64,000 nucleotides of DNA. Origin: an uncultured virus (IMG/VR IMGVR_UViG_3300046796_000566) (Duplodnaviria > Heunggongvirae > Uroviricota > Caudoviricetes). The stretch lies in IMG/VR virus record IMGVR_UViG_3300046796_000566; one strand, 5' to 3'. Under the pieces are notes generated by a model. That model was given only the letters and a program-made list of their open reading frames with translations. It was not told the DNA's origin and searched no databases. Shown here piece by piece: positions 1 through 64,000 of this stretch. Position 1 is the stretch's first letter. Each line of letters starts with the position of its first letter. The position numbers were made by a program, and so were the translations under genes.

Positions 1-815
1 AGCAGGTTCGGGACAGTCTGGTCCTGCGGCTGGATTCGAACAATCCTCTTGGTGTGCTGGACTTCATTGAACAGGTAGTCAACCGCCAGCGTGGTCTCCA
101 GCAGATTCGCAGCCGATGGTTCTATTGATTGGCGGATACGAACTGTCGGGTTCGGCCAGTCATCCTGATGGAACGGAGCCTGCGTCGACAACGTCGATAC
201 CAGAAGGTTCGGGACAGTCTGGTCCTGCGGCTGGATGGGACGAATAACCTTCGTGACGTTGAGCTCGCGGAAGATATTGGTGGCATCCGGAGCAATCGAT
301 GACAGTGTCGATGTCAGCAGGTTCGGGACCAGCTCATCCCTTCGCTGGATGGGACGAACTGGAATCTCTGCACTGGTCTTGCCCGGCGGAATCAGTGGCG
401 CGAATAAGGTTCCGTTCAGGCTCTGGGTCTGGTCAATAAATCGCGTCAGCTTCGCCCGTGGAACCTCGGCAAGCAGCTGTTGCCCCGGCGGCTGCAATGG
501 TGCAAAAAGTGTCTTCTGCAGGCTTTGGTCGGGATCGATGAACCGTGTCAGCTTGGCGCGAGGAACTTCCGCCAACAACTGTTTTCCGGGTGGCTGCAAA
601 ACCGCATAGAGCGTTAGCCGCAGGTTCTGCGGAATGTCGGTCTGCGTAACACGGCGAATGACCGGATTCGGGAACGTGAATGGCTTAAATGGAGGTTGGA
701 CCGGACCCGATAGCGTTGAAGTGAGAAGGTTGATCGCGACGAATGCCGCCAGTGCGGCAGCGCTTGATGGCGGAGTGGGCTTGACGTGTTGTGGGGGTGA
801 GAAAATATCGGCCAT
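1..815 (-). CDS. Pro/Gln/Thr-rich internally repetitive protein, probably structural; runs off the left edge and is missing from the ORF track
   Basis: Manual translation from ATG 815: MADIFSPPQHVKPTPP...; open to base 1; QPPGxQLLAEVPRAKLTRFID x2 and IQPQDQTVPNL x2; same strand as neighbouring structural genes. Confidence 0.8.
   Translation of the reverse strand, partial: MADIFSPPQHVKPTPPSSAAALAAFVAINLLTSTLSGPVQPPFKPFTFPNPVIRRVTQTDIPQNLRLTLYAVLQPPGKQLLAEVPRAKLTRFIDPDQSLQKTLFAPLQPPGQQLLAEVPRAKLTRFIDQTQSLNGTLFAPLIPPGKTSAEIPVRPIQRRDELVPNLLTSTLSSIAPDATNIFRELNVTKVIRPIQPQDQTVPNLLVSTLSTQAPFHQDDWPNPTVRIRQSIEPSAANLLETTLAVDYLFNEVQHTKRIVRIQPQDQTVPNL
4..236. repeat. 32-bp exact direct repeat at 4-35 and 205-236 (coding repeat), with a degenerate copy near 319-350
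   Basis: aggttcgggacagtctggtcctgcggctggat occurs twice and encodes IQPQDQTVPNL on the minus strand. Confidence 0.9.
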
Positions 816-873
816 GATCAGTTCTCAGGCACTGGCAGCGGGACTCCGCCGCCAATGCCCGCTGGCCGAGGGG

Positions 874-1398
874 TTAAACGGTTTCGAAAATCATGTGCGC
901 GGAAACAATACCCGCGCCACCGGCTCGCGCCGAAAGACTCACTTCTCCAAAGGATGCCGTGGCACCAAACAATACCACTTCCTCTCCTGGAGCGGCCAGC
1001 CAACGCACGACGCCACCGAAGGCATTGAACGACAGCGGCAGCAGGATCTTTGCCGTATCGCGCTGCGGCTTGTTAGTCGCCGTGTTGTTGAACACCGTCG
1101 GTACCGATCCGGATACCAGCGCTGTGGTCAGACCGCTCATGCCCGTATCGGTCAAGTTCGACGTCGATGTGCTGGTGGTCTTGGTCAGGGAGCCCGAGCC
1201 CACCTGGGAATCGAATGCCAGACAGGTCATCGTTGGGGCGCTCGATGTGGACTGGCCTCCCATGTAGACCTCATAGATGTAAGTCATCTGGGTGGCGATG
1301 CCCTGGAGTGCCAGCGGGTAACTGGCATTCGCCAAATCGGTCGAGTCATTGGTGGCGGTCAGGGTCACGCCGGTTTGGGCTGCTGTTCGTTTTGCCAT
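874..1398 (-). CDS. Putative virion structural protein, Thr/Ala/Ser-rich
   Basis: 174 aa; AAGGAG RBS; beta-rich composition; in late operon. Confidence 0.65.
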   Translation of the reverse strand: MAKRTAAQTGVTLTATNDSTDLANASYPLALQGIATQMTYIYEVYMGGQSTSSAPTMTCLAFDSQVGSGSLTKTTSTSTSNLTDTGMSGLTTALVSGSVPTVFNNTATNKPQRDTAKILLPLSFNAFGGVVRWLAAPGEEVVLFGATASFGEVSLSARAGGAGIVSAHMIFETV

Positions 1399-1739
1399 TA
1401 GATCTCCTTAATCAATTTGTCTTGCGCGTCCTTCTCCAGTGACTCTTCCGCCAGCTGCCGGAATGGCACGCATTCGCCGGTCCGTATTCGTATTTCCTCG
1501 CACTCATCGCAAACTTGATGATGACATTTGAAGCAAAAACCGCGATCTCGTGTTCGCTTCGGTTCTATTACCACAACACGAATGCAATGAGAACAAGTAT
1601 ATGTGGGTGCTTCGAACAGGCCGGACCCACAACCGGGCGGCAGCTCCGCGTCCCATGTATGAAACTCCGTCAATCCCGGCGATGCCCGGTGATCGAGCAT
1701 GAAATACCCTTCCTTCGACCGCTTGCTATGTACGCTCAT
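1398..1739 (-). CDS. Cys-rich zinc-binding hypothetical protein
   Basis: CSHC, CFKC and CDEC motifs; overlaps both neighbours. Confidence 0.65.
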   Translation of the reverse strand: MSVHSKRSKEGYFMLDHRASPGLTEFHTWDAELPPGCGSGLFEAPTYTCSHCIRVVVIEPKRTRDRGFCFKCHHQVCDECEEIRIRTGECVPFRQLAEESLEKDAQDKLIKEI

Positions 1740-2410
1740 ATTGCGCTCCTTGCCCAGAGAATCGTTTCAAAGAATCCAGACGTCCACAGTACGACCTGCG
1801 ATCCACCCACGCCTGCGAGATTCGATGTTCCACTTGCACTATACGATCCCGATATCAACCTCACCTCGAGGTATTCCATTGCAATCGTTCCTCCGCTGGA
1901 CGGGGAGAATTGAAGTATCGTCTGGTAGTCATGCGTCCCGTTGAGGATGCTGTTTGCCGTCGATGCATAGACAACGCCCAGTATGATTCCGGATCGGGGC
2001 TTGTCCAATGGAGTAACTGCTCCTCCGGTCCATTCTCCTCCGGGACTGGTAACCCACGCGCTCTCGGTTCCAAACCGCTCATCCTGGCTTTGCACTCCAT
2101 AAATCTCCGCGTACACAATTCCAATAGTTGCAGACGGAGTCCCTCCGGTAATGGAGATTGAAGTCAATCCCGGGCGCGATACCAGCGATACCGCCAGGAA
2201 TACCGGAAACTCCTGCGCTGGGCCAAAATCAAATTCATGGGAGGCGCTAAACGCAGTCGAGGATGCCGAGAATGTCGGGCCATTAACCGTACCGGAAGCA
2301 ATCAGCACCATCAGGCTATTCGGACCTGTTGCTGGAATCGTATATGTTCCACTACCCGCCCCGCTCAACGTCACATTCCCGGATGTTCTTTGAACGATTC
2401 GCTGCTGCAT
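1736..2410 (-). CDS. Putative structural or decoration protein, Gly/Ser/Thr-rich
   Basis: 224 aa; translationally coupled; beta-strand-like composition. Confidence 0.6.
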   Translation of the reverse strand: MQQRIVQRTSGNVTLSGAGSGTYTIPATGPNSLMVLIASGTVNGPTFSASSTAFSASHEFDFGPAQEFPVFLAVSLVSRPGLTSISITGGTPSATIGIVYAEIYGVQSQDERFGTESAWVTSPGGEWTGGAVTPLDKPRSGIILGVVYASTANSILNGTHDYQTILQFSPSSGGTIAMEYLEVRLISGSYSASGTSNLAGVGGSQVVLWTSGFFETILWARSAI

Positions 2411-3072
2411 TAGAACACCGACGCCGGGTGCAACGTATCAAAGTTGCGAATTGCGAACGATGTTTGGATCGACCCGTCCTGCGCATTCAGCGTCCACGAT
2501 GTCGTGCCTGTTGCTCCAGGCGATGTGATCACCAAGTCCGCAAACCCGCATGGATTGTTGTTGGCCGTATTCTTCTCCACGGTATATCCAGCCGGAGTTG
2601 CAGTGAATGAACGTGCCGACCCGTCTGCGGTGATGATGGAACAATGAATCGCTTTCGGAGTCAGTGTCGTAATCGATGGGGCGGTACGCGTGGCCGGATC
2701 GGTATTGGCATTGATCGTCGATGACGGCGTCACGTCATAGATCACGCCTTGGTTGGGGTTACTGAATGTCACCGCCACAATCGTCCAGCGTTGCGAGCTT
2801 CCAAGCGTAAATGCATACGTGCTGGGGTCCCCAGCTATGATTCTCCGGCTCCAAATAGTCTGGCGCGAACCCGCGCCTGTTTCGTCCTGCGTGGAATCGA
2901 GCGTGAATGGCGTCGATCCATTATTGTCGGTGACGCTCACGCCATTCAGGTTATTGCTGACAACAATACTCACTAAATCACCGGCTGTTGTTCCTGCCGG
3001 GGCCGATACGCTAACAGCGGTAGACCCGGCGTTGTTGGCGGTCGATGAACTGCGGACAGCGGTATCTGGCAT
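2410..3072 (-). CDS. Putative structural beta-sandwich protein, Thr/Ser-rich
   Basis: Likely start MPDTAV at 3072, coupled to upstream stop; PAGTTAGDL motif typical of phage minor-tail/surface domains. Confidence 0.6.
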   Translation of the reverse strand: MPDTAVRSSSTANNAGSTAVSVSAPAGTTAGDLVSIVVSNNLNGVSVTDNNGSTPFTLDSTQDETGAGSRQTIWSRRIIAGDPSTYAFTLGSSQRWTIVAVTFSNPNQGVIYDVTPSSTINANTDPATRTAPSITTLTPKAIHCSIITADGSARSFTATPAGYTVEKNTANNNPCGFADLVITSPGATGTTSWTLNAQDGSIQTSFAIRNFDTLHPASVF

Positions 3073-3692
3073 TACATCCACCCTGCCGAGTGCAACGTCT
3101 GGTCCGAGGTCACACTGCCTGCTGTCCATGAAGCCCAGCGCGATGTCGCATCGCTGCCGGAAACCAATCCGGGATTGCCGGTCGTGAAAATTCCATCGGT
3201 AAAGTTGAGATCCGTTATCGGCACGCCGTTGACTCGAACGGAAATCGCGGCTCCAACCACCTGGATGTTGACGACATCACCTGCCACGGCGACGGTGGCG
3301 GAAACGGCCAAGTCGGTATTGATTCCAGCGTTGGCGCTGACGATGCGATAGTTGTTGTTCCCGGCATTATTGGGATTGATCCCTACCGCATAACCGCTGG
3401 AGATGTTGGCTCCATCGCCACCAAGCCGAACCGCCAGAAACTGCGCACTGGTGGCGAGGGTATCAAACGTCGCCTGCGCAAATTGATCGTCGGTCCATGT
3501 CTGTCCCACGCGGTGATCGGCGCTTTGCAAACCGCCGCCTCCAGCCTGCGCCTTGCCCGTTGGGGTCGACAGCACATGGTCGAAGTAATTCCCCGAATAG
3601 GCAGAGTTCACCCAGAGGCCGGAACTGTAAGTGACCAGCGCAGTCCCGGCACTGCCGTTGAACGGGTCGGTATCGAGTGTGTTCTGTCCCAT
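3072..3692 (-). CDS. Putative lectin-like (ConA/LamG-type) structural protein
   Basis: 206 aa; beta-rich with VVGAAISVRVNG and TGNPGL motifs. Confidence 0.5.
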   Translation of the reverse strand: MGQNTLDTDPFNGSAGTALVTYSSGLWVNSAYSGNYFDHVLSTPTGKAQAGGGGLQSADHRVGQTWTDDQFAQATFDTLATSAQFLAVRLGGDGANISSGYAVGINPNNAGNNNYRIVSANAGINTDLAVSATVAVAGDVVNIQVVGAAISVRVNGVPITDLNFTDGIFTTGNPGLVSGSDATSRWASWTAGSVTSDQTLHSAGWM

Positions 3693-3958
3693 CAGTGATG
3701 CCGGTAGATGTCTACCGTCCTTCCATGTCGCAAATGCCGAAGAAATTCCTGCCGCAACTTCTCTGCTTCCACCTTGTTGTTTCGATCCCGCATCCGCAGC
3801 TTCACTCTATTCCACGCCAATTCACCATGAGGCCGCAACCAACCAAGAACTTTCATGGCCAGCCACTGTGGATGCGAGAATCCGTAGCGATTGAAATAAA
3901 TCCAGCTCATGCCAATCAGCCACACTCGAAGATTAGTGATTCCCGAGAACATACTCAT
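3692..3958 (-). CDS. Hypothetical basic protein
   Basis: Likely start MSMFSG; fills the gap in the operon. Confidence 0.5.
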   Translation of the reverse strand: MSMFSGITNLRVWLIGMSWIYFNRYGFSHPQWLAMKVLGWLRPHGELAWNRVKLRMRDRNNKVEAEKLRQEFLRHLRHGRTVDIYRHH

Positions 3959-6011
3959 GGACCATCTCCGGAATTTTTGCAAGTGGAACACGGACCGATG
4001 GAGGCGCTCCAACGATCAGGATCAACAGCCATATCAACAATACCTGCCCAAACAGAACCGCTGTCGATGCAGAAGCTCCGCCCTGACCAGCCCCTGCCCC
4101 GTTATAACATCCCGGATCAAAACTGGAAATCACGGTACTGGAATAAGCTCCATCGACTCCACCCGCCGCCTCAAAACACACCTGCGCCGGAGTCTTTCGG
4201 GCATGGCCGCTCAAGTAAGTGCCGCCGGTTACATCCGGACCCATCAACGGCCAGAGTACTCCACCAGGCCACCAGCTCGGCGAGACCGTATACAGCAGCG
4301 ATGCTGGCAGCGTGTGGCTGGAGGGAATCGCATTGGGAAATACCGCATCGCCACTGGGAACGTCTCCATTATCAAAGTGACTGGTGGAGTCAAACGCATC
4401 ATAGTTTCCCCAGATCATCGTGCTCGTACATACCAGCGCGTCCGGCTGTACCACCGATGGCGGGTGAAACGTGCTGTCGGCCCCTGCACTGTTGCTGGAT
4501 CCGGCATAGCCCAGACGAAACGTGACGCTGCTGAAGCGGTCATAGGTTGTGCCATCGCTATAACAGGACTTGTATGCGGTGGCGGAATTCAGGGCATTGC
4601 CGATGAGGTTGTACCAGCGATTATAGCTGTTGAGATCCATGCCGCCTGCGGAGGTGTGGTTTCGGAAGAATGTCAGGAGTGCCGTATTTCCGTGCAGGTT
4701 GTCGGCCCAGAGTTTTCGATATCGATTGCCTTCAACCAGCGACATGCTCGACGCCGGATCGTGGGGCTGGATTCCGCCTTCCTGCTGGTCGTCGTTCACC
4801 CAGTTCTCATAGTTGAACGTGATCACATCCCCGATGGTTCCGATGGTCATCGCCCCGGGAGCCTCGGTATTGTTGAAGATATTGTTTTCAATCAGCGAAG
4901 CAAAGGTTTCCTGAAATACAGCTCCATAGGTCGTTGTCGAGCTGCCTCCGCCCGCAGCCCGATCAAACCAGCTGTCGCGGACCGTCACATGAACACTGTC
5001 GTTGGCAACAAACACAAAGTTCATCGACGGAGATCCGAATCCCGACCCATGGAAAAACGTGTAATAGGGTTTCAGTCCCACGCCTTTCACCCAGCAGTTA
5101 TTGGCGAAAAACATGCCGATCAACGCATCTTGCTGGCTGTGATTTCCGGTCGAATCCACGATCAGGTTTTCCAGTCCGGAGTTCTGGATCAGGTCGCTCG
5201 ACTTCAGCCATCCACACTTGGGATTCAATCCTGCCGCCCACGTTCCGGCGGGATGATCGAGTCCCTCGGCAATCGTGACCTGAGTGCCGCTGACATTGGT
5301 CACCATGGATCGCTGTTCCATCGAGGCTTTCGCGCCATCGCCGGTATCGTAGTAGGTTCCAACCTGAGAGACGTCGGTCCCTGTTCCATTCTTCGCGCTG
5401 AAGAAAAACCCACTATTGGGAAGCCCGGCATCGGCAGCATCGGACTGGTAGCAAACCAGCATGTCTCCCGAAGCCAGCCCGGTTGGAGTGGTGTGCATGT
5501 TAAGTACTGTCGCACCTTGGGTGAACGTACCTGTGGAGCCATTGGTCCCATCCCACACCACGGCATTGCCGCCGGTTCCAACCAGCGGTGGAGCACCATC
5601 GGCCCATGCGGTAAAGCCTCCAACAAAGCTAACCGACACGCCAAAAGCCGCCAGCCAATTCGAGCCCGTATTGCTGGTGAGGTTCAAGATCGTGCTCATG
5701 CCTGCGCCACGCAGGATGACATTGGATTTCATCACCACGGCACCCGCGAAGTTATACGTGGCTGCAGGAAGAACAACCAGCCCTACATTAGAGGAGCTGG
5801 AGGTTCCGCTGCACGTATTGATATCGCTATTCAGGGTGCTTAAGGTAACGCTGGTGAGTTCGGTCACGCAGGTATGGCCCGGGGTCTTGATCGTCGCTCC
5901 AGCCGTCGCCCAATTCGTCGTCGCACGCGCAGGATCGATCAGTCCGGAATAGAGCTGGCCGAATGCCGGTGAAGCCATCAGCATGAATGCGATGACGAAG
6001 ACTCGACGCAT
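3933..6011 (-). CDS. Secreted or membrane-anchored pectate-lyase-like right-handed beta-helix protein
   Basis: N-terminal Sec signal MRRVFVIAFMLMASPAFG; VVLPAATY...KSNVILRGAG first rung; GLENL, NCWVKGV and LIENNIF repeats; C-terminal hydrophobic helix VLFGQVLLIWLLILIVG. Confidence 0.7.
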   Translation of the reverse strand: MRRVFVIAFMLMASPAFGQLYSGLIDPARATTNWATAGATIKTPGHTCVTELTSVTLSTLNSDINTCSGTSSSSNVGLVVLPAATYNFAGAVVMKSNVILRGAGMSTILNLTSNTGSNWLAAFGVSVSFVGGFTAWADGAPPLVGTGGNAVVWDGTNGSTGTFTQGATVLNMHTTPTGLASGDMLVCYQSDAADAGLPNSGFFFSAKNGTGTDVSQVGTYYDTGDGAKASMEQRSMVTNVSGTQVTIAEGLDHPAGTWAAGLNPKCGWLKSSDLIQNSGLENLIVDSTGNHSQQDALIGMFFANNCWVKGVGLKPYYTFFHGSGFGSPSMNFVFVANDSVHVTVRDSWFDRAAGGGSSTTTYGAVFQETFASLIENNIFNNTEAPGAMTIGTIGDVITFNYENWVNDDQQEGGIQPHDPASSMSLVEGNRYRKLWADNLHGNTALLTFFRNHTSAGGMDLNSYNRWYNLIGNALNSATAYKSCYSDGTTYDRFSSVTFRLGYAGSSNSAGADSTFHPPSVVQPDALVCTSTMIWGNYDAFDSTSHFDNGDVPSGDAVFPNAIPSSHTLPASLLYTVSPSWWPGGVLWPLMGPDVTGGTYLSGHARKTPAQVCFEAAGGVDGAYSSTVISSFDPGCYNGAGAGQGGASASTAVLFGQVLLIWLLILIVGAPPSVRVPLAKIPEMVHEYVLGNH

Positions 6012-7948
6012 TACGACTCCTTCATCGTCATCCGTGGCATGGTCTGGCCGGACGCCTTTCGTCCAGTGGGGGATACCTGCATCCCAAGTCCCATGTTCTG
6101 TTCGGCCATCAACCGGTCGGTGATGGTATTGGCTCCCGCTGGAGGAGTTCCCACGTTCGGGATTCCCAGGATGTCCATCAGCGTCCAGTGGTCGATCAGT
6201 CCGGCACGCGACAAGGACAGGTACAACATCTTCCTCTCGGTCTCGGACGATGCCAGCAGGGAATTCGGCGCGATGTGGAAGCTGAACTGGCGCAGGAACT
6301 CCCGGCTGCGTTCATAACGTGGCAGTGGCCCGCGCTCCAGCGCTTCCGAAGTGGGATTGCCTTCCTTATCAAAATCCTTTGGATCGACAAAGTCCGGGAT
6401 CATCGATTTCGGATCGAAGTCGAAGTCTTCCTGGGTTGCTCCTTCGGCTCCCAAAATCGTCATGCGTCGTGGCAGCGTATAGAACTGTGCGAAGTTGTAG
6501 GCCATCATCAGCGCAAATTCCCGCATGAACACTTCAATCACTCGAGACCTCATGCGCCAGCACAGGGACATCGACTCGATCATGGTCTCCATGGAGTCGG
6601 ACGCCGGTAGCTGGTTGAGCTTCATCATCGCCGACAGGTCCTGGGATCCGGACAGTTCCTTGATTTTCTCCTGATAGAATTCCACGCCTTTCCAGAAGTC
6701 CTGCGGCAATGGCTCCGGATAGACGAACTCAATGCCGCCCTTACCTGCGGTGGGATTGATGCGGATCTTCTTGCCTGCACGTCGAGTATCGATCCGGTCG
6801 ATCATGTGCTGGGCAATGGCATTCTTGTCGGCCACCACGTCCGGTCGCGCCAGCCGTTCGCACCAGTCGTCATACACGCGCAACAGCTTGTTCAGCGATT
6901 TGTTCGGCGACAACACGTCCCACAGCGGAGCCTTGCCCAGATACGACCACGGCACCGGATCCATCGTCAGCTTCGGATAGGGGAACATCCCATGCCACCA
7001 CGGAGACGGACCGTCATAGAACGGTTCAGGGACTCCAGAGGAAAACACGATCATGCGCTTGCGAGGGTAAAGCCGGTCTCCCGGCTGGACCATGTAGGAC
7101 CAGTTGTTCTGCGGCTTGCCTTCCTTGTCGAACGAGCCGATCTGGACCGCGCTGGTTTTTTCGTTGATGGAGTCGTCATCCACGTAACAGGTGAACACGT
7201 CTGTGGTTGGAACACGCGGAATGTCGCGCTGGGCCTTTTCACCAAACAGACGCTGTTTGAAAGGACTGTCCCCAAACTTCGCCATCAGTTGTCCAACGCG
7301 AGTATTCCGTAGCGATGAAGCCACCACCGATCCATCACGGTCGGGCTGGACGAACCTCACCAGGTCTGGCCGCATGAAGACGTGTTCACAGAGATATCTT
7401 ACGTGGTTGGTCGACCGGGCTTTACGGGAGATGACTCCGTAGCAATCTTGAATAGATGGCGATGTCGATGGCCGTATGGGCAATACATCACGAGGATCCC
7501 AGGCCTCGGCTCTGAAGTCCTCAATGTTTGAATCCCAGTAAGGCTCCAGATAAGACGAGCCACAGCTATTCGTATACTGCACCGCGTACATGAAGGACAT
7601 GTCCATCTGGCGTTGGGACCAGACGTGAGTGGAGAGCTTTCCGTAGATGTTGCAGTGATCTTCATAACGCTTGTTGTAGGTTCGGTATTCCCAGAACGGC
7701 TTGACATCGGTTAGGCCCGAGGCCATGTCGAAATGTGTCTTGGCCGTCAGGTTGACTTCGGTACCGGACAGTGAGCTCGAGCGAAAGTCCGTCGACTGCG
7801 ACATGATCGCGTTGATGGCTTCGTCGCACTTGTCATAGCCGATCTGGGCCTTCAAAAAGCCATCGCCTTCTTCCACCGCTTCCTTGCACCAGCCGATGAC
7901 ACGGTATCCGTAGTCTTCGGTACTGGGTGGAATTTTGCTGTCGGCCAT
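6011..7948 (-). CDS. Portal protein
   Basis: 645 aa; downstream of terminase; WDPRDVLP, YDGPSPWWHGMFPY and LNKL..YDD patterns typical of P22-like portals. Confidence 0.85.
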   Translation of the reverse strand: MADSKIPPSTEDYGYRVIGWCKEAVEEGDGFLKAQIGYDKCDEAINAIMSQSTDFRSSSLSGTEVNLTAKTHFDMASGLTDVKPFWEYRTYNKRYEDHCNIYGKLSTHVWSQRQMDMSFMYAVQYTNSCGSSYLEPYWDSNIEDFRAEAWDPRDVLPIRPSTSPSIQDCYGVISRKARSTNHVRYLCEHVFMRPDLVRFVQPDRDGSVVASSLRNTRVGQLMAKFGDSPFKQRLFGEKAQRDIPRVPTTDVFTCYVDDDSINEKTSAVQIGSFDKEGKPQNNWSYMVQPGDRLYPRKRMIVFSSGVPEPFYDGPSPWWHGMFPYPKLTMDPVPWSYLGKAPLWDVLSPNKSLNKLLRVYDDWCERLARPDVVADKNAIAQHMIDRIDTRRAGKKIRINPTAGKGGIEFVYPEPLPQDFWKGVEFYQEKIKELSGSQDLSAMMKLNQLPASDSMETMIESMSLCWRMRSRVIEVFMREFALMMAYNFAQFYTLPRRMTILGAEGATQEDFDFDPKSMIPDFVDPKDFDKEGNPTSEALERGPLPRYERSREFLRQFSFHIAPNSLLASSETERKMLYLSLSRAGLIDHWTLMDILGIPNVGTPPAGANTITDRLMAEQNMGLGMQVSPTGRKASGQTMPRMTMKES

Positions 7949-8316
7949 TATTGATTCTCCGGTCCTCGCCCATTGCGATCATAGTTCAATCGTTCGTTGA
8001 TGACGTTGTGTGAACGCTCAAAGGCCATCACCTGCCGTGGGCTCATCACCACCTTTTCATACCCTCTCCGACGAAGTCGGTCGGGTACAGGGGCATCGTT
8101 TCGCCCAGGGTACTGGACAGCTCCACCTTCCAGTTGGGAAACGTATACGACACAAGCCTCTGAGGGATGGCACATAGGATCGGTCCCTCTGGAAACGGTC
8201 CATAGCCGCTCCCATTTACCGCTACACCCTCGATGCGTTCGTCCTTCAAGATCGGACCATTGGTCATAAAGCCTCTTTTCGCACTTCGAACAAATAAGGT
8301 CGACGTTCACAGCCAT
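7948..8316 (-). CDS. Zinc-ribbon hypothetical protein (FmdB-like position before portal)
   Basis: CSKC...HRGC motif; coupled to portal start. Confidence 0.6.
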   Translation of the reverse strand: MAVNVDLICSKCEKRLYDQWSDLEGRTHRGCSGKWERLWTVSRGTDPMCHPSEACVVYVSQLEGGAVQYPGRNDAPVPDRLRRRGYEKVVMSPRQVMAFERSHNVINERLNYDRNGRGPENQ

Positions 8317-8714
8317 TAGCGCAGGCCTGCAAATTCTTCAAGAAGGTTCTTGATGGTTTTTCGAAGGAAGGCATCGAAGTCCATTCCGATGCAGCGGGAC
8401 TTGAGACGGTCGAGCAGGTACTGGGACAGCGGGATTTCACATTCGTTGACGGAAATGGAAACAGCGCGGGTCACGATGCGGACCACGTCGGAGCCGGTGG
8501 TGATATTTTTACCCACGGCTTGCTCGATGGCCTGACGCTCGAGATCGGTGAGGATCACGGGCTTTGCCGAGTCCAACCCGGCATAGCGCGTCAGGGTCTC
8601 TGACATCACGGCCTCGATGGTCTTGCCTGTGCGTGCGGCGGTGATTTCGTAAGACTCGCGGATGGGATCGGAAAGGTCTGCTCTTAAAAGGATTGTGGTT
8701 GCGGTGACTGCCAT
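8316..8714 (-). CDS. Hypothetical protein, possibly DNA-binding; apparently leaderless
   Basis: 132 aa; extended -10 TGcTACGGT lies 7 nt upstream of ATG; no SD. Confidence 0.65.
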   Translation of the reverse strand: MAVTATTILLRADLSDPIRESYEITAARTGKTIEAVMSETLTRYAGLDSAKPVILTDLERQAIEQAVGKNITTGSDVVRIVTRAVSISVNECEIPLSQYLLDRLKSRCIGMDFDAFLRKTIKNLLEEFAGLR

Positions 8715-8749
8715 GTCGCGTACCGTAGCACACGATCAGGCTCAAATCC

Positions 8750-8790
8750 AAAAGCAAACGGAGGACCCGGGTGAGACAGGCCCTCCGTTT
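8750..8790 (-). terminator. Intrinsic terminator
   Basis: AAACGGAGGGCC / GGUCCUCCGUUU stem followed by GCUUUU. Confidence 0.75.
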
Positions 8791-8812
8791 TCAGAAAGGA
8801 GATAACAGAAAC
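8750..8812 (-). ncRNA. Candidate anti-RBS small RNA (~63 nt)
   Basis: GUUUCUGUUAUCUCCUUUCUGA followed by a terminator hairpin; complementary to early-gene RBS motifs; own sigma70-like promoter. Confidence 0.6.
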
Positions 8813-8819
8813 AGATCCA

Positions 8820-8848
8820 AATATCGTCCCTCCCGGACGACTTGTCAA
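8820..8848 (-). promoter_or_regulatory. Sigma70-like promoter for candidate sRNA
   Basis: TTGACA-N17-GATATT. Confidence 0.6.
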
Positions 8849-8852
8849 CCCA

Positions 8853-9614
8853 TTAACGCCACTTCTTGTCGGAGGCCTTCTTCGGCATAGCCACCTTTGG
8901 CGGCTGTGGGACCTGGCCTGCGGGAGGGTTATTGTCCACCTTCACATGCATCCCCGCAGAAGCTCGGATCAGCACGTCATCTTTGGTAGCATCCACCGTG
9001 AACGACGACCTTGATCCACGGACGGCACTCGCCCCGATCTTGTTGGACATCATCGCCATGGCTGCATAGGTCTGGCCTGCCATTCCCTTGGAATATGTCG
9101 CAGTCGACCCCACGCCCACTCCGATTCCATGGGCATCGTCCCAAGTCTCTGGCTGCGTTCCTAGATAGGTGAACGTCCAGTCGCCTTCGTTCAGTTTGGC
9201 GTCAATCGCCTTGTTCAGTGAATCCTTGGTCCATTCCCGGCTCGCGTTTTCCTGCCCGTCGGTCACGATCACGCACAGAATTTTCTCCGCATCATGACGA
9301 TCCTTGCTGATCGCATCGATGGTCATACCCACCGCATCATAGAGCGCGGTGCCACCGCGAGGACCATGGTTCGCCAATTCCACGCCCGTCACTTCTGTCA
9401 GCGGTTTTCCAACTATCGGGGCTTCAATCCGCGTATCAAATGTCGTCAGCGAGAACCGGTATTCGATCCCATCCTCAATCTCGCCTTTCTTCAATCCTTC
9501 AATGAACACCTTGTAGCCATTCAAAGTTTCCATCCAGCCATCAGCCATGGATCCAGATCGGTCCTGAATGAATGCCACCAATACCTTCTTCTTGTCTGCC
9601 ACTGTTACCTCCAT
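8853..9614 (-). CDS. von Willebrand factor A (vWA) domain protein
   Basis: MIDAS motif DRSGS, GGTALYDA, IVTDGQENAS; true start may be GTG 9602 after GGAGG. Confidence 0.9.
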   Translation of the reverse strand: MEVTVADKKKVLVAFIQDRSGSMADGWMETLNGYKVFIEGLKKGEIEDGIEYRFSLTTFDTRIEAPIVGKPLTEVTGVELANHGPRGGTALYDAVGMTIDAISKDRHDAEKILCVIVTDGQENASREWTKDSLNKAIDAKLNEGDWTFTYLGTQPETWDDAHGIGVGVGSTATYSKGMAGQTYAAMAMMSNKIGASAVRGSRSSFTVDATKDDVLIRASAGMHVKVDNNPPAGQVPQPPKVAMPKKASDKKWR

Positions 9615-9793
9615 CGATAAACGGTTTGTCGTTCGATACCAAGATAGGCCAGCACTTTCGGCCCGATATCGCGCTTACCGGCGTAGATGTCCGATAGATA
9701 GACGGGGGAAATTCCGACCGTCGATGCGAATGAGTTTTGTGTGCTGGTCCCCTGGCGCTTCTTTAACTCGCGAAGGACCCTCTTCTTGTCCAT
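9605..9793 (-). CDS. XRE-family helix-turn-helix regulator, leaderless
   Basis: TQNSFASTVGISPVYLSDIYAGKR. Confidence 0.85.
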   Translation of the reverse strand: MDKKRVLRELKKRQGTSTQNSFASTVGISPVYLSDIYAGKRDIGPKVLAYLGIERQTVYRWR

Positions 9794-9799
9794 GGAGAG

Positions 9800-9828
9800 A
9801 TATTAGCGGATACGCGAATATGCGTCAA
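9800..9828 (-). promoter_or_regulatory. Sigma70 promoter for leaderless HTH-vWA unit
   Basis: TTGACG-N17-TAATAT, 6 nt before ATG 9793. Confidence 0.7.
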
Positions 9829-10712
9829 GCATATTCCTGCGAGGCCTCGTCACTCAGCTCTTCCCATCGGCGCTCGTAAGCTTCCTGTAGCGCGTCGGCG
9901 GAAATATCGGTGGCCTGCCACTCGACGGCAGGGCCGGTTTCGACTCGGGTTTCTCTGGTTTCAATACTAAACGTCCAGTTGTGGCCTGCCCAGATACTAA
10001 GTAGACAGGCTGTGGCGCGGTCGTCATGCCCTCCCGAAGCCGCCGCTCCTCGCAATCGAACCAGGTCCATCTCGCAGTCGGCGAATTCTTCCACAAGATA
10101 TGGGGACTTGAAGAGGAGCTGACGTCTGTGAATGCACCGTAGCCCACGGGTCCAGAGGTGCTGCATGGACTGCTTTGAAGAGTACCAGCCGTAATCGAAC
10201 TTGGAAGTTTCAGCGGGTGCGCCGGTATCGAGAAACTGCCATCGGTACATGTTTGTATAACCATACTTCTCCATCATGGTCCGCTGCGTGGGGCCGCCCG
10301 GACCAGGGTAGACTTCAACTATTGCGAGGGCTTGCCCATCTTCATTGCGCCCGCCATAAAGGCGTCCAAGCGTATTCGCAACTGTGGCGAGATCGTAAGG
10401 GTCGATGGGTGCCGCATATTCTGCGACCTGAACGTCAGGTGTGAACCCGGGATGCCCAGGCTCACCAGTTCCCAGCCTAATAACTTCAACAGCTCCATTG
10501 TCGATGTCGGAATCGTCTTCTGTGCGGTTGTAACGAGACCATCCGGTACGCCCCTGAGTAGCGTCCACACCCATGACGTATCGAGCTCTTGGATTTGGTG
10601 GTTCAAAGAGCCAGATGATTCCTCGTGGATCGCCATCGTAAACCTCCTCGGTCGAACGAATGATGCGGTGCTTGCCGCTGACCCGGTACTCTGCCGGGGG
10701 AGCAATGCTCAT
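9825..10712 (-). CDS. Terminase large subunit, C-terminal RNase H-like nuclease domain (separate gene)
   Basis: YVMGVDATQG, ALAIVEVY, GYTNMYR, GHDDRATA. Confidence 0.85.
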   Translation of the reverse strand: MSIAPPAEYRVSGKHRIIRSTEEVYDGDPRGIIWLFEPPNPRARYVMGVDATQGRTGWSRYNRTEDDSDIDNGAVEVIRLGTGEPGHPGFTPDVQVAEYAAPIDPYDLATVANTLGRLYGGRNEDGQALAIVEVYPGPGGPTQRTMMEKYGYTNMYRWQFLDTGAPAETSKFDYGWYSSKQSMQHLWTRGLRCIHRRQLLFKSPYLVEEFADCEMDLVRLRGAAASGGHDDRATACLLSIWAGHNWTFSIETRETRVETGPAVEWQATDISADALQEAYERRWEELSDEASQEYA

Positions 10713-10906
10713 GTGCGTTCGAAATCGTTATGTCGGCGTATTTGGCCTGTCGCCCTGTCATCCCGGAATGCTTGCAGCTGAACCCTTTGTTTCCGTATTC
10801 GGAAATTCAGTTTATGAACAAGCCCGCAATCACAGCACTGCATCTTAAAATTCTTTCGGACCGGTTGAATCCATTCCCCAGCCTTTGTTTTGTTGTACCA
10901 GCTCAT
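10709..10906 (-). CDS. Small Cys-containing protein inserted between the terminase halves
   Basis: 65 aa; CCDCGLVH; ATGA overlaps on both sides. Confidence 0.7.
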   Translation of the reverse strand: MSWYNKTKAGEWIQPVRKNFKMQCCDCGLVHKLNFRIRKQRVQLQAFRDDRATGQIRRHNDFERT

Positions 10907-12138
10907 AGTCCCTCGTATTCGTAAGCCACTCCGCCGCCGGAGGTGGTTCGCATCCAGTCCATTGTCGCCGCGTTGATGGCGGAAGTCGATGTGTGCTGGA
11001 AGCTCTGTTCGGGCGTGATGGAATAGTTGCTCAGGAACAGATTTAAGGAGTTGTTTTCCAGCGCTTCATTGTAGCTGGTTTCCCACCAGTGCATCTGTTC
11101 CCGGTCGAGCGTGACCTGCTTGCCAACGAATTCCTTGCTGGTGTTGAAGACTTTCCATGCCATCTCTTTCGTCTGCTCATTCGGGATCCAGGATTCCTCC
11201 GGATGACGGCGGTACTTTTTTGGCTCGGCGTAGAATGGGATATACAAGTACGCCCACCTCGGAATTTTTCCATGTCGTACGCGCTCGCTCCACTTGAACC
11301 ACCAGTTCTTCCTTCCAAGCGGTGTTGTCTCCTGAAGACTGAATGTGTATGGGTGCTGGGGCAAAGTCGGGAAGAAATCGATCTCCAGCATCTTCGGGTA
11401 GGGCCATGAACTCACCTCCGTATTGTGGTTGACGTCGAACTGGCGTCCGGTTCCGAGACCGGACTGTTGTTTGGATTGCTGGTAAAGGATCTTCGATCCC
11501 AGGCTCTCGAGCAGAATATGTTCGCCCTTCTTGTCGTAACCTCCGCCAGCGGATCCCCAACCGGCAGGCTGCAGGAAGAACGGCAGGTTGTCGAGGATCA
11601 ACTTGTCCCGGTCGTAGAGTTCGAGGATTTTATCGTCGTCGACGGATGCGGCCATACACCGGGTGTAAGGCCAGCCGACCATGCGGTGCATACAGATGGC
11701 GCGGGCCACCATCGTATGACCCAGCTGTCGGCCTCCCTTGTTGTCACAAACGAGAATCCCATCACAGGGATAACCACGTTCGAAGTAATCAATGTTTTTC
11801 TCCTCGAGTTTCGCAATCAGGTCGAGCAGGATCTTCTGCGCTTCCCACGGACGAAACACGCCAATACCGCCGCCTTCCACGCCGTCCTTGATGATAAGCA
11901 TGTAGCGCAGGGCGTAGTGGAAGTCCTGCTGGAACAGAATCCGTTCGTTGCGGATGAACGCGGCATGTTCCTTTTTTGCTATCGATCCGTCCGGAGAGAA
12001 AAGCTTGCCGTCTTTTTTGAGCGTGGTGAGATAGGCCGCCAGCTCCCGGGATTGATCCGGCTCGTAGCGATGGAGTTGGATATCGAGCTTGGCTTCGACC
12101 GCTTCGCAGTGCTTAGCCGTTACTGTCCTTGAATACAC
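10903..12138 (-). CDS. Terminase large subunit, N-terminal ATPase domain
   Basis: PWEAQ Q-motif; KGGRQLGHT Walker A variant; NHNTEVSSW Walker B region; ETTPLG motif III; YSITPEQSF. Confidence 0.85.
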   Translation of the reverse strand: MYSRTVTAKHCEAVEAKLDIQLHRYEPDQSRELAAYLTTLKKDGKLFSPDGSIAKKEHAAFIRNERILFQQDFHYALRYMLIIKDGVEGGGIGVFRPWEAQKILLDLIAKLEEKNIDYFERGYPCDGILVCDNKGGRQLGHTMVARAICMHRMVGWPYTRCMAASVDDDKILELYDRDKLILDNLPFFLQPAGWGSAGGGYDKKGEHILLESLGSKILYQQSKQQSGLGTGRQFDVNHNTEVSSWPYPKMLEIDFFPTLPQHPYTFSLQETTPLGRKNWWFKWSERVRHGKIPRWAYLYIPFYAEPKKYRRHPEESWIPNEQTKEMAWKVFNTSKEFVGKQVTLDREQMHWWETSYNEALENNSLNLFLSNYSITPEQSFQHTSTSAINAATMDWMRTTSGGGVAYEYEGL

Positions 12139-12400
12139 TTAGGCTCCCGGATTCTTCCGCTTCCCTGGCTTCGCGCTCTTCGAGTCGGCGGTACGCAGCG
12201 ATCTGCTCGCGGGCGTAATCTTCTTCCTCATCCACGTAGCCGATGCTCTCGGGCTCGGATACCACCGGAGGCTTGATCGTGATGTTGTAGCCACGGGCGG
12301 AAAGGTCCGATTCCATGCAAAATGCAATCCGCTCCAGGAGCGCCGAGATGGTCTTCAGTTCCCGGACCACGGGCTTTAACCGCATCATGTTGACGTTCAT
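12113..12400 (-). CDS. Hypothetical protein
   Basis: 95 aa, coupled within the packaging operon. Confidence 0.6.
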   Translation of the reverse strand: MNVNMMRLKPVVRELKTISALLERIAFCMESDLSARGYNITIKPPVVSEPESIGYVDEEEDYAREQIAAYRRLEEREAREAEESGSLSVFKDSNG

Positions 12401-13023
12401 TCCGTATCCTTTCGCTCGCCCATCGTGATGGTCTGGGTCAGCCGGAGCATGTCTTCCATCGAGGAATTCAGTCCCGCCGCGCCCTTGGATGCAAAGTTCT
12501 GCTGGATGGCCACCATCGGCCCGCGCTGGGAGGTCAGGCCCATGGATTCAAACACAAGGTCGCGGGCATGCTTGTCGCCCACCTGCCGGATATTTCCGGT
12601 ACCGTTGCACTGCGGACAGTTCTTCGGGTCCTTACTATCCAGCACGTAAATGGACTTATCGCCTTCGCAGCGCGGGCAGATGATGTCTTTGGATTCGGCA
12701 TCGACCGAGACATCTTCCATGATCTTGGGCAGGTGATTGGACATGGCAAACAGACCGATACTGCGCGACCCGTCGCGATAGAGGGAGTTGAGTTCATGGA
12801 GTGTGATTCCAAACTTCTCCATGATCTTGGCATAGGTCAGGTGGGCGTACTCGGCAGAGCGCAGGGCGGCGGCGAAGTTCATGTACTTATCGTTGCCCTC
12901 GAGAAACATATCCAGTTTCTCCAGGTCCACGGTTTCAAAGAACCGCCGAACGGGCAGGTCGTGATTGGGACGGGTCACCAGGTCTCGGTTATGCCGATCC
13001 TTCTTTTTTACTGGACTGGCCAT
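12397..13023 (-). CDS. Putative terminase small subunit with DnaJ-type zinc finger
   Basis: CPRCEGDK and CPQCNGTG; upstream of TerL; VAIQQNF C-terminal motif; start MASPVKK. Confidence 0.55.
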   Translation of the reverse strand: MASPVKKKDRHNRDLVTRPNHDLPVRRFFETVDLEKLDMFLEGNDKYMNFAAALRSAEYAHLTYAKIMEKFGITLHELNSLYRDGSRSIGLFAMSNHLPKIMEDVSVDAESKDIICPRCEGDKSIYVLDSKDPKNCPQCNGTGNIRQVGDKHARDLVFESMGLTSQRGPMVAIQQNFASKGAAGLNSSMEDMLRLTQTITMGERKDTE

Positions 13024-13507
13024 ATCGTTCCACGGGCGTTGTCGTGTCGGTCTCCACGTCGTAGACCTCGCGGCTTCGCTCATACCTTTCATGCCGGGCC
13101 GGTAGTGGCGGCTCGACGACGTATTCGATCTTCGGACCCGACGGCTTGGGGTCCACCAACACCCACATCACCGATGCCGTGTCCCGGCGTGGAACATACG
13201 GCACCGCGAGCATCCCGATAAAGTTATGAACATCCCCATTGAAGATTTTGTCCGCGATGGCGAGGTTGGATGGATGCGGCCCGATTCCGGACTGCTTCTC
13301 TGCGGTGGTCCATGGAGCCCAGTATGCCCAGCGGCCTGCCGGGTTTCCGTGAAGCACGGCAACGGCAATCCAGTGCCGCATCACACCGTCGGACCCGACG
13401 CCTTCATGGATCTGCCCCGCGAACGGATCCTCGGGAAGGTCTCCCAGTGGAGACCGGTCCACGGCATCCTGCGCCAGCTCCCACTCATGAATCTTAGGGT
13501 AGTCCAT
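12989..13507 (-). CDS. Hypothetical protein
   Basis: Likely start MDYPK. Confidence 0.55.
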   Translation of the reverse strand: MDYPKIHEWELAQDAVDRSPLGDLPEDPFAGQIHEGVGSDGVMRHWIAVAVLHGNPAGRWAYWAPWTTAEKQSGIGPHPSNLAIADKIFNGDVHNFIGMLAVPYVPRRDTASVMWVLVDPKPSGPKIEYVVEPPLPARHERYERSREVYDVETDTTTPVERYGQSSKKEGSA

Positions 13508-13868
13508 CCTCGTCTTCCTCCTTGGCCGGTGCCGCAAACCCGCCATGCTTCAGCTCCGCTTCCTTCAGCGGAATCCATGGCCCTTCCGGTGGCGGATGAT
13601 GCTCGGCAATGATCCTACTACAGGAATCGCACAGCACCTTGTGAATGCGGCCCCCGCGCCAGATTCCTCCATCAACCGGAATCAGGTCCGGGGGAGGCGA
13701 TAACGGGCCGCCCAGCGAACTGAACAATACCATACCCATGGTCCATGTTCTCGAACAGGCCGTATTCACGCACTTCACGCGATAGCGGAGCGGGCGCAGT
13801 GTGTGCTTGTTGATGGTCAAACAGGCCGGGCACTGCCAGAACACCTTGCCACGGATTTGCATGAACAT
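13494..13868 (-). CDS. Zinc-finger hypothetical protein
   Basis: CPAC, CVNTAC and CDSC; start overlaps the HNH stop (TGATG). Confidence 0.6.
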   Translation of the reverse strand: MFMQIRGKVFWQCPACLTINKHTLRPLRYRVKCVNTACSRTWTMGMVLFSSLGGPLSPPPDLIPVDGGIWRGGRIHKVLCDSCSRIIAEHHPPPEGPWIPLKEAELKHGGFAAPAKEEDEDGLP

Positions 13869-14233
13869 CAGCGCACCGCCTTGTCCAGCGATACCCACTT
13901 GTTTCGAAGCTTGTCCAATGTCAGGTCCTGGTTCTCCGGAAGGGAATGGTCCATCTCGAGAGGTCCCTTTTTGTGGTTGCAGGCCCAACATGCCAGCACG
14001 AAGTTTTCTTTTTGTTTGTCGGATCCACCAGCAACCAGCGAGATGACGTGATCGAGCGTACAGTCGTCGTACTTCAACTTCTTCTGGCAATAAGCGCAGG
14101 TGCCGTTGTCTCGCCAGAAGATGCGTTGGCGTAATCTTTTTTTCTTGCGCCGGGCTCGATGGACTTTCGGAACAGGCAGGCTTAAATGGTGGGCCTCAAT
14201 CATTCCAGATGTGAAGAAACCAAACATACTCAC
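13868..14233 (-). CDS. HNH endonuclease
   Basis: CAYC...TLDHVISLVAGG...NFVLACWACNHKKG. Confidence 0.9.
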   Translation of the reverse strand: MSMFGFFTSGMIEAHHLSLPVPKVHRARRKKKRLRQRIFWRDNGTCAYCQKKLKYDDCTLDHVISLVAGGSDKQKENFVLACWACNHKKGPLEMDHSLPENQDLTLDKLRNKWVSLDKAVR

Positions 14234-14245
14234 CTCAATGTATCA

Positions 14246-14317
14246 CGGAGCCGACGGGGATCGAACCCGCTTCACCCGGTAGACAGCCGGGTCGCTATGC
14301 CAATGGCGCACGACTCC
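14246..14317 (-). tRNA. tRNA-Asp(GTC), U37
   Basis: Cloverleaf; CCCGG-CTGTCTA-CCGGG. Confidence 0.9.
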
Positions 14318-14321
14318 AAAT

Positions 14322-14398
14322 TGGAAGCCCCGGAGAGACTCGAACTCTCAACTAATCCGTTCGAAGCGGAGTACTCTTGTCCATTGAGTTACGGGGCC
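14322..14398 (-). tRNA. tRNA-Arg(TCG), CCA encoded
   Basis: Anticodon loop CTTCGAA. Confidence 0.9.
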
Positions 14399-14402
14399 AA
14401 AA

Positions 14403-14491
14403 TGCAGTGGGAGGGATTCGAACCCCCAATGTCCGGGAATGCCGGATCAAGCTCTACAGGCTCGCGCATTCAACCATTTTGCTACCACTGC
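14403..14491 (-). tRNA. tRNA-Tyr(GTA), G37
   Basis: Loop CTGTAGA; long variable arm. Confidence 0.9.
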
Positions 14492-14493
14492 GA

Positions 14494-14574
14494 TAGGCTT
14501 GGAGGGACTTGAACCCCCACCTCCGAAGAGACTGGTTTCTAAGACCAGCGCGGCTCCCATTACGCCACAAGCCC
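14494..14574 (-). tRNA. tRNA-Leu(TAG), A37
   Basis: Loop CTTAGAA; variable arm present. Confidence 0.9.
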
Positions 14575-14578
14575 AAAA

Positions 14579-14670
14579 AGGAAGTGGAGAGATTCGAACT
14601 CCCAGTACGCACTTTCGAACGTACGCCAGTTTTCGAGACTGGTGACATTGTCCATTTCGTCCACACTTCC
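14579..14670 (-). tRNA. tRNA-Ser(CGA)
   Basis: Loop CTCGAAA; long variable arm. Confidence 0.9.
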
Positions 14671-14673
14671 AAA

Positions 14674-14745
14674 AGGTGCCGACAGGATTCGAGCCTGCAT
14701 GTAGACGATCTGCAATCGTCCGCCTCTCCATTCAGCCACGGCACC
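14674..14745 (-). tRNA. tRNA-Cys(GCA), G37, C54
   Basis: Loop TTGCAGA; U73; T-loop CTCGAAT. Confidence 0.85.
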
Positions 14746-14750
14746 AGAAA

Positions 14751-14834
14751 CGGAAGCGGCAGGACTCGAACCTGCACGACCTTTCGGTCGCTCCCTTAGC
14801 GGGGGAGTGCAATGGCCATTTCTGCCACGCTTCC
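14751..14834 (-). tRNA. tRNA-Ser(GCT), C33
   Basis: CTCCC-CCGCTAA-GGGAG; long variable arm; G73. Confidence 0.85.
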
Positions 14835-14838
14835 AAAG

Positions 14839-14911
14839 TATCCCCGGCAGGAGTTGAACCTGCAAATCATCCGTTTTGAGCGGAGTGCCTATGCCGTTCG
14901 GCTACGGGGAC
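14839..14911 (-). tRNA. tRNA-Leu(CAA) with short variable loop
   Basis: Loop CTCAAAA; 5-nt variable region. Confidence 0.85.
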
Positions 14912-14916
14912 GTAAA

Positions 14917-14990
14917 CTCCGAGGCCAGGACTCGAACCTGGATATCGTCTGGTTAACAGCCAGCTGCCGTGCCAATTTAGCTACCTCGGA
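14917..14990 (-). tRNA. tRNA-Asn(GTT)
   Basis: Loop CTGTTAA; G73. Confidence 0.9.
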
Positions 14991-14991
14991 A

Positions 14992-15065
14992 TCCCCATGG
15001 GTGGAATTGAACCACCTACTTCCTCTTTATCAGAGAGGCACTCTAGACCGGTGAGTTACACGGGG
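14992..15065 (-). tRNA. tRNA-Ile(GAT)
   Basis: Loop CTGATAA. Confidence 0.9.
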
Positions 15066-15244
15066 CTGTCTTCATCAAGCTTTCGTCCGCATTCTCCACA
15101 ATGCGTTCGTTCATACCAACGCTTCTGTTCATCCGCTTTCGGCTCCGAGCCATGCTTGTAATGACCGCCGGTATGCCCTTGTTCTCCCTGACAATTCATC
15201 CAGCCATCCTCATGGATTCGCGGCAAAATAAACGGACACTGCAT
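15056..15244 (-). CDS. Small Cys/His protein within tRNA array
   Basis: 62 aa filling an inter-tRNA gap; HCGECG. Confidence 0.55.
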   Translation of the reverse strand: MQCPFILPRIHEDGWMNCQGEQGHTGGHYKHGSEPKADEQKRWYERTHCGECGRKLDEDSPV

Positions 15245-15245
15245 A

Positions 15246-15319
15246 TACTCCTGATGGGATTCGAACCCACAGCCCTTGGATTAAAAGTCCATCGCACTTG
15301 CCAGTTGTGCTTCAGGAGT
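15246..15319 (-). tRNA. tRNA-Lys(TTT), A8
   Basis: Loop CTTTTAA. Confidence 0.9.
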
Positions 15320-15323
15320 CGAA

Positions 15324-15396
15324 AAGGAGCGACAGGATTCGAACCTGTATTGATCTGCTTCAAAGGCAGATGCCTTAGCCGTTAGACGACGCTCCT
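15324..15396 (-). tRNA. tRNA-Gln(TTG)
   Basis: Loop CTTTGAA. Confidence 0.9.
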
Positions 15397-15589
15397 AGAT
15401 TTCCTGGGGGATGTTCGCCATGTTCTCAATGGCGGCCACCAGGGCTTTCTTGACCTCGGCAATCGTGATGACGTTGCCACAGGTCTTACAAAAAATATCA
15501 TGAACCGGATCGATGATGATCTCCCCATCACACAATGCACACTGGGCCTCGAGCTCGATCTTCACATTCGCAGTCAGTTTCTTCCCCAT
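15395..15589 (-). CDS. Small zinc-ribbon protein within tRNA array
   Basis: Start MGKKL; CALC and CKTC. Confidence 0.6.
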   Translation of the reverse strand: MGKKLTANVKIELEAQCALCDGEIIIDPVHDIFCKTCGNVITIAEVKKALVAAIENMANIPQEI

Positions 15590-15591
15590 AA

Positions 15592-15662
15592 TATCCCGGG
15601 CGGGTACTGACCCCGCGTTCACAGCTTGAGGGGCTGGTGAATTTCCATTATTCGACCGGGAC
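15592..15662 (-). tRNA. tRNA-Glu(CTC), C33, degenerate T-loop (possibly pseudogene)
   Basis: Loop CCCTCAA; T-loop GTCAGTA. Confidence 0.65.
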
Positions 15663-15665
15663 GTA

Positions 15666-15738
15666 CTGCGGCGGAAGGACTCGAACCTTCAACATCTGGT
15701 TTCAGAGACCAGCGTTCCGCCAGTTGAACTACACCGCA
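15666..15738 (-). tRNA. tRNA-Gln(CTG)
   Basis: Loop CTCTGAA. Confidence 0.9.
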
Positions 15739-15810
15739 TAGCCTCGGCGGGGATTGAACCCGCTTTCGATGATTGAAAGTCATCTGAACTAACCAATGTT
15801 CGACGAGGCC
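15739..15810 (-). tRNA. tRNA-Glu(TTC)
   Basis: Loop CTTTCAA. Confidence 0.9.
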
Positions 15811-15816
15811 AGAAAA

Positions 15817-15886
15817 CATGGGTGGAGGGACTTGAACCCCCATCGGCTGTTTTGGAGACAGCGTGCCTGCCATTGGCGACACCCAT
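15817..15886 (-). tRNA. tRNA-Trp(CCA)
   Basis: Loop CTCCAAA; G73. Confidence 0.9.
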
Positions 15887-15890
15887 AAAG

Positions 15891-15961
15891 AGCGGGACAC
15901 CGGAATCGAACCGGTTTCTCCAGTTTGGAAGACTGGGGTTCAGCCAATAAACCAGTCCCGC
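15891..15961 (-). tRNA. tRNA-Gly(TCC)
   Basis: Loop CTTCCAA; GCG start; U73. Confidence 0.9.
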
Positions 15962-15964
15962 GTA

Positions 15965-16037
15965 TGCACCTGAGAGGATTTGAACCTCCTATCTTCAGAT
16001 TAAGAGTCTGCTGCACTGCCAATCGTGCTTCAGGTGC
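15965..16037 (-). tRNA. tRNA-Lys(CTT), A8
   Basis: Loop CTCTTAA. Confidence 0.9.
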
Positions 16038-16133
16038 GTGGTGGATCCTGTCCTGCCCTCATGGCCCGCCAGACAAGCCCCTAACGGTATCAAGCCGTTC
16101 TGCTCTATCGCGGATCAGGGCATCGAGCAGAAG
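16038..16133 (-). ncRNA. Unassigned structured element between tRNA-Phe and tRNA-Lys
   Basis: TTCTGCTC/GAGCAGAA stem; AACGG-CTTGATA-CCGTT anticodon-like hairpin; TGCCCT/AGGGCA pairing. Confidence 0.4.
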
Positions 16134-16206
16134 TCTCGCCGGAGGGACTTGAACCCACAACGCGCTCCTCTTCAGGGAGCCGCTCTACCATTGGAGCTAC
16201 AGCGAG
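16134..16206 (-). tRNA. tRNA-Phe(GAA), G37
   Basis: Loop CTGAAGA. Confidence 0.9.
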
Positions 16207-16214
16207 AAACAAAG

Positions 16215-16289
16215 ACGGATCGGCGGGAGTCGAACCCGCAAACCACTTCCTTCGCAGGGAAGCGCTCTATCCTTTTGAGCTACGACCCG
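16215..16289 (-). tRNA. tRNA-Arg(GCG), rare in bacteria
   Basis: CTTCC-CTGCGAA-GGAAG. Confidence 0.9.
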
Positions 16290-16295
16290 GAACAA

Positions 16296-16367
16296 AGCTC
16301 CAAGCCGGACTTGAACCGGCAACCCGCTGTTTACGGAACAGCTGCTCTGCCATTGAGCCATTGGAGC
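16296..16367 (-). tRNA. tRNA-Thr(CGT), C33
   Basis: GCTGT-TCCGTAA-ACAGC. Confidence 0.85.
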
Positions 16368-16371
16368 AAAG

Positions 16372-16443
16372 AGCCAGCGAGGAGACTTGAACTCCCATCG
16401 TGCAGTTTACAAGACTGCTGCTCTGCCTTGAAGCTACGCTGGC
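16372..16443 (-). tRNA. tRNA-Thr(TGT)
   Basis: Loop CTTGTAA. Confidence 0.9.
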
Positions 16444-16449
16444 AAACTA

Positions 16450-16493
16450 TACCGGTGGCCTTGCGACGAACCCAGACATGACCTGGCACCGGC
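16450..16493 (-). ncRNA. 44-nt mini tRNA-like element lacking a D-arm
   Basis: GCCGGTG/CACCGGT-A 7-bp stem; CCAG-GTCATGT-CTGG arm; GTTCG remnant. Confidence 0.35.
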
Positions 16494-16495
16494 TA

Positions 16496-16568
16496 TCGAC
16501 TCGGGAGGACTTGAACCTCCAATCATCCGCTTAGAAGGCGGAAGCCTTGTCCATTTGGCTACGAGCCG
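16496..16568 (-). tRNA. tRNA-Arg(TCT)
   Basis: Loop CTTCTAA. Confidence 0.9.
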
Positions 16569-16783
16569 TTTCTCAACTTAAATCTTCTATCCGTCTCTTC
16601 ATTGAACAGTCGAAGCCATCTTTGTTTCGTGCCTCTCGACTGATCCTTAAAAGCCCTGTTGAACGCTTTTTCAGAAACTCCTGCAAGAGCCCTGTTCTTC
16701 TCAAAAGACTCGTCACCAAACAGCTTCCGGACTCTATTGTCGTGTCTCCACATGACACGAAGCTTTCGATGCTTCCAACTCAT
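16559..16783 (-). CDS. Small basic protein within tRNA array
   Basis: 74 aa filling an inter-tRNA gap. Confidence 0.55.
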   Translation of the reverse strand: MSWKHRKLRVMWRHDNRVRKLFGDESFEKNRALAGVSEKAFNRAFKDQSRGTKQRWLRLFNEETDRRFKLRNGS

Positions 16784-16784
16784 A

Positions 16785-16857
16785 ATGCGCTGGCTGGATT
16801 CGAACCAGCAGTCGCCCCCTTAGGAGGGAGGCGCTTTGTCCGTTAAGCTACAGCGCA
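16785..16857 (-). tRNA. tRNA-Arg(CCT)
   Basis: Loop CTCCTAA. Confidence 0.9.
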
Positions 16858-16858
16858 G

Positions 16859-16934
16859 TCGGGACTCCGGGATTTGAACCCGGGCCTGCCGCGTTCCGAA
16901 CGCGGTGAGAAAAACCAGACTTCTCTAAGTCCCG
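16859..16934 (-). tRNA. tRNA-Pro(CGG), A37
   Basis: CCGCG-TTCGGAA-CGCGG; C1-G72; A73. Confidence 0.9.
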
Positions 16935-16937
16935 CAG

Positions 16938-17009
16938 TGGCAGAGACCGGAATCGAACCGGCGATACCCGAGTCCCAAGCTCGGTGGATACCCACTTTCC
17001 TACTCCGCC
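16938..17009 (-). tRNA. tRNA-Pro(TGG)
   Basis: Loop CTTGGGA. Confidence 0.85.
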
Positions 17010-17016
17010 CAAAGTC

Positions 17017-17202
17017 TTAGTGGCCGAGATTGATATCGGCTGCTGGTGTAGCGAAGCTCGGTTGGCCTTTCGGCCACCCCGCCCAGCTATTCGCCGGGAC
17101 TTCAGCCGGTTTCCTCCTTTCGGAGCCTTGGCAGCAACTCCGCTTTCGCGGGCGTTCCGGTCTGCACCAGCTGGCTTGACGTGTCCTTCCACGCCGCACT
17201 AA
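17017..17202 (-). ncRNA. tRNA-scaffolded structured ncRNA with a large insert in place of the anticodon arm
   Basis: TTAGTG/CACTAA closing stem; CGTG-GAAGGA-CACG D-like arm; GCCGA-TATCAATC-TCGGC T-like arm; GCTGGTG/CACCAGC stem enclosing three GAAA tetraloop hairpins. Confidence 0.7.
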
Positions 17203-17203
17203 A

Positions 17204-17275
17204 TACTGGGTAAGAGATTCGAACTCTTATTTGCCGGTTCCACAAACCGTCGCATCCCTGTCTGCCACCCCAGCC
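17204..17275 (-). tRNA. tRNA-His(GTG), A73
   Basis: Loop TTGTGGA; genomic G at -1; G7-A66 mismatch. Confidence 0.8.
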
Positions 17276-17445
17276 TATTTACCTGCTACACACCCATACC
17301 AGAATGCGGCCTTCACAAAGACTCCACCACGATCCCTGCAGCTGGCATCCTGATAGAGGAAGATCGCCAGTGGGACGACGATCACCGCAAGAAGCAGTAG
17401 AACTCTCAGCCAGTCGCGGACCTGATCGTAGATGTCGTACTTCAT
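17275..17445 (-). CDS. 56-aa single-pass membrane protein (not in ORF track)
   Basis: MKYDIYDQVRDWLRVLLLLAVIVVPLAIFLYQDASCRDRGGVFVKAAFWYGCVAGK; exactly fills the gap. Confidence 0.7.
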   Translation of the reverse strand: MKYDIYDQVRDWLRVLLLLAVIVVPLAIFLYQDASCRDRGGVFVKAAFWYGCVAGK

Positions 17446-17446
17446 A

Positions 17447-17519
17447 AGCTCTCGCCCGGGATCGAACCGGGTACCTCATCCTTACCAAGGATGCATTCTG
17501 CCAAATGAACTACGAGAGC
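17447..17519 (-). tRNA. tRNA-Thr(GGT)
   Basis: Loop TTGGTAA. Confidence 0.9.
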
Positions 17520-17523
17520 ACAT

Positions 17524-17600
17524 TGGGGGCTCTGGTCCGATTCGAACGGACTGATTCTCGGCTTATGAGACCGGTGAGCCGCCATTGCTCCATCAGTGCC
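17524..17600 (-). tRNA. tRNA-CAT (Met or Ile2), atypical, CCA encoded
   Basis: Loop CTCATAA; A-A mismatch in acceptor stem; C73. Confidence 0.75.
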
Positions 17601-17603
17601 AAA

Positions 17604-17676
17604 TAGCCGATCCCGGATTCGAACCGGGGACCTTTCCCTTATGAGAGGATTGCGCTTCCTGCTGCGCCAATCGGCC
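17604..17676 (-). tRNA. tRNA-Met(CAT), elongator-like
   Basis: Loop CTCATAA; lacks the initiator 3GC anticodon stem. Confidence 0.85.
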
Positions 17677-17722
17677 AAATCGGCTCCACTGCGAAGCAGT
17701 TAGCCGGTGAACGAAGTGAACA

Positions 17723-17795
17723 TAGTCCGGCCTGGGCTTGAACCAGGAACCTTCTCTTTATAAGAGAGCTGCTCCAACCATTGAGCTACCGGACC
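17723..17795 (-). tRNA. tRNA-Ile(TAT), rare in bacteria
   Basis: Loop CTTATAA; A73. Confidence 0.9.
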
Positions 17796-17801
17796 TCGGG
17801 A

Positions 17802-18053
17802 TCATTTCTGATCCAGATTCAAACCGAACGCTTTCCCGATCTTGACCAGGGCTCCGTTACCGGAGGCTCCGGAGGGTGTCTTATAGTGATCCGCCCACGT
17901 ACGCAACACCTGGACAGAAACACCATCCTTCACCATTCTCCGGAGCTTTCTCTCCGGATACCGCATTTCGTAGTATGCCGCGATCTTATGCTTGCGGCTG
18001 CCAGCAGACCGTGGCCTGCCCTTTTTCGATTCTTGAGGACCTTTGTTTGCCAT
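17802..18053 (-). CDS. Small basic protein within tRNA array
   Basis: 83 aa; AAAGGAG RBS upstream. Confidence 0.65.
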   Translation of the reverse strand: MANKGPQESKKGRPRSAGSRKHKIAAYYEMRYPERKLRRMVKDGVSVQVLRTWADHYKTPSGASGNGALVKIGKAFGLNLDQK

Positions 18054-18115
18054 TCATGCGCGGCTCCTTTAACCGCATCTACATGAATGGCATTTCAACT
18101 CCTTCGTTCTGCATA

Positions 18116-18187
18116 TGCTCCGTGAGGGACTTGAACCCCCGACTCTCCGGGTGTAGGCCGGAAACTCTGCCGCTGAGTTAACGGAGC
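18116..18187 (-). tRNA. tRNA-Val(TAC), C33
   Basis: TCCGG-CCTACAC-CCGGA; A73. Confidence 0.85.
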
Positions 18188-18191
18188 TCGC

Positions 18192-18263
18192 GACGGCTAC
18201 TCCGGAAGGCGCGGGCCGTTAGGCCTCAACCAACCGTTTCGCCGTCTCCTGTCGGCTTTCGCC
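18192..18263 (-). ncRNA. Structured element with GAAA/GAGUA (loop E / S-turn-like) internal loop
   Basis: GACGGC-GAAA-CGG...CCG-GAGTA-GCCGTC, preceded by GGC-GAAA-GCC hairpin. Confidence 0.5.
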
Positions 18264-18265
18264 AG

Positions 18266-18339
18266 TGGACGCTGCGGGGATCGAACCCGCTTTGGTCCGC
18301 ATTGCAAGTGCGGTGCTCTACCTTCAAAGCGTAGCGCCC
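18266..18339 (-). tRNA. tRNA-Ala(TGC), A8
   Basis: Loop CTTGCAA; G3-U70. Confidence 0.9.
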
Positions 18340-18385
18340 AGTCTCAAACCTGCCTGTTTCTCAAAGAACTCGATTGCGATAATCC

Positions 18386-18414
18386 ATTCTACGTTGGCTA
18401 GCAATCACTGTCAA
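18386..18414 (-). promoter_or_regulatory. Strong sigma70 promoter driving the tRNA array
   Basis: TTGACA-N17-TAGAAT. Confidence 0.8.
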
Positions 18415-18423
18415 GTATCTTTT

Positions 18424-18624
18424 TCACTTTTCCTCAAAAACTTCAGCCACGACCAGGTCGTAACTGACATTCCATAGACCGTTATCAACCAGGACATGAA
18501 ACCCATCGTCCTGGATGATCTTCCCACGAGATTCGGTGAGCCACTGCCTGGCAGCCTCCTGTGAGGCACAAACGGCATCTGGCCCTCCATGAGGTCCGGA
18601 GTATGTGACGAGGATGACTTGCAT
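18424..18624 (-). CDS. Hypothetical protein, leaderless
   Basis: 66 aa; TTGACC-N17-TAAGCT (18631-18659) lies 6 nt upstream of ATG. Confidence 0.6.
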   Translation of the reverse strand: MQVILVTYSGPHGGPDAVCASQEAARQWLTESRGKIIQDDGFHVLVDNGLWNVSYDLVVAEVFEEK

Positions 18625-19213
18625 GGGAAAAGCTTAGCGTGATTGGGAGGAACGGTCAAGATGAGAAAAAGTTTTGGCTGGAACGTGGGGGCAACGAGCA
18701 TCTGGAGACCCGCCCCTGGCCCCCTCAGACAATGTACGTGCCAGCTAGTATCCGTTCAAGCCAGTCCTTGGTCGCGCCCATCCCGCTTGCGGGCAGATAC
18801 AAGAGAAAGTCTAGGGAACTGAGCAAGGGGAACGTGTGCGCTCGCATTCGCTCGCTCCTCGCTCCTCGCTCGCTCGTCTCTGGGCTTGTACTCGCGCTCC
18901 GCGCTTTCAATGTCCGATGCATATTCCACGCGTTCACAGGCAGCGCTACGTGTGTTCACACTGCGCTATGGCCTATGGCATGTGGAGTGGGAATTCCCTT
19001 GTTGTATACCCTGCTTTCGCGCTTGTCCGCCTATCTCATTGACACCATGGCGAAGATACCACTTGACACGTTTTGTCATTCTCATGACATTCTGTGTCAA
19101 TTGCCTAGCTCTAACCTGGTCAATAACTTACGCGCTTTCAGACACTTATCGTTCCATGGCTAAGACAAGAAATTGTCACTCTCCCTGTGCTGGCCTTGCT
19201 CATTTCCCTTTAG

Positions 19214-19247
19214 AATCAATTACATAGCCTTTGGATACATGCTTGCA
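19214..19247 (+). promoter_or_regulatory. Candidate sigma54 (-24/-12) promoter with IHF-like site
   Basis: TTGGATACATGCTTGCA (GG-N10-GC) at 19231-19247; AATCAAttacATA just upstream. Confidence 0.45.
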
Positions 19248-19254
19248 CATAGGG

Positions 19255-19725
19255 ATTGCGAGTAGGGACCACAACATGGCGTACAACCGGATGTAGCGGT
19301 TGCGCTGAGGAGCTCGGGATTGTTCCGAGTGTTACCAGTGCCATAGTCGGTTGGGCTACAAGGCTAGAGTTTGACCCCGGTTACATGGTGAGTGGGTCGT
19401 GCCGAAGCAAGGTATCCGATTGTGCGCCGTGAGAGATATCCCCCGGAAATGGACATGATGTAACAGCTTGGGGCAATGGTAGCGGACTAAGTCGGTTAAC
19501 AGCATGGAACGTCCGTTTGTATGGTGTTCCCCGGTGCTGGCCAAAAACGCTGGAATGTACGTTGTTCCGCCCGTCCCGAACACGGACAGGTCACTACGCA
19601 GCTGTAACGTGACAGTACAGGTAAAACGCAGTGAGTCCCCTAAATCTCCCCCGCGCTTGCTTGGCAGTACCTGAGAACTGGAAGCGTAAAGCCGCTCGCA
19701 TCGGCTAAGCGCGGATGATCGCACA
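19255..19725 (+). ncRNA. Candidate ~470-nt structured ncRNA or leader RNA
   Basis: No plus-strand ORF; long-range pairings TAGGGACCAC/GTGAGTCCCCTA and CCGCGCTT/AAGCGCGG; many hairpins. Confidence 0.55.
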
Positions 19726-19740
19726 ATGGAGAAAACAACA

Positions 19741-19983
19741 ATGCAATTAAGAAGCTTGTCCACAATCGCACAAGAGGTTCGAAAGACATGGCCGAAGGTT
19801 TACTTCGGTGCTGTCCCTTACCTTGACGCCATGGGCTCTTTGAACAGCATCGAAGATAACTACTACGCGGATTCTGCGCGTGAGGTTGTCTTGTATTTCC
19901 TCGCCAATGCCAATACGTGGCGTGGCGAGGATGCCCGACGCATCAAGGCAGAGCTCAAGAGCATTCTGGGAGGTGGTAAATGA
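19741..19983 (+). CDS. Conserved-looking early phage protein
   Basis: GAVPYLDAM...VLYFLANANTWRGEDARRIKAELK; GGAG RBS. Confidence 0.8.
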   Translation: MQLRSLSTIAQEVRKTWPKVYFGAVPYLDAMGSLNSIEDNYYADSAREVVLYFLANANTWRGEDARRIKAELKSILGGGK

Positions 19984-20144
19984 GTTACCACAGTGACCTG
20001 ATGTTCCACGACCTGTATCCGGATGGGCCCGAATTCAATGATACTCACGACGATAACGACAGGATTCCGCCCGATGACGACGAGTATGTCGACAACGACA
20101 TCTTCGAAGCCCACTTCGACATGGAACCGCCCAAGCAAAAGTAA
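19980..20144 (+). CDS. 54-aa highly acidic early protein (not in track)
   Basis: MSYHSDLMFHDLYPDGPEFNDTHDDNDRIPPDDDEYVDNDIFEAHFDMEPPKQK; 17 D/E. Confidence 0.65.
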   Translation: MSYHSDLMFHDLYPDGPEFNDTHDDNDRIPPDDDEYVDNDIFEAHFDMEPPKQK

Positions 20145-20148
20145 CACC

Positions 20149-20180
20149 GGTCCTGCAAGGTTTCATCGCCTTGCAGGGCA
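20149..20180 (+). terminator. Stem-loop (terminator or processing site)
   Basis: GTCCTGCAAGG / CCTTGCAGGGC; weak U-tract. Confidence 0.5.
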
Positions 20181-20216
20181 TTGTCCGCTAGTCCACTTCA
20201 ATAGGAGATAACAACA

Positions 20217-20318
20217 ATGAAAGACGCTAAAGACGACGGTGTCTTAGACGCCATGGATATCGCGCTTGCATCCGAAATGCACTCCGAGCCTTTGGAGGAT
20301 GAAACCGATGAAGCGTAA
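20217..20318 (+). CDS. 33-aa acidic early peptide
   Basis: AGGAGATAACAACA-ATG; MKDAKDDGVLDAMDIALASEMHSEPLEDETDEA. Confidence 0.55.
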   Translation: MKDAKDDGVLDAMDIALASEMHSEPLEDETDEA

Positions 20319-20625
20319 AGAGCCCATCGCGCCCAAAGTTCACCTTGTGGCCGGTCTTACTGTAATCGCCGGTCACTATGTCCGTGCGGCAGAAATCGCA
20401 GAGGTTTTCATCTTCCTCACGGACACGTTCCATCACGTCCGCAAACTATTCGGAGGCCTCGTATGAATCCATACGCTGCCTTGCTCGAAGGTTTAATCGA
20501 GCTCGCCCTATCGTTCCTGATCGCATGGAAGTTCGGCATCCGCCGATAACTCCCCGGGCCGCACGGTCTCATAGTACACCGTGCGGGCCCATGACCGTGA
20601 CCCTAAATCAAAAGGAGACAACAAC

Positions 20626-20817
20626 ATGCGAAGTACAAAACACCTGGATCGCGTGATTTTTGAAAACACGCGTGCCATTGTCGAATTGGACAACGAAGAC
20701 CGGATGATTGACGCGGAAGAAGAGACCCCTCGCACACGCGAAATTATGCGGGAAAGACAACAAGCGCTCGCTGCCATCCGAGCCGCTCTAATTGACCTGA
20801 AAGCCGGTGGCCGATGA
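20626..20817 (+). CDS. Early hypothetical protein
   Basis: AAAGGAGACAACAAC-ATG RBS. Confidence 0.7.
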   Translation: MRSTKHLDRVIFENTRAIVELDNEDRMIDAEEETPRTREIMRERQQALAAIRAALIDLKAGGR

Positions 20818-20956
20818 CCGAGCATATCACCCCAGACGAGCAACAAGCGCTCGCCGACTATATCCGGCAACATCCGCTCCACTCCGATATCGACGAGAAA
20901 GCATTCGAAGAAGAGTATAGCGGGTTCTACAAGGGCATCTAACACAAGGAGACACC

Positions 20957-21153
20957 ATGAAAGACGCCGTATTGAACATTGCCACCGGCATTGTTGCTGC
21001 CATTCTGGCAGCGCTCTACCTGCTGGCCATTGTCTACATCCGAACACAGTAAAGGAGACACCCATGACACGTGAGACATGGAAGACCGTCTGCACGGCAG
21101 CAATAGCGGCATTGTGCTATTCCCTGCTGCTGGTGAGCCTGAGATTCATTTGA
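20957..21153 (+). CDS. Two consecutive ~30-aa single-TM peptides (20957-21052 and 21064-21153)
   Basis: Each has an AAGGAGACAC RBS; MKDAVLNIATGIVAAILAALYLLAIVYIRTQ and MTRETWKTVCTAAIAALCYSLLLVSLRFI. Confidence 0.55.
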
Positions 21154-21177
21154 CGTATACGTACAAGCGCGTATAAT
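21150..21177 (+). promoter_or_regulatory. Sigma70 promoter with operator-like spacer
   Basis: TTGACG-N16-TATAAT; spacer nearly identical to that at 22681. Confidence 0.65.
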
Positions 21178-21194
21178 ATCTGAAAGGAGACACT

Positions 21195-21395
21195 ATGAAA
21201 GAAAACACACACAAGTGGTACCGGGTCCGATGGGAAACCGATGAGTATGCAAGCAGTCCCCAGCATGCTGCCAAGCTTGCAAGAGCCGACCAACGGAGAC
21301 GAGGCAGCATCGCCACAGTCTTTACCGTGAGTCCGAAAGACGACAACTTTGCATCCGAGGAAACGACCGTCGATTTAAGCGAGGAGACACTATGA
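21195..21395 (+). CDS. Early hypothetical protein
   Basis: Strong RBS; 66 aa. Confidence 0.7.
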   Translation: MKENTHKWYRVRWETDEYASSPQHAAKLARADQRRRGSIATVFTVSPKDDNFASEETTVDLSEETL

Positions 21396-21665
21396 AACGA
21401 ACCATGAAAACATTCGAATTGTTCTGGGGCCCCACTGGCCGGGCCTTTGCGCTGGTATCGGCGACGACAGTGCTCGCAGCAAAACGCAAGGCCCCACGGC
21501 CATGGGGCAGGTATCAAGGTGAAATCTATGCGAAGGAGGTAAAAGCATGACAAAAACAGAACTGATCCGAGCCCTGGCAGCCCTGCTTGAAAAGCATCAA
21601 GGCTGCCATCCGACCAACTGCAAGATCTTTTATGAGCTCCGACAGCTGGTAGAAAGGGAAACACC

Positions 21666-22301
21666 ATGACAAAAACACAAGCGATTGAAATCGCTGGAAC
21701 GCTCTCCGAGCCATCGAAGATGCCCGCCTATTCCTATGGCTTACCCGCGCAGGAATGCATCACCGGCAGCAAGCTGGTATCGGTGCCCGGCAGTGTCTGC
21801 CATGACTGCTACGCCCTGAAAGGCAACTATAAACGCTGGGCCCGTACCATTATGCCCGCGCAGTATAAACGACTCGATAGCATCACAGATCCAAACTGGG
21901 TTGAAGCCATGGTCACACTGATCGGAAAGAATCCGAAAACACCCTATTTCCGATGGCACGATAGCGGCGATATCCAATCAGTGGACCATTTGAAAAAGAT
22001 CGCCAACGTCGCATGGCAGCTGCCAGACGTGCATTTCTGGTTGCCCACGCGTGAGTATGCCATCGTGCGGGAATTCATGGCCAAAAACCTGGTTCCTGAC
22101 AATCTGACAATTCGATTGTCCGCGCACATGGTCGATGGGCCCGTGCCATCGATCAATGGACTGCCGACGAGCTCTGTATTCACAGACAACGTGCCATCTG
22201 GCGCATGGGAATGTCCGAGCCGGTATCAAGACAATGCATGCGGAGACTGCCGCGCATGCTGGAATCCGAAAGTCGAACAAGTCAGCTACCACAAACACTA
22301 A
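21666..22301 (+). CDS. Gp88-like (radical-SAM-related) phage protein
   Basis: PSKMP, CITGSKL, CHDCYA, YFRWHDSGD, FWLPTRE, CGDCRACW. Confidence 0.85.
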   Translation: MTKTQAIEIAGTLSEPSKMPAYSYGLPAQECITGSKLVSVPGSVCHDCYALKGNYKRWARTIMPAQYKRLDSITDPNWVEAMVTLIGKNPKTPYFRWHDSGDIQSVDHLKKIANVAWQLPDVHFWLPTREYAIVREFMAKNLVPDNLTIRLSAHMVDGPVPSINGLPTSSVFTDNVPSGAWECPSRYQDNACGDCRACWNPKVEQVSYHKH

Positions 22302-22310
22302 GGAGACAAC

Positions 22311-22499
22311 ATGGAAAGCAAAGCAAGAATCCGCGAAGAAGCGCGCCGTGATGGCGTCAAAGCATTGATGCTCGTGAATCACATCGCAAACATGCTCGAC
22401 GGCACAGAATGGAACGCAGACACCTGCAATACCATCGCAGAGCTGCTACGCGATAACGGATTCACCATTGGCGAGCCCAGGGAGGAGACAGAACAATGA
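22311..22499 (+). CDS. Early hypothetical protein
   Basis: RBS; LDGTEWNADT motif. Confidence 0.7.
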   Translation: MESKARIREEARRDGVKALMLVNHIANMLDGTEWNADTCNTIAELLRDNGFTIGEPREETEQ

Positions 22500-22684
22500 A
22501 AGAAGCAAAAAGCAAATACGGCATCTGTTACAACTGCTCCGCTGGAACTATTGGCAATAGCGGAAGCGGGTTTCAACAATGCGAGGATGGCTCCAGCTGG
22601 CACTGCCGCTATTGCGGCTCTGAACAGGTGGAAGTTAAAGACAAGGCTGGCAACATCATTGCCAGTCAGATCCAAGAGGATTGA
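22496..22684 (+). CDS. Small zinc-ribbon protein
   Basis: CYNC and CRYCGS. Confidence 0.65.
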   Translation: MKEAKSKYGICYNCSAGTIGNSGSGFQQCEDGSSWHCRYCGSEQVEVKDKAGNIIASQIQED

Positions 22685-22708
22685 CATATACGTACTAGCG
22701 CGTATGAT
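22681..22708 (+). promoter_or_regulatory. Sigma70 promoter with operator-like spacer
   Basis: TTGACA-TATACGTACTAGCGCG-TATGAT. Confidence 0.65.
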
Positions 22709-22721
22709 AGGAGGTGAGACT

Positions 22722-22967
22722 ATGACAAAGTCCAGCAAACCCGTGACCCGCCTAGTGGAAGTAGCCATGGTCCGCGACCGAGGTAAAGTCCGATCACTGG
22801 CCGCGACCATCTATCCCAACGGTACCATCGGTGTGCGCCCCTATGGCACACGCCGTGAGGAAGTCACCACACTGGCATCGGTGTATTCACTGGCCATCAA
22901 GCAGCGCGTGGCCGAGGAACGAAAGACCAAAGCTGCTGCAAAAACCAAAAGGAGAAAACAGTTATGA
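22722..22967 (+). CDS. Basic early protein
   Basis: AGGAGG RBS; start MTKSSKPVTR. Confidence 0.7.
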   Translation: MTKSSKPVTRLVEVAMVRDRGKVRSLAATIYPNGTIGVRPYGTRREEVTTLASVYSLAIKQRVAEERKTKAAAKTKRRKQL

Positions 22968-23779
22968 GATTTGCAAATTCCGCACTGAGCCTAGACCAAG
23001 TCCGAGCCGCAGCACCATCGGCTTTCGCGACAAGACCATACGAGAAAATGTCGCCGAAATATACATTCCTGCCAACTGAAGCTGCCATTAACGCCATGAT
23101 CGCCAACGGATTCGAGCCCTATGAGGCATCCGAATCCCGGACGCGCATCGAAGGCAAGAAAGGCTTTACCAAGCACCTGATTCGCTTTCGCCAGACCAAT
23201 GTCGAGCTCGCTCTGGGAGAAGCATTCCCGGAGCTGCTGCTGCTCAATGGCCATGATGGGTCCACGCAGTGGAAAATGATGGCCGGATTCTTCAAGGTGG
23301 CCTGCACCAATGGCCTGATCGTGGCCGAATCCATGATCGAAGCCATCAGCATCCGCCATTCAGGCAATGTCGCCGAGGATGTGGTCCGAGGCACACTGTC
23401 GTTGACGGAGAAGCTGCCTGCTGCCATCGATGCCATTGGGCGATGGAAACAGCTGGAGCTGTCCAATCCCGAGCAGAAGCTGTTTGCCGAAGCCGTTCGC
23501 AACTACCGTTGGCAGGATGTCGACGGCAAGCCGAACGAGACCGTGAAGGTGGAGCAGCTGCTGGAGCCTCGCCGAGCCATCGATGCCAACCCGGACCTGT
23601 GGAGCGTGTATAACCGCGTGCAGGAGAATGCCACCCAGGGTGGATTGACAGCCGTGGCCACCAATGGACGGCGGTCCACCACACGCCGCATCAAGAGCAT
23701 CGATGCGGATGTGAAACTTAACCGGGCAATGTGGCATCTGGCCGAAGGCTTTGAAAAACTCAAGACCGCTGCCGCATAA
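22964..23779 (+). CDS. DUF932/DUF945 family protein
   Basis: KHLIRFR, PELLLLNGHDGS, AGFFKVACTNGL, DLWSVYNRVQEN. Confidence 0.9.
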   Translation: MRFANSALSLDQVRAAAPSAFATRPYEKMSPKYTFLPTEAAINAMIANGFEPYEASESRTRIEGKKGFTKHLIRFRQTNVELALGEAFPELLLLNGHDGSTQWKMMAGFFKVACTNGLIVAESMIEAISIRHSGNVAEDVVRGTLSLTEKLPAAIDAIGRWKQLELSNPEQKLFAEAVRNYRWQDVDGKPNETVKVEQLLEPRRAIDANPDLWSVYNRVQENATQGGLTAVATNGRRSTTRRIKSIDADVKLNRAMWHLAEGFEKLKTAAA

Positions 23780-23785
23780 ACAAAT

Positions 23786-23826
23786 ATGCCTGCCGGTATT
23801 GACTTCTACTGGCAGGCACGTATAAA
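23786..23826 (+). promoter_or_regulatory. Inverted repeat overlapping a sigma70 promoter
   Basis: TGCCTGCCGGTA / TACTGGCAGGCA flanking TTGACT; TATAAA -10. Confidence 0.55.
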
Positions 23827-23837
23827 GGAGAAAACAA

Positions 23838-24152
23838 ATGACTGAAGAATATCTCTATCGATCACTAAAAGAAGCTGGAGTTCCCGAACATGATCATGGC
23901 GGAATTGTCCGCTATGTCCTCCATGGCATCGAGCCCGGAGGATTCCTGACTGCCGTGATTACAAACAACCTAAAAGAATCCATGGGTAAAGCGGATCTTG
24001 AAAACCGCCGGGCCCTGTTCAACATTGTCAGCTGGTTCTATAACCATGCGCCAGCCGACTGTTGGGGGAGCGCAGCCAGGATGTCCGCATGGATCATTGC
24101 CAGACGAGGTCTCGATGGTGTGAAGGAGGTGAGCACGCATGTCGATAGCTGA
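23838..24152 (+). CDS. Conserved-looking phage hypothetical protein
   Basis: PGGFLTAVITNNL and APADCWGS motifs; RBS. Confidence 0.8.
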   Translation: MTEEYLYRSLKEAGVPEHDHGGIVRYVLHGIEPGGFLTAVITNNLKESMGKADLENRRALFNIVSWFYNHAPADCWGSAARMSAWIIARRGLDGVKEVSTHVDS

Positions 24153-24354
24153 AGCCAAGACACTCGAACGCGAACGGCTGGAAGCCATCTATGGCAAAGG
24201 CAATGTCTGGGATACCACCGAGGCCACGGAAGCATTCACGTTTCGAAGCTTCCTTGCGCCATTTGCCATTGTGGTTCGCAAGTCCGACGGAGCTCCAGGA
24301 ATTCTGGAGTTCCAACACAGTCCACGATTCTATTTCGATTTCACGAAAGACTAG
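24139..24354 (+). CDS. Hypothetical protein
   Basis: FLAPF...GILEFQHSPRFYF; AGGAGG RBS. Confidence 0.75.
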   Translation: MSIAEAKTLERERLEAIYGKGNVWDTTEATEAFTFRSFLAPFAIVVRKSDGAPGILEFQHSPRFYFDFTKD

Positions 24355-24374
24355 TTTCAAAGGAGAAAACAGAA

Positions 24375-24788
24375 ATGAGTGAGAATAAAAACGACAGGCT
24401 GAACGTCCAACTGCTGGCTCTGACGGTGCTGGCGACCCACATCGCACTTCAGGTCCAACGGAAGCAATTCGTTCCCAACAGCGACAATGCAGTCCAAATC
24501 CGAATCGAGAAGTATCAGACCGAACCCCTGTACGGGCTGCTCGAAGACTTAATCGAGCAGGTCAAAGCCGCCAATACCGGCATCGACGATGCCTCACTGG
24601 CCAAGGCCGAGTTCCTGGTGCAAGCCGGGCTCCATGGCAAGACGGACAAGGCCACATGGGAACGCGCCAACGCGGATATATCGCCAGATACCATCGCCAG
24701 CATCCTTGCTCGTGCATCGCATCTGGCCAATCAGCGTCCCTCTCCGAAGATCGGGTTCACGGCGAATCCCGATGTCTCAACGAACTGA
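24375..24788 (+). CDS. Hypothetical protein
   Basis: 137 aa; strong RBS. Confidence 0.7.
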   Translation: MSENKNDRLNVQLLALTVLATHIALQVQRKQFVPNSDNAVQIRIEKYQTEPLYGLLEDLIEQVKAANTGIDDASLAKAEFLVQAGLHGKTDKATWERANADISPDTIASILARASHLANQRPSPKIGFTANPDVSTN

Positions 24789-25002
24789 CCAGTTCAGGAC
24801 GGAATACCATGATGCCGATGGCCGCACAGTGGCTGCAGGAGAGGGCAGTCACTGGGGTCTGGCCTCTGAAGAAGCTGCGATAAGCATGTCCAGGATTGAC
24901 ATTCGCAGCCCGATATTCCGAAGACCATTCACAGTCCACTATTACAGGCCCGACGGGGGTGAGTTCTATCCGCTGGGTCAGAAAGGAGATAACCATGAAT
25001 AA
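24772..25002 (+). CDS. Hypothetical protein
   Basis: Likely start MSQRTDQF. Confidence 0.55.
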   Translation: MSQRTDQFRTEYHDADGRTVAAGEGSHWGLASEEAAISMSRIDIRSPIFRRPFTVHYYRPDGGEFYPLGQKGDNHE

Positions 25003-25273
25003 ACCGAAAGTTCTTGCTCTGGAGCTGGATCCACTGGAACTGGCTTCGGCAGGACTGGCAACCAGCAGGTTCCTGGACAAGCTGGCTCAGAAGGTGATCG
25101 ATGAGAAGCTGGAATCAACCGAGACACCCATATCGGTCGAGATCAGTTCGGTTGAGGCCATTGCCATTACACGGCTGCTGGATTTTACCTACCAGATCGT
25201 CAATGGCGGGTTTGGTCCAGAGGCCGACAAGCAGGCCGAGGTGGCTCGAGCCATGGGATTCCAACGTCCATGA
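24995..25273 (+). CDS. Hypothetical protein
   Basis: RBS TCAGAAAGGAGATAACC-ATG. Confidence 0.7.
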   Translation: MNKPKVLALELDPLELASAGLATSRFLDKLAQKVIDEKLESTETPISVEISSVEAIAITRLLDFTYQIVNGGFGPEADKQAEVARAMGFQRP

Positions 25274-25289
25274 CACCGGCTGGGAATGC

Positions 25290-25589
25290 CTAGCTCCGCT
25301 TGAAGATGTCGAAGCTCCGGGATTGCCGGGGTTTCGGCATCTGTTTTTCTTCGTCAGGATCGTCCAAGAGCTCATGATCGGTCACGGCCCGCACTTTGAG
25401 CCGTGGAAGCGCCAATGACGTGCTAATGAGCTCACGGAGCAGGTTCCTGCCCGCCCTGCCCTCCTCACACTGACGCCATAGCTCCTTGGTTTCCACATGC
25501 CGCATGTATTGGGGATCGGAATCGATGGTTTCCACGTCCTGGAGGCAGTAGCTGCAGATACCGAAAAGCTTGAATTTCTTTCGTGGCAT
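25290..25589 (-). CDS. Hypothetical protein
   Basis: 99 aa; CSYC; directly follows the initiator-like gene. Confidence 0.55.
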   Translation of the reverse strand: MPRKKFKLFGICSYCLQDVETIDSDPQYMRHVETKELWRQCEEGRAGRNLLRELISTSLALPRLKVRAVTDHELLDDPDEEKQMPKPRQSRSFDIFKRS

Positions 25590-25949
25590 TTAGGGGTTCT
25601 CCCTCAGGATCTGGCGGATATCCTCGAGCGTGGGCACATCCTTGCGCAGGCCATTGGCAAAGTCCCGCTCGAACATCCGGTGAATGGCCCCGATACGTTG
25701 CTCCATATATTCCGGGTCCTCCGGCATCGGCACATGTGGGACAGCCGGGGTGACCTGGTGGAACCGGTTCGCATCTTTCCTGGCCCAGGACAAAATAGTG
25801 AAATAATCACTCTTCGTTTTTTTGCCTTTACTAGCCTTCCAGAGGCTTAACTTCTCGATCCAGTCTTCCGTTTCTGCCATGCCGAATCTGTCGAACAGCT
25901 TCTTAAGATCATCATCTGTCAGTGATACATTTTTAGCCTCTCCGAGCAT
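25590..25949 (-). CDS. Replisome-organiser / replication initiator C-terminal-like protein
   Basis: NVSLTDDDLKKL...IEKLSLWKASKGKKTKSDYFTILSW. Confidence 0.55.
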   Translation of the reverse strand: MLGEAKNVSLTDDDLKKLFDRFGMAETEDWIEKLSLWKASKGKKTKSDYFTILSWARKDANRFHQVTPAVPHVPMPEDPEYMEQRIGAIHRMFERDFANGLRKDVPTLEDIRQILRENP

Positions 25950-26439
25950 TTTTTCTCCTCAATTTATCTTCGGCGTTTTTAGCTGATATGCACCGACGAC
26001 AAACATAGTCAATTCCAGTACTGGAGGCGGCCTTGGCTGAAAACTCACAGAGCGGCTTGATACCAGAACAGCTACGGCAATAACTCTCTATACGTGGATC
26101 ACACCCGAGTTTAACCAGTACCATCCTGCGATGAATGAGCTTGTGATATTTTTTGTCTTCACAAATAAGAAGGTTCGGATTCAGATTATTTCCAGTATTT
26201 TCATCCCAATGATGAATTGGATGGAGGTTTTCGATGAATTTGCCGAGCGCTTTTTCCGCAATCAATACATGCTCTGGCGCATACCCCCTCCTTTGCCTCG
26301 GATGCCCTGGAGCATAGACATAGACATATCCTTTCGGATCTGTCTTCCTGCCACCCTTCCAGTTGAAATGCTTTTCACCGCGAGTATCTCTTACCGTTCG
26401 TTTGTCAATAAGTCCTTGTTTCGTCAGACGCATACACAC
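25933..26439 (-). CDS. HNH homing endonuclease
   Basis: HFNWKGGR, GYAPEHVLIAEKALG, IHHWDENTGNN, NLLIC. Confidence 0.85.
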   Translation of the reverse strand: MCMRLTKQGLIDKRTVRDTRGEKHFNWKGGRKTDPKGYVYVYAPGHPRQRRGYAPEHVLIAEKALGKFIENLHPIHHWDENTGNNLNPNLLICEDKKYHKLIHRRMVLVKLGCDPRIESYCRSCSGIKPLCEFSAKAASSTGIDYVCRRCISAKNAEDKLRRKNARRG

Positions 26440-26848
26440 CTTCCCCAGTGAGATCCCTCACAGGACCATGCGAGTGTACTCGCTCTATTCCTGTATCCAT
26501 GGCAGGGGTCTCCCTCACATACTGCCCAGGCGTCCTGACTCTGGCAAGCCATGCGCTCCAGTGGCCTTCACTGGCATTTACAGGAACTTTCCAAATAGTG
26601 CGGTTACGGCCATCCACGGGCTCGTTTTTAGTTCGCAGTGAACCGCATGAACCCGCGCAACAGATCGTACCCACGCATCTGATGACTTAGTTGAATTGTG
26701 TTTTGGCTTTGATCGAACATGCCGAGTACTTTCACCCAGTACATAAGATTTTGTGAGCGGCACCCCGTACTGGAGAGGGCCCGTCACCGTGCAAGCACAG
26801 TCAAGCCGCATTCCGAGTCTCACACAGTGCTACCAGGTCTTGTCAAGT

Positions 26849-27307
26849 CTATTCTTCACGCGTTCCTTTCGTCAGGCGGGTGACGCATTCCTTCGAGTGC
26901 TCGATTTCTTTTCCCTTGAATGCCCATTCATTGCAGAAGAAGCAGCTATAGGCTGGCAGTCCTCGCCGCATTCCGTGTTGCTGCCAGTTATCGCGAATAG
27001 CCACCTCCAACCGCTGCACCTGTTCGCGTAGCGCATCGCGGTCGTGAGTCACTTCATCAAGATTTCGACACACAGACCAACGCTCCTGAATCCAAGATTG
27101 TACGTCGGCAACCTGCCTCGCCGCCTGATGCCGACTTTTAACCAAGGCGCAGATGGCGGCGGCGGCATCCTCGCGTGCAAGATTCGCAAACTTGTCCTTG
27201 ATGAGCGAGTGGCTGTGTCCCGAATCATGAGCACACTTTGCATATTCATCCACCAGCTCCATGATCGCATCCAGTTCCGCCGTGTGCTTCGATTCGCTCA
27301 TTGCCAT
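26849..27307 (-). CDS. Hypothetical coiled-coil and zinc-binding protein
   Basis: 152 aa; CFFC...HSKEC. Confidence 0.6.
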   Translation of the reverse strand: MAMSESKHTAELDAIMELVDEYAKCAHDSGHSHSLIKDKFANLAREDAAAAICALVKSRHQAARQVADVQSWIQERWSVCRNLDEVTHDRDALREQVQRLEVAIRDNWQQHGMRRGLPAYSCFFCNEWAFKGKEIEHSKECVTRLTKGTREE

Positions 27308-27627
27308 TCCTCGGTTGCGGTATCAGCGCCAATCTTTCGCAGAATCAGGCCACCGCGATCTACATGCTCCGTCTTCATGATCTCCGAAAGCGCGTCGTAT
27401 TCTGCGCCGACCGGCTTGTACCATTCATAGCTTGGCGGCTCGATGTGCGGAGGTCGCGGACCTTTGGGATAGAAAGCACTGTGCATGTCTCCAGTGCAGT
27501 CGCCGCCACCAGTCCGTGAGCACATAATCATGAATGGCGTGACACCTTCTTCACGATCAATCGTCGTGACTCGCCTGCCGCAAGTCTGGCAGGTATAAAC
27601 ATTCTCTCGTTGAACAAATTCGCTCAC
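27298..27627 (-). CDS. Hypothetical zinc-binding protein
   Basis: YTCQTCG, GVTPFMIMC, EWYKP, EHVDRGGL. Confidence 0.7.
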   Translation of the reverse strand: MSEFVQRENVYTCQTCGRRVTTIDREEGVTPFMIMCSRTGGGDCTGDMHSAFYPKGPRPPHIEPPSYEWYKPVGAEYDALSEIMKTEHVDRGGLILRKIGADTATEEWQ

Positions 27628-27942
27628 TCACCCCTCCAGTCGTTCGGCGGTCAGGTTGTGGGCGCGGATATAGGCCAAGGCCCAGATGCGTTCGCGGGTA
27701 TCATAAATGTGAAATTCGCGTTCTCCGCTGCCAATGCCCTTACCGAGGTGCATGCTCGCACAATTGGTCCGTTTTAATTTCCCAATCTGGCGATCTGGCA
27801 ACCATGCCATCGTTATCATAAATCCATCCTCCAGCAGCTTCGCTTGCAGGACATCCCGATAATGAGGATCACCAAAGAAGTCCGCGCCTTCACAGATATC
27901 GAGATGTTTGCTGATCACCCGGCAAATCTCCGCATCGGTCAT
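27628..27942 (-). CDS. Hypothetical protein
   Basis: 104 aa; coupled; GGAGG RBS. Confidence 0.6.
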   Translation of the reverse strand: MTDAEICRVISKHLDICEGADFFGDPHYRDVLQAKLLEDGFMITMAWLPDRQIGKLKRTNCASMHLGKGIGSGEREFHIYDTRERIWALAYIRAHNLTAERLEG

Positions 27943-28130
27943 GCCACTTTCCTCCTTCGATCCTTTCCCGTCTTTCGCTCCAGATGCGTCGATAGAAACA
28001 ACTGGCTCCGTTTCTCTTGCACGATGCGCTGCGCGGATCGCAAGGTGCGATAGGGCGCACGCTCTTTGAGAAAGTCGGCGCAGGCGTCATCGAGCATTGT
28101 GGAGAGCCGCTGCCATTGAAGCTGTGTCAT
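27939..28130 (-). CDS. Hypothetical protein
   Basis: 63 aa; coupled. Confidence 0.5.
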   Translation of the reverse strand: MTQLQWQRLSTMLDDACADFLKERAPYRTLRSAQRIVQEKRSQLFLSTHLERKTGKDRRRKVA

Positions 28131-28379
28131 TTATAGTAATTTTAACTGGTAGCCGGTGATTCGGTCCGGCTCCTTCTTTTTGATCGCATAGCGCTTGTGC
28201 AACCAGACCGCTGTGCGCGGGAAATCCATGCGCAGCCGAAATGCCACGCCATGCTGCTCGAGCGATACCATCATCCGGTTGGAGATGAATCCGCAGCCCC
28301 ACAAGGATTCAAGCTGCGGGATTGTCAGGCCCGAGGGATATGGCTCCAGGATCTCCAGGATCTTTTCGGTTAATGTCAT
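28131..28379 (-). CDS. Hypothetical protein, possibly winged-helix
   Basis: 82 aa; GGAGGAG RBS. Confidence 0.55.
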   Translation of the reverse strand: MTLTEKILEILEPYPSGLTIPQLESLWGCGFISNRMMVSLEQHGVAFRLRMDFPRTAVWLHKRYAIKKKEPDRITGYQLKLL

Positions 28380-28547
28380 CGATCTCCTCCAACAGCTTCT
28401 CCGCCTGCTGATTCAATGCCGATCCATGCCAGGCTGATGCCAATACCAGCTCGCGGATCATGATCACGGTCTTGGGAAGCAGGCAGGATTCGGAATTAAC
28501 GACAACTGAATAAAACTTGTCCGTTTCAGTCGCTATGCACCCGCATC

Positions 28548-28751
28548 TCATTTCTTTTTCCTCTTCTTCTTCCCAGGCTTCGGATGCGTCTTATAGTACT
28601 TGTCCCACCGTGCCCGAATCGCACGCTTGGCCACTTCCGAGCGCTCCGGCTTGGACATGGCCTTGGCCCTGGCCTTGCCGCCAGAGGAAGCAAACTGACG
28701 CTTGAATTCGTCCATGGTGAGAAGCGTTTCGTCGACAATTGGTTTCTTCAT
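28548..28751 (-). CDS. Small basic helical protein (KGG / histone H1-like)
   Basis: ASSGGKARAKAMSKPERSEVAKRAIRARW; TTGACA-N16-TATACT upstream. Confidence 0.75.
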   Translation of the reverse strand: MKKPIVDETLLTMDEFKRQFASSGGKARAKAMSKPERSEVAKRAIRARWDKYYKTHPKPGKKKRKKK

Positions 28752-28799
28752 GCCAGCAAGAGTATATGAAATAATGTCATGGTGTCAATCCATTTGGGC

Positions 28800-28828
28800 T
28801 TGACATTGTTCTCGCCTGCACGTAGATT
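28800..28828 (+). promoter_or_regulatory. Sigma70 promoter of a divergent pair
   Basis: TTGACA-N17-TAGATT. Confidence 0.65.
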
Positions 28829-28846
28829 AGATGCGGAGGTGAGAGG

Positions 28847-29302
28847 ATGAATGTTAAAAGAGCCGAGAGGCTCATTGAGAGATTGAAAAAGTGGAATGTC
28901 AAGAAAGACAAGATCATGTTCGACATGAACCTGTGGAATGAAGAGGTCAGGCATGCCGAAAACGACCTGCTGGACAACAAACTCTATCCGGAAGGAAGCC
29001 GGTGCCGGAAAGAAATTGGAAAGGAGCTGGCCCACTGCAAGACGGCCTGTTGTCTTGGCGGAGCGACGGAAAAATTCTTTCGCACCAAGAGTGCCGCGAA
29101 ATGGCTGGGGCTTACCGATGATCAGTCGGACATTCTCTTTTTTCCCGGCGTTCGCAGTCTGGACTATGACCAGATCTGGGGCGTTGAAAGTCCCATCAGG
29201 CTGATGGGATCACACGACCTGAAATACGCCATCAAGGCGCTGCGGCGGGCGATCAAGCTGTGGGGTGATCCGCCGAAAAAGAAAAAAGCAAAACACGCTT
29301 GA
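28847..29302 (+). CDS. Hypothetical protein
   Basis: FDMNLW...CKTACCLGG; GGAGG RBS. Confidence 0.7.
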   Translation: MNVKRAERLIERLKKWNVKKDKIMFDMNLWNEEVRHAENDLLDNKLYPEGSRCRKEIGKELAHCKTACCLGGATEKFFRTKSAAKWLGLTDDQSDILFFPGVRSLDYDQIWGVESPIRLMGSHDLKYAIKALRRAIKLWGDPPKKKKAKHA

Positions 29303-29327
29303 CATCGTTCTTTCAGGTACGTACATT
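29299..29327 (+). promoter_or_regulatory. Sigma70 promoter for the protein-plus-ncRNA module
   Basis: TTGACA-N17-TACATT. Confidence 0.65.
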
Positions 29328-29367
29328 TTAGTTCTACCGTTTTTGGTGAGACTCAAAAGGAGATAAC

Positions 29368-30123
29368 ATGGCAACAAAGCTGCACGAGCTGCTTGCAGTC
29401 GAGAAGAGCCTTCGGTCCCAGGCCGAGGCCACGCGGGCAGACCTGATCAACACATTCGAAAAGAAACGCACTCATTTCACCGAGCAGATCATCACCTTCC
29501 ATTCCAACAAGGAAGGTATCGAGCCCAAGGTGGAATCGAAGATGGCGATCCAGACCACGGTTCCCAAGGAACTGGAATGGATTTCCGCCAAGATCGACGC
29601 TGCCATTGATGCGGCGTACCAGATCGATGAGACCAACACCGTGGCACAGGCCGACATTGTGCTCGACAATGGCCGTGTGCTGCTGACCGGCATTCCCGCC
29701 ACGTCGCTGCTGTCGCTGGAGAAGCGCATCGTAGAGATCCACCAGCTTGTGGACTCGATCCCGACGCTGGATCCGACGAAGGGGTTTGCTCCCGATACGG
29801 ATCGCGGTGCAGGAATCTTCCGGGCTCGCGATGTGACCAAGCCGCGTACGGAGAAAGTGTTTGACTACGTCGTGATGGTGGCCCCAACCGACAAGCATCC
29901 GGCGCAGGTCAAGGAGTTGATGAAGGATGTGTCGACCGGGGACATCGTCCAGCAGGAATGGTCGTCTCTGGTGACCGTATCGGACAAGGGCGACATGCTG
30001 GATCGCGTCGAAGAACTGGCACGGGCGATCAAGAAGGCGCGGTCTCGAGCCAACGAACAGGAAGTCGACAAGGATCAGAAGATCGCGTCGTACCTGACCA
30101 ATTACGTCTTCAAGGGCATTTAA
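29368..30123 (+). CDS. Uncharacterised coiled-coil protein (from memory DUF7873-like; unverified) upstream of tRNA-like RNAs
   Basis: KLHELLAVEK, IPATSLLSLEK, IPTLDP, APTDKHPAQV, AIKKARSRAN. Confidence 0.8.
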   Translation: MATKLHELLAVEKSLRSQAEATRADLINTFEKKRTHFTEQIITFHSNKEGIEPKVESKMAIQTTVPKELEWISAKIDAAIDAAYQIDETNTVAQADIVLDNGRVLLTGIPATSLLSLEKRIVEIHQLVDSIPTLDPTKGFAPDTDRGAGIFRARDVTKPRTEKVFDYVVMVAPTDKHPAQVKELMKDVSTGDIVQQEWSSLVTVSDKGDMLDRVEELARAIKKARSRANEQEVDKDQKIASYLTNYVFKGI

Positions 30124-30323
30124 GTTTGGGGCGAAATGGCGAAGTCAGTCGGCCTCCGAGGATGGCACGACGCGAGCCAGAGTAGCTCCGCCAATCTGGG
30201 GGCGGCGGCAACGCCGTTCCAGGCTCAGGGTTAGCACTTACTGATCAGGATTATTTGTCAGGCTACTAACCCAGAGGATCATACCCCGGCAGACCTGCCA
30301 GCAGTGGGTGTGGCGACACGAAA

Positions 30324-30396
30324 TCGGAAACACCGGTTTAAGTCCGGTCTCCCCCTCCAACACATATGGGGGAGTCGTATAGCGATATTACGCCGA
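30324..30396 (+). ncRNA. Circularly permuted tRNA-like domain
   Basis: TCGG-AAAC-[ACCGG TTTAAGT CCGGT]-CTCCCCC-T-CCA...GGGGGAG-TC-[GTA..TAC]-G-CCGA. Confidence 0.75.
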
Positions 30397-30443
30397 GATT
30401 AAAATCAACGCCGCAGGCCATCAAGGCAACGATCAGGCTGGAT

Positions 30444-30516
30444 CCATACTTAGCTCAACTGGTAAGAGCGACAGCATTCAAGCTGTAGGTCGTGGGTTCG
30501 ACTCCCACAGTATACA
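30444..30516 (+). tRNA. Defective tRNA-like element (6-nt anticodon loop ATTCAA; 5-bp acceptor stem)
   Basis: Canonical TAGCTCAACTGGTAAGAGC D-arm and GTGGG-TTCGACT-CCCAC T-arm. Confidence 0.7.
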
Positions 30517-30523
30517 AAGCAAA

Positions 30524-30552
30524 GGGGCGGGGGCAGGGCATGCCCCCGCTCC
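30524..30552 (+). terminator. GC-rich hairpin closing the ncRNA locus
   Basis: GGGGCGGGGGCA / TGCCCCCGCTCC; no clear U-tract. Confidence 0.55.
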
Positions 30553-30575
30553 ACCAACTTCAAGAAAGGCGAGAC

Positions 30576-30938
30576 ATGAAAAGCATCTACGACGGCTGGA
30601 CTAGGCAGATCAAAGGGCGTTCCACAGACAGCAGTGGTGGCTACTGTGCGAGAGGGTTTGTCTGGAAAGGAAAGTCCCTCCCTGAATGTCTCCACATTGA
30701 CGCGGAGATCCGAGTGGGCCGCTGGATTCTCGCCAATCTGAATCCGCCAGAGTTTTTCGTCGATTTAAATTCAGGAGTCCAGAGACATCCCAGAAGCTCC
30801 CCTGAAGCAGCGATTGTCTGGGCCAACGATTCCGGCGCACTGGATCCGGATGGATTTCGAATGGTGGACCTGTTGACACAGGGCTATGTGCCAGAAGTTA
30901 CGAACGAAGTACCTGAAAAAGAAGAGGTGAGAGCATGA
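30576..30938 (+). CDS. MKSxxDGW-family paralog 1
   Basis: Start MKSIYDGWTRQ; homologous to 30935 and 33415. Confidence 0.8.
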   Translation: MKSIYDGWTRQIKGRSTDSSGGYCARGFVWKGKSLPECLHIDAEIRVGRWILANLNPPEFFVDLNSGVQRHPRSSPEAAIVWANDSGALDPDGFRMVDLLTQGYVPEVTNEVPEKEEVRA

Positions 30939-31288
30939 AGAGCATTTTTGATGGATGGACGAAACAAATTCTGGGGCGGTGGGAAGACGGTGAGGGCGGG
31001 TACTGCGTCAGCGGCTGGATCAATCGTCGCTCCGGCGTGAACGTCATGCAGGCTACCAGGCGTATTGGTCAGTGGGTCATTGACAATATGGAAGTCCCAG
31101 ACCACTACGTTCACCCCATTTGTGGGCCGGTCCATATCGACACCAAGAACCCGATATCCGCGATGGTATGGGCCAACAATGAACGGAAGCTGGATATTGA
31201 AGGCTTCAAGATGGTGGACTTGTTGACGCAAGGGTTTGTTCCAGAACCAGCCGCAGAAGCCGTCGAAGAAGAAAAAGTTTCGGTCTAA
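30935..31288 (+). CDS. MKSxxDGW-family paralog 2
   Basis: MKSIFDGWTKQ...WANNERKLDIEGFKMVDLLTQG. Confidence 0.8.
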   Translation: MKSIFDGWTKQILGRWEDGEGGYCVSGWINRRSGVNVMQATRRIGQWVIDNMEVPDHYVHPICGPVHIDTKNPISAMVWANNERKLDIEGFKMVDLLTQGFVPEPAAEAVEEEKVSV

Positions 31289-31298
31289 GGAGCGTTTC

Positions 31299-32174
31299 AT
31301 GGGTGAGAGTGTGGGGTTGATTTACAAAAAGATCAGTCAGGTCATGGCCGATATTGGGTCCATTGGCAAGGAGCGCCAGAACCGCGAGCAGAATTACAAG
31401 TTTCGTGGCATCGAAGACCTCTACAACGCCGCGCAGCCAGCGATGATCAAGCATGGCATCTTCTGCGCACCCTCGGTCCTGGAATACCAGTCCAACGAAT
31501 ATATGACTGCTGTTCGTGGTGATGGTTCCGGCGGCAAACGCATGCAGCGCGTGATCATGCGCGTCCAGCATCGGTTTTACGCTGAAGATGGATCGTTCGT
31601 GGAAACGATCACTTCCGGAGAGGGCGTCGACCAGTCCGACAAGGCCGCAAACAAATGCATGTCCGCAGCATTCAAGTATGCGTTGATGGAAATCTTCTGC
31701 GTTCCAACCGAAGACATTGAGGATGCGGACCGCACGACTCCAGGATCGGAAGAAGAGCGCCGATTGCCGGTGGAACCCAAGACATTCAACAAGCCAGCAG
31801 AAGCGCCATTGCCGGAAGCGGTCAAGCCGCGTACGCGCAAGCCGAAGGCGGAGACACAGCCTGAAAAGGCCGATACGGAGGTCTCTCAAGCTACTACGAC
31901 CACGGATGCATATATTCCGCTTGAGAAGCAGGACTGGCTGCGGCTGACATTCAGGAAGCGGCTTCCAGCGCAATATCGTGGAGACCTGGTGTCGGAGACA
32001 TTCCGAAAGGGCTGGCTGAAGTCGGAAGGCTTCATCAACGACAAGGATGAGGGGACCAGCACGCTCATTCGGGAGAGCGAGTTCGTCGATGTGGCCAAGC
32101 GCATGCTGGATTGGGCAGAGGCGCAAGCCGTGGCTCCGGAACCACAACAGCCGGACCCGGACATTCCATTCTAA
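31299..32174 (+). CDS. erf: ERF-family ssDNA annealing protein
   Basis: QNYKFRGIEDL, GEGVDQSDKAANKCMSAAFKYAL; acidic DIPF tail. Confidence 0.85.
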   Translation: MGESVGLIYKKISQVMADIGSIGKERQNREQNYKFRGIEDLYNAAQPAMIKHGIFCAPSVLEYQSNEYMTAVRGDGSGGKRMQRVIMRVQHRFYAEDGSFVETITSGEGVDQSDKAANKCMSAAFKYALMEIFCVPTEDIEDADRTTPGSEEERRLPVEPKTFNKPAEAPLPEAVKPRTRKPKAETQPEKADTEVSQATTTTDAYIPLEKQDWLRLTFRKRLPAQYRGDLVSETFRKGWLKSEGFINDKDEGTSTLIRESEFVDVAKRMLDWAEAQAVAPEPQQPDPDIPF

Positions 32175-32296
32175 GGAGCACGTATGATGGTTTTTGCATA
32201 TTTCTTTGGCGTGTTTATGGGGGTGCTGCTATCGCAGACCCTTCATGCCCTGCATCTCGATTGGGCGGATATCGTCCGCCACTTTAAGGAGAAGCC

Positions 32297-32494
32297 ATGA
32301 TTCAGGCCTTGTGGATTACATTTTTTAGTGTGTGCTTCTTTGGAATTGGATGGTTCCATCGTGACATAACGCTGCTAAAGCGTGTTGGACGACTGATTGA
32401 CGGGTTGGCGTTTGATGACCCGGACTTTCACGCGAAGTGCTCCATGCTGCGGATGATTCTGGAGGAATTTAAAATCAGAGGAACAGGAAAATGA
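32297..32494 (+). CDS. Small membrane protein
   Basis: N-terminal hydrophobic helix; RBS. Confidence 0.55.
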   Translation: MIQALWITFFSVCFFGIGWFHRDITLLKRVGRLIDGLAFDDPDFHAKCSMLRMILEEFKIRGTGK

Positions 32495-32793
32495 TTGCAG
32501 GAAAGCTGACCTGTCCGCATTGCAACCAGCTGATTGAATTGTCCACGACCAAGGCTCCGCCGCAGCAGAGCTCCAGGCCCGCACCTTCGGCTGGCAACGT
32601 GGGAGAGGAAGTAAAGCGGCTGCTCGATATCATCACCGACTGCGTAATGATGGGCGGCAGGTTGTCGGACAAGGAAGACGACATGTATCGGACCACTCGC
32701 GACCGGTATGAAGAGTGGGGCGACAAGATTTTCATGAACGATAAGCAGATGGTGTTCCTGCGAAACATCGCGCAGAAAGTGGGAACTGATTGA
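32491..32793 (+). CDS. Hypothetical zinc-binding protein
   Basis: CPHC; coupled. Confidence 0.65.
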   Translation: MIAGKLTCPHCNQLIELSTTKAPPQQSSRPAPSAGNVGEEVKRLLDIITDCVMMGGRLSDKEDDMYRTTRDRYEEWGDKIFMNDKQMVFLRNIAQKVGTD

Positions 32794-33431
32794 GCACTGT
32801 GCAGGACGTTTGCGAATTCGACGAGGCAGCGCATGTCTATACCCGCAATGGTGTCGCGCTTCCGTCAATCACGCGCATCATCGATTACTGCATCCCACGT
32901 TCGGACAATGCGCCTGAGGATGCCATCGAGATCGCCCGCTTGCGTGGCACTTGGGTGGACGAGCACTTTGCCGAGTACTTGATGCTGGGCAATGTCGAGG
33001 CCGATCCTCGGGAGTTCGACAGTATCAAACTCTATGACGAGTACACGCACTGTCTGGAACTGGCTGTGGAGTGGTGGAACAAGAACCGATACCGCTCCCG
33101 TGTTCGCACTCAGGTCCGTTTGTTCGGAGAAAGGGAGGCCGGAACAGCGGACCTGATTGTGGACGATCACGAGATCATCGACCTCAAGTCGACGTATGTG
33201 ATCGATGCCAGGAAAGTGAGTTGCCAACTGGGAGGATATGGGGATCTGGTGATGGAGCAGGCCATGCTGGAGAGTGAAGTGACTGGGGTTGTTCCATACG
33301 ACCTTGGAATTTTGCATGTGGTGAAGCGGTTGAAGAATGCGCAGTACAGGCCAATCAGTGGTATTACGGCGCACTTGGACTGGAGAACGATTCGAAATTA
33401 CTGGAGGTTTTTACATGAAAAGCGTGTTTGA
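32790..33431 (+). CDS. PD-(D/E)XK exonuclease (likely partner of ERF)
   Basis: HVY...PSITRII, RGTWVD, AGTADL, IIDLKS, QLGGY. Confidence 0.85.
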   Translation: MSTVQDVCEFDEAAHVYTRNGVALPSITRIIDYCIPRSDNAPEDAIEIARLRGTWVDEHFAEYLMLGNVEADPREFDSIKLYDEYTHCLELAVEWWNKNRYRSRVRTQVRLFGEREAGTADLIVDDHEIIDLKSTYVIDARKVSCQLGGYGDLVMEQAMLESEVTGVVPYDLGILHVVKRLKNAQYRPISGITAHLDWRTIRNYWRFLHEKRV

Positions 33432-33792
33432 TGGGTGGACGAAACAGGTTAAAGGCCGATATTCGGATGGTGGCGGCGGGTTTTGCGCCAGAGGATACAT
33501 TTTGCAAACAAGCATTGATCACTGGATGCATTATCGTCCAGAAGAAATAAGGATCGGGCGATGGATTCAGGCGAATTTGAATCCGCCACAATCCTGCGCA
33601 CTTCCGAATGCTCCAGGTCCGGTTTTCCCAGCATCAGACCCCATCAGCGCCATTGTGTGGGCAAATGATACTGGGGCCCTTGACATCGAAGGTTTCAAGA
33701 TGGCGGACTTACTCAGTCAGGGTTATGTCCCGGAAGAGACCGTGGCAGAGGAAGAAGTGAAGGCGGAGGAAGAATCGGCTATTTGCAAATAA
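33415..33792 (+). CDS. MKSxxDGW-family paralog 3
   Basis: MKSVFDGWTKQ...WANDTGALDIEGFKMADLLSQG. Confidence 0.8.
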   Translation: MKSVFDGWTKQVKGRYSDGGGGFCARGYILQTSIDHWMHYRPEEIRIGRWIQANLNPPQSCALPNAPGPVFPASDPISAIVWANDTGALDIEGFKMADLLSQGYVPEETVAEEEVKAEEESAICK

Positions 33793-33961
33793 TACTTGCT
33801 GGCATATATAGGATCACAATGACACGATTTGTCGATACTATCAGCTATGTCTGGCACCGGTTGTTCCATCGCAGTTTCTACCGGCCCAATCATGGGGAAA
33901 AGATCTGCAGGCGCTGCCTGCGCCGGGACCGTGTTCCATTTTGATCGTTTAAGGAGAGTGT

Positions 33962-34948
33962 ATGGGTGAGAAAGGTGTTCGCATCGAGCGGGTATGGATC
34001 ACGCCGGAAATGGCGCGAAAATGGCTGACCCGCAACATTGAAAACAATCGCACGATTTCCCAGCATCGCGTCCAGCAAATGGGCCGCGACATGCAGTCGG
34101 ATAACTGGGTGGAGAACGGAGAAACCATCAAGTTTGCTGCTACTGGCGAGCTGATTGACGGGCAGAAGCGCCTGACGGCCTGCATTGAGTTCAACGTGCC
34201 GTTCTGGAGCATGGTGGCTTACGGGCTCAAGCGTGATGCATTTTTGACCATCGACCGGAACCAGATCCGATCCATCGGCCAGCAGCTGCACTTGACGCAT
34301 GGTGTAACCGACTACAACAACCTGCAGTCGGCCTTGACGTGGCTTAGCGTGTTTGTGGATGGCATTATCTCGGCCATTCATCCGCGCCCCACAGCCAAGG
34401 AGCTGGAAGATATCCTCAATGACAATCCGGACATGCAGGAGTCGGTAAATCGCGCCGGAGTCATTCACAAGATGGTCCGGACTCCCAGCAGATCAACGCT
34501 GGCGTTTTGCCATTACTGCTTCACACGGCAGGACGCGACGCTGGCCGAGGCATTCTTCGATGCCTTGTCGACGGGTGCTAATCTTCGCACGATAGACCCG
34601 GTGTATCGCCTGCGGGAGCGGCTGATATCCAGCGCTGCGGTGGCCCACAAGCGCATTCCGCGCTTTGAGTTCATTGCCCTGATGTTCAAGGCATGGCAAA
34701 TGGTCAAGGAAGGAAAAACCCTGGAAGGCACGCTGCGATGGCAGGTTGGGGAATCCTTCCCAAGCATCGGCCCGATTGGCACTCTCAAACGTCGACCGGG
34801 AATGATTGCGGTGCAATCGACCAATGTTCCGAAGAAACGCGTCGGCAGACGCGGGAACAAGTACGGTGATGGCAATGCGGAAACCAAAGAGAACCGGGAG
34901 ATCGAAAAGAAAAAGCTCCGCAGCAAGCTCGAAGCTGGAGCGAACTAG
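33962..34948 (+). CDS. ParB/Srx-like (DGQxR) domain protein
   Basis: ITPEMARKWL, NNRTIS, NGETIKF, LIDGQKRLTA. Confidence 0.75.
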   Translation: MGEKGVRIERVWITPEMARKWLTRNIENNRTISQHRVQQMGRDMQSDNWVENGETIKFAATGELIDGQKRLTACIEFNVPFWSMVAYGLKRDAFLTIDRNQIRSIGQQLHLTHGVTDYNNLQSALTWLSVFVDGIISAIHPRPTAKELEDILNDNPDMQESVNRAGVIHKMVRTPSRSTLAFCHYCFTRQDATLAEAFFDALSTGANLRTIDPVYRLRERLISSAAVAHKRIPRFEFIALMFKAWQMVKEGKTLEGTLRWQVGESFPSIGPIGTLKRRPGMIAVQSTNVPKKRVGRRGNKYGDGNAETKENREIEKKKLRSKLEAGAN

Positions 34949-34955
34949 CCTCGCC

Positions 34956-35162
34956 ATGGACCTGTTCATGGACCGGGAATTCACCCGGCGTCATCGCTGC
35001 GAGGCCTGCGAGACGATCTTTACCTGTCCGGCATGCACAGAGCTTGGACGAACCGCACTGGGAACGGTGCGGATCTCCAGGCACTGCATGCGTATCTTTG
35101 CCTGCAGCGACAAATGCAGGAGAAAAATCAAAACACTGAAACACATGAGGAGCTGGTGCTGA
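34956..35162 (+). CDS. Small Cys-rich protein
   Basis: CEAC, CPAC and CSDKC. Confidence 0.55.
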   Translation: MDLFMDREFTRRHRCEACETIFTCPACTELGRTALGTVRISRHCMRIFACSDKCRRKIKTLKHMRSWC

Positions 35163-35163
35163 T

Positions 35164-35352
35164 ATGGACGAAGAAGATTATAGGATCTGGAAAGTGATCG
35201 TGCTGGTTTTTGGAATGCTGCTGAGTTTTATTCTGGCATGTATTCTCTCGGATACTTACCAGAACTTGAAGATGGCCGAGAAGGGTTTTTGCTATTTGTC
35301 GGTGGATCGTCCCGGAGCTAATCCATCCTGGACGTGGGAGAAATGTAAGTAG
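35164..35352 (+). CDS. Small membrane protein
   Basis: One TM helix; two C-terminal Cys. Confidence 0.6.
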   Translation: MDEEDYRIWKVIVLVFGMLLSFILACILSDTYQNLKMAEKGFCYLSVDRPGANPSWTWEKCK

Positions 35353-35667
35353 ATGGAGATACCATTTCAAACCTGCGCACTTCCCGGATGCGACCGTCAT
35401 CGGTTCAGCTTCCACTATCGAACCTGCCGGGAGCATTACATGGCTGGACGCAAGAGCAGCAAGTCCCGTGAACCGGTGGAAGCCACGACCATCGATGCCA
35501 AGTCGGTAGAGCAGAGGATGGACGATCTGGCCTGCAATCACTGCCAGCGGAAGATGGCGGGTCTCAAGGAGCTCCGCGCTCACAAGCGCGAGCACAACTA
35601 TTACAAAGATTCCGAGCCGGACCAGACGTTCAGTATTACCAGCTCGGCGCAGTCGTGGAATGATTAG
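35353..35667 (+). CDS. C2H2 zinc-finger protein
   Basis: CNHC-x12-H-KRE-H. Confidence 0.65.
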   Translation: MEIPFQTCALPGCDRHRFSFHYRTCREHYMAGRKSSKSREPVEATTIDAKSVEQRMDDLACNHCQRKMAGLKELRAHKREHNYYKDSEPDQTFSITSSAQSWND

Positions 35668-36171
35668 ATGATTCTCGGGATTGTTGGAGCAGAGGCGGCA
35701 AAGTTTACCGAATATGGCCAAGCTCGGGCGAAGCTGAATATTCAGTATCTCATCGACAGATTCGAGCCAACGGGGATCTCCTCCGGCGCTTGTCATCTTG
35801 GCGGTGCGGACATATGGGCCGAAGAGGCCGCAGACTACAATGGACTCGAGAAGTTCATCTATCCGCCGAAATATTTAACATGGAAATACTATCAAGCCCG
35901 CAACATTCAGATCGCGGAGAAGTCGGACATTGTTGTGTGTCTGGCTGTGGACAAGTATCCGCCCGACTATGTCGGCATGCGGTTTGAGTACTGCTATCAC
36001 TGCGTCCGGCTGAATGAGCCGGATCATATAAAATCCGGCGGATGCTGGACGACAAAATATGCGCGAGTGAAGCTGGGGAAAGAAGGTAGACTCGTTGTGA
36101 TTAACAATGAGGATCCACTTTTCCATACCGCTGGTAGTGCCGTCACTGAAGAACCAGAAGCGTCTGGGTAA
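35668..36171 (+). CDS. SLOG/YspA-like nucleotide-binding protein
   Basis: ISSGAC.LGGADIWAEE, YQARNIQIAE.SD, SGGCWT. Confidence 0.7.
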   Translation: MILGIVGAEAAKFTEYGQARAKLNIQYLIDRFEPTGISSGACHLGGADIWAEEAADYNGLEKFIYPPKYLTWKYYQARNIQIAEKSDIVVCLAVDKYPPDYVGMRFEYCYHCVRLNEPDHIKSGGCWTTKYARVKLGKEGRLVVINNEDPLFHTAGSAVTEEPEASG

Positions 36172-36466
36172 AGGCAGGATGTTCGATGATCCGGAAGTTA
36201 AAGCCTTTAAACGGGATTTCCCAATACTTGTTCCGAAGAAGTATCGCCTTCTTGGTCTTGGGTCCAAAAAGCGATTTCTTGAAGTCTCTATACGGCTTTT
36301 CCATAAGGACTGGCGTCGGGATGCCGACGTGGAGGCCGTCTATGATTCGCTGCAGACGGCTGGCGTGGTCAGTAATGACCGCTGGATACGTGTCAAGCAT
36401 GTCTACGCGACTGAAGTCGACCCAGTGAATCCACGGGTAGAGATTATGATTGAAGAGTTGGGTTGA
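36107..36466 (+). CDS. rusA: RusA-like Holliday junction resolvase
   Basis: PSLKN, RRDAD, YDSLQ.AGVVSNDRWI, NPRVEI. Confidence 0.8.
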   Translation: MRIHFSIPLVVPSLKNQKRLGKGRMFDDPEVKAFKRDFPILVPKKYRLLGLGSKKRFLEVSIRLFHKDWRRDADVEAVYDSLQTAGVVSNDRWIRVKHVYATEVDPVNPRVEIMIEELG

Positions 36467-36504
36467 CTGGGAGGCACTCTTATGCCAAAATATTTCTTGG
36501 TGGC

Positions 36505-36753
36505 ATGAAGACATCTCACGTTTCGTATCCGTCAGGAAAAGGTTCCAGGAGCAAAGTATTTCCGGAGATCAATCGCGCTGAAGTGGCCCGGCAATTGGAT
36601 ATCACCCGCAGCCACGTCAGCAAGATCCTCTCCGGCCATGTCGAGCCTAGCTCGGATATCCTGCTGCGCCTTGCGGCGGTGCTGGGTATCCGGGCGGAAG
36701 AGTTGATGAATCGAATCCATCAGGTGAATGCACTCCACGTTTCAGAAAGGTGA
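36505..36753 (+). CDS. XRE-family HTH regulator
   Basis: NRAEVARQLDITRSHVSKILSG..EPS; TTGACT-N17-CAAAAT upstream. Confidence 0.85.
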   Translation: MKTSHVSYPSGKGSRSKVFPEINRAEVARQLDITRSHVSKILSGHVEPSSDILLRLAAVLGIRAEELMNRIHQVNALHVSER

Positions 36754-36769
36754 GCCCTCAGGAAATCCC

Positions 36770-37045
36770 ATGCAAAACAATTCCAATCGTTTGTTTGTCG
36801 GAGGCCTGTCCTTTGGAATGGACAAGGATGCACTAACAGCCCTGTTCAAGGACGCAGGCTTTGAAGTCGTCGATGCCTTCATTGTCAAGGACCGCGAGAC
36901 CCAGCGCAGCAAGGGCTATGGGTTCGTTACCCTCGGCGTCCGCAGCAATCCCGAAGCTGCCATTGCCGCGTTGAATGGCCGTGTGGTGGGTGCTCGAGAG
37001 TTGACGGTCAACAAGGCGAATCCCAAAGCCGTGGTGAAAAAGTAA
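36770..37045 (+). CDS. RRM RNA-binding protein
   Basis: RNP2 LFVGGL; RNP1 KGYGFVTL; DRETQRS; LTVNKA. Confidence 0.95.
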   Translation: MQNNSNRLFVGGLSFGMDKDALTALFKDAGFEVVDAFIVKDRETQRSKGYGFVTLGVRSNPEAAIAALNGRVVGARELTVNKANPKAVVKK

Positions 37046-37365
37046 TGGGGTTCCGTGAAGACGCCGTTGCATTCAAGCGCATGCTGCCGCGTCTGGAAGA
37101 TCTTCCCATCACCGGCAAGGATCTGGATCAGGCCAGAGACTTGATGGAAGAAGCACTCGTGTTGAAGAAGATGCTCGATCCACTTGAGGAGCACAGTCCC
37201 GCGCATCGCTATCAGGAAGTCAAGCAGGCCCTGGCTGTGCTGGCAGCTTCAAGAACCACCAGCGGTGGCTTCCGTCACAACAAAATCGCATTCGCTTCTA
37301 TTAAACGCACCAGCCCCGGCGGTCTGGAATACCGGGTCAATTCTATTGAGGAACTCCCGGAATGA
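37045..37365 (+). CDS. Hypothetical protein
   Basis: 106 aa; coupled. Confidence 0.6.
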   Translation: MGFREDAVAFKRMLPRLEDLPITGKDLDQARDLMEEALVLKKMLDPLEEHSPAHRYQEVKQALAVLAASRTTSGGFRHNKIAFASIKRTSPGGLEYRVNSIEELPE

Positions 37366-38549
37366 GACCAGTCCCGATTCTGTTTGTTAGCGATAATCCT
37401 GCCCTGCCATCTGGATTGAGCCGTATCACCAAGGACCTGGCTATCCATGTCTCGTCGCTGCCGCAGTTCCGAGTGGGCGTGTTCGGTCGCGGCGGGATGT
37501 CTTCCATCCAGCTTCCCTTTGCCCAGTATCCCTTCCCGGACTTCTTCCAATGGGGTGAGGAGCAGATCCAAGGGGTCTGGCAAGACTTCTCTCGAGGAGA
37601 GCCCGGCATCATCATGACCATCTGGGATCCCTCGCGGCTGGGATGGTTCGCCCGGCCACGAATGGGCGGTGAGCTCCAGAAGTTCCTGCTGTCTTCCAAG
37701 ATTTCCAAGTGGGGCTATTTCCCTGTGGATAGCTACGGGGTTGGCGGCAAGCTAACGGGCCAGATGGGAGACACGCTACTCGGGTATAACCGGGTATTGG
37801 CCTACACCCTATTCGGCAAGCAGGTTTTGGAGGAGACCATGAACACCCAGGACCTGCCGTGGATTCCCCATGGCTACAATGCTGCCGTATTTGCCCCCAG
37901 AGGCCGCGTGGCTGGCCGCACGATGCTGGGGGTAGGAATAGACGACCGGGTAGTCGGCTGCGTCATGACGAACCAGCCACGCAAAGACTGGGGCATCGCC
38001 TTCGGTGCTGCTGCATACATGTGTGGCATTGCCCAGAACCAGGCCAAGGACATCAAGTTCTGGTTTCATACCGACTCGGTGGATTTGAACTGGGACTTTC
38101 GCGCCCTCATCAACGACTTCGGCCTGAACGGCAAGATCATCCTGACCATGACCGGGGACTACGATTCCGAACAGCTCAGCTATCTCTATAGCGCCTGCGA
38201 TGTGACGATGCTGCCTAGTCTTGGAGAAGGTTTCGGCTATCCCATCATCGAGTCCATGGCCTGTGGAGTGCCGGTGGCTCATGGAAACTACGGTGGAGGC
38301 GCAGAGCTGGTGCGTGCGGCAGAGCCGGAATGGCTGGTCCAGCCGAAGATGGAACGCCTGGAGAGCCGATGGAACAATGTGCGTCCCGTATTTAATCCTA
38401 CGGATTGGGGAGAGCGGCTGACCTGGATGATGGATGATACCGAGGGCGGCTCCGCAAAGGAGATGTGTCTGGCCGCAGTCGATCATTTGAAATGGGAGAA
38501 CCTCTGGCCGGTGTGGAAGAAATGGTTCCTCGAAGGGATCGGAGAATGA
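37362..38549 (+). CDS. GT4-family (GT-B) glycosyltransferase
   Basis: SDNP..PSG, IPHG, NQPRKD, YSACDV..LPSLGEGFGYPIIESMACGVP. Confidence 0.95.
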   Translation: MRPVPILFVSDNPALPSGLSRITKDLAIHVSSLPQFRVGVFGRGGMSSIQLPFAQYPFPDFFQWGEEQIQGVWQDFSRGEPGIIMTIWDPSRLGWFARPRMGGELQKFLLSSKISKWGYFPVDSYGVGGKLTGQMGDTLLGYNRVLAYTLFGKQVLEETMNTQDLPWIPHGYNAAVFAPRGRVAGRTMLGVGIDDRVVGCVMTNQPRKDWGIAFGAAAYMCGIAQNQAKDIKFWFHTDSVDLNWDFRALINDFGLNGKIILTMTGDYDSEQLSYLYSACDVTMLPSLGEGFGYPIIESMACGVPVAHGNYGGGAELVRAAEPEWLVQPKMERLESRWNNVRPVFNPTDWGERLTWMMDDTEGGSAKEMCLAAVDHLKWENLWPVWKKWFLEGIGE

Positions 38550-39265
38550 ATCTGGCGATCTGCGTGGCAACGATGCAACAGAAGAACCCGCCCGGAGAGA
38601 TCGGCGGCTGGATCGAGAGAGCAAGCGACTTTCAGATCCCACTCTTCGGTGTATACAACACACCGGAACATAACCTTGGAGTGGTAGGCAGCTATCACGA
38701 GCTTTACCAAAAGCATCCCGAGACAGACATCCTCTGCTATCTCCACGACGACCTGGTATGCCGTGAGGACGGATGGGATGTGAGGGTGGCTAAGGAGTTC
38801 GAAGATCCCAAGGTGGCCATCGTTGGATTTGGTGGCGCACTGGCGCATGGTGCGAAGGATCTCTACAAGGTTCCGTACCGGCTGAATGATTTGGCTCGGT
38901 TCGATTACATGTCCAACGTGGACGATGCGGAGTTTCATGGTGAAAGATTTACCGGTTCTCGTGACGTTGCTGTTTTGGATGGGTTTGCTCTGTGCGTTCG
39001 GAGGAGCTTTCTTGATCGCATTGGCGGCTGGGAGCAGATTGCTCGGGGCTGCGATTTTTTCTGTTATGACTATGCCCTGTCCGGACTTGGACGCAGGCAT
39101 GACTATCGGACTCGTCTTATTGGCATCCGCTGTCATCACTTTGGAGGCGGCACAAGTGTTACTGAAAAGGTTAGACAAATAACCAGCCAGCTGGCTTATG
39201 ACAAGGCGCACCGCTGGTTCTATGACGAGTTCAGGGATGTGATGCCGTGGAGGGTGCCACGATGA
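38546..39265 (+). CDS. GT-A (GT2-like) glycosyltransferase
   Basis: ILCYLHDDL, VAVLDG, FFCYD, CHHFGG. Confidence 0.85.
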   Translation: MNLAICVATMQQKNPPGEIGGWIERASDFQIPLFGVYNTPEHNLGVVGSYHELYQKHPETDILCYLHDDLVCREDGWDVRVAKEFEDPKVAIVGFGGALAHGAKDLYKVPYRLNDLARFDYMSNVDDAEFHGERFTGSRDVAVLDGFALCVRRSFLDRIGGWEQIARGCDFFCYDYALSGLGRRHDYRTRLIGIRCHHFGGGTSVTEKVRQITSQLAYDKAHRWFYDEFRDVMPWRVPR

Positions 39266-39381
39266 TTTTATTCTCATGGGATGATCGCCTCGTATTGGCA
39301 GCCTTGGGTGTTATGGCTATCGGCGTGGGCGTCTTTTTGATCTTTCGCGCAATTAAGGGAATGTAGTGTGGTGATTTACAG

Positions 39382-40080
39382 ATGAACATCGTGATCATTA
39401 CCACTGGCACCCGTCCGGCCTTCTTTCTGCAGACCATTCAGTCGCTGATCAAGAACGCCGTAGACCCGAAGGCGCACCATCTTACATATGTTTATGACCT
39501 TCCAATTGGGTATGACGAATGTCAGATCTTCCATGGCGATACCACGATTCAACTGGAAGCTCAAGGGGCATCCGCAGCAAGAAATACTGGAGTGGGTTCC
39601 ATCCCTAACTATCGGCGGCGGAAGCATGTCATGTTTCTCGACGACGACGTTTATATGTGTCCGGGATGGGATCGGATGTTAGGCGCGATCATGGACTGCT
39701 TACCATACACTGCCGTAAGCGGTCATGCTCATCCATTCAATCGGGAAGAGCCCGGCTCCTATCAGGTTACCGGAAGCCAGTTTCGATTTAAGGCCACCAG
39801 TGTTCTAAGTACCGTCAACATTGCTATGCCATGGAGTGTGTGGGACAAGGTCGGATACTTTACTGAGCCCGGCGGCCCAGGTGGCAGCGAGGACGTGGAC
39901 TGGTGTAAGAGGGCGACTGACAAGGGCTATGGCCTCGCCGTTACCGATCCTCAGTGCGTGATCCATTGCGGCCTGACTTCCAGTTCCGGCAAACAGATCG
40001 TCGGCTATGACCTGATGACGAAACAGAACGGCGAGTTGATCGGCCTGTATGGTTTGGCCGGAAAGGTTCAACAGGCATGA
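39382..40080 (+). CDS. GT2 glycosyltransferase
   Basis: GASAARNTG, MFLDDD, VGYF, GSEDVDWC. Confidence 0.9.
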   Translation: MNIVIITTGTRPAFFLQTIQSLIKNAVDPKAHHLTYVYDLPIGYDECQIFHGDTTIQLEAQGASAARNTGVGSIPNYRRRKHVMFLDDDVYMCPGWDRMLGAIMDCLPYTAVSGHAHPFNREEPGSYQVTGSQFRFKATSVLSTVNIAMPWSVWDKVGYFTEPGGPGGSEDVDWCKRATDKGYGLAVTDPQCVIHCGLTSSSGKQIVGYDLMTKQNGELIGLYGLAGKVQQA

Positions 40081-40796
40081 GACTGATGGTGGACACCGCA
40101 GCCTTCTGGCCATCGGAAGAGATTGCCAGAAAGAAGCTCTGGATATTCCTGGCATCATGTCGAAAGTTCAATATCCCTAACGATATTCTCCGGCTCTATG
40201 GAATGGGGACTCCGCAATACCCCGGGCTGCTGCGCATGAGGCTGGATGGACAGCTGAAGTTTCTCAGGGAGAACACCGAAGGCTTCACTCATGTGCTTTA
40301 CACCGATGGATGGGACGCCATGTTCACCGCATCGCTGGATGAAATCGTGGGCAAGTACAGGACTGCCGGGTCTCCGCCCATGCTTACCGGCGGCGGGTTT
40401 ATGTTTGGCAACGAGCCCGACATCGACAAGACTCCATACGCGCACCTCTACGACAAGAGGGTGAAATACCGATACCCTTCCATGGCAGGCTACATCGCAG
40501 AGATCCCTTACTTGATCGACATCTTCTCAAGGATGAACAAGGAAGAGCGTGCGGATGACAACTTCGCATGGGCCGAGGCTGTTCGCGAAGGATGGTTTGC
40601 TCCGGTTGTGGATACCAGCTGCCAGATATTCCAGGACCAGGAAGACGACTGCGCTCTGGATAACGGGCGGCTCTACAACCTGTTGACCGACTCGCAGCCC
40701 TGCATCCTCCATTTAGGCGGAGGGTATGTGAACCCGGAGACTGGCAAGGACGAGCGGCTGCTGCCATGGGCAAGAAAGATGGGGATCATACAGTGA
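40077..40796 (+). CDS. PLOD/LH3-like GT-A glycosyltransferase
   Basis: HVLYTDGWD, YRYPSMAGY, DD, DTSCQIFQ, PCILHLGG. Confidence 0.7.
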   Translation: MRLMVDTAAFWPSEEIARKKLWIFLASCRKFNIPNDILRLYGMGTPQYPGLLRMRLDGQLKFLRENTEGFTHVLYTDGWDAMFTASLDEIVGKYRTAGSPPMLTGGGFMFGNEPDIDKTPYAHLYDKRVKYRYPSMAGYIAEIPYLIDIFSRMNKEERADDNFAWAEAVREGWFAPVVDTSCQIFQDQEDDCALDNGRLYNLLTDSQPCILHLGGGYVNPETGKDERLLPWARKMGIIQ

Positions 40797-42718
40797 AAAC
40801 TTTCCATCACGGCGGACGATTTGGCGATCTGTTCTACGCGCTCTGGACCATGCGCGAGCTGGGCGGCGGCAAGCTCATTGTCTCGGACTATCATCGTCCG
40901 AACTGGTCTCTGGATATGGCGCGGACACTGGAGTCGTTCCTGCGATACCAGCCCTATATCCAAGATGTGAAGTTCATGCATTACCGAGATGTTCCGGTGG
41001 TGGACTACAACCTTCAGACTGCCGAAGATGATTTCAATCCCGAAGCGTTCCCGGAATGTCCGGGACTGGATAGGAACCACTGGCCCGGCAACATCAACAT
41101 CGCCAAGCGGTATGCGGTTCACTTCGGACTGACCTACAGGCCGGGAGAGAAGTGGCTGGAGGCCCCAGTATTTGAGGGATTATCACCTCCGGTCGTTATC
41201 CATGCGAAGGATTCACGGATGGTTCGACCTGTAAATGAATGGGGCAGGGTAATTTGTAATAGCTCAATCATGAGCTATCTGCTTCCAGATGGCGGGGACT
41301 GGATGGATACGGCCAAGGTTATCAACAGCTCGAAGTTATTTCTGGGAGTAGTCAGCGGTCCTCACGCGCTGGCTGAGGGGCTGGGTAAGCGCAGGTTCGT
41401 GGAGCAGGCTCCAGACTGCTTCAATGTGAGCGTGCTGCCGCCGAGTGTCTGCATCAACGACTGGAGCGTAAAAAGCGTGATCTGGGAGGTCAAACAAGCC
41501 TTGAATCTCGACCATGTAAATAAATCGGATGAATATATTACAGCCCTCGACCGCGTAAAGGTCGGCGACTTCCTCAAGCAAGGCTATGAGATTCGCGGGA
41601 TCGTACATGTGGGCGCGAACGATGGCTACGAAGTGCAGTGGTATCGCAAGCTCGGGATCTACCCGATCCTGTGCTTTGAACCTACCGAAGGCGCATACAA
41701 ACGATTCCAGGATCGCTATGGAAATGACAAGGCCGTGACCTGTCTGAACTCCGGCCTTGGGAACATCACCGGCATGCTGGACATTCTCGTGATGGGAGAG
41801 GACGGCAAAGACGATGGCGGCTCGTCATTCCTGCCGGAGCTGGAGTGGCTGCCGCACGGATTTTCCATTCCCTCCACGACCCATACTGCTCACGCCCGAA
41901 TGGATCGGTGGGGAGCCATGACCGGCATCGACAAGGCCGCTTATAATTGCTGCGTGATCGATGTACAGGGCATGGAGCTGGACGTGGTACGCGGGATGGA
42001 TGAAGACATTCAACTCTTCGACTTGTTCATCATCGAATGCAGTTCCAAACCCGCATACAAAGGTGGAGCGTGGGGCGATGAAGTGGTTGCGTATATGAGC
42101 CGCATGGGATTTGACCAGACCACGCCGATGTGTACGCATGATGATGTGTACTTCGTGAAGCGTGGCCTAAGAAAGACGGAGGCCTTGAACGTCGTGAAGG
42201 AAATGCCGAAAGGAAACAAGCTGAATGCGGGCTCGGGCCAGCGGCCCTTCGACCAGAAGCAAGGCTGGATCAACTTGGATATCAGCGACAAGGAGAAGCC
42301 CGACATCGTGGGGGACTGGAATGACCTGACGATGTTCGATGACAACTCGATGGACATCGTGGTCAGTCACCATTCCCTCGAGCACGTCGGATGCAATGAA
42401 GGATTCAGCTTCCTCTGTCACGCGTTCCGGATCTTAAAGCCGGGTGGAAGTCTAATGGTATTCGTCCCCGACATCCGCGCATTGGCGCAACGGTTCTTGA
42501 CGGGCCAGATCGAGACGCAGATCTATACCACCAACATCTACGGACCGTTTGATGGGACCGATGGGTCGCGCCATAAATGGGGATACGACCGGGAGTCGCT
42601 TCGGAAGTTTCTCTCGCAGGCCGGATGGACATCCATCAAGCCGTTTGACTGGAGGGTTGTTCCAGGCGCGGACTTTGCACGCGACTGGCATGTGCTGGCA
42701 TTGGAGTGCGTGAAGTGA
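40793..42718 (+). CDS. Three-domain fusion: GT9-like + FkbM methyltransferase + class I SAM methyltransferase
   Basis: HGGRFGD and FLGVVSGPHALAEGLG; IVHVGANDG, FEP and IDVQGMELDVVRG; LNAGSG, NLD, HSLEH and RILKPGG. Confidence 0.85.
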   Translation: MKTFHHGGRFGDLFYALWTMRELGGGKLIVSDYHRPNWSLDMARTLESFLRYQPYIQDVKFMHYRDVPVVDYNLQTAEDDFNPEAFPECPGLDRNHWPGNINIAKRYAVHFGLTYRPGEKWLEAPVFEGLSPPVVIHAKDSRMVRPVNEWGRVICNSSIMSYLLPDGGDWMDTAKVINSSKLFLGVVSGPHALAEGLGKRRFVEQAPDCFNVSVLPPSVCINDWSVKSVIWEVKQALNLDHVNKSDEYITALDRVKVGDFLKQGYEIRGIVHVGANDGYEVQWYRKLGIYPILCFEPTEGAYKRFQDRYGNDKAVTCLNSGLGNITGMLDILVMGEDGKDDGGSSFLPELEWLPHGFSIPSTTHTAHARMDRWGAMTGIDKAAYNCCVIDVQGMELDVVRGMDEDIQLFDLFIIECSSKPAYKGGAWGDEVVAYMSRMGFDQTTPMCTHDDVYFVKRGLRKTEALNVVKEMPKGNKLNAGSGQRPFDQKQGWINLDISDKEKPDIVGDWNDLTMFDDNSMDIVVSHHSLEHVGCNEGFSFLCHAFRILKPGGSLMVFVPDIRALAQRFLTGQIETQIYTTNIYGPFDGTDGSRHKWGYDRESLRKFLSQAGWTSIKPFDWRVVPGADFARDWHVLALECVK

Positions 42719-43386
42719 GTGAGACCGTCACCGTCTGCACGTTCGTCTACCGAAACCTGTCCATGCCGACATTGGGTTCCTTGTTCGGACTGAGATCAGA
42801 CCGGATTCCATTTCTCGTGATGTTCCAGCATGGGGACGCGCTGATTTCGAGGGCCCGCAGCATCGCGGCAACCAACTGGCTATTGCATATGAAGGGCGAT
42901 GTTCTGGTGATGTCGGATGACGACTTCCGATTCACGACTGCTGGGGTAGAAGCGCTGGTGGATCTGTGCCGAGAGAAGCGCGGCATTGTCGCCGGGGTGA
43001 CGCCATTGAAGTCCGGGGAATATACGGCAATTGTTCCGCTCAATAATCTTGATTTGGTCTTGGAGCCGTGGCGAGATTCCAGTTATCCTCCGATTCAAAT
43101 CAAATATGCCGGGGGACTGATCGCTTACCATCGGGACGTCTTTGAAGCGATGAACAAAGACTTGCCGTTACTGCATCAGAACAGTTCTATCGAGCCGTTC
43201 TATCCGTTCTTCATGCCCATGATTGTTGGGGACGAATATCTCAGCGAAGACTATGCCTGTCACCAGAGGGCACAGAATCGCGGGTTCGAGATCTGGGTCG
43301 AGCCCAAGTGTCAAGTCGGCCATCTGGCCTCGCATCTGGTGGTGACGACCGCGAACATGGATCGTATCAAGGAGCTATACTCATGA
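42715..43386 (+). CDS. GT-A glycosyltransferase
   Basis: LISRARS, MSDDD, YLSEDYA, IWVEP..VGH. Confidence 0.8.
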   Translation: MSETVTVCTFVYRNLSMPTLGSLFGLRSDRIPFLVMFQHGDALISRARSIAATNWLLHMKGDVLVMSDDDFRFTTAGVEALVDLCREKRGIVAGVTPLKSGEYTAIVPLNNLDLVLEPWRDSSYPPIQIKYAGGLIAYHRDVFEAMNKDLPLLHQNSSIEPFYPFFMPMIVGDEYLSEDYACHQRAQNRGFEIWVEPKCQVGHLASHLVVTTANMDRIKELYS

Positions 43387-43733
43387 CAGGAGAAGTGCTC
43401 GGGGCCGCAGGATTAAAAGGAGATTTTATGCAGATGTCCAGTTTCGGTTCGATTCAGATTTCGATCATTCCCAAGGTGGGTGATCCCAAGACGATGGAGA
43501 TGGTGATGGCGGCGGAGAACCGCAAGGAAGTGATCCGCCAGGACCTTCAACAGGGTGAGAGTGTGGATCAGTTCGTACGCCGCATGCATTCCATGCTGCG
43601 CGGGTTTATGACCGCACCGGTTCGTGGCCCGGAGGCCGAGGTCTTGAAGACGGCTGAGCCTCCAGTCAAATCCTTCGAGGAGATCAAGGCTGCGCTTACC
43701 AGTAACAAGCCAGCCGGGCCAGTACGCGCATGA
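43383..43733 (+). CDS. Hypothetical protein
   Basis: Start MTGEV or MQMSS; coupled. Confidence 0.55.
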   Translation: MTGEVLGAAGLKGDFMQMSSFGSIQISIIPKVGDPKTMEMVMAAENRKEVIRQDLQQGESVDQFVRRMHSMLRGFMTAPVRGPEAEVLKTAEPPVKSFEEIKAALTSNKPAGPVRA

Positions 43734-44446
43734 ACCCCGTCATCATGCTCACGCTCAATAATCTGGCGCTGACGAAGAAGGCCGTGGCGTCGGTGCTGGC
43801 GCAGGATATTGAGGGCGAGGTGGACCTGCTGGTGATCGATAACGGGTCGACAGATGGAACTCAGCGATGGCTGGCTTCGAAGGTTGATTTCCAAGTCGCG
43901 ATCCCAGACCCGCCGATGAGCGTGGCGGCGGCATGGAATATGGGGCTAAAGTACTTCTTCCAGCAGGGGGCTGAATATGTTTTCGTGGTTAACAACGATA
44001 TTGAGTTACGGCCCGATACTTATCGTCTTCTCATTATGGATGGCGGCGGCTTTGTCACTGCTGTGGGATCTGATAGTCCTGAGAAGATCAAGGCGCTCGC
44101 AGAACCGGACCCACTAAAGAAACGCCCGCACCCAGACTTCAGCGCCTTCGTTATCCGCAGAGAAGTGTTCGAAAAAGTTGGTGTGTTTGATGAGAAGTTC
44201 CTTGGAGCATTCGGAGAGGACTGGGACTATCACGTCCGGCTTCATGCCGCTGGGACCACCGCGATATGTCTGGACCTGCCGTTCCTGCACTGGGGATCGA
44301 TGACCGTGAAGAATGCGATCCCCTCCGAGCAGAAGCGCATTGGCATTCAGGCAGACAAGAACCGCGCTTACTTCAAGGAGAAGTGGGGAATGGCCGGTGG
44401 AAGTCCCGAGTACTACACGTATTTCGGGAACACGGAGCCTACTTAA
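43730..44446 (+). CDS. GT2 glycosyltransferase
   Basis: VIDNGSTDGT, AAWNMG, VVNNDI, VGVFDE, EDWDY. Confidence 0.95.
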   Translation: MNPVIMLTLNNLALTKKAVASVLAQDIEGEVDLLVIDNGSTDGTQRWLASKVDFQVAIPDPPMSVAAAWNMGLKYFFQQGAEYVFVVNNDIELRPDTYRLLIMDGGGFVTAVGSDSPEKIKALAEPDPLKKRPHPDFSAFVIRREVFEKVGVFDEKFLGAFGEDWDYHVRLHAAGTTAICLDLPFLHWGSMTVKNAIPSEQKRIGIQADKNRAYFKEKWGMAGGSPEYYTYFGNTEPT

Positions 44447-44684
44447 AAACTCCAGTCGCCTTGAACATCGTTACCGCAGCGCCAACGATTCCAGTCACAG
44501 CCTTCTGGATTCCAACAGCCTGATCGACCATGTCCGGTGATTCGGCAACAATGGAATTGACCGAGTCCAGAACGAAGTTCAGCTTCGCAGCGCCCTGCTT
44601 TGGAACCGGAATCTCTTCTTCAATTTGCTTGACCAGTTTAATGATTGCTGGAATGAGCTGGACGATCATCAGGAACAGTTGCAT
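44439..44684 (-). CDS. Holin-like small protein
   Basis: Hydrophobic N-terminus; GAAKL motif; end of late operon. Confidence 0.5.
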   Translation of the reverse strand: MQLFLMIVQLIPAIIKLVKQIEEEIPVPKQGAAKLNFVLDSVNSIVAESPDMVDQAVGIQKAVTGIVGAAVTMFKATGVFK

Positions 44685-44781
44685 GGCTATCTCCTCTAAC
44701 GAATTCCGGGGAACTTCGGTGTCAGTTTGTTAATGGCTCTGGGTTTTCTAGTCAGGACCCACCACAGTCGTTTCAGGAATC

Positions 44782-45036
44782 TCATTTCATTAATAAGCTT
44801 TCAATGCGGTTTACCGATGCTTCAATGGACGACACTTTGCCGGACATCTTGGCCAGCTCTTCACGCCGCTCGTTACAATCCTTGTAATGGTCACTGGTTT
44901 CGGTCTTGAGGTCCCGGACATCGGCCTTGGTTTGCTCACGGTCGCGCTTGTCATAGCCCAGGGACTTGATCCATAGCACAGTCGTGCCCAGCAGTCCGAT
45001 CATCTCAAGAACCTCATTCCATGAAAATGTTCCCAC
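44782..45036 (-). CDS. Single-TM coiled-coil protein (holin-like)
   Basis: N-terminal TM plus coiled coil. Confidence 0.5.
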   Translation of the reverse strand: MGTFSWNEVLEMIGLLGTTVLWIKSLGYDKRDREQTKADVRDLKTETSDHYKDCNERREELAKMSGKVSSIEASVNRIESLLMK

Positions 45037-45048
45037 AGAACTCCTCCA

Positions 45049-45237
45049 TCAATCCTGACTTTCATTGAGGCCTTCTTTCTGCGGAGGTGGAGTCGGGATC
45101 ATATTGACCACCTTCCAGCGTTCGCGTGGGTGTAACTTACGATACCTTTCATCCACTGTATAGAGAACTTTCAGCTTTTCGATGGGCGGAAGTCCGTGGA
45201 ATCGCGGATCCTTAATGATCTGATGCGGTTTGAGCAT
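45049..45237 (-). CDS. Hypothetical protein
   Basis: 62 aa; coupled. Confidence 0.55.
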   Translation of the reverse strand: MLKPHQIIKDPRFHGLPPIEKLKVLYTVDERYRKLHPRERWKVVNMIPTPPPQKEGLNESQD

Positions 45238-48200
45238 TACTTCCCCTTTGTGAAGCGCCGTCCGACCCTCGCATGCAGGTCCTTGATGTCGCCCGGAAGG
45301 TCCGCGCTGTCAAACTCGTTCAGATACATATTGGTCAGCGCCTCGGCATCGTTTGGATTCAGATGCAGGCTCTCGGCCTTCGCCAAGGCAATACCGGCCT
45401 CACGGTCGCCATTGCTTGCCAGATGAACCAGGTCATCGCCGGTCACGACGCCGCGCTTTCGAAGAACATCCATCGACGGACGCTGCGCGACTGGCTGTGG
45501 CGGAGCCTTTGGCGCGGCAGCTCGCTTTGGCGCAGTGGCAGCCTTGGGCTTGGCCTCGGCCTTGACCACAGGGGTGCTGTTGGCTTCCTTCTCGAGCGCT
45601 TTCACCTTGGCCTTCAGCGCTTCGATATCGTCGGCTGGCGCTGCCGCTGGTTTTGCTTCGACCTTCGGTGCCGCAGGCGGAGGAGCCGGTGCAGCAGCCT
45701 TGGTCTCTGGCTTCATGGAAACCTCGACCGGCTTGGTCGGGCTCTTGTCGCCAATCGCCTTCTTGATCTGGACATCCAGTTTCGCGGATTCTTTTCTCAG
45801 GCCATCGAGTACCTGCGGATCGTGATCCGGATTGTTGGTGACATAGTCATCAAGCTTTTCTTTCTGCCGAACCAGATCGCCGACTGTTGGTCCCTTCAGC
45901 TCTGCCGTATCGCTGGGCTTTGGTGGCGGAGTTGGGGCTTTCGCTTCCGCCTTTGGCTTTGCAGGCGCGGCCTTCTTCGGTGCAGCCGGTGGCTTCACCT
46001 CCGTCTTGGCTGGCGCAGTGGTCTTCACTGGCTCAGCGGCTGGAGCAATAGCAGCGCCTTCCTTCTGTACCTGACTCAAATATTGATCGGCGGAAGTGAC
46101 AGTCTTGACGACTGGAACAGTCTTCGTCTTTGCGGGCGCGGCCTTGGCTGCTGGCTTCGATTCGGCCTTCGTAGTCGCAGTCTCTGCCTTCGGAGCTGGC
46201 GGAGGAGCCGGTGGCTTTGCCACATTGAGCTCTGTTGGCGCTCCAGGCCCAGCGCTTGGTTTGTTGCCAGCATAGCTACGAACCGAAGGCGTCTTCTGCT
46301 CTTTGATTGCCGAATACCCTCCAGCCAGAGGATGTGTCAATGGTGTCAGCGGTTCCTCCGCCGGACCAATTGCAGTGTTCAGCCCAACCCCAACTGGAGA
46401 AAGAAGCCCTTGACTCTGGGGGATTGGATTGCGAGCCGCTTCTGCGGCGGCTGCCTCTTGAGCGGCGACTTCATGTGGAAGTGGGCCGCCAGATAGGATT
46501 CCAGTCGTGTTGAGACCAATCCCAACTGGGAATGGCGGAGGACTTGGCTGAATTGCGGCGGCACGAGCAGCAGCTTCTGCGGCAGCGATTTCATGTGGGA
46601 GCAGCGGTTGGCTATTGGTTACATTCGGAAGCACTCCAGGGATTACCGCTGGCGGAGCGCTGTTCGGAATTGGATTTGGAGGCCCTGCCACATTCGGAAG
46701 CGGCGGCGATGGCACCATTGACGATGGTCCCTGTACCAGTGGGTTTGCAATTGCCAGTGACGGGTTTTTCGGGAACGCCGAAGCATCCATTCGACGGAAA
46801 TCGCGAATATCTCCAAGGCCTTTTCGGAAAGCCTCGTTGAATTTTCCCATCTCATTCTTTTTGAGAAGACGCGATCCAAGACTAATAGCCGTCGTTGCGG
46901 GCGCTCCAACCCCACGCACAATCAGCTGCGGTCCTTCCATGGCATGGTTCAAATAAGTCTGGATTGCCGAGTTGGATCCAAGGTTCGCATTCTGCACACG
47001 GCCAAGATAGACGCCGTCCCGGGCCTGAATCACAACGCTTTCCAGTTGACCGTAGAGACTTAGCGGGTTTGGCATCCCTGGCCGATTCGTCAACGACTCG
47101 ACTGTTGGGTAGAGCTCGGATCGAATGATATTGTTTCCGCGATTATAGACTGCCGCTGATGCGGCATCTGCATCGATCATCTTGCTTGGCGTTCCACTGT
47201 GGAAATTACTCATCGCCTGGTTCCAGTCCTGGCGGACATCATCCAGTCCACCAATGGTTCCACCTTTTGTCCTTACATCACTGATCGCCTTGTCATAAGA
47301 CGGCCCGTATGTTGAAAGCTGAGAAGGATGAAGCGCGTCTCTTTGTGCCTGCAATGCCGCGATGATATTCTCCTGTGCATTCATCAGCTGGCCGTTAGGC
47401 CCAAGCTTTGTTCCGTTGATCGCCACGTTGCGAACCGTTCGGATCGCATTCGCAATCGGCGCATGCGCTTCATTGACAGCGCCTTCAGCCAACGCCATAT
47501 GAATATCAGTCTGAGGGACGAACTGGCTGGGATTTTTACCAGACTGACGCCATTGACTGCGAAGCTCGCTATTAAGTTTTGTAAGTGCCGATTCAGAACC
47601 ACCGCGCTCCATGTCGGAATAGAGCCCCGAAGATGGAAGGATCTCGTGTGGGTAAACACCAGCGCGATCCATGAAGCTTTGCAGGTATGGCGTATAGATA
47701 CCTGCGGCCTTGAATCCACTACCGCTTCGAATACCGCCCTGAATGACAGTCGACAAGTTGTTGGCTGCCAGATCTCGAGCCTTCAGGGCATTCTGCGCAG
47801 ATCGTGCAGATAGTGAACTCGACACAACGCCAGTGGCCGCATCCATAGCCTTTGGAAGTCCATAGGCCGTAAGCACCGTCCCAATGAAGCCACCAAGATC
47901 CTTGTTCTCGACATGCTCGGAAAGCTGTGTCGCCAGAGGACCGGCAATGGGTACAGACTGAACCAACCGGCCATAGGCCTGTCCGAAGTTTCCTTTCTTC
48001 GCTTCTTCGATGGCCTGTCCGAATTTATCCTTGGAGTCTTTAACTCCAAAGAGTCTTCGAAGAAATACTCCAGCGTCCGGCTGTACGCCTTCAATGGGCT
48101 CAAGCCCTCCTGCGCCAACAGGTCTCTTCATTGGCTGAGCGGATGGATGTAGTTTTCGCTCTTCTTCCGTTAACGGATCCGTTGCCGCATGGTGTAGCGA

Positions 48201-48602
48201 TGAGAAAAATCCACTAGTCATCTCCGTGCCGACATCTCCAATTCGATTGATCACGCCGGGGATGTAGTTTAGATAGGGATGTTCAGCCTCGCTGAAAGCG
48301 AAACGCGCACGATTGAAATCCGTTCTGGACGGGGATGGGGCTGCCGGTGCCGGTGCTATTGGAGCGGCTGAAGGCGCGGACCATGACCCAGTAACGCCAT
48401 AGCTTATAGGGCCGCGACTGACGTTTGACTTTGGCTCGTTTCCTGGAGAGACCTGGAAGTTGTCATAGTTGTTTCCTTGGGCAACAGCCTTCATGCGGGC
48501 GTCGAGGTCTTTATCTTCCGGCGGCGATGGTGGCGCGGACGGAGTCTTCCCTCCGGCGGCGATGGCCTTCATGCGGGCATCTAGATCCTGCTCGGTGATC
48601 AC
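45237..48602 (-). CDS. Large internal virion (ejection) protein
   Basis: 1121 aa; Ala/Pro/Lys-rich; third of three ejection-like genes. Confidence 0.7.
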   Translation of the reverse strand: MITEQDLDARMKAIAAGGKTPSAPPSPPEDKDLDARMKAVAQGNNYDNFQVSPGNEPKSNVSRGPISYGVTGSWSAPSAAPIAPAPAAPSPSRTDFNRARFAFSEAEHPYLNYIPGVINRIGDVGTEMTSGFFSSLHHAATDPLTEEERKLHPSAQPMKRPVGAGGLEPIEGVQPDAGVFLRRLFGVKDSKDKFGQAIEEAKKGNFGQAYGRLVQSVPIAGPLATQLSEHVENKDLGGFIGTVLTAYGLPKAMDAATGVVSSSLSARSAQNALKARDLAANNLSTVIQGGIRSGSGFKAAGIYTPYLQSFMDRAGVYPHEILPSSGLYSDMERGGSESALTKLNSELRSQWRQSGKNPSQFVPQTDIHMALAEGAVNEAHAPIANAIRTVRNVAINGTKLGPNGQLMNAQENIIAALQAQRDALHPSQLSTYGPSYDKAISDVRTKGGTIGGLDDVRQDWNQAMSNFHSGTPSKMIDADAASAAVYNRGNNIIRSELYPTVESLTNRPGMPNPLSLYGQLESVVIQARDGVYLGRVQNANLGSNSAIQTYLNHAMEGPQLIVRGVGAPATTAISLGSRLLKKNEMGKFNEAFRKGLGDIRDFRRMDASAFPKNPSLAIANPLVQGPSSMVPSPPLPNVAGPPNPIPNSAPPAVIPGVLPNVTNSQPLLPHEIAAAEAAARAAAIQPSPPPFPVGIGLNTTGILSGGPLPHEVAAQEAAAAEAARNPIPQSQGLLSPVGVGLNTAIGPAEEPLTPLTHPLAGGYSAIKEQKTPSVRSYAGNKPSAGPGAPTELNVAKPPAPPPAPKAETATTKAESKPAAKAAPAKTKTVPVVKTVTSADQYLSQVQKEGAAIAPAAEPVKTTAPAKTEVKPPAAPKKAAPAKPKAEAKAPTPPPKPSDTAELKGPTVGDLVRQKEKLDDYVTNNPDHDPQVLDGLRKESAKLDVQIKKAIGDKSPTKPVEVSMKPETKAAAPAPPPAAPKVEAKPAAAPADDIEALKAKVKALEKEANSTPVVKAEAKPKAATAPKRAAAPKAPPQPVAQRPSMDVLRKRGVVTGDDLVHLASNGDREAGIALAKAESLHLNPNDAEALTNMYLNEFDSADLPGDIKDLHARVGRRFTKGK

Positions 48603-50218
48603 TTAACCCATCCATCTCGTTTCATGGCCGCTTTCGCTTTGGCAAAGTCCCCGTTCGCGATGATCTGGTAGGCGCGAATGACACCGTCGGGTACTTCTCC
48701 AACCGGCTGACCGGATTCATTGAGAGTTTTGACCATGGGCCGGAGCTGCTGGACGAGGGACTCCATGCTGTTCTTCAGGACCTTCTTGAAAACATCTGGG
48801 TTGCCCAGCATGTTACCGCGTTGTCCCAGCAGGGCTTCAAACGCCTGCTGTCCACGGAACCCAGTAGCCTGATCCACAGCTCGGAGTAGCTGAACGTCTT
48901 CGCCGAGTGATGCATAATCGGCAGCCAAGCTCGACTCGTCGGGAGTCAGTTTGGAATTGTCGGCCACAACCAGCTTCATGGTTCCATCCGGATTCGACGC
49001 GATCTTCATCTGGGCACGCTTGATAACGCTGGACATGTCGACCTTGCCGAATCGATCCAGAACGCTGGCCATTCGACCCACGGTTCGCATATAGGCTTCC
49101 GCATTCTGGGATGCTTTCATGACCTGCTCCGGGTTCAACGACTTTGCGCCGACCCTCACTGCGCCACCAGGATTGACGCTTGCTTGAGGCGATGCTGGTT
49201 TGGCCACTGGAGCCTCTCCAGGTGCGGGAGGAGCCGTGGGCACCGGCACTCCAGTCGATGGCGACGGCGCTCCGGTGGACCCTCCAATACCGCGCCCTCG
49301 CTCAGTAACAGTGGTGACTGGGACTAGTACGGTACTTCCATCGGCCTGACCGGCGAGCTTGAACCCGTGCTCGATGGAATCCAGCGGAACTCCCTGCGGA
49401 GGAGTCAGCCCGATATCGGTATGCCTGGTGACCTGACCGCTCTTATTCGTGGTGAATCCAATCCAGTGCTGATTTTCATCCTGCGCCCAGCGCATCGTTC
49501 CCTGTGGGTTCAACGTGGGAGTTGCCGATACCATCTCTCCAGCCTGGTTAAGTCGGACCGAGTAAAGCATCCCGGGCTTCTTGTCAATCGGCATTCCTGC
49601 GCTATCCTTCTCCAATGTGATGTCGGATCCGGCCACATTGTTCACAGTGGATTGCGGAGGATTGATCATCGATGCAGGGATCTTCAGCGCATACTCGGTC
49701 GCCAGCTTGTCGCTGATGCCCGGATTCATCCGCTTGATCTGGTCGTAGAGATTCTGTCGATCCGTCACTTCTGCTGCGGACTTGGTGGCCATCTGGCCCG
49801 TCAGGGCCGTGTTAGCCATCTCCTCTTTCTGCTGCGGCGTGTATCGAGTTCCCAGACTCATCTGATATGGATCCGTTGGCGGAGGAGCAACCGGTGGTGG
49901 AGCTGGAGCCATATCCGGTAGTCCCGGAACCATGGATGGAACCGACGGAAGCTGTGTCGGAGCTTGAGGTTTTGGTTGAACCGTGAAGCTGAAGTTGGTC
50001 CATTCCTTCGGGATCTTCTTGCCCGGCTCGAGCGTATGCAGGCCAATCATGCGGTTGGTGGCCTCATTACGCACCTCGGGCGGAGAGTCCGGATCCTGCG
50101 AGATCTGGAGATATTTCTCCGACAGGTCCTTGGCCTGCTGGAACTGCATGTTCAGCAGATTGGTGTTGTGCTCATGACCCGCTTCGGCGAAGCCGGAAAG
50201 AATGTCGCCCAGAGCCAT
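48599..50218 (-). CDS. Internal virion (ejection) protein
   Basis: 539 aa; position and composition. Confidence 0.65.
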   Translation of the reverse strand: MALGDILSGFAEAGHEHNTNLLNMQFQQAKDLSEKYLQISQDPDSPPEVRNEATNRMIGLHTLEPGKKIPKEWTNFSFTVQPKPQAPTQLPSVPSMVPGLPDMAPAPPPVAPPPTDPYQMSLGTRYTPQQKEEMANTALTGQMATKSAAEVTDRQNLYDQIKRMNPGISDKLATEYALKIPASMINPPQSTVNNVAGSDITLEKDSAGMPIDKKPGMLYSVRLNQAGEMVSATPTLNPQGTMRWAQDENQHWIGFTTNKSGQVTRHTDIGLTPPQGVPLDSIEHGFKLAGQADGSTVLVPVTTVTERGRGIGGSTGAPSPSTGVPVPTAPPAPGEAPVAKPASPQASVNPGGAVRVGAKSLNPEQVMKASQNAEAYMRTVGRMASVLDRFGKVDMSSVIKRAQMKIASNPDGTMKLVVADNSKLTPDESSLAADYASLGEDVQLLRAVDQATGFRGQQAFEALLGQRGNMLGNPDVFKKVLKNSMESLVQQLRPMVKTLNESGQPVGEVPDGVIRAYQIIANGDFAKAKAAMKRDGWVK

Positions 50219-50944
50219 TTATGGCGTACCTCCTGGAAGCTGGACCGGCTGGCGCGTGGTGCTGGTTGGAGGCAGGCCGCCCCGGTGAATCAGGCTGATC
50301 ACGTCAGGACCATACTTGTTGATCAGGTCGAACAGTCCCGCGCCAATGGACTTTGAGTTCTCGGTTTGCTGCTTTCGAATCGCTTCCTGGTTGGAAAGGA
50401 TATCCCGTCCAGCCGCAGTCGAACTCAGGATCGCATTGTTGGCCGCGTTGAATATACCAGTACCGGCATTGGTGGTTTGATTCGCGCCAGCAAGAAGGCC
50501 CGCCGCCGCCTGTGGACGAGCCTGCTGCAGCACATTGGTCACGTCCCGTTGCTGTGCGAATGGAAGCTCCGCGTTGAACTCGGAGCTGGGGCCGCCCCTT
50601 GGGTTTAACGCGGACGACGCGTTGGTTGCAGCGGAATAACCTTCGGCAATGCGATTGACTTCCGGGGCCATGGCCGACATCATGTCGCCGCGATTGCCAG
50701 ACAGGATCTTCGACCAGTAGTTGAGCACCGGCTGGTAGCCCGCCGATCCCATCGAGATCAGGTTGCTGCCTTGTGGCGCGAGCGCGGTGCCGGAGGCCAG
50801 CGATTTCTGTTGAGCCTGGAGATCATTGCCCAGCACCGGCTTTTCAGCGGACGTGGGCCCAGTACCGGCCTTGGCGAGCTTGTTGGCCAGAAGGCCGCCA
50901 CCAATGGTCATGCCTGCTCTTGCCAGCCCTGGAATGATCTGCAT
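50219..50944 (-). CDS. DNA-pilot / ejection protein
   Basis: Gly/Ala/Gln-rich; hydrophobic GGGLL N-terminus. Confidence 0.7.
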   Translation of the reverse strand: MQIIPGLARAGMTIGGGLLANKLAKAGTGPTSAEKPVLGNDLQAQQKSLASGTALAPQGSNLISMGSAGYQPVLNYWSKILSGNRGDMMSAMAPEVNRIAEGYSAATNASSALNPRGGPSSEFNAELPFAQQRDVTNVLQQARPQAAAGLLAGANQTTNAGTGIFNAANNAILSSTAAGRDILSNQEAIRKQQTENSKSIGAGLFDLINKYGPDVISLIHRGGLPPTSTTRQPVQLPGGTP

Positions 50945-50947
50945 GGC

Positions 50948-51298
50948 TTAAAACTCCTTCATGAATATTTTTGCCGGGAGCGCGGTCATCCCCACATGCT
51001 CGGCCATCCTGTCAATGATTTCCTTATCACTGAAACAGTAGATTCGCAATCCTTTATCCGAGGCCACCGCGTCATGGATCGTGTTGTAGAGCGACTTGAA
51101 GCTGACCTGTGGCGAGGTCAGGATCAGCGGCTCCATGTGCAAGGCCAGCTGCAGGAACAACACGCCCACAATCTCGCCAGCTTCATTCTCGGCCACTGCC
51201 GCTGATGCGGCGTCCGATGACGGGATGAACTTGCCGTCCATGATGGAGGATAGTCGGCCCCATTCCTCTGGAGGAAGGATTCGATAGTTAATGGACAC
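50948..51298 (-). CDS. GNAT-fold-like virion assembly protein (T7 gp13-like position)
   Basis: AVAENEAGEIVG; RMAEHVGM; precedes ejection genes. Confidence 0.55.
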   Translation of the reverse strand: MSINYRILPPEEWGRLSSIMDGKFIPSSDAASAAVAENEAGEIVGVLFLQLALHMEPLILTSPQVSFKSLYNTIHDAVASDKGLRIYCFSDKEIIDRMAEHVGMTALPAKIFMKEF

Positions 51299-51572
51299 TT
51301 TGTTTTCTCGCTTTCTTTTTCTCTGGCTCGAGGATCTTCGCCGACGTCCATGTGCCAGCAGGAAAGATCTCCATGTTTTGCCGTGTCATCGTTCCATCCG
51401 CAGCTGGAACCATTCGGAAGATCCATAGGTCTCCGGTTGCGAAGTATTCATTGACCTTCGCGATGGCCCCGGTTGATGTGATGCGGTCCACGAGAACCGA
51501 CAACCCCACACTGAATGCCGCGTCCAAATACACCAACTCTTTACCCGCCACGCGAATCGAAATATCCATCAC
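51288..51572 (-). CDS. Hypothetical protein
   Basis: 94 aa; coupled. Confidence 0.55.
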   Translation of the reverse strand: MMDISIRVAGKELVYLDAAFSVGLSVLVDRITSTGAIAKVNEYFATGDLWIFRMVPAADGTMTRQNMEIFPAGTWTSAKILEPEKKKARKQSVH

Positions 51573-51949
51573 TTCACCTCGTCCGGAAGAACCTCAAAGG
51601 TTCGCTTGAAATCATGTTTTCCATCAAGCACGCGATGAACTACAGCGAATGCAATGTTGCCATATCGAAAACCATCGACGTTCAGCTTTTCCTGAAGGTC
51701 TTCCAGGGCTATTCCGTTTCGCATGACCGTATGCATTAGTGCATGCGCTTCTTTGCCGGTCAGCACCTCTCCGGAATCCAATCGAGCCTGAGCATTCACA
51801 GCATCCGTCATTAGAGTGGTTGCCTGATCGATCTCCTTGCCGGGCTGCATCAGCGTGTCCAGCTGCGGCAGTGTCTGCCTCATCGCTGCTTCAGCCTGTT
51901 GGTGCGCTGCGAGCTGTTCCAATGTTGTCATGTTTACCTCCGCGCTCAT
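51569..51949 (-). CDS. Hypothetical protein, possible fibre chaperone
   Basis: 126 aa directly after the fibre gene. Confidence 0.55.
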   Translation of the reverse strand: MSAEVNMTTLEQLAAHQQAEAAMRQTLPQLDTLMQPGKEIDQATTLMTDAVNAQARLDSGEVLTGKEAHALMHTVMRNGIALEDLQEKLNVDGFRYGNIAFAVVHRVLDGKHDFKRTFEVLPDEVK

Positions 51950-53187
51950 TATAGCCGGTAGTAGGGTAGCAGCGTCATGTGCAGCGGTTCGGCAGTCGCC
52001 GATACCGTCAGGCTGGAGCCGGTATGGGAGTGCGCCGATCCCGCTCCGGATGTTACTGGGCTCCCAGAGAATGTCAGGGATAGTGCCACCGGACTTCCCA
52101 CAATCGTGGATTCGGTCGACCCAGTAATCAAATGAAAATGGTCAGCAACCGTGGAGGTCCATGTGAGTGAGCTTCCTGTATGGGTATGAGACAGGCCACC
52201 AGAAACTGCATCCGTATCTCCAACAAAAGTTCCGTTATGGGTGTGGACACTGTCGGCAACAGCAACGTCGGCTGTTACCTGCGACACAATAACAGTGGAG
52301 CTGGGGCCACCGACAAGGACGCAGGCGCTATTGACATGATGAATATGGTCGACATTGGTCGATCCGGTATTTCCGCCGATTGTTCCAGAAACAGTCCACG
52401 CCGTTCCATCGATGAAGACGGCATGAGACATAAGCGCGTTTCCGCCATCAATCAAATTGTCCAGCAGGACATGGGCATGTGCCGGAACATTTCCGGTTAC
52501 AGATCCTGCGGCGGTCACGGAGTGTGTATGTGCGCTCTCTGTTCCAGTCGATCCAGAGATTGTCGGGGCAATCGCTGCCGTTGCCGTTGGGCCGCTATAA
52601 GCATTACCACCACGGATGTAGGGATTGCCGGTGATCAGGTCGGGGACAGTGATGGCATTGACTGCCCCGGCCCCTGTGCTCTGGTTGACTCCAGCCGATC
52701 CATCGCAAAGATGCCAGCCGCTAGTTCCGGGAGCAAATTGAAACCAGCAGATGGCTCCCGTTGTCCGCTCAAGGGCCTGCCATGCAAAGCCGGTCCACAG
52801 ATACATGTGATCAAAGTCGGTGGCGTAGAAGATGACCTGATAGGCGTTGAGGATTGTCAGGAACGGTTTCGTGTTTGGAGACAATGTTCCAATAACGAAC
52901 GTCGTTGTGAATCCGCCTGGCACAGCCGGGCTGGATGCTGCGGGTGTTCCCTGAAGGTCCTGCAGGTTCAATGGCGCAGCCCCTGGAGCCTGCAACTGGT
53001 CGCGGATCAGCTTCGCCAGATCGGCGATGTCCTGCGGAGACAGGTCCGAGAGCGAGAACTTCTTTTGCGGAGGTGGTGCCGAGGCTCCCGGGATCCTGTC
53101 AATCGCAAGACGGAACTGCTGAAGGACCAGCTCCGTGCCTTCAGGAGTCCGAAGGTCCTCGACGGTGAATAGGATGTTGGATGCCAT
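51949..53187 (-). CDS. Tail fibre with collar domain and His-x-His repeats
   Basis: GWHLCDG...VPDL collar motif; seven HxH motifs. Confidence 0.75.
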   Translation of the reverse strand: MASNILFTVEDLRTPEGTELVLQQFRLAIDRIPGASAPPPQKKFSLSDLSPQDIADLAKLIRDQLQAPGAAPLNLQDLQGTPAASSPAVPGGFTTTFVIGTLSPNTKPFLTILNAYQVIFYATDFDHMYLWTGFAWQALERTTGAICWFQFAPGTSGWHLCDGSAGVNQSTGAGAVNAITVPDLITGNPYIRGGNAYSGPTATAAIAPTISGSTGTESAHTHSVTAAGSVTGNVPAHAHVLLDNLIDGGNALMSHAVFIDGTAWTVSGTIGGNTGSTNVDHIHHVNSACVLVGGPSSTVIVSQVTADVAVADSVHTHNGTFVGDTDAVSGGLSHTHTGSSLTWTSTVADHFHLITGSTESTIVGSPVALSLTFSGSPVTSGAGSAHSHTGSSLTVSATAEPLHMTLLPYYRL

Positions 53188-56100
53188 TAGCCCTGGACCA
53201 TCGCATAGTCGCTAAATAGACGCAGCTCGGAGTAAGGACTGTCGCTTCCCCAGTTCTTTACCTGGAAGAAAGAATCTCGCGGATCCAATCGGAACGGCGT
53301 GGTTCCATCCGATGTGGCCAGGCGAATCTTGTACAGCTTTCCCTTATATACCGGCACGCGAAATACTGTCTGGACGTAAGCTCCCCCGGAGTTCGTAATC
53401 GTCAGCGTGGGCTGCGCGACTCCATCGATGGTCACGATCAGGCTCAGGTCCACGGTCGAAACATGCGTCACCTTGCAGAGACCGAAGTGCTTGAAGTCTT
53501 CCATTCCAAATGTGGTCGGGGAGATTTCCCACGACAGCGCCGAGATCGGCGCGGACTCAAACGTCCACCGTGGCTCCCAGATATAAAAGATGGGCCGCGA
53601 GGAGGTGGACACCGAGGCCGTCAATGTCAGTCCAATATTTCGCGCCGTGTTCCATGCGGAGCTGGTTGGAATTGGAGTTTGCAGGCGCGATGCGGTCGTT
53701 ACCGATACCGGCGTTCCCGAAGTGGCCGCGTTGTTGAATGTCGGCGTTGCCGTCACGGTCACACTCGCTGTGTTGGCATCGAGCATGATATCGCCGTAGA
53801 GTTTGTTCTGCCGTGGGTCACCTTGATCGGTCGATGGCGTCGTGATGGCGATGGTGAACGCCGATCCCGCATCCGAGACTCCAGAGTACTGGTAAAGATG
53901 CGTGCTGCTGGTGGTACCGACTAACAGCGAATGAACTCCGGAGCCTTCTTCTCCGTAATGGAATTGAGCCGTCGGCGTATAGTTATCCCAGAACCATGAT
54001 GTCCCGCCTTGGCCCAGATCAAAGGCCAGCACCAGCGTGGCTTGGGATACCGCTCCACCGGACACAGCCGCATAGTCGAAGTACAAGAACTCGTCGTAGT
54101 AGCACAGTCTCAGGTTCGCCGCCTGAGCGGAGACAATGTTGGGCGCAGCAACGCCGTTGGTATGATTGCCGAGGTTTCCTTCGTTCGGGAATAGAGGGTA
54201 GAGATCATCATCGGTCAGCGACTTTGGAGATCCTCCAGTCGTGATGTAGATTCCATCCTTGCCGAGAAATGAGATTGCCGGTGCCGGTTCCCGCGTCAAT
54301 GCCCAGCGAGCGAACAGGCCCTTCCCGTTGGGAATGATCTGGCTGATATAGGGATGCTGCGGATCATTGTTGGGCAAGATCTGGATGAAGTTATCGGAGC
54401 TGAACACGTAAACACGGATGTTATATTCCAGCCCATTCATCAACGGTTCAGACGGAGACGTCACGTCCAGGTAATTGGTCGATGTCGTGGTCTCCGAGTT
54501 TGGATTGCTGTAGTACAGCCGTCCGGGGTTGGTGGAGTCTCCGCAGGCAAAAAAGATATTGTTGCTCTCCCACAAACACGGCAGCGGCTGTGCCAGGATC
54601 GTCGGCTGGTCGATTCTCCATACCACCGAGGTCTGCGATCCTGCGTTCTCCACGATCTCCAGCCGCGATGTCGAAATCACGCGATAGATGTGGTAGGGCT
54701 GGTTGTTGACGAGGATCAGTGTTCCCTGCGCCCATGAGGTATTGAACGTGGTGCCCGAATCATTGATCGTGGTTCCCGAGACTGTTCCTGTCGTGCCAGT
54801 GACGGGGGTTCCAATGATCGGCCATGGCTGTGCATTATTGTTGGACTGGATGGGCTGGCCCACCACCACGTCATCTGGATAGATATCGGCAAAAGATGGC
54901 GATGCAGCGTTCGCGATGGTTCCAACGTAATGCCAGTCGGGGACTTCTCCGCCAAATCGATCAATGTCGATCACAAAGTCCGTGGTCGACAATGACGTTC
55001 CTGATGGAGCCGCATATTGCGTCGGAGACACGGTGACCGACTGCCGGTTGGCCAGCACGGGATATCGCGTGGCTGGAGAGAAATTCGAAGCCACATTGGT
55101 TGCCGGGTTTCGTGCGCGATAACGATAGAAGTAGGGAGATGCCGTGACCGAATAGCTGTTGGGTCCATACCCGCCACCAATCCACCACGCGCAGATATCG
55201 ACGTTGATGCTGCCGGTGGCAAGCACGACCAACTGAACTGTTGCCACATTGGCCAGTGAACGACTCTTGTCGGTTCCCACGCGAACCAGTGAGGACAGCG
55301 GAAAGGTGATCTCTACGAATTGAGAAGCTCCCGAATCCAGCTGCGCGGAGATGGCGCTGTTGATCTGGGCGAGCGTGGTCTGCTCGCTGGCGACGGTAGC
55401 CTTCTGGGTATTGAAATAATCCACGGCCCTTTGGATAATCGGCTTCGATGGCTCGAATTCATTGGGGACGCCTTTATAGGGGCTGACCGGAGTATCGACG
55501 ATGATGCGCTCCATCAGGTCCTGCCGCGTGGCCAACAACGATTGCAGGTTCGATACCGATGGGGTCAGGTCTGAGGCCCGCATCGAATAGGTGTAGAAAT
55601 TCTGCGTGAAGGTATTGACGGAGGAATCCACATCGAGCTGGACCTTCAATTCCGTGAGAAGCGTCTGGTCCGACACTCTCAAGGATACATGCATCAGGTC
55701 TTCCGGCTTTGCCGAGACCGTGCTACCAACAATGGTCAGGTCCAGCGCTGCGGTCTTGGTCAATGTTCCCGTGCCGGTGGTTACAGCGGTTCGAAGGGCG
55801 CTTTCGGTCAGCGTGTTGGTGGCTGCCCGCGTCCCGGTAAAGTAGGCGCGGAATGTGGGCAAGACCTGGACATTATCCCCGGCAACCCATGTTCCGGTGG
55901 TCGACACGCGCAAGGATATGGACCCGTCTGGACCGGGGATTGCTGCAACAATACGGACCGTCTCGTTGGCGGCTCCCGTGTTGAGAACCAGGACGTCGGC
56001 GGCAGCTTCTGGGAATGAGGTCGCCAGGACAACAGAAGCCAGTCCCGTTGTTCCGGAATCATAGATGACCGAAGCCACGGTTGTGGAAGCAGTGCCCGGG

Positions 56101-56807
56101 TAGACGGCCTGAACCGTGAATGTCTCAGCCGCTGCGACAATCATTCTCATTCCCGGCCCAATGCCGACAGATGCCACCGGGGACACCGATGCCCATCCGG
56201 TCGTGCCCGTGTCATAAACGATTTTCGAAATGGTCGTGTTGACCCTCGATGTCGTCGATGGCGCACCGGCAGTTCCTCCCTGGGTCCATCCCGTGGTGGC
56301 TTGGAAGCTGTCGATCTCTTTATAGAGCGGAACCGTTGTCAGGCCAACAGCGGGAGCGGTTGCCGGTTCAGGCAGCCCAATGGTATGCAGCGCCCCGGCG
56401 GAGGATACCTTGCGCATTCGGGAGCGGTCCGCGACATACATGAATGCGGCAGGAGATGCATCCGGCTTCCACGGTACCAAGGCCAGCGGGTCTCCAGAAT
56501 ATCCCGAGTCCAGATCCGTGAAGCTGCCCTGTCCATAAGCCAGATGTGTTCCAGCTCCCACCACGCGGGTGAATGTGGAGTTGGCCGGATCGTTCAGCCG
56601 TCGGCAGGAATGAACCGGAGTTTGTCCGGCAACCACCTGCGCAATATCGGTGAGTCCAAAACGCGGCTCGATCTGTCCGGCAGTATAGCTTCGGACATTT
56701 TTCAACAATGGAAATTTGTTCTGCTTGACCGAGTCTACAGGCCGGTTCAAATCGACCCCGGTGCAGTCCAACCGATGCGTATCGCGTTCGTATTTTGTTT
56801 CCGGCAT
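53187..56807 (-). CDS. Tail nozzle (T7 gp12 / P22 gp10-like) with inserted beta domains
   Basis: 1206 aa; GVDLNRP N-terminus; RLYYSNP; FLGKDGIY; after adaptors. Confidence 0.7.
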   Translation of the reverse strand: MPETKYERDTHRLDCTGVDLNRPVDSVKQNKFPLLKNVRSYTAGQIEPRFGLTDIAQVVAGQTPVHSCRRLNDPANSTFTRVVGAGTHLAYGQGSFTDLDSGYSGDPLALVPWKPDASPAAFMYVADRSRMRKVSSAGALHTIGLPEPATAPAVGLTTVPLYKEIDSFQATTGWTQGGTAGAPSTTSRVNTTISKIVYDTGTTGWASVSPVASVGIGPGMRMIVAAAETFTVQAVYPGTASTTVASVIYDSGTTGLASVVLATSFPEAAADVLVLNTGAANETVRIVAAIPGPDGSISLRVSTTGTWVAGDNVQVLPTFRAYFTGTRAATNTLTESALRTAVTTGTGTLTKTAALDLTIVGSTVSAKPEDLMHVSLRVSDQTLLTELKVQLDVDSSVNTFTQNFYTYSMRASDLTPSVSNLQSLLATRQDLMERIIVDTPVSPYKGVPNEFEPSKPIIQRAVDYFNTQKATVASEQTTLAQINSAISAQLDSGASQFVEITFPLSSLVRVGTDKSRSLANVATVQLVVLATGSINVDICAWWIGGGYGPNSYSVTASPYFYRYRARNPATNVASNFSPATRYPVLANRQSVTVSPTQYAAPSGTSLSTTDFVIDIDRFGGEVPDWHYVGTIANAASPSFADIYPDDVVVGQPIQSNNNAQPWPIIGTPVTGTTGTVSGTTINDSGTTFNTSWAQGTLILVNNQPYHIYRVISTSRLEIVENAGSQTSVVWRIDQPTILAQPLPCLWESNNIFFACGDSTNPGRLYYSNPNSETTTSTNYLDVTSPSEPLMNGLEYNIRVYVFSSDNFIQILPNNDPQHPYISQIIPNGKGLFARWALTREPAPAISFLGKDGIYITTGGSPKSLTDDDLYPLFPNEGNLGNHTNGVAAPNIVSAQAANLRLCYYDEFLYFDYAAVSGGAVSQATLVLAFDLGQGGTSWFWDNYTPTAQFHYGEEGSGVHSLLVGTTSSTHLYQYSGVSDAGSAFTIAITTPSTDQGDPRQNKLYGDIMLDANTASVTVTATPTFNNAATSGTPVSVTTASRLQTPIPTSSAWNTARNIGLTLTASVSTSSRPIFYIWEPRWTFESAPISALSWEISPTTFGMEDFKHFGLCKVTHVSTVDLSLIVTIDGVAQPTLTITNSGGAYVQTVFRVPVYKGKLYKIRLATSDGTTPFRLDPRDSFFQVKNWGSDSPYSELRLFSDYAMVQG

Positions 56808-58196
56808 TTATACGTCTCCCACCGTCACTGCGCCCACGCCAAAGGTTCGCTTCAACCATGCATCCACACGGCGCGGAACACCTTCCTTCTGGCGCTCGGA
56901 TTGAAGCGCGGACGACATGGCCGCACGCACCGATGCCGATATCCTCTGGTTGTAGGTGATCGACTGCAGCAGGAAATTCTCTGCCTGCCGCTCGCTGGCA
57001 TGCCATTCCCCACCGGCACACTTAAACAGCGCCAGGTGCTCGGCATAATCGATGATCATATCCAGCTGTTCTCTTCCCGCCTGCACGTATGAGGCTCCAG
57101 ATGCCGGTATGGGTGCAGAGCGTATGACATCGAGGGCCACCGAATGCGACGTGGATGGAACTGCTGCCAGCCCCACCAGGTTTGGTGCGGCCAATACAAG
57201 GTCCATGACCGGCTGCAGGACACTGGAGGAGATGTTCTGCCAGTTTGGAGATGCCGCATCCATTTCGGCCAGCGTGGATGGGATCAACGGAAGCCCATCG
57301 ATTTCCCCGTGAAGTACAACCGGTAGCATCCGGGCCATCTGTACATACTGCTGGTAGCGCTTCTCACAGAAGTCCGCCCGAATCGGATCCGCTGCCAATC
57401 CATCCTTGCCCAGCAGGTCGGCCAGTGCTCCCCACTTGATGGCAGGAGAGAGATTGTCCGGAATTCCAAGAACCGTGGCTGTATTGGCCGGATCCAGGGC
57501 CTTGCTATCCACGGTCAACAGCTCCATGCGGCCCGATGCCGCCGGGGGCGGAAACAGCTGGATCTCGAGTGGTGGGGCCGCCATGATGGAATACTCATTC
57601 GGTATCCCGGGAGTGGTCGACCATGCGGTTGAAGATGCCGTCATCAACCGTTCATCATCCCTCCACATCCGGCTGTAGTAACTCTCCGGGGCAGCTCCGA
57701 TCCATGCTGCACGGCGCACATCGATGGTGGACTGCGCCAAGACCTCGCGTCCAATCTGCGGCGATGAGCTGGTGACAAGAGACCGGTTGACCACCACCCC
57801 GGTATCGGACATGAACTGGTTCAGCCGATTCTGAACAGCGGCGGAGACATCGGCATAGGTGAACATCTCCGTGCCGGTCCATGCGGTCTGGCTGGAGGCC
57901 GATTCCAGCAATGCAAACTGGATCTGCTGAATGATGTCCCGGTCGGTCACCGTGGGCGAGAGAATCAGCCCGGAGCTGCTGGAAAGAAGCGACTGGATGT
58001 CATAGAACGCCGTAGCGGCTGTGGTTGAGAACACTCCGCGCTCGCGCCAGAACCCGGAGGCCAGCGCAAACGTGCGCAGCGCTTCAATGAGATAAAGCGG
58101 AATCTCGGTCGAGGTCCAGAAGGCCTGGGTGACATCGCCCAGCCGCGTCGATAACTGGGTCTGGAGCTGTGTCCATGTCGTGTGTTGATATGCCAT
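56808..58196 (-). CDS. Head-tail adaptor-like protein, apparently with duplicated domains
   Basis: TQLSTRLGD...FWTSTEI; IQLFPPP; AIKWGALA; IIDYAEHLA. Confidence 0.6.
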   Translation of the reverse strand: MAYQHTTWTQLQTQLSTRLGDVTQAFWTSTEIPLYLIEALRTFALASGFWRERGVFSTTAATAFYDIQSLLSSSSGLILSPTVTDRDIIQQIQFALLESASSQTAWTGTEMFTYADVSAAVQNRLNQFMSDTGVVVNRSLVTSSSPQIGREVLAQSTIDVRRAAWIGAAPESYYSRMWRDDERLMTASSTAWSTTPGIPNEYSIMAAPPLEIQLFPPPAASGRMELLTVDSKALDPANTATVLGIPDNLSPAIKWGALADLLGKDGLAADPIRADFCEKRYQQYVQMARMLPVVLHGEIDGLPLIPSTLAEMDAASPNWQNISSSVLQPVMDLVLAAPNLVGLAAVPSTSHSVALDVIRSAPIPASGASYVQAGREQLDMIIDYAEHLALFKCAGGEWHASERQAENFLLQSITYNQRISASVRAAMSSALQSERQKEGVPRRVDAWLKRTFGVGAVTVGDV

Positions 58197-58207
58197 ACCG
58201 CTTCACT

Positions 58208-58690
58208 TTACTTGCCTGCGACGGTCCAGACCGTGCCATTAAAGAAGGCGAGCACCTTATTGGTAGAGCTGCCTGCAATGGTTGCACCCCAGACAATGGT
58301 GTTGCTGTCGGTCACCGTTGCCAGCATCCCCAGAACCCCGGTGGGAAGGTTGGCGAATATCACCGGTAGTAAGGCGTCGAAGGCTTGCACGTCTCCAATG
58401 GTGAATGGAGTTGCAATCCCTCCGCCGGAGAACACAATGTCATAGCGTCCATTGGCCACATAAAAGAACCACGTCCCATCGGATCCGGCGGTGAATGGAT
58501 TGGCCTTGGATGTGGGCGCAGTAAGGTTATCGGAGAAGATGGTCGACAGCGTGACCCCATCTCCTGCTGGATGAACCGTTACCGTGCAGGATGGGAACGA
58601 GCCCTGAGTTTTATTCGAGCTCGTGTTCCCGGTTCCTGCAATGGCAACAATCGTATTACCTTGTTCGCAAAACCCAGCAACCTTCTGCAT
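58208..58690 (-). CDS. Head-binding / fibre-like structural protein
   Basis: STIFSDN...ANPFTAGSDG.WFFYVANGRYDI. Confidence 0.6.
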   Translation of the reverse strand: MQKVAGFCEQGNTIVAIAGTGNTSSNKTQGSFPSCTVTVHPAGDGVTLSTIFSDNLTAPTSKANPFTAGSDGTWFFYVANGRYDIVFSGGGIATPFTIGDVQAFDALLPVIFANLPTGVLGMLATVTDSNTIVWGATIAGSSTNKVLAFFNGTVWTVAGK

Positions 58691-58693
58691 GGA

Positions 58694-58894
58694 TTAGAAC
58701 TGGTCGGACTCTCCCGATGGAGCAGGGACCGATCCGTCCATGACCTTCTCCGGGACGGCATTGGGGGACTTGGTTCGACGGAATTCGGAGAATCCGGGAC
58801 AGTCATCCCCATCATAAGTTCCCGGGCCGCCCTTGTATCCCGCCGGTGTCTTGACGAACTCTGCGCTCATCGGTGTATCTACAAAATCAGACAT
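58694..58894 (-). CDS. Small hypothetical protein
   Basis: AAAGGAG RBS; 66 aa. Confidence 0.6.
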   Translation of the reverse strand: MSDFVDTPMSAEFVKTPAGYKGGPGTYDGDDCPGFSEFRRTKSPNAVPEKVMDGSVPAPSGESDQF

Positions 58895-58906
58895 AGTCGT
58901 TCTCCT

Positions 58907-60133
58907 TTAAATCGCGTGGCTCTGAAGCCATGCCGCATCTCCAAGCGGTGTCGCAAAGCCCCACAGCATGCTCGGGTACGCATAGGCAAAATCCTGTTGC
59001 CAGACATTGTCGTCCTGGACTTCCAATAGCTGGATCTGGCCTTGAACCTTCCTCTCATGATATGCGGCATTTGTCACGGAAAAGTAGGGATTGGGCTTGT
59101 CCGGCGATGCCCCAGGCCAGGTACAAACCTCCGCCATGGCCATGTCGACGAGCACGTCTCCACGGATGTAGCGCGGCAACACCGCGTTGACATCATCCAG
59201 GTCCTTTGCCCGCATTTCGTAGAGGAATGGGTATACATGCTGGGCCTGCTGGTGGGGCCAGATCTCGTAAAACGGCAGGCCAGCATTCGATATCGCCGTA
59301 CAGTTGACGATGAAGATATTCCCAATCGTATAGGTCTGCCCGGTTGGGAAGGACACAGAAACCCCATCCATCAAACTCTGGGCAGCCCCTAAGGAATCGG
59401 TTGTAACGCCAGTGGTATAGCTTCCACTGTTTTTCTTCCATTTGAACACCGCCGTTCCCGATGCGCCGGTCGTGGTGATTTCAATCGTGAATGTCGCGTC
59501 CGATGGTCCTGAAAAGACCCCTCCGGTAACCGGAACGGACCCAGACCCGGACACGGTCAGTGGCTGGCTTACAACGCCAACCTGCGACGACGTATACCCA
59601 CGGAATGAGACCACAAAGGCGTTGCCGGTATTGGACCGTTGGGCATCCCATATGTTGATTTCCTTCTGGTCGATGTCGAGCATCAGCTGCCAGTTGAACG
59701 ATGGATCCCAGACCGTTATGAACTGATGGAAATCGTCAGGAGGCGTGAAATAACACTGATAAATCGCATAAGACGAGCCAGTCGCGGTAGGCCCGCCAAA
59801 CGGAGTATCCAGGTCCATGGAAGTCGCCGAATTGAAAGTTGCAATCGTATAAATCGGTGAAGCCAGTCCGGTCCGGAACTGCCGCCCAACCATAGACGCA
59901 GTCCAGACCGTACTGGTCCCGGTCACTGTCGTCGACCCGTTGGTCACGGCAATGGTTCCGGTCGAGTAAACCTGTGGAGCAATGAACTGGCTGAACTTCA
60001 CCATCCAGCTCCATCGGCGCATCTCTGCAAGCCGACGAAAAGCATTGACGATGAAGTCCTGCGCCAGCTTCGGTGGAAGCATCGGGCAGCGGAGCATGAC
60101 CTTACCCCAGCAATCTGCGTAAGTATCCAGCAC
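58907..60133 (-). CDS. Head-tail adaptor-like protein with inserted Thr/Gly beta domains
   Basis: FIVNAFRRL...RWSW; YSTGTIAVTNGSTTVTG insert; PDDF; YEIWP. Confidence 0.65.
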   Translation of the reverse strand: MLDTYADCWGKVMLRCPMLPPKLAQDFIVNAFRRLAEMRRWSWMVKFSQFIAPQVYSTGTIAVTNGSTTVTGTSTVWTASMVGRQFRTGLASPIYTIATFNSATSMDLDTPFGGPTATGSSYAIYQCYFTPPDDFHQFITVWDPSFNWQLMLDIDQKEINIWDAQRSNTGNAFVVSFRGYTSSQVGVVSQPLTVSGSGSVPVTGGVFSGPSDATFTIEITTTGASGTAVFKWKKNSGSYTTGVTTDSLGAAQSLMDGVSVSFPTGQTYTIGNIFIVNCTAISNAGLPFYEIWPHQQAQHVYPFLYEMRAKDLDDVNAVLPRYIRGDVLVDMAMAEVCTWPGASPDKPNPYFSVTNAAYHERKVQGQIQLLEVQDDNVWQQDFAYAYPSMLWGFATPLGDAAWLQSHAI

Positions 60134-60154
60134 CGCCGCCCTCCTTGTTGCGAA

Positions 60155-60403
60155 TTACAGACCCGACACGCTGCCGTAAAATGTCACCGCGCCACCGGAG
60201 GCGAGAGTGATGACATTCCCGGATACGGCGAACCCGTAGCTGGCATTGGTAATCGGCGTAAGCGAGATCTCCCAGACGGTCTTGATTCCCGGCACCGCCC
60301 ATGTGTCTCCGTTGGCTGCAAAGGCAACCGATGTTGCGGTGACCTGACGAAGATCCCCATTCAGCCGGTTCTGCTTTCGTCCTGTGACTGTTGCTGCTGG
60401 CAT
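60155..60403 (-). CDS. Small structural protein
   Basis: 82 aa; beta-rich; GGGAGG RBS. Confidence 0.6.
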   Translation of the reverse strand: MPAATVTGRKQNRLNGDLRQVTATSVAFAANGDTWAVPGIKTVWEISLTPITNASYGFAVSGNVITLASGGAVTFYGSVSGL

Positions 60404-60412
60404 AAGCCTCCC

Positions 60413-60991
60413 TTACTGCACCATCGGAATATCGACATCGCACGGGGTCACGTTCGCCACGTTGATACCACGCACTTTACCGATAGACATGACCGTGATC
60501 TGAGTTCCGGCGGCCACGGTTGCAGCCTGCGCTGCGGTTGCCGAGGTGTCTCCCACCAGGTTGTCTCCGACTGCCGGAGATCCGGTGGTCTTCACCGAGA
60601 TGTTCTGTCCGGCCTGCAGGACGTCGCAGTAGTTACCTGCGGTCACTGCCGAGCGGAAGATTCCCGCGATGAAGTTTCGGAACGCGTTGTTGGCTATCCC
60701 TGCACCACCCAGGGCCTGGGCCGAGTCATTGGTGACAAGATACTGGCTCTTGTCCTTCCAATATGCCAGCTGGTTGGCTGCAACGACTCCCGAAAGCGAC
60801 GATGCCGTGGCTCCCGAGTCCAGCTTCACGCGCTGGTAGGCGCGGTCCGGTGGAGTTCCCTGAAACCGGACTCCCAGGGATCCGGGCTGTCCGCCCATAC
60901 CCGTGAAATCGGTAATCGAGATGTTGGTCGTATCCGGGTTGCCCGTTGGGAGCCATACTGTTCCGGCGGACTGTCGATTTGAATCACTCAT
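60413..60991 (-). CDS. Capsid decoration (cement) protein
   Basis: Directly after MCP; AVTAGNYCDVL; SPAVGD. Confidence 0.65.
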   Translation of the reverse strand: MSDSNRQSAGTVWLPTGNPDTTNISITDFTGMGGQPGSLGVRFQGTPPDRAYQRVKLDSGATASSLSGVVAANQLAYWKDKSQYLVTNDSAQALGGAGIANNAFRNFIAGIFRSAVTAGNYCDVLQAGQNISVKTTGSPAVGDNLVGDTSATAAQAATVAAGTQITVMSIGKVRGINVANVTPCDVDIPMVQ

Positions 60992-61012
60992 TGATTTGCT
61001 CCTTTCTCGGGA

Positions 61013-62086
61013 TTAACCCGTGATCCCAAATAGCTGTTTGTGGAAACGTGGAGCAAACGTCATCGCATAGGCCAGAAGAACCTGTCCGGCGACCTTGGTG
61101 TTGCCCTGTGCTGGCTTGAATCCCGTGAACCCAAGCTGATACTCCGGGTCATCCGAGATGTACATGTTCATGTACGGCTTGCGCACATTGAGCATGAACA
61201 GGGTCTCGGATGTCAGTGTCGGGTATGCGGTCAGCGCACCACCGGACATGAACTTGAAGAAGTTGGTCGCGTTGGTGTCGCCAGTACCGGAGATGTAGGT
61301 TCCCGGCATGTAGCGGTCACGAAGCACGATGGCATCGTTGAACTTCATGCCATTGAATCCAATCTTCGGATCCTGGGTATCGTTGAAACGCTGCTGGGTC
61401 TGGAACTTCTCCTTGATGTAGGAGTATCCCAGGTAGGTCGTCACCAGATGCGTCGGCTCTTTCTGGGGACCGAAGGAACAGTTTCCGTACTGCTCTTCCA
61501 GTGTCGGGTACTCGATGGTTCCTCCGACGTTGAGCGGGATCGAGTTGATCGTTGTCCCGACCGCACCACCTCGAGTGATCGTGCCGTAGGTGGAATAGGT
61601 TGCCCCGTCCCAACCGTTGGTCGATCCATCGCTGAGCGCTTCCGCGAGCCCATTGATGTTCTTGGTGTAGTTGGCCGACTGGCCATTGAGCGGGATCGCG
61701 ATGTCGATGAACGCTCCCATGGTCATGTAGGCGTTGGTCATGCGGGACTGGATCAGCCGGAACGCCGCATTGTCGCCCTTGTTGATGACCTGGATGTCTT
61801 CCTTGGTCAGGGTGACGTTGACTTCCTGGAACTTGATGTTGAACTGAAGCTCCTGTTCAACCTGCGGCTCGGTGATATCGAAGTCCTGCCCCTTGGCATA
61901 AGGACCTCCAATCAATCCGCCGTAGTAGAAGTTTTCACCGATCAAACGACCACCGGTAAAATCTTCACGGACCGATGTTTTTGCCAGGGCTGACAATGCA
62001 GCTTCCTGAAACACCATGTCCACCAGCTTTGGTGTATTTCGAATATACCGCCGTGTCGCGGTATCAATCGCAGATAGTTCTGCCAT
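61013..62086 (-). CDS. Major capsid protein
   Basis: 357 aa after scaffold; KLVDMVF, INGLA, TYGTITR, PTHLVTT, QQRF, GFNGMKF. Confidence 0.85.
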   Translation of the reverse strand: MAELSAIDTATRRYIRNTPKLVDMVFQEAALSALAKTSVREDFTGGRLIGENFYYGGLIGGPYAKGQDFDITEPQVEQELQFNIKFQEVNVTLTKEDIQVINKGDNAAFRLIQSRMTNAYMTMGAFIDIAIPLNGQSANYTKNINGLAEALSDGSTNGWDGATYSTYGTITRGGAVGTTINSIPLNVGGTIEYPTLEEQYGNCSFGPQKEPTHLVTTYLGYSYIKEKFQTQQRFNDTQDPKIGFNGMKFNDAIVLRDRYMPGTYISGTGDTNATNFFKFMSGGALTAYPTLTSETLFMLNVRKPYMNMYISDDPEYQLGFTGFKPAQGNTKVAGQVLLAYAMTFAPRFHKQLFGITG

Positions 62087-62103
62087 TCTCTAAATCCTCT
62101 TGG

Positions 62104-62919
62104 TTAGGCAGGTTGTTTTTCAGTCAGGCCTTCAAAGAACGACGCCCGGGAATGTGCCTCCGCCTCGGACTCGTTCATCTTTTCGATCTTTACGTCCTTA
62201 TCAAACATGGGAGAAAACTGATTTGGCCGACTGTCCGACGGGATAACCTTGCGGGAGAAGCCATCGCGCAATCCTTCGTTGTAACGCTCCTCCATCTTCT
62301 TGTTCATCTCGGCTTCGCGAACTTTCTCCATCTCCGGACTGACAAACTTCTCGTACGCCAATCGGAGATCGCCACCCCATTCGGGGTGTTCCTTCCACTG
62401 CGATTCGAAAGTCTTCACGTCCAACGGCTTCTTGAAAGTCGTCATATGGTTCTCGCGGACCTCGATGTAATCCAGCGTGGCCTTGTCCCTGCGCCCGAAC
62501 TGGGCTTCGACTTCGGCCTTATACGCAAGCATCATCTTGTCGATATCTTCTTTGCTCAGCACGTTTCCACCTCCACGGTTGTTGTCCTTGAGAAAGTCCT
62601 TCTGCCCTTCGGCATCCAGCGGCCCATACTTGGCTTCATAGGCCTTCAGCTTGTCGATTCCGGCCACATACGTGTCGTACTTCTCAAGCTCGGTCTGGTG
62701 CCAGGTCTGGTACTCGGCATCTTTCTCTTCCTTTGCCTTGGTTCGCACCGCGTCCATGTCGTGCGAGTAATCCGGTAAAGGTTTGAATCGTTCCGTAAAG
62801 GTCTTGGCGAACTTTTCGTTTCCCAGCATCGCTTCCACCTGCTTGATTTCGTCTTCTCCAAGCCCAGCATCCACGGCCATTTGACGGTAGTACGCTTTGA
62901 TATCTGAAACTTTCGGCAT
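62104..62919 (-). CDS. Capsid scaffolding protein
   Basis: Highly charged and helical; DYS motif; precedes MCP. Confidence 0.75.
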   Translation of the reverse strand: MPKVSDIKAYYRQMAVDAGLGEDEIKQVEAMLGNEKFAKTFTERFKPLPDYSHDMDAVRTKAKEEKDAEYQTWHQTELEKYDTYVAGIDKLKAYEAKYGPLDAEGQKDFLKDNNRGGGNVLSKEDIDKMMLAYKAEVEAQFGRRDKATLDYIEVRENHMTTFKKPLDVKTFESQWKEHPEWGGDLRLAYEKFVSPEMEKVREAEMNKKMEERYNEGLRDGFSRKVIPSDSRPNQFSPMFDKDVKIEKMNESEAEAHSRASFFEGLTEKQPA

Positions 62920-62977
62920 GTCGTTCTCCCAATAGCCTGCCTGACGGCCCAGCTACCTGATGCGGACGGTTGAAAAA

Positions 62978-63367
62978 CTAAGCCTGCCCTGTCTGGACCT
63001 GCGGTGCTGCCGGTGGCGGGGTGGGTGCTCCACTTCCGCCTCCAAGCCCACTCCCACTGGATCCTGGAGAGCCGCCTGAAACCATGTCGGCCACCTGTTG
63101 AGGGATGACCGCTTCAAATCCCTGGATCATCTGTTGAATGCCTCCCGACAACATCGGGAGCTTGGATGCCAGCTTCAAAAGTTCCTGCCGTGTCTTGCCC
63201 CACTGCATCATCACGGCAATCGCCGGGTTGGTCAGGTCGATCCCGGAATCCTGCGGCGAATTATCCGATGCCATCGCCATCAGGCTTTTCCCCTGACGCG
63301 GTGGCTGCGGGGGCGCGGAGTCGAGCGCTCGGCCCTGCGATGTCTCCTGATTCATGCCGATGTCCAC
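62978..63367 (-). CDS. Pro/Gly/Gln-rich hypothetical protein
   Basis: GGAGG RBS with GTG start. Confidence 0.6.
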   Translation of the reverse strand: MDIGMNQETSQGRALDSAPPQPPRQGKSLMAMASDNSPQDSGIDLTNPAIAVMMQWGKTRQELLKLASKLPMLSGGIQQMIQGFEAVIPQQVADMVSGGSPGSSGSGLGGGSGAPTPPPAAPQVQTGQA

Positions 63368-63389
63368 TCGTTACCTCCGATAGACCAAC

Positions 63390-63433
63390 AAAAAGGGCTT
63401 CCACCCGGCTCGTCGACGAGTGAAAGCCCTTTT
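63390..63433. terminator. Bidirectional-looking intrinsic terminator
   Basis: AAAAGGGCTT.CAC / GTG.AAGCCCTTTT. Confidence 0.6.
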
Positions 63434-63499
63434 ACTGCTGTTGGCGATCTTTAAACCCCATGCCTGGGGTAGACCAGAATTGTTTCGAGAAGGGGCGGG

Positions 63500-63616
63500 C
63501 TACTTGCCCTTGAACCCCTTCTTCGGCGCGTTCATTGGAGTGACAACCATGCCGCCGTTTTTCCCTCCGCCCATGAATCCCTTGCCTGCGCCTTTGCCCT
63601 TCATTCCCTTTGCCAT
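63500..63616 (-). CDS. 38-aa Lys/Gly/Met-rich basic peptide (not in track)
   Basis: MAKGMKGKGAGKGFMGGGKNGGMVVTPMNAPKKGFKGK. Confidence 0.6.
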   Translation of the reverse strand: MAKGMKGKGAGKGFMGGGKNGGMVVTPMNAPKKGFKGK

Positions 63617-63618
63617 TT

Positions 63619-63804
63619 CTATCCCTTTCTAAAGCTCTTGCCGGACGATCCATATTTGGACTGTCCGGATTCCTTGAGACTGATGGCAATCGCCTGCTTT
63701 CGCGATTTCACCAGCGGTCCATTCTTTGAGCCGGAATGCAACGAGCCCACTTTGAACTTGTGCATCTCAGTCTCCATTCCTGCCTTCCCCGGAGCGACTG
63801 GCAT
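63619..63804 (-). CDS. DUF6496-like small basic protein
   Basis: MHKFKVGSLHSG...VKSRKQAIAISL. Confidence 0.8.
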   Translation of the reverse strand: MPVAPGKAGMETEMHKFKVGSLHSGSKNGPLVKSRKQAIAISLKESGQSKYGSSGKSFRKG

Positions 63805-63989
63805 CAGTGTCTCGCTTTCGATGCGGCAAGTGCGAATCGCGCCTTCTTGCCCATCTTGCCCGGAGCACTTGCTTTTTCACGGGCAAACGACTGTGTCGAC
63901 TCTCCGGCCTTCTTCGCAGCGCGGCTGAAGGATCCGACTGTCCCCTTCTCCTTCATCTCCTCCGCCGCTTTTTGCATCCACTTCGCCAT
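63804..63989 (-). CDS. Small basic Lys/Ala-rich protein
   Basis: KWMQKA...KGTVGSF...GKMGKKARFA. Confidence 0.7.
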   Translation of the reverse strand: MAKWMQKAAEEMKEKGTVGSFSRAAKKAGESTQSFAREKASAPGKMGKKARFALAASKARH

Positions 63990-64000
63990 AAGGCCTCACT

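Follow-up and report, generated by a model that had tools for sequence, protein, structure and literature searches.

A start-codon-less copy of the early ribosome-binding motif, read in antisense, as a candidate anti-RBS RNA in an uncultured soil phage

Introduction

Control by an antisense RNA that blocks a ribosome-binding site (RBS) is known, and what would be new at the locus described here is the apparent match of one short RNA to a whole class of such sites. The locus lies in a 64,000-nt stretch of DNA from an uncultured virus (IMG/VR record IMGVR_UViG_3300046796_000566), which is referred to as the window. The closest described systems are c4 of phages P1 and P7 and sar of phage P22, which, according to a published review (PMC12197685), are 68-77-nt phage RNAs that prevent the translation of a phage mRNA by pairing around its RBS. 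The candidate RNA of the window is similarly complementary to phage RBS regions, with predicted duplexes down to -26 kcal/mol. However, c4 and sar act on a single target (ant) from the immunity region of temperate phages, while the complementarity found here covers approximately 10-20 early initiation regions. Structurally, the pairing bases of c4 are placed in loops, but those of the candidate RNA form a linear 5' tail. Further, c4 lies in the immunity operon, upstream of its target icd-ant and on one transcript with it, which is not the arrangement of the candidate unit. None of the window's scanned ORFs (Pfam, PHROGs) was recognised as ant-like, and lysogeny is not apparent.

A second parallel is found in the Cluster K mycobacteriophages. 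The available part of the study that describes them (PMC3203893) reports SAS, an extended RBS motif on non-structural genes, together with one oppositely oriented copy located elsewhere than at a gene start; in that part the binding partner is left open ('RNA or protein') and no RNA gene is proposed, the function having been open since 2011. Both motifs extend the SD, lie a few bases before the ATG and belong to non-structural genes only, and the window too has a single antisense-read copy away from gene starts. The SAS motif, GGGATAGGAGCCC, nevertheless differs from that of the window, as does the host, and the antisense copy is in a loop there and in a tail here. In Adephagia we found 17 sense copies of SAS and one antisense copy. 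The latter is located in a non-coding gap of 430 nt, within the 10-nt loop of a hairpin with a 20-bp stem (z = -6.1), and this hairpin stretch is found in 137 phage records. The loop is anti-SAS in six of nine sampled Cluster K phages, while Keshu and SirPhilip have other loops. Ekdilam keeps SAS unchanged (16 sites) with a loop that is one base short, so co-variation within Cluster K is not supported. We regard the Cluster K parallel as suggestive, short of proof.

The third system is bacterial. In icaR of Staphylococcus aureus, according to an excerpt of the report (PMC3868564), the mRNA carries in its 3' UTR a C/U-rich anti-SD that pairs with its own SD, and initiation is thereby blocked. 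In the window, the 3' end of the predicted cassette mRNA is likewise complementary to the RBS of a gene on that mRNA, g253. The icaR case differs in that the gene is bacterial and its 3' UTR is long, with a single target and no separate promoter. Small RNAs derived from 3' UTRs can have their own promoter and share the terminator of the mRNA, e.g., DapZ; these are Hfq-dependent, enterobacterial and have conserved seeds. The unit in the window resembles the DapZ type in having a promoter at the end of the upstream gene, a short seed and the parental terminator, but conservation is absent.

Genome context

The window represents a novel 64-kb tailed phage. The phage collection contains nothing near-identical, and the sole matches of the portal protein there are two Tunturiibacter phages at 24-26% identity. 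The stretch is present in 24 public DNA runs, all from soil or rhizosphere, and in none of the public RNA runs searched. Four runs show 7 variable sites in 2001 bases; none falls within 8715-8852, where approximately 0.5 is expected, which makes the comparison uninformative.

Head and tail genes occupy the minus strand at 44-63 kb, and a minus-strand array of 32 tRNA genes is located at 14.2-18.3 kb, with one further odd tRNA call at 30.4 kb. The plus strand carries a block of small ORFs at 19.7-30.2 kb, which includes DUF932, DUF7873 and GP88-family genes and is followed by ERF recombinase, glycosyltransferase and methyltransferase genes. Neither an integrase nor a repressor was recognised when the scanned ORFs were compared with Pfam and PHROGs. 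The ORF set consists of 102 calls from a crude caller based on codon usage and SD, some of them doubtful, and it underlies the duplex-energy, flank-shuffle and pseudo-seed tests described below. The coordinates of all features discussed are collected in Table 1.

Table 1. Features of the candidate unit, its surroundings and its predicted targets.
Feature	Position	Strand	Details
Promoter-like TTGACA-N17-GATATT	-35 8848-8843, -10 8825-8820	minus	10/12 to sigma-70 consensus
CU-rich 22-nt tail (proposed seed) GUUUCUGUUAUCUCCUUUCUGA	8812-8791	minus	predicted single-stranded
Intrinsic terminator	8746-8790 (stem-loop 8790-8756)	minus	14-bp stem, 7-nt loop, then GCTTTTGGAT
Perfect inverted repeat TCGTCC-N5-GGACGA	8824-8840		inside promoter spacer
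Cassette promoter-like TTGACG-N17-TAATAT	9800-9828	minus	consensus match; g295 stop codon inside -35
HTH62, 62-aa helix-turn-helix protein	9605-9793	minus	Pfam HTH_3 E=3.4e-5; PADLOC HTH_VI and control-protein models
g253, vWA-like, 253 aa	8853-9602 (ATG at 9614)	minus	phrog_7371 E=6.6e-38; weak cobaltochelatase-type match
g132	8316-8714	minus	gene after the unit
g132 probable own promoter, extended -10 TGcTACGGT	8712-8730	minus	then 7 nt, ATG; no SD
Portal gene	6011-7948	minus	
Best predicted trans target, RBS and ATG of 92-aa early gene	24978-24997	plus	16/16 at 24978-24993; -25.5 and -26.0 kcal/mol
Predicted target, RBS and ATG of 137-aa early gene	24359-24377	plus	16/17 at 24359-24375
Predicted target, RBS and ATG of DUF7873 gene	29356-29370	plus	13/13 at 29356-29368
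Predicted target, RBS and ATG of DUF932 gene	22948-22966	plus	13/14 at 22948-22961
Predicted target, RBS and ATG of 33-aa ORF	20203-20219	plus	11/11 at 20203-20213

An inserted cassette ends with the unit

Two genes, HTH62 and g253, precede the unit on the minus strand. HTH62, the first of the two, has no SD and is probably leaderless, as the -10 is only 6 nt ahead of its ATG. For g253 the likely start is the GTG at 9602, with an alternative ATG at 9614, and PADLOC gave no match. Relatives of g253, g132 and the early DUF7873 gene were absent from viral contigs, and in species genomes g253 has one match, at 25% identity, which is of no use.

Related loci were found with the portal protein (39-74% identity). 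These 32 loci, here numbered with L, are one IMG/VR contig and 31 metagenome contigs. Their conserved gene order is g411, g295, g132, g122, portal, and g295 directly adjoins g132 in eight of them (L001, L013, L015, L016, L017, L020, L029 and L030). Homologues of HTH62 and g253 occur in 0/32. Thus, the window carries an insertion from approximately 9828 to 8746, placed between two conserved packaging-region genes, g295 and g132, and the unit is its 3' end. Since the cassette is missing from all relatives, neither conservation nor co-variation can be claimed for the unit. Further, no antisense-oriented copy of the motif described below was found at 15.3 bits or more in 157.7 kb of related DNA.

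The morons of lambdoid phages are promoter-gene-terminator insertions between late genes. The cassette 9828-8746, with a promoter-like site and a terminator between genes that are contiguous in eight relatives, appears moron-like, judging by consensus matches at its two ends. To our knowledge, classical morons have not been described with a second promoter and an anti-RBS RNA at the 3' end.

Architecture of the unit

The spacer between g253 and g132 is 138 nt long and is filled without slack by the stop codon, 4 nt, the promoter, 7 nt, the tail, the terminator and the g132 promoter. The TTGACA begins 4 nt past the g253 stop codon (8853-8855), and 41 nt separate the terminator hairpin from the ATG of g132. 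An earlier sequence-only reading had described a minus-strand promoter at 8848-8820 followed by about 22 unpaired nucleotides and an intrinsic terminator, and all these elements are present. The predicted 66-nt RNA (8813-8748) has a minimum free energy (MFE) of -24.2 kcal/mol (z = -4.1), with 0/200 shuffles folding equally well, and its tail is unpaired in the MFE and centroid structures alike. The terminator stem is the longest among 27 terminator-like sites in window positions 1-20000, where the site comes first in the list, and the same terminator would serve the cassette mRNA and the putative short RNA. The anatomy is likely that of a compact stand-alone RNA gene, with a promoter that is likely real, an accessible tail and a strong terminator.

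The promoter was evaluated by a census of TTGACA in the window. Six of the 29 hexamers have a -10 match of at least 4/6 at 16-18 nt spacing. All six are outside ORF calls, compared to 0/17 among the TTGACA inside ORFs (Fisher p=0.002; binomial 8.5e-4). The five others are located directly upstream of early genes (22681, 28800, 29299, 28788) or of the tRNA array (18414), and the class is therefore largely real. This shows that the promoter class of the 8848 site is non-random; within the six, GATATT, with the first T missing, is the weakest -10. Promoter-like sites as a whole show no enrichment across window 1-20 kb (8 vs 10.2 +/- 2.8 in shuffles), and the promoter counts as weak evidence.

Searches with cmscan against Rfam (8600-9000, both strands, E up to 10) returned HgcE at E=4 and nothing else, a match well short of the threshold of that family, and at gathering thresholds the window contains tRNAs only. 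The candidate RNA is no member of c4 (Rfam RF01695), given the absence of a covariance-model match. The only minus-strand ORF in this region, 8684-8848, starts at the TTG of the -35, runs through the hairpin and was judged spurious. The perfect inverted repeat within the spacer of the promoter may serve as an operator, or it may form a small hairpin within read-through RNA. It was rejected as a member of an operator set, as it is the only copy in the window at one mismatch or less.

A ribosome-binding motif without a gene

The plus-strand complement of the tail, TCAGAAAGGAGATAACAGAAAC, is a copy of the extended RBS motif AGGAGA[TAC]A.C. On the plus strand this motif has 11 sites: the copy, at 8797, and ten sites followed by ATG and an ORF, all in front of early plus-strand genes at 20.2-29.4 kb. 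This agrees with the about ten further early RBSs reported in the earlier reading. The looser AGGAGA[TAC]A has 15 sites, and 13 of these are followed by ATG and an ORF. Downstream of the copy no ATG, GTG or TTG opens an ORF of at least 25 aa, which bears out the claim that it is not itself in front of a gene. A plus-strand gene with a rare start was considered implausible: the only candidate is ATC at 8815, 13 nt past the GGAG, with 13 codons. An RBS here would point into the 3' end of g253 with approximately 40 nt of room, and it seems implausible that such a site was ever a gene start.

A weight matrix was built from 21 early RBSs, with the copy excluded and two of the 23 early genes dropped because they are without GGAG. 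The copy scores 19.9 bits and ranks fourth of approximately 128,000 positions. Apart from the copy, the top 12 positions are all training RBSs; among the sites that lack a start codon, the next best reaches 15.2 bits. The plus-strand sequence is thus a full member of the early RBS family. The copy (8791-8812) sits amid minus-strand genes, and local transcription reads the antisense of the motif. An origin as an inverted duplicate of the g253 RBS was rejected, as the local alignment score is 13 compared to 13-17 for other family members. The exact motif 16-mer has 40 matches in viral contigs, none of them homologous and most in coding contexts.

Predicted pairing with early initiation regions

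The five matches between the tail and early initiation regions that had been listed in the sequence-only reading were all recovered (Table 1). The main targets are 11-21 kb away from the unit and on the opposite strand, and the 16/16, 16/17 and 13/13 matches extend to the start codons. For the 22-nt tail, the mean duplex energy over 23 early plus-strand regions is -15.8 kcal/mol, while the other classes range from -10.6 to -13.6. A comparison with shuffled controls had also been suggested in that reading, and with duplex energies it favours the early block beyond the SD core. When the flanks are shuffled and the core CTCCTTT is kept, only 2/300 controls reach the early mean and 4/300 the early-minus-late difference, so the early-specific pairing beyond the core holds. 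The effect is absent in later plus-strand genes (0.39) and in late genes (0.10). Late RBSs had been said to match little beyond the core, which is true on average; however, 8853-9602, 44439-44684 and 63500-63616 are exceptions among the best 11 of 102.

In our reading of the duplexes, the U residues of the tail face the A residues of GGAGAUAAC, and the G of a second RBS class, GGAGGUGA, is tolerated through G-U pairing. An example is the second-class site 28847, which scores -18.4.

From these observations, we tentatively suggest that the unit is an anti-RBS small RNA or 3' UTR. An RNA of approximately 63-66 nt would be made from its own sigma-70-type promoter, or the tail would alternatively come from the 3' end of the HTH62-g253 cassette mRNA. 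The 5' 22 nt would be single-stranded ahead of the terminator hairpin and would pair across the SD and the spacer as far as the start codon. The targets would be mRNAs that carry the extended RBS AGAAAGGAGA[TAC]AAC, i.e., those of the small early plus-strand genes at 19.7-30.2 kb as well as g253; the U residues would also permit G-U pairing to the second RBS class. Such pairing would block 30S binding and lower the translation of the targets, and genes with leaderless starts (HTH62, g132 and 28548-28751) would escape.

The earlier proposal of one trans-acting sRNA that silences an early regulon is therefore upheld for the anatomy and the pairing bias towards the early block, but not for a complementarity particular to this copy nor for conservation (0/32 loci). 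In a pseudo-seed test, in which the antisense of each real RBS was used, the copy ranks 7/68, behind six real RBSs. Because the antisense of an ordinary early RBS pairs about as well, the regulon-wide complementarity is not specific evidence. An early-to-late switch or a role in latency, which had also been proposed, is pure conjecture. A constitutive promoter would make the RNA alongside its targets, and a timing switch does not follow.

Alternative explanations

It is possible, though on the unlikely side, that the plus-strand RBS copy is functionless, being either a recombination leftover at a hotspot or a chance CU-rich run before the cassette terminator. The hairpin would then merely end cassette transcription, and the TTGACA would be irrelevant or a minor promoter. 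The rank of 7/68 fits this explanation, as the copy behaves as any member of its family. The g295-g132 junction is indeed an insertion hotspot, since other loci carry other DNA there: L003 has a 2.6 kb insert, L008 approximately 550 nt, and L007 and L010 have other upstream genes, each ending in a hairpin ahead of g132. Given that the cassette is found in no relative, it may be recent, and a dead site would perhaps not have decayed yet. In L023 a divergent gene with an RBS is present upstream of g132, so opposite-strand starts do occur here. Finally, by our estimate (2^-19.9 x 128,000) up to approximately 0.13 sites as good as the copy are expected per window by chance. On the other hand, a rightward start at 8812-8816 would run antisense into g253, and no simple rearrangement would place an RBS with a terminator on one side and the 3' end of a convergent gene on the other. 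The flanks of the copy and of 24978-24993 are unrelated, and the identity ends at the motif edges, which argues against a recent duplication. A functionless copy also has to account for the joint occurrence of the score, the orientation behind a promoter of a non-random class and a position that exactly abuts the terminator.

The anti-RBS small RNA or 3' UTR that we suggest could also act close to home. The RBS of g253, GGAGGTAACAG (followed by TG), belongs to the extended family with 13.8 bits, and its complementarity to the tail spans 11 nt, one of the pairs being G-U. When a 26-nt tail is compared to approximately 100 initiation regions (mean -14.4, sd 4.2 kcal/mol), g253 is second with -25.8 and the best region has -26.0. 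As g253 is a co-best predicted target, the tail could act on the operon to which it belongs, much as the icaR 3' UTR does. With flanks included, the g253 duplex covers approximately 44 nt at -34.2 kcal/mol, partly via the 5' arm of the terminator. The place of the g253 RBS among the best predicted targets had been missed in the earlier reading.

It can then be asked whether the unit is solely a 3' UTR anti-SD that limits g253 translation by pairing on the same or sister mRNAs, the early-gene match being a side effect of a shared RBS style. This is quite unlikely in our view. In its favour are the rank of g253, a pairing that spans GGAGGUAACAG to the GTG start, the long flanked duplex, the presence of both RBS and anti-RBS in one cassette and the icaR precedent (excerpt of PMC3868564). 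However, g253 is one among several near-equal targets, longer query segments give other regions that are equal or better, the long duplex partly uses the terminator arm, and the promoter is left unexplained.

The relationship of the unit to the downstream gene g132 was also considered. The layout TGnTAnnnT, 7 nt, ATG without SD is found in the window, L003, L023 and L027, with a variant, CATAAT-N6-ATG, in L001, and the conserved extended -10 probably gives a leaderless g132 mRNA. As this layout lies downstream of the terminator and recurs in the closest relatives, the terminator is no attenuator of g132. Homology with L003 starts only at the U-tract of the terminator (GTTTGCTT), which indicates that promoter, tail and hairpin arrived with the cassette and are not an ancestral g132 leader. 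An alternative hairpin (CUCCUUU with AAACGGAG) that would compete with the terminator is absent from the MFE and centroid structures, and a switch of this kind was rejected. Two points were overlooked in the sequence-only reading: the unit forms the 3' end of the insertion, and g132 has a probable conserved promoter past the terminator.

It is very unlikely that the 8848 promoter drives the structural operon (g132, g122, portal onward), with the short RNA a terminated leader, its CU-rich stretch incidental and read-through provided by an antiterminator as for lambda PR'-tR' and 6S RNA: a promoter and strong terminator do lie directly ahead of g132, g122 and the portal gene, and the distant relatives L013, L015, L016 and L017 have TTGACA-N17-TAnnnn just upstream of g132, but g132, in a difference from lambda, has its own conserved promoter-like site and start point past the terminator, the promoter, tail and hairpin belong to the cassette, the predicted structures contain no alternative antiterminator fold, and no Q-like gene was recognised among the scanned ORFs (Pfam, PHROGs).

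Biological implications

Returning to the anti-RBS small RNA or 3' UTR, a limited literature search found no published description of such an RNA. It can be speculated further, although we consider it unlikely, that the whole cassette is a mobile translation-control module, in which a leaderless HTH gene and a vWA-like gene travel with an anti-RBS RNA that silences an SD-dependent early regulon. The regulon could, with the same reservation, be that of the phage itself or of an incoming related phage, and the leaderless genes would escape. It is just as doubtful that the programme would be switched by the mode of initiation and not by transcription. It is equally doubtful whether, together with the antisense-SAS hairpin of Cluster K, the unit represents a widespread and so far undescribed class of phage RNAs whose sequence mirrors an RBS code private to the phage. 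Given the lack of conservation, the present case is not decisive by itself. What it offers is the simplest anatomy seen to date, a promoter, a 22-nt tail and a terminator, and it directs attention to phages of Mycobacterium smegmatis as a tractable system.

The timing of phage gene expression is usually explained transcriptionally, by sigma factors, antiterminators and repressors. If our suggestion is true, one RNA that reads a phage-private extension of the SD across the early block would act as a master switch at the post-transcriptional level, and the strikingly uniform, over-long ribosome-binding sites that some phages keep would be accounted for.

The g295-g132 junction and translation starts

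Comparison of window 8746-9828 with 32 related portal-region loci (L001-L032) marks the g295-g132 junction as a hotspot for insertions. In eight of these relatives g295 and g132 adjoin each other directly. At this junction L003 carries an insert of 2.6 kb and L008 one of about 550 nt; other genes stand there in L007 and L010. It is possible that g411 and g295 may be one large terminase in split form; no family match was found in support of this split.

No SD is present upstream of g132 in the window or upstream of its closest homologues in L003, L023 and L027, and all four share the layout TGnTAnnnT, 7 nt, ATG. From its sequence, this looks like an extended -10 promoter that would give a leaderless mRNA. 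Similar layouts are seen at the inserted gene HTH62 (TAATAT, 6 nt, ATG) and at the gene 28548-28751 (TATACT, 9 nt, ATG). In the more distant relatives L013, L015, L016 and L017, TTGACA-N17-TAnnnn and an SD are instead found upstream of g132. Near the small HTH gene, the spacer of the candidate small RNA's promoter-like site contains a perfect inverted repeat, TCGTCC-N5-GGACGA, which occurs as a single copy across the window and may be an operator.

Two RBS styles are intermixed in the early plus-strand block (window 19.7-30.2 kb): GGAGA[TAC]A[AC]C, at about 13 genes, and the canonical GGAGGTGA, e.g. at 22722, 24139, 28847 and 30935 (+). All called early genes (23/23) start with ATG. Among RBS-family sites that lack a start codon, the second best (TCCGAAAGGAGGAAACCG, 15.2 bits) is positioned between tRNA genes. 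Directly after the best predicted target gene of the candidate small RNA (24995-25273), the early block is closed by a terminator whose stem measures 17 bp. A lone tRNA-like site lies apart from the 32-gene tRNA array, on the opposite strand; ARAGORN calls it a tRNA without assigning the anticodon ('tc' at position 36), and it matches the Rfam tRNA model at 49.6 bits.

Coordinates of the features discussed in this part
Feature	Position	Strand	Database match
g132 upstream layout	window 8712-8730; L003 about 3005-3029; L023 and L027 just upstream of g132 starts		
Inverted repeat	window 8824-8840		
RBS-family site without start codon	17107-17124	-	
Terminator	25304-25342	+	
tRNA-like site	30443-30517	+	
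91-aa RRM-type RNA-binding protein	36770-37045	+	Pfam RRM_1, E=4e-14; NCBIfam Rbp regulator
Adephagia opposite-orientation SAS hairpin	L075 9655-9720 = JF704105 about 58,654-58,719		

Opposite-orientation SAS in Cluster K

A non-coding gap of Adephagia (JF704105) contains a 20-bp hairpin, and the loop of this hairpin holds the phage's only opposite-orientation start-associated sequence (SAS, an extended RBS motif). This hairpin stretch is found in 137 Cluster K records, and the loop is anti-SAS in six of nine sampled Cluster K phages. Ekdilam retains the SAS, with a hairpin loop one base short.

A gene for an RRM-type protein

Upstream of the RRM gene, TTTCAGAAAGGTGAG is identical at 14 of 15 positions to the left half of the RBS copy, the plus-strand complement of the candidate small RNA's CU-rich tail. 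The initiation region of this gene ranks sixth of 102 among the predicted targets. The RRM protein or its gene could be a partner or target of the candidate small RNA.
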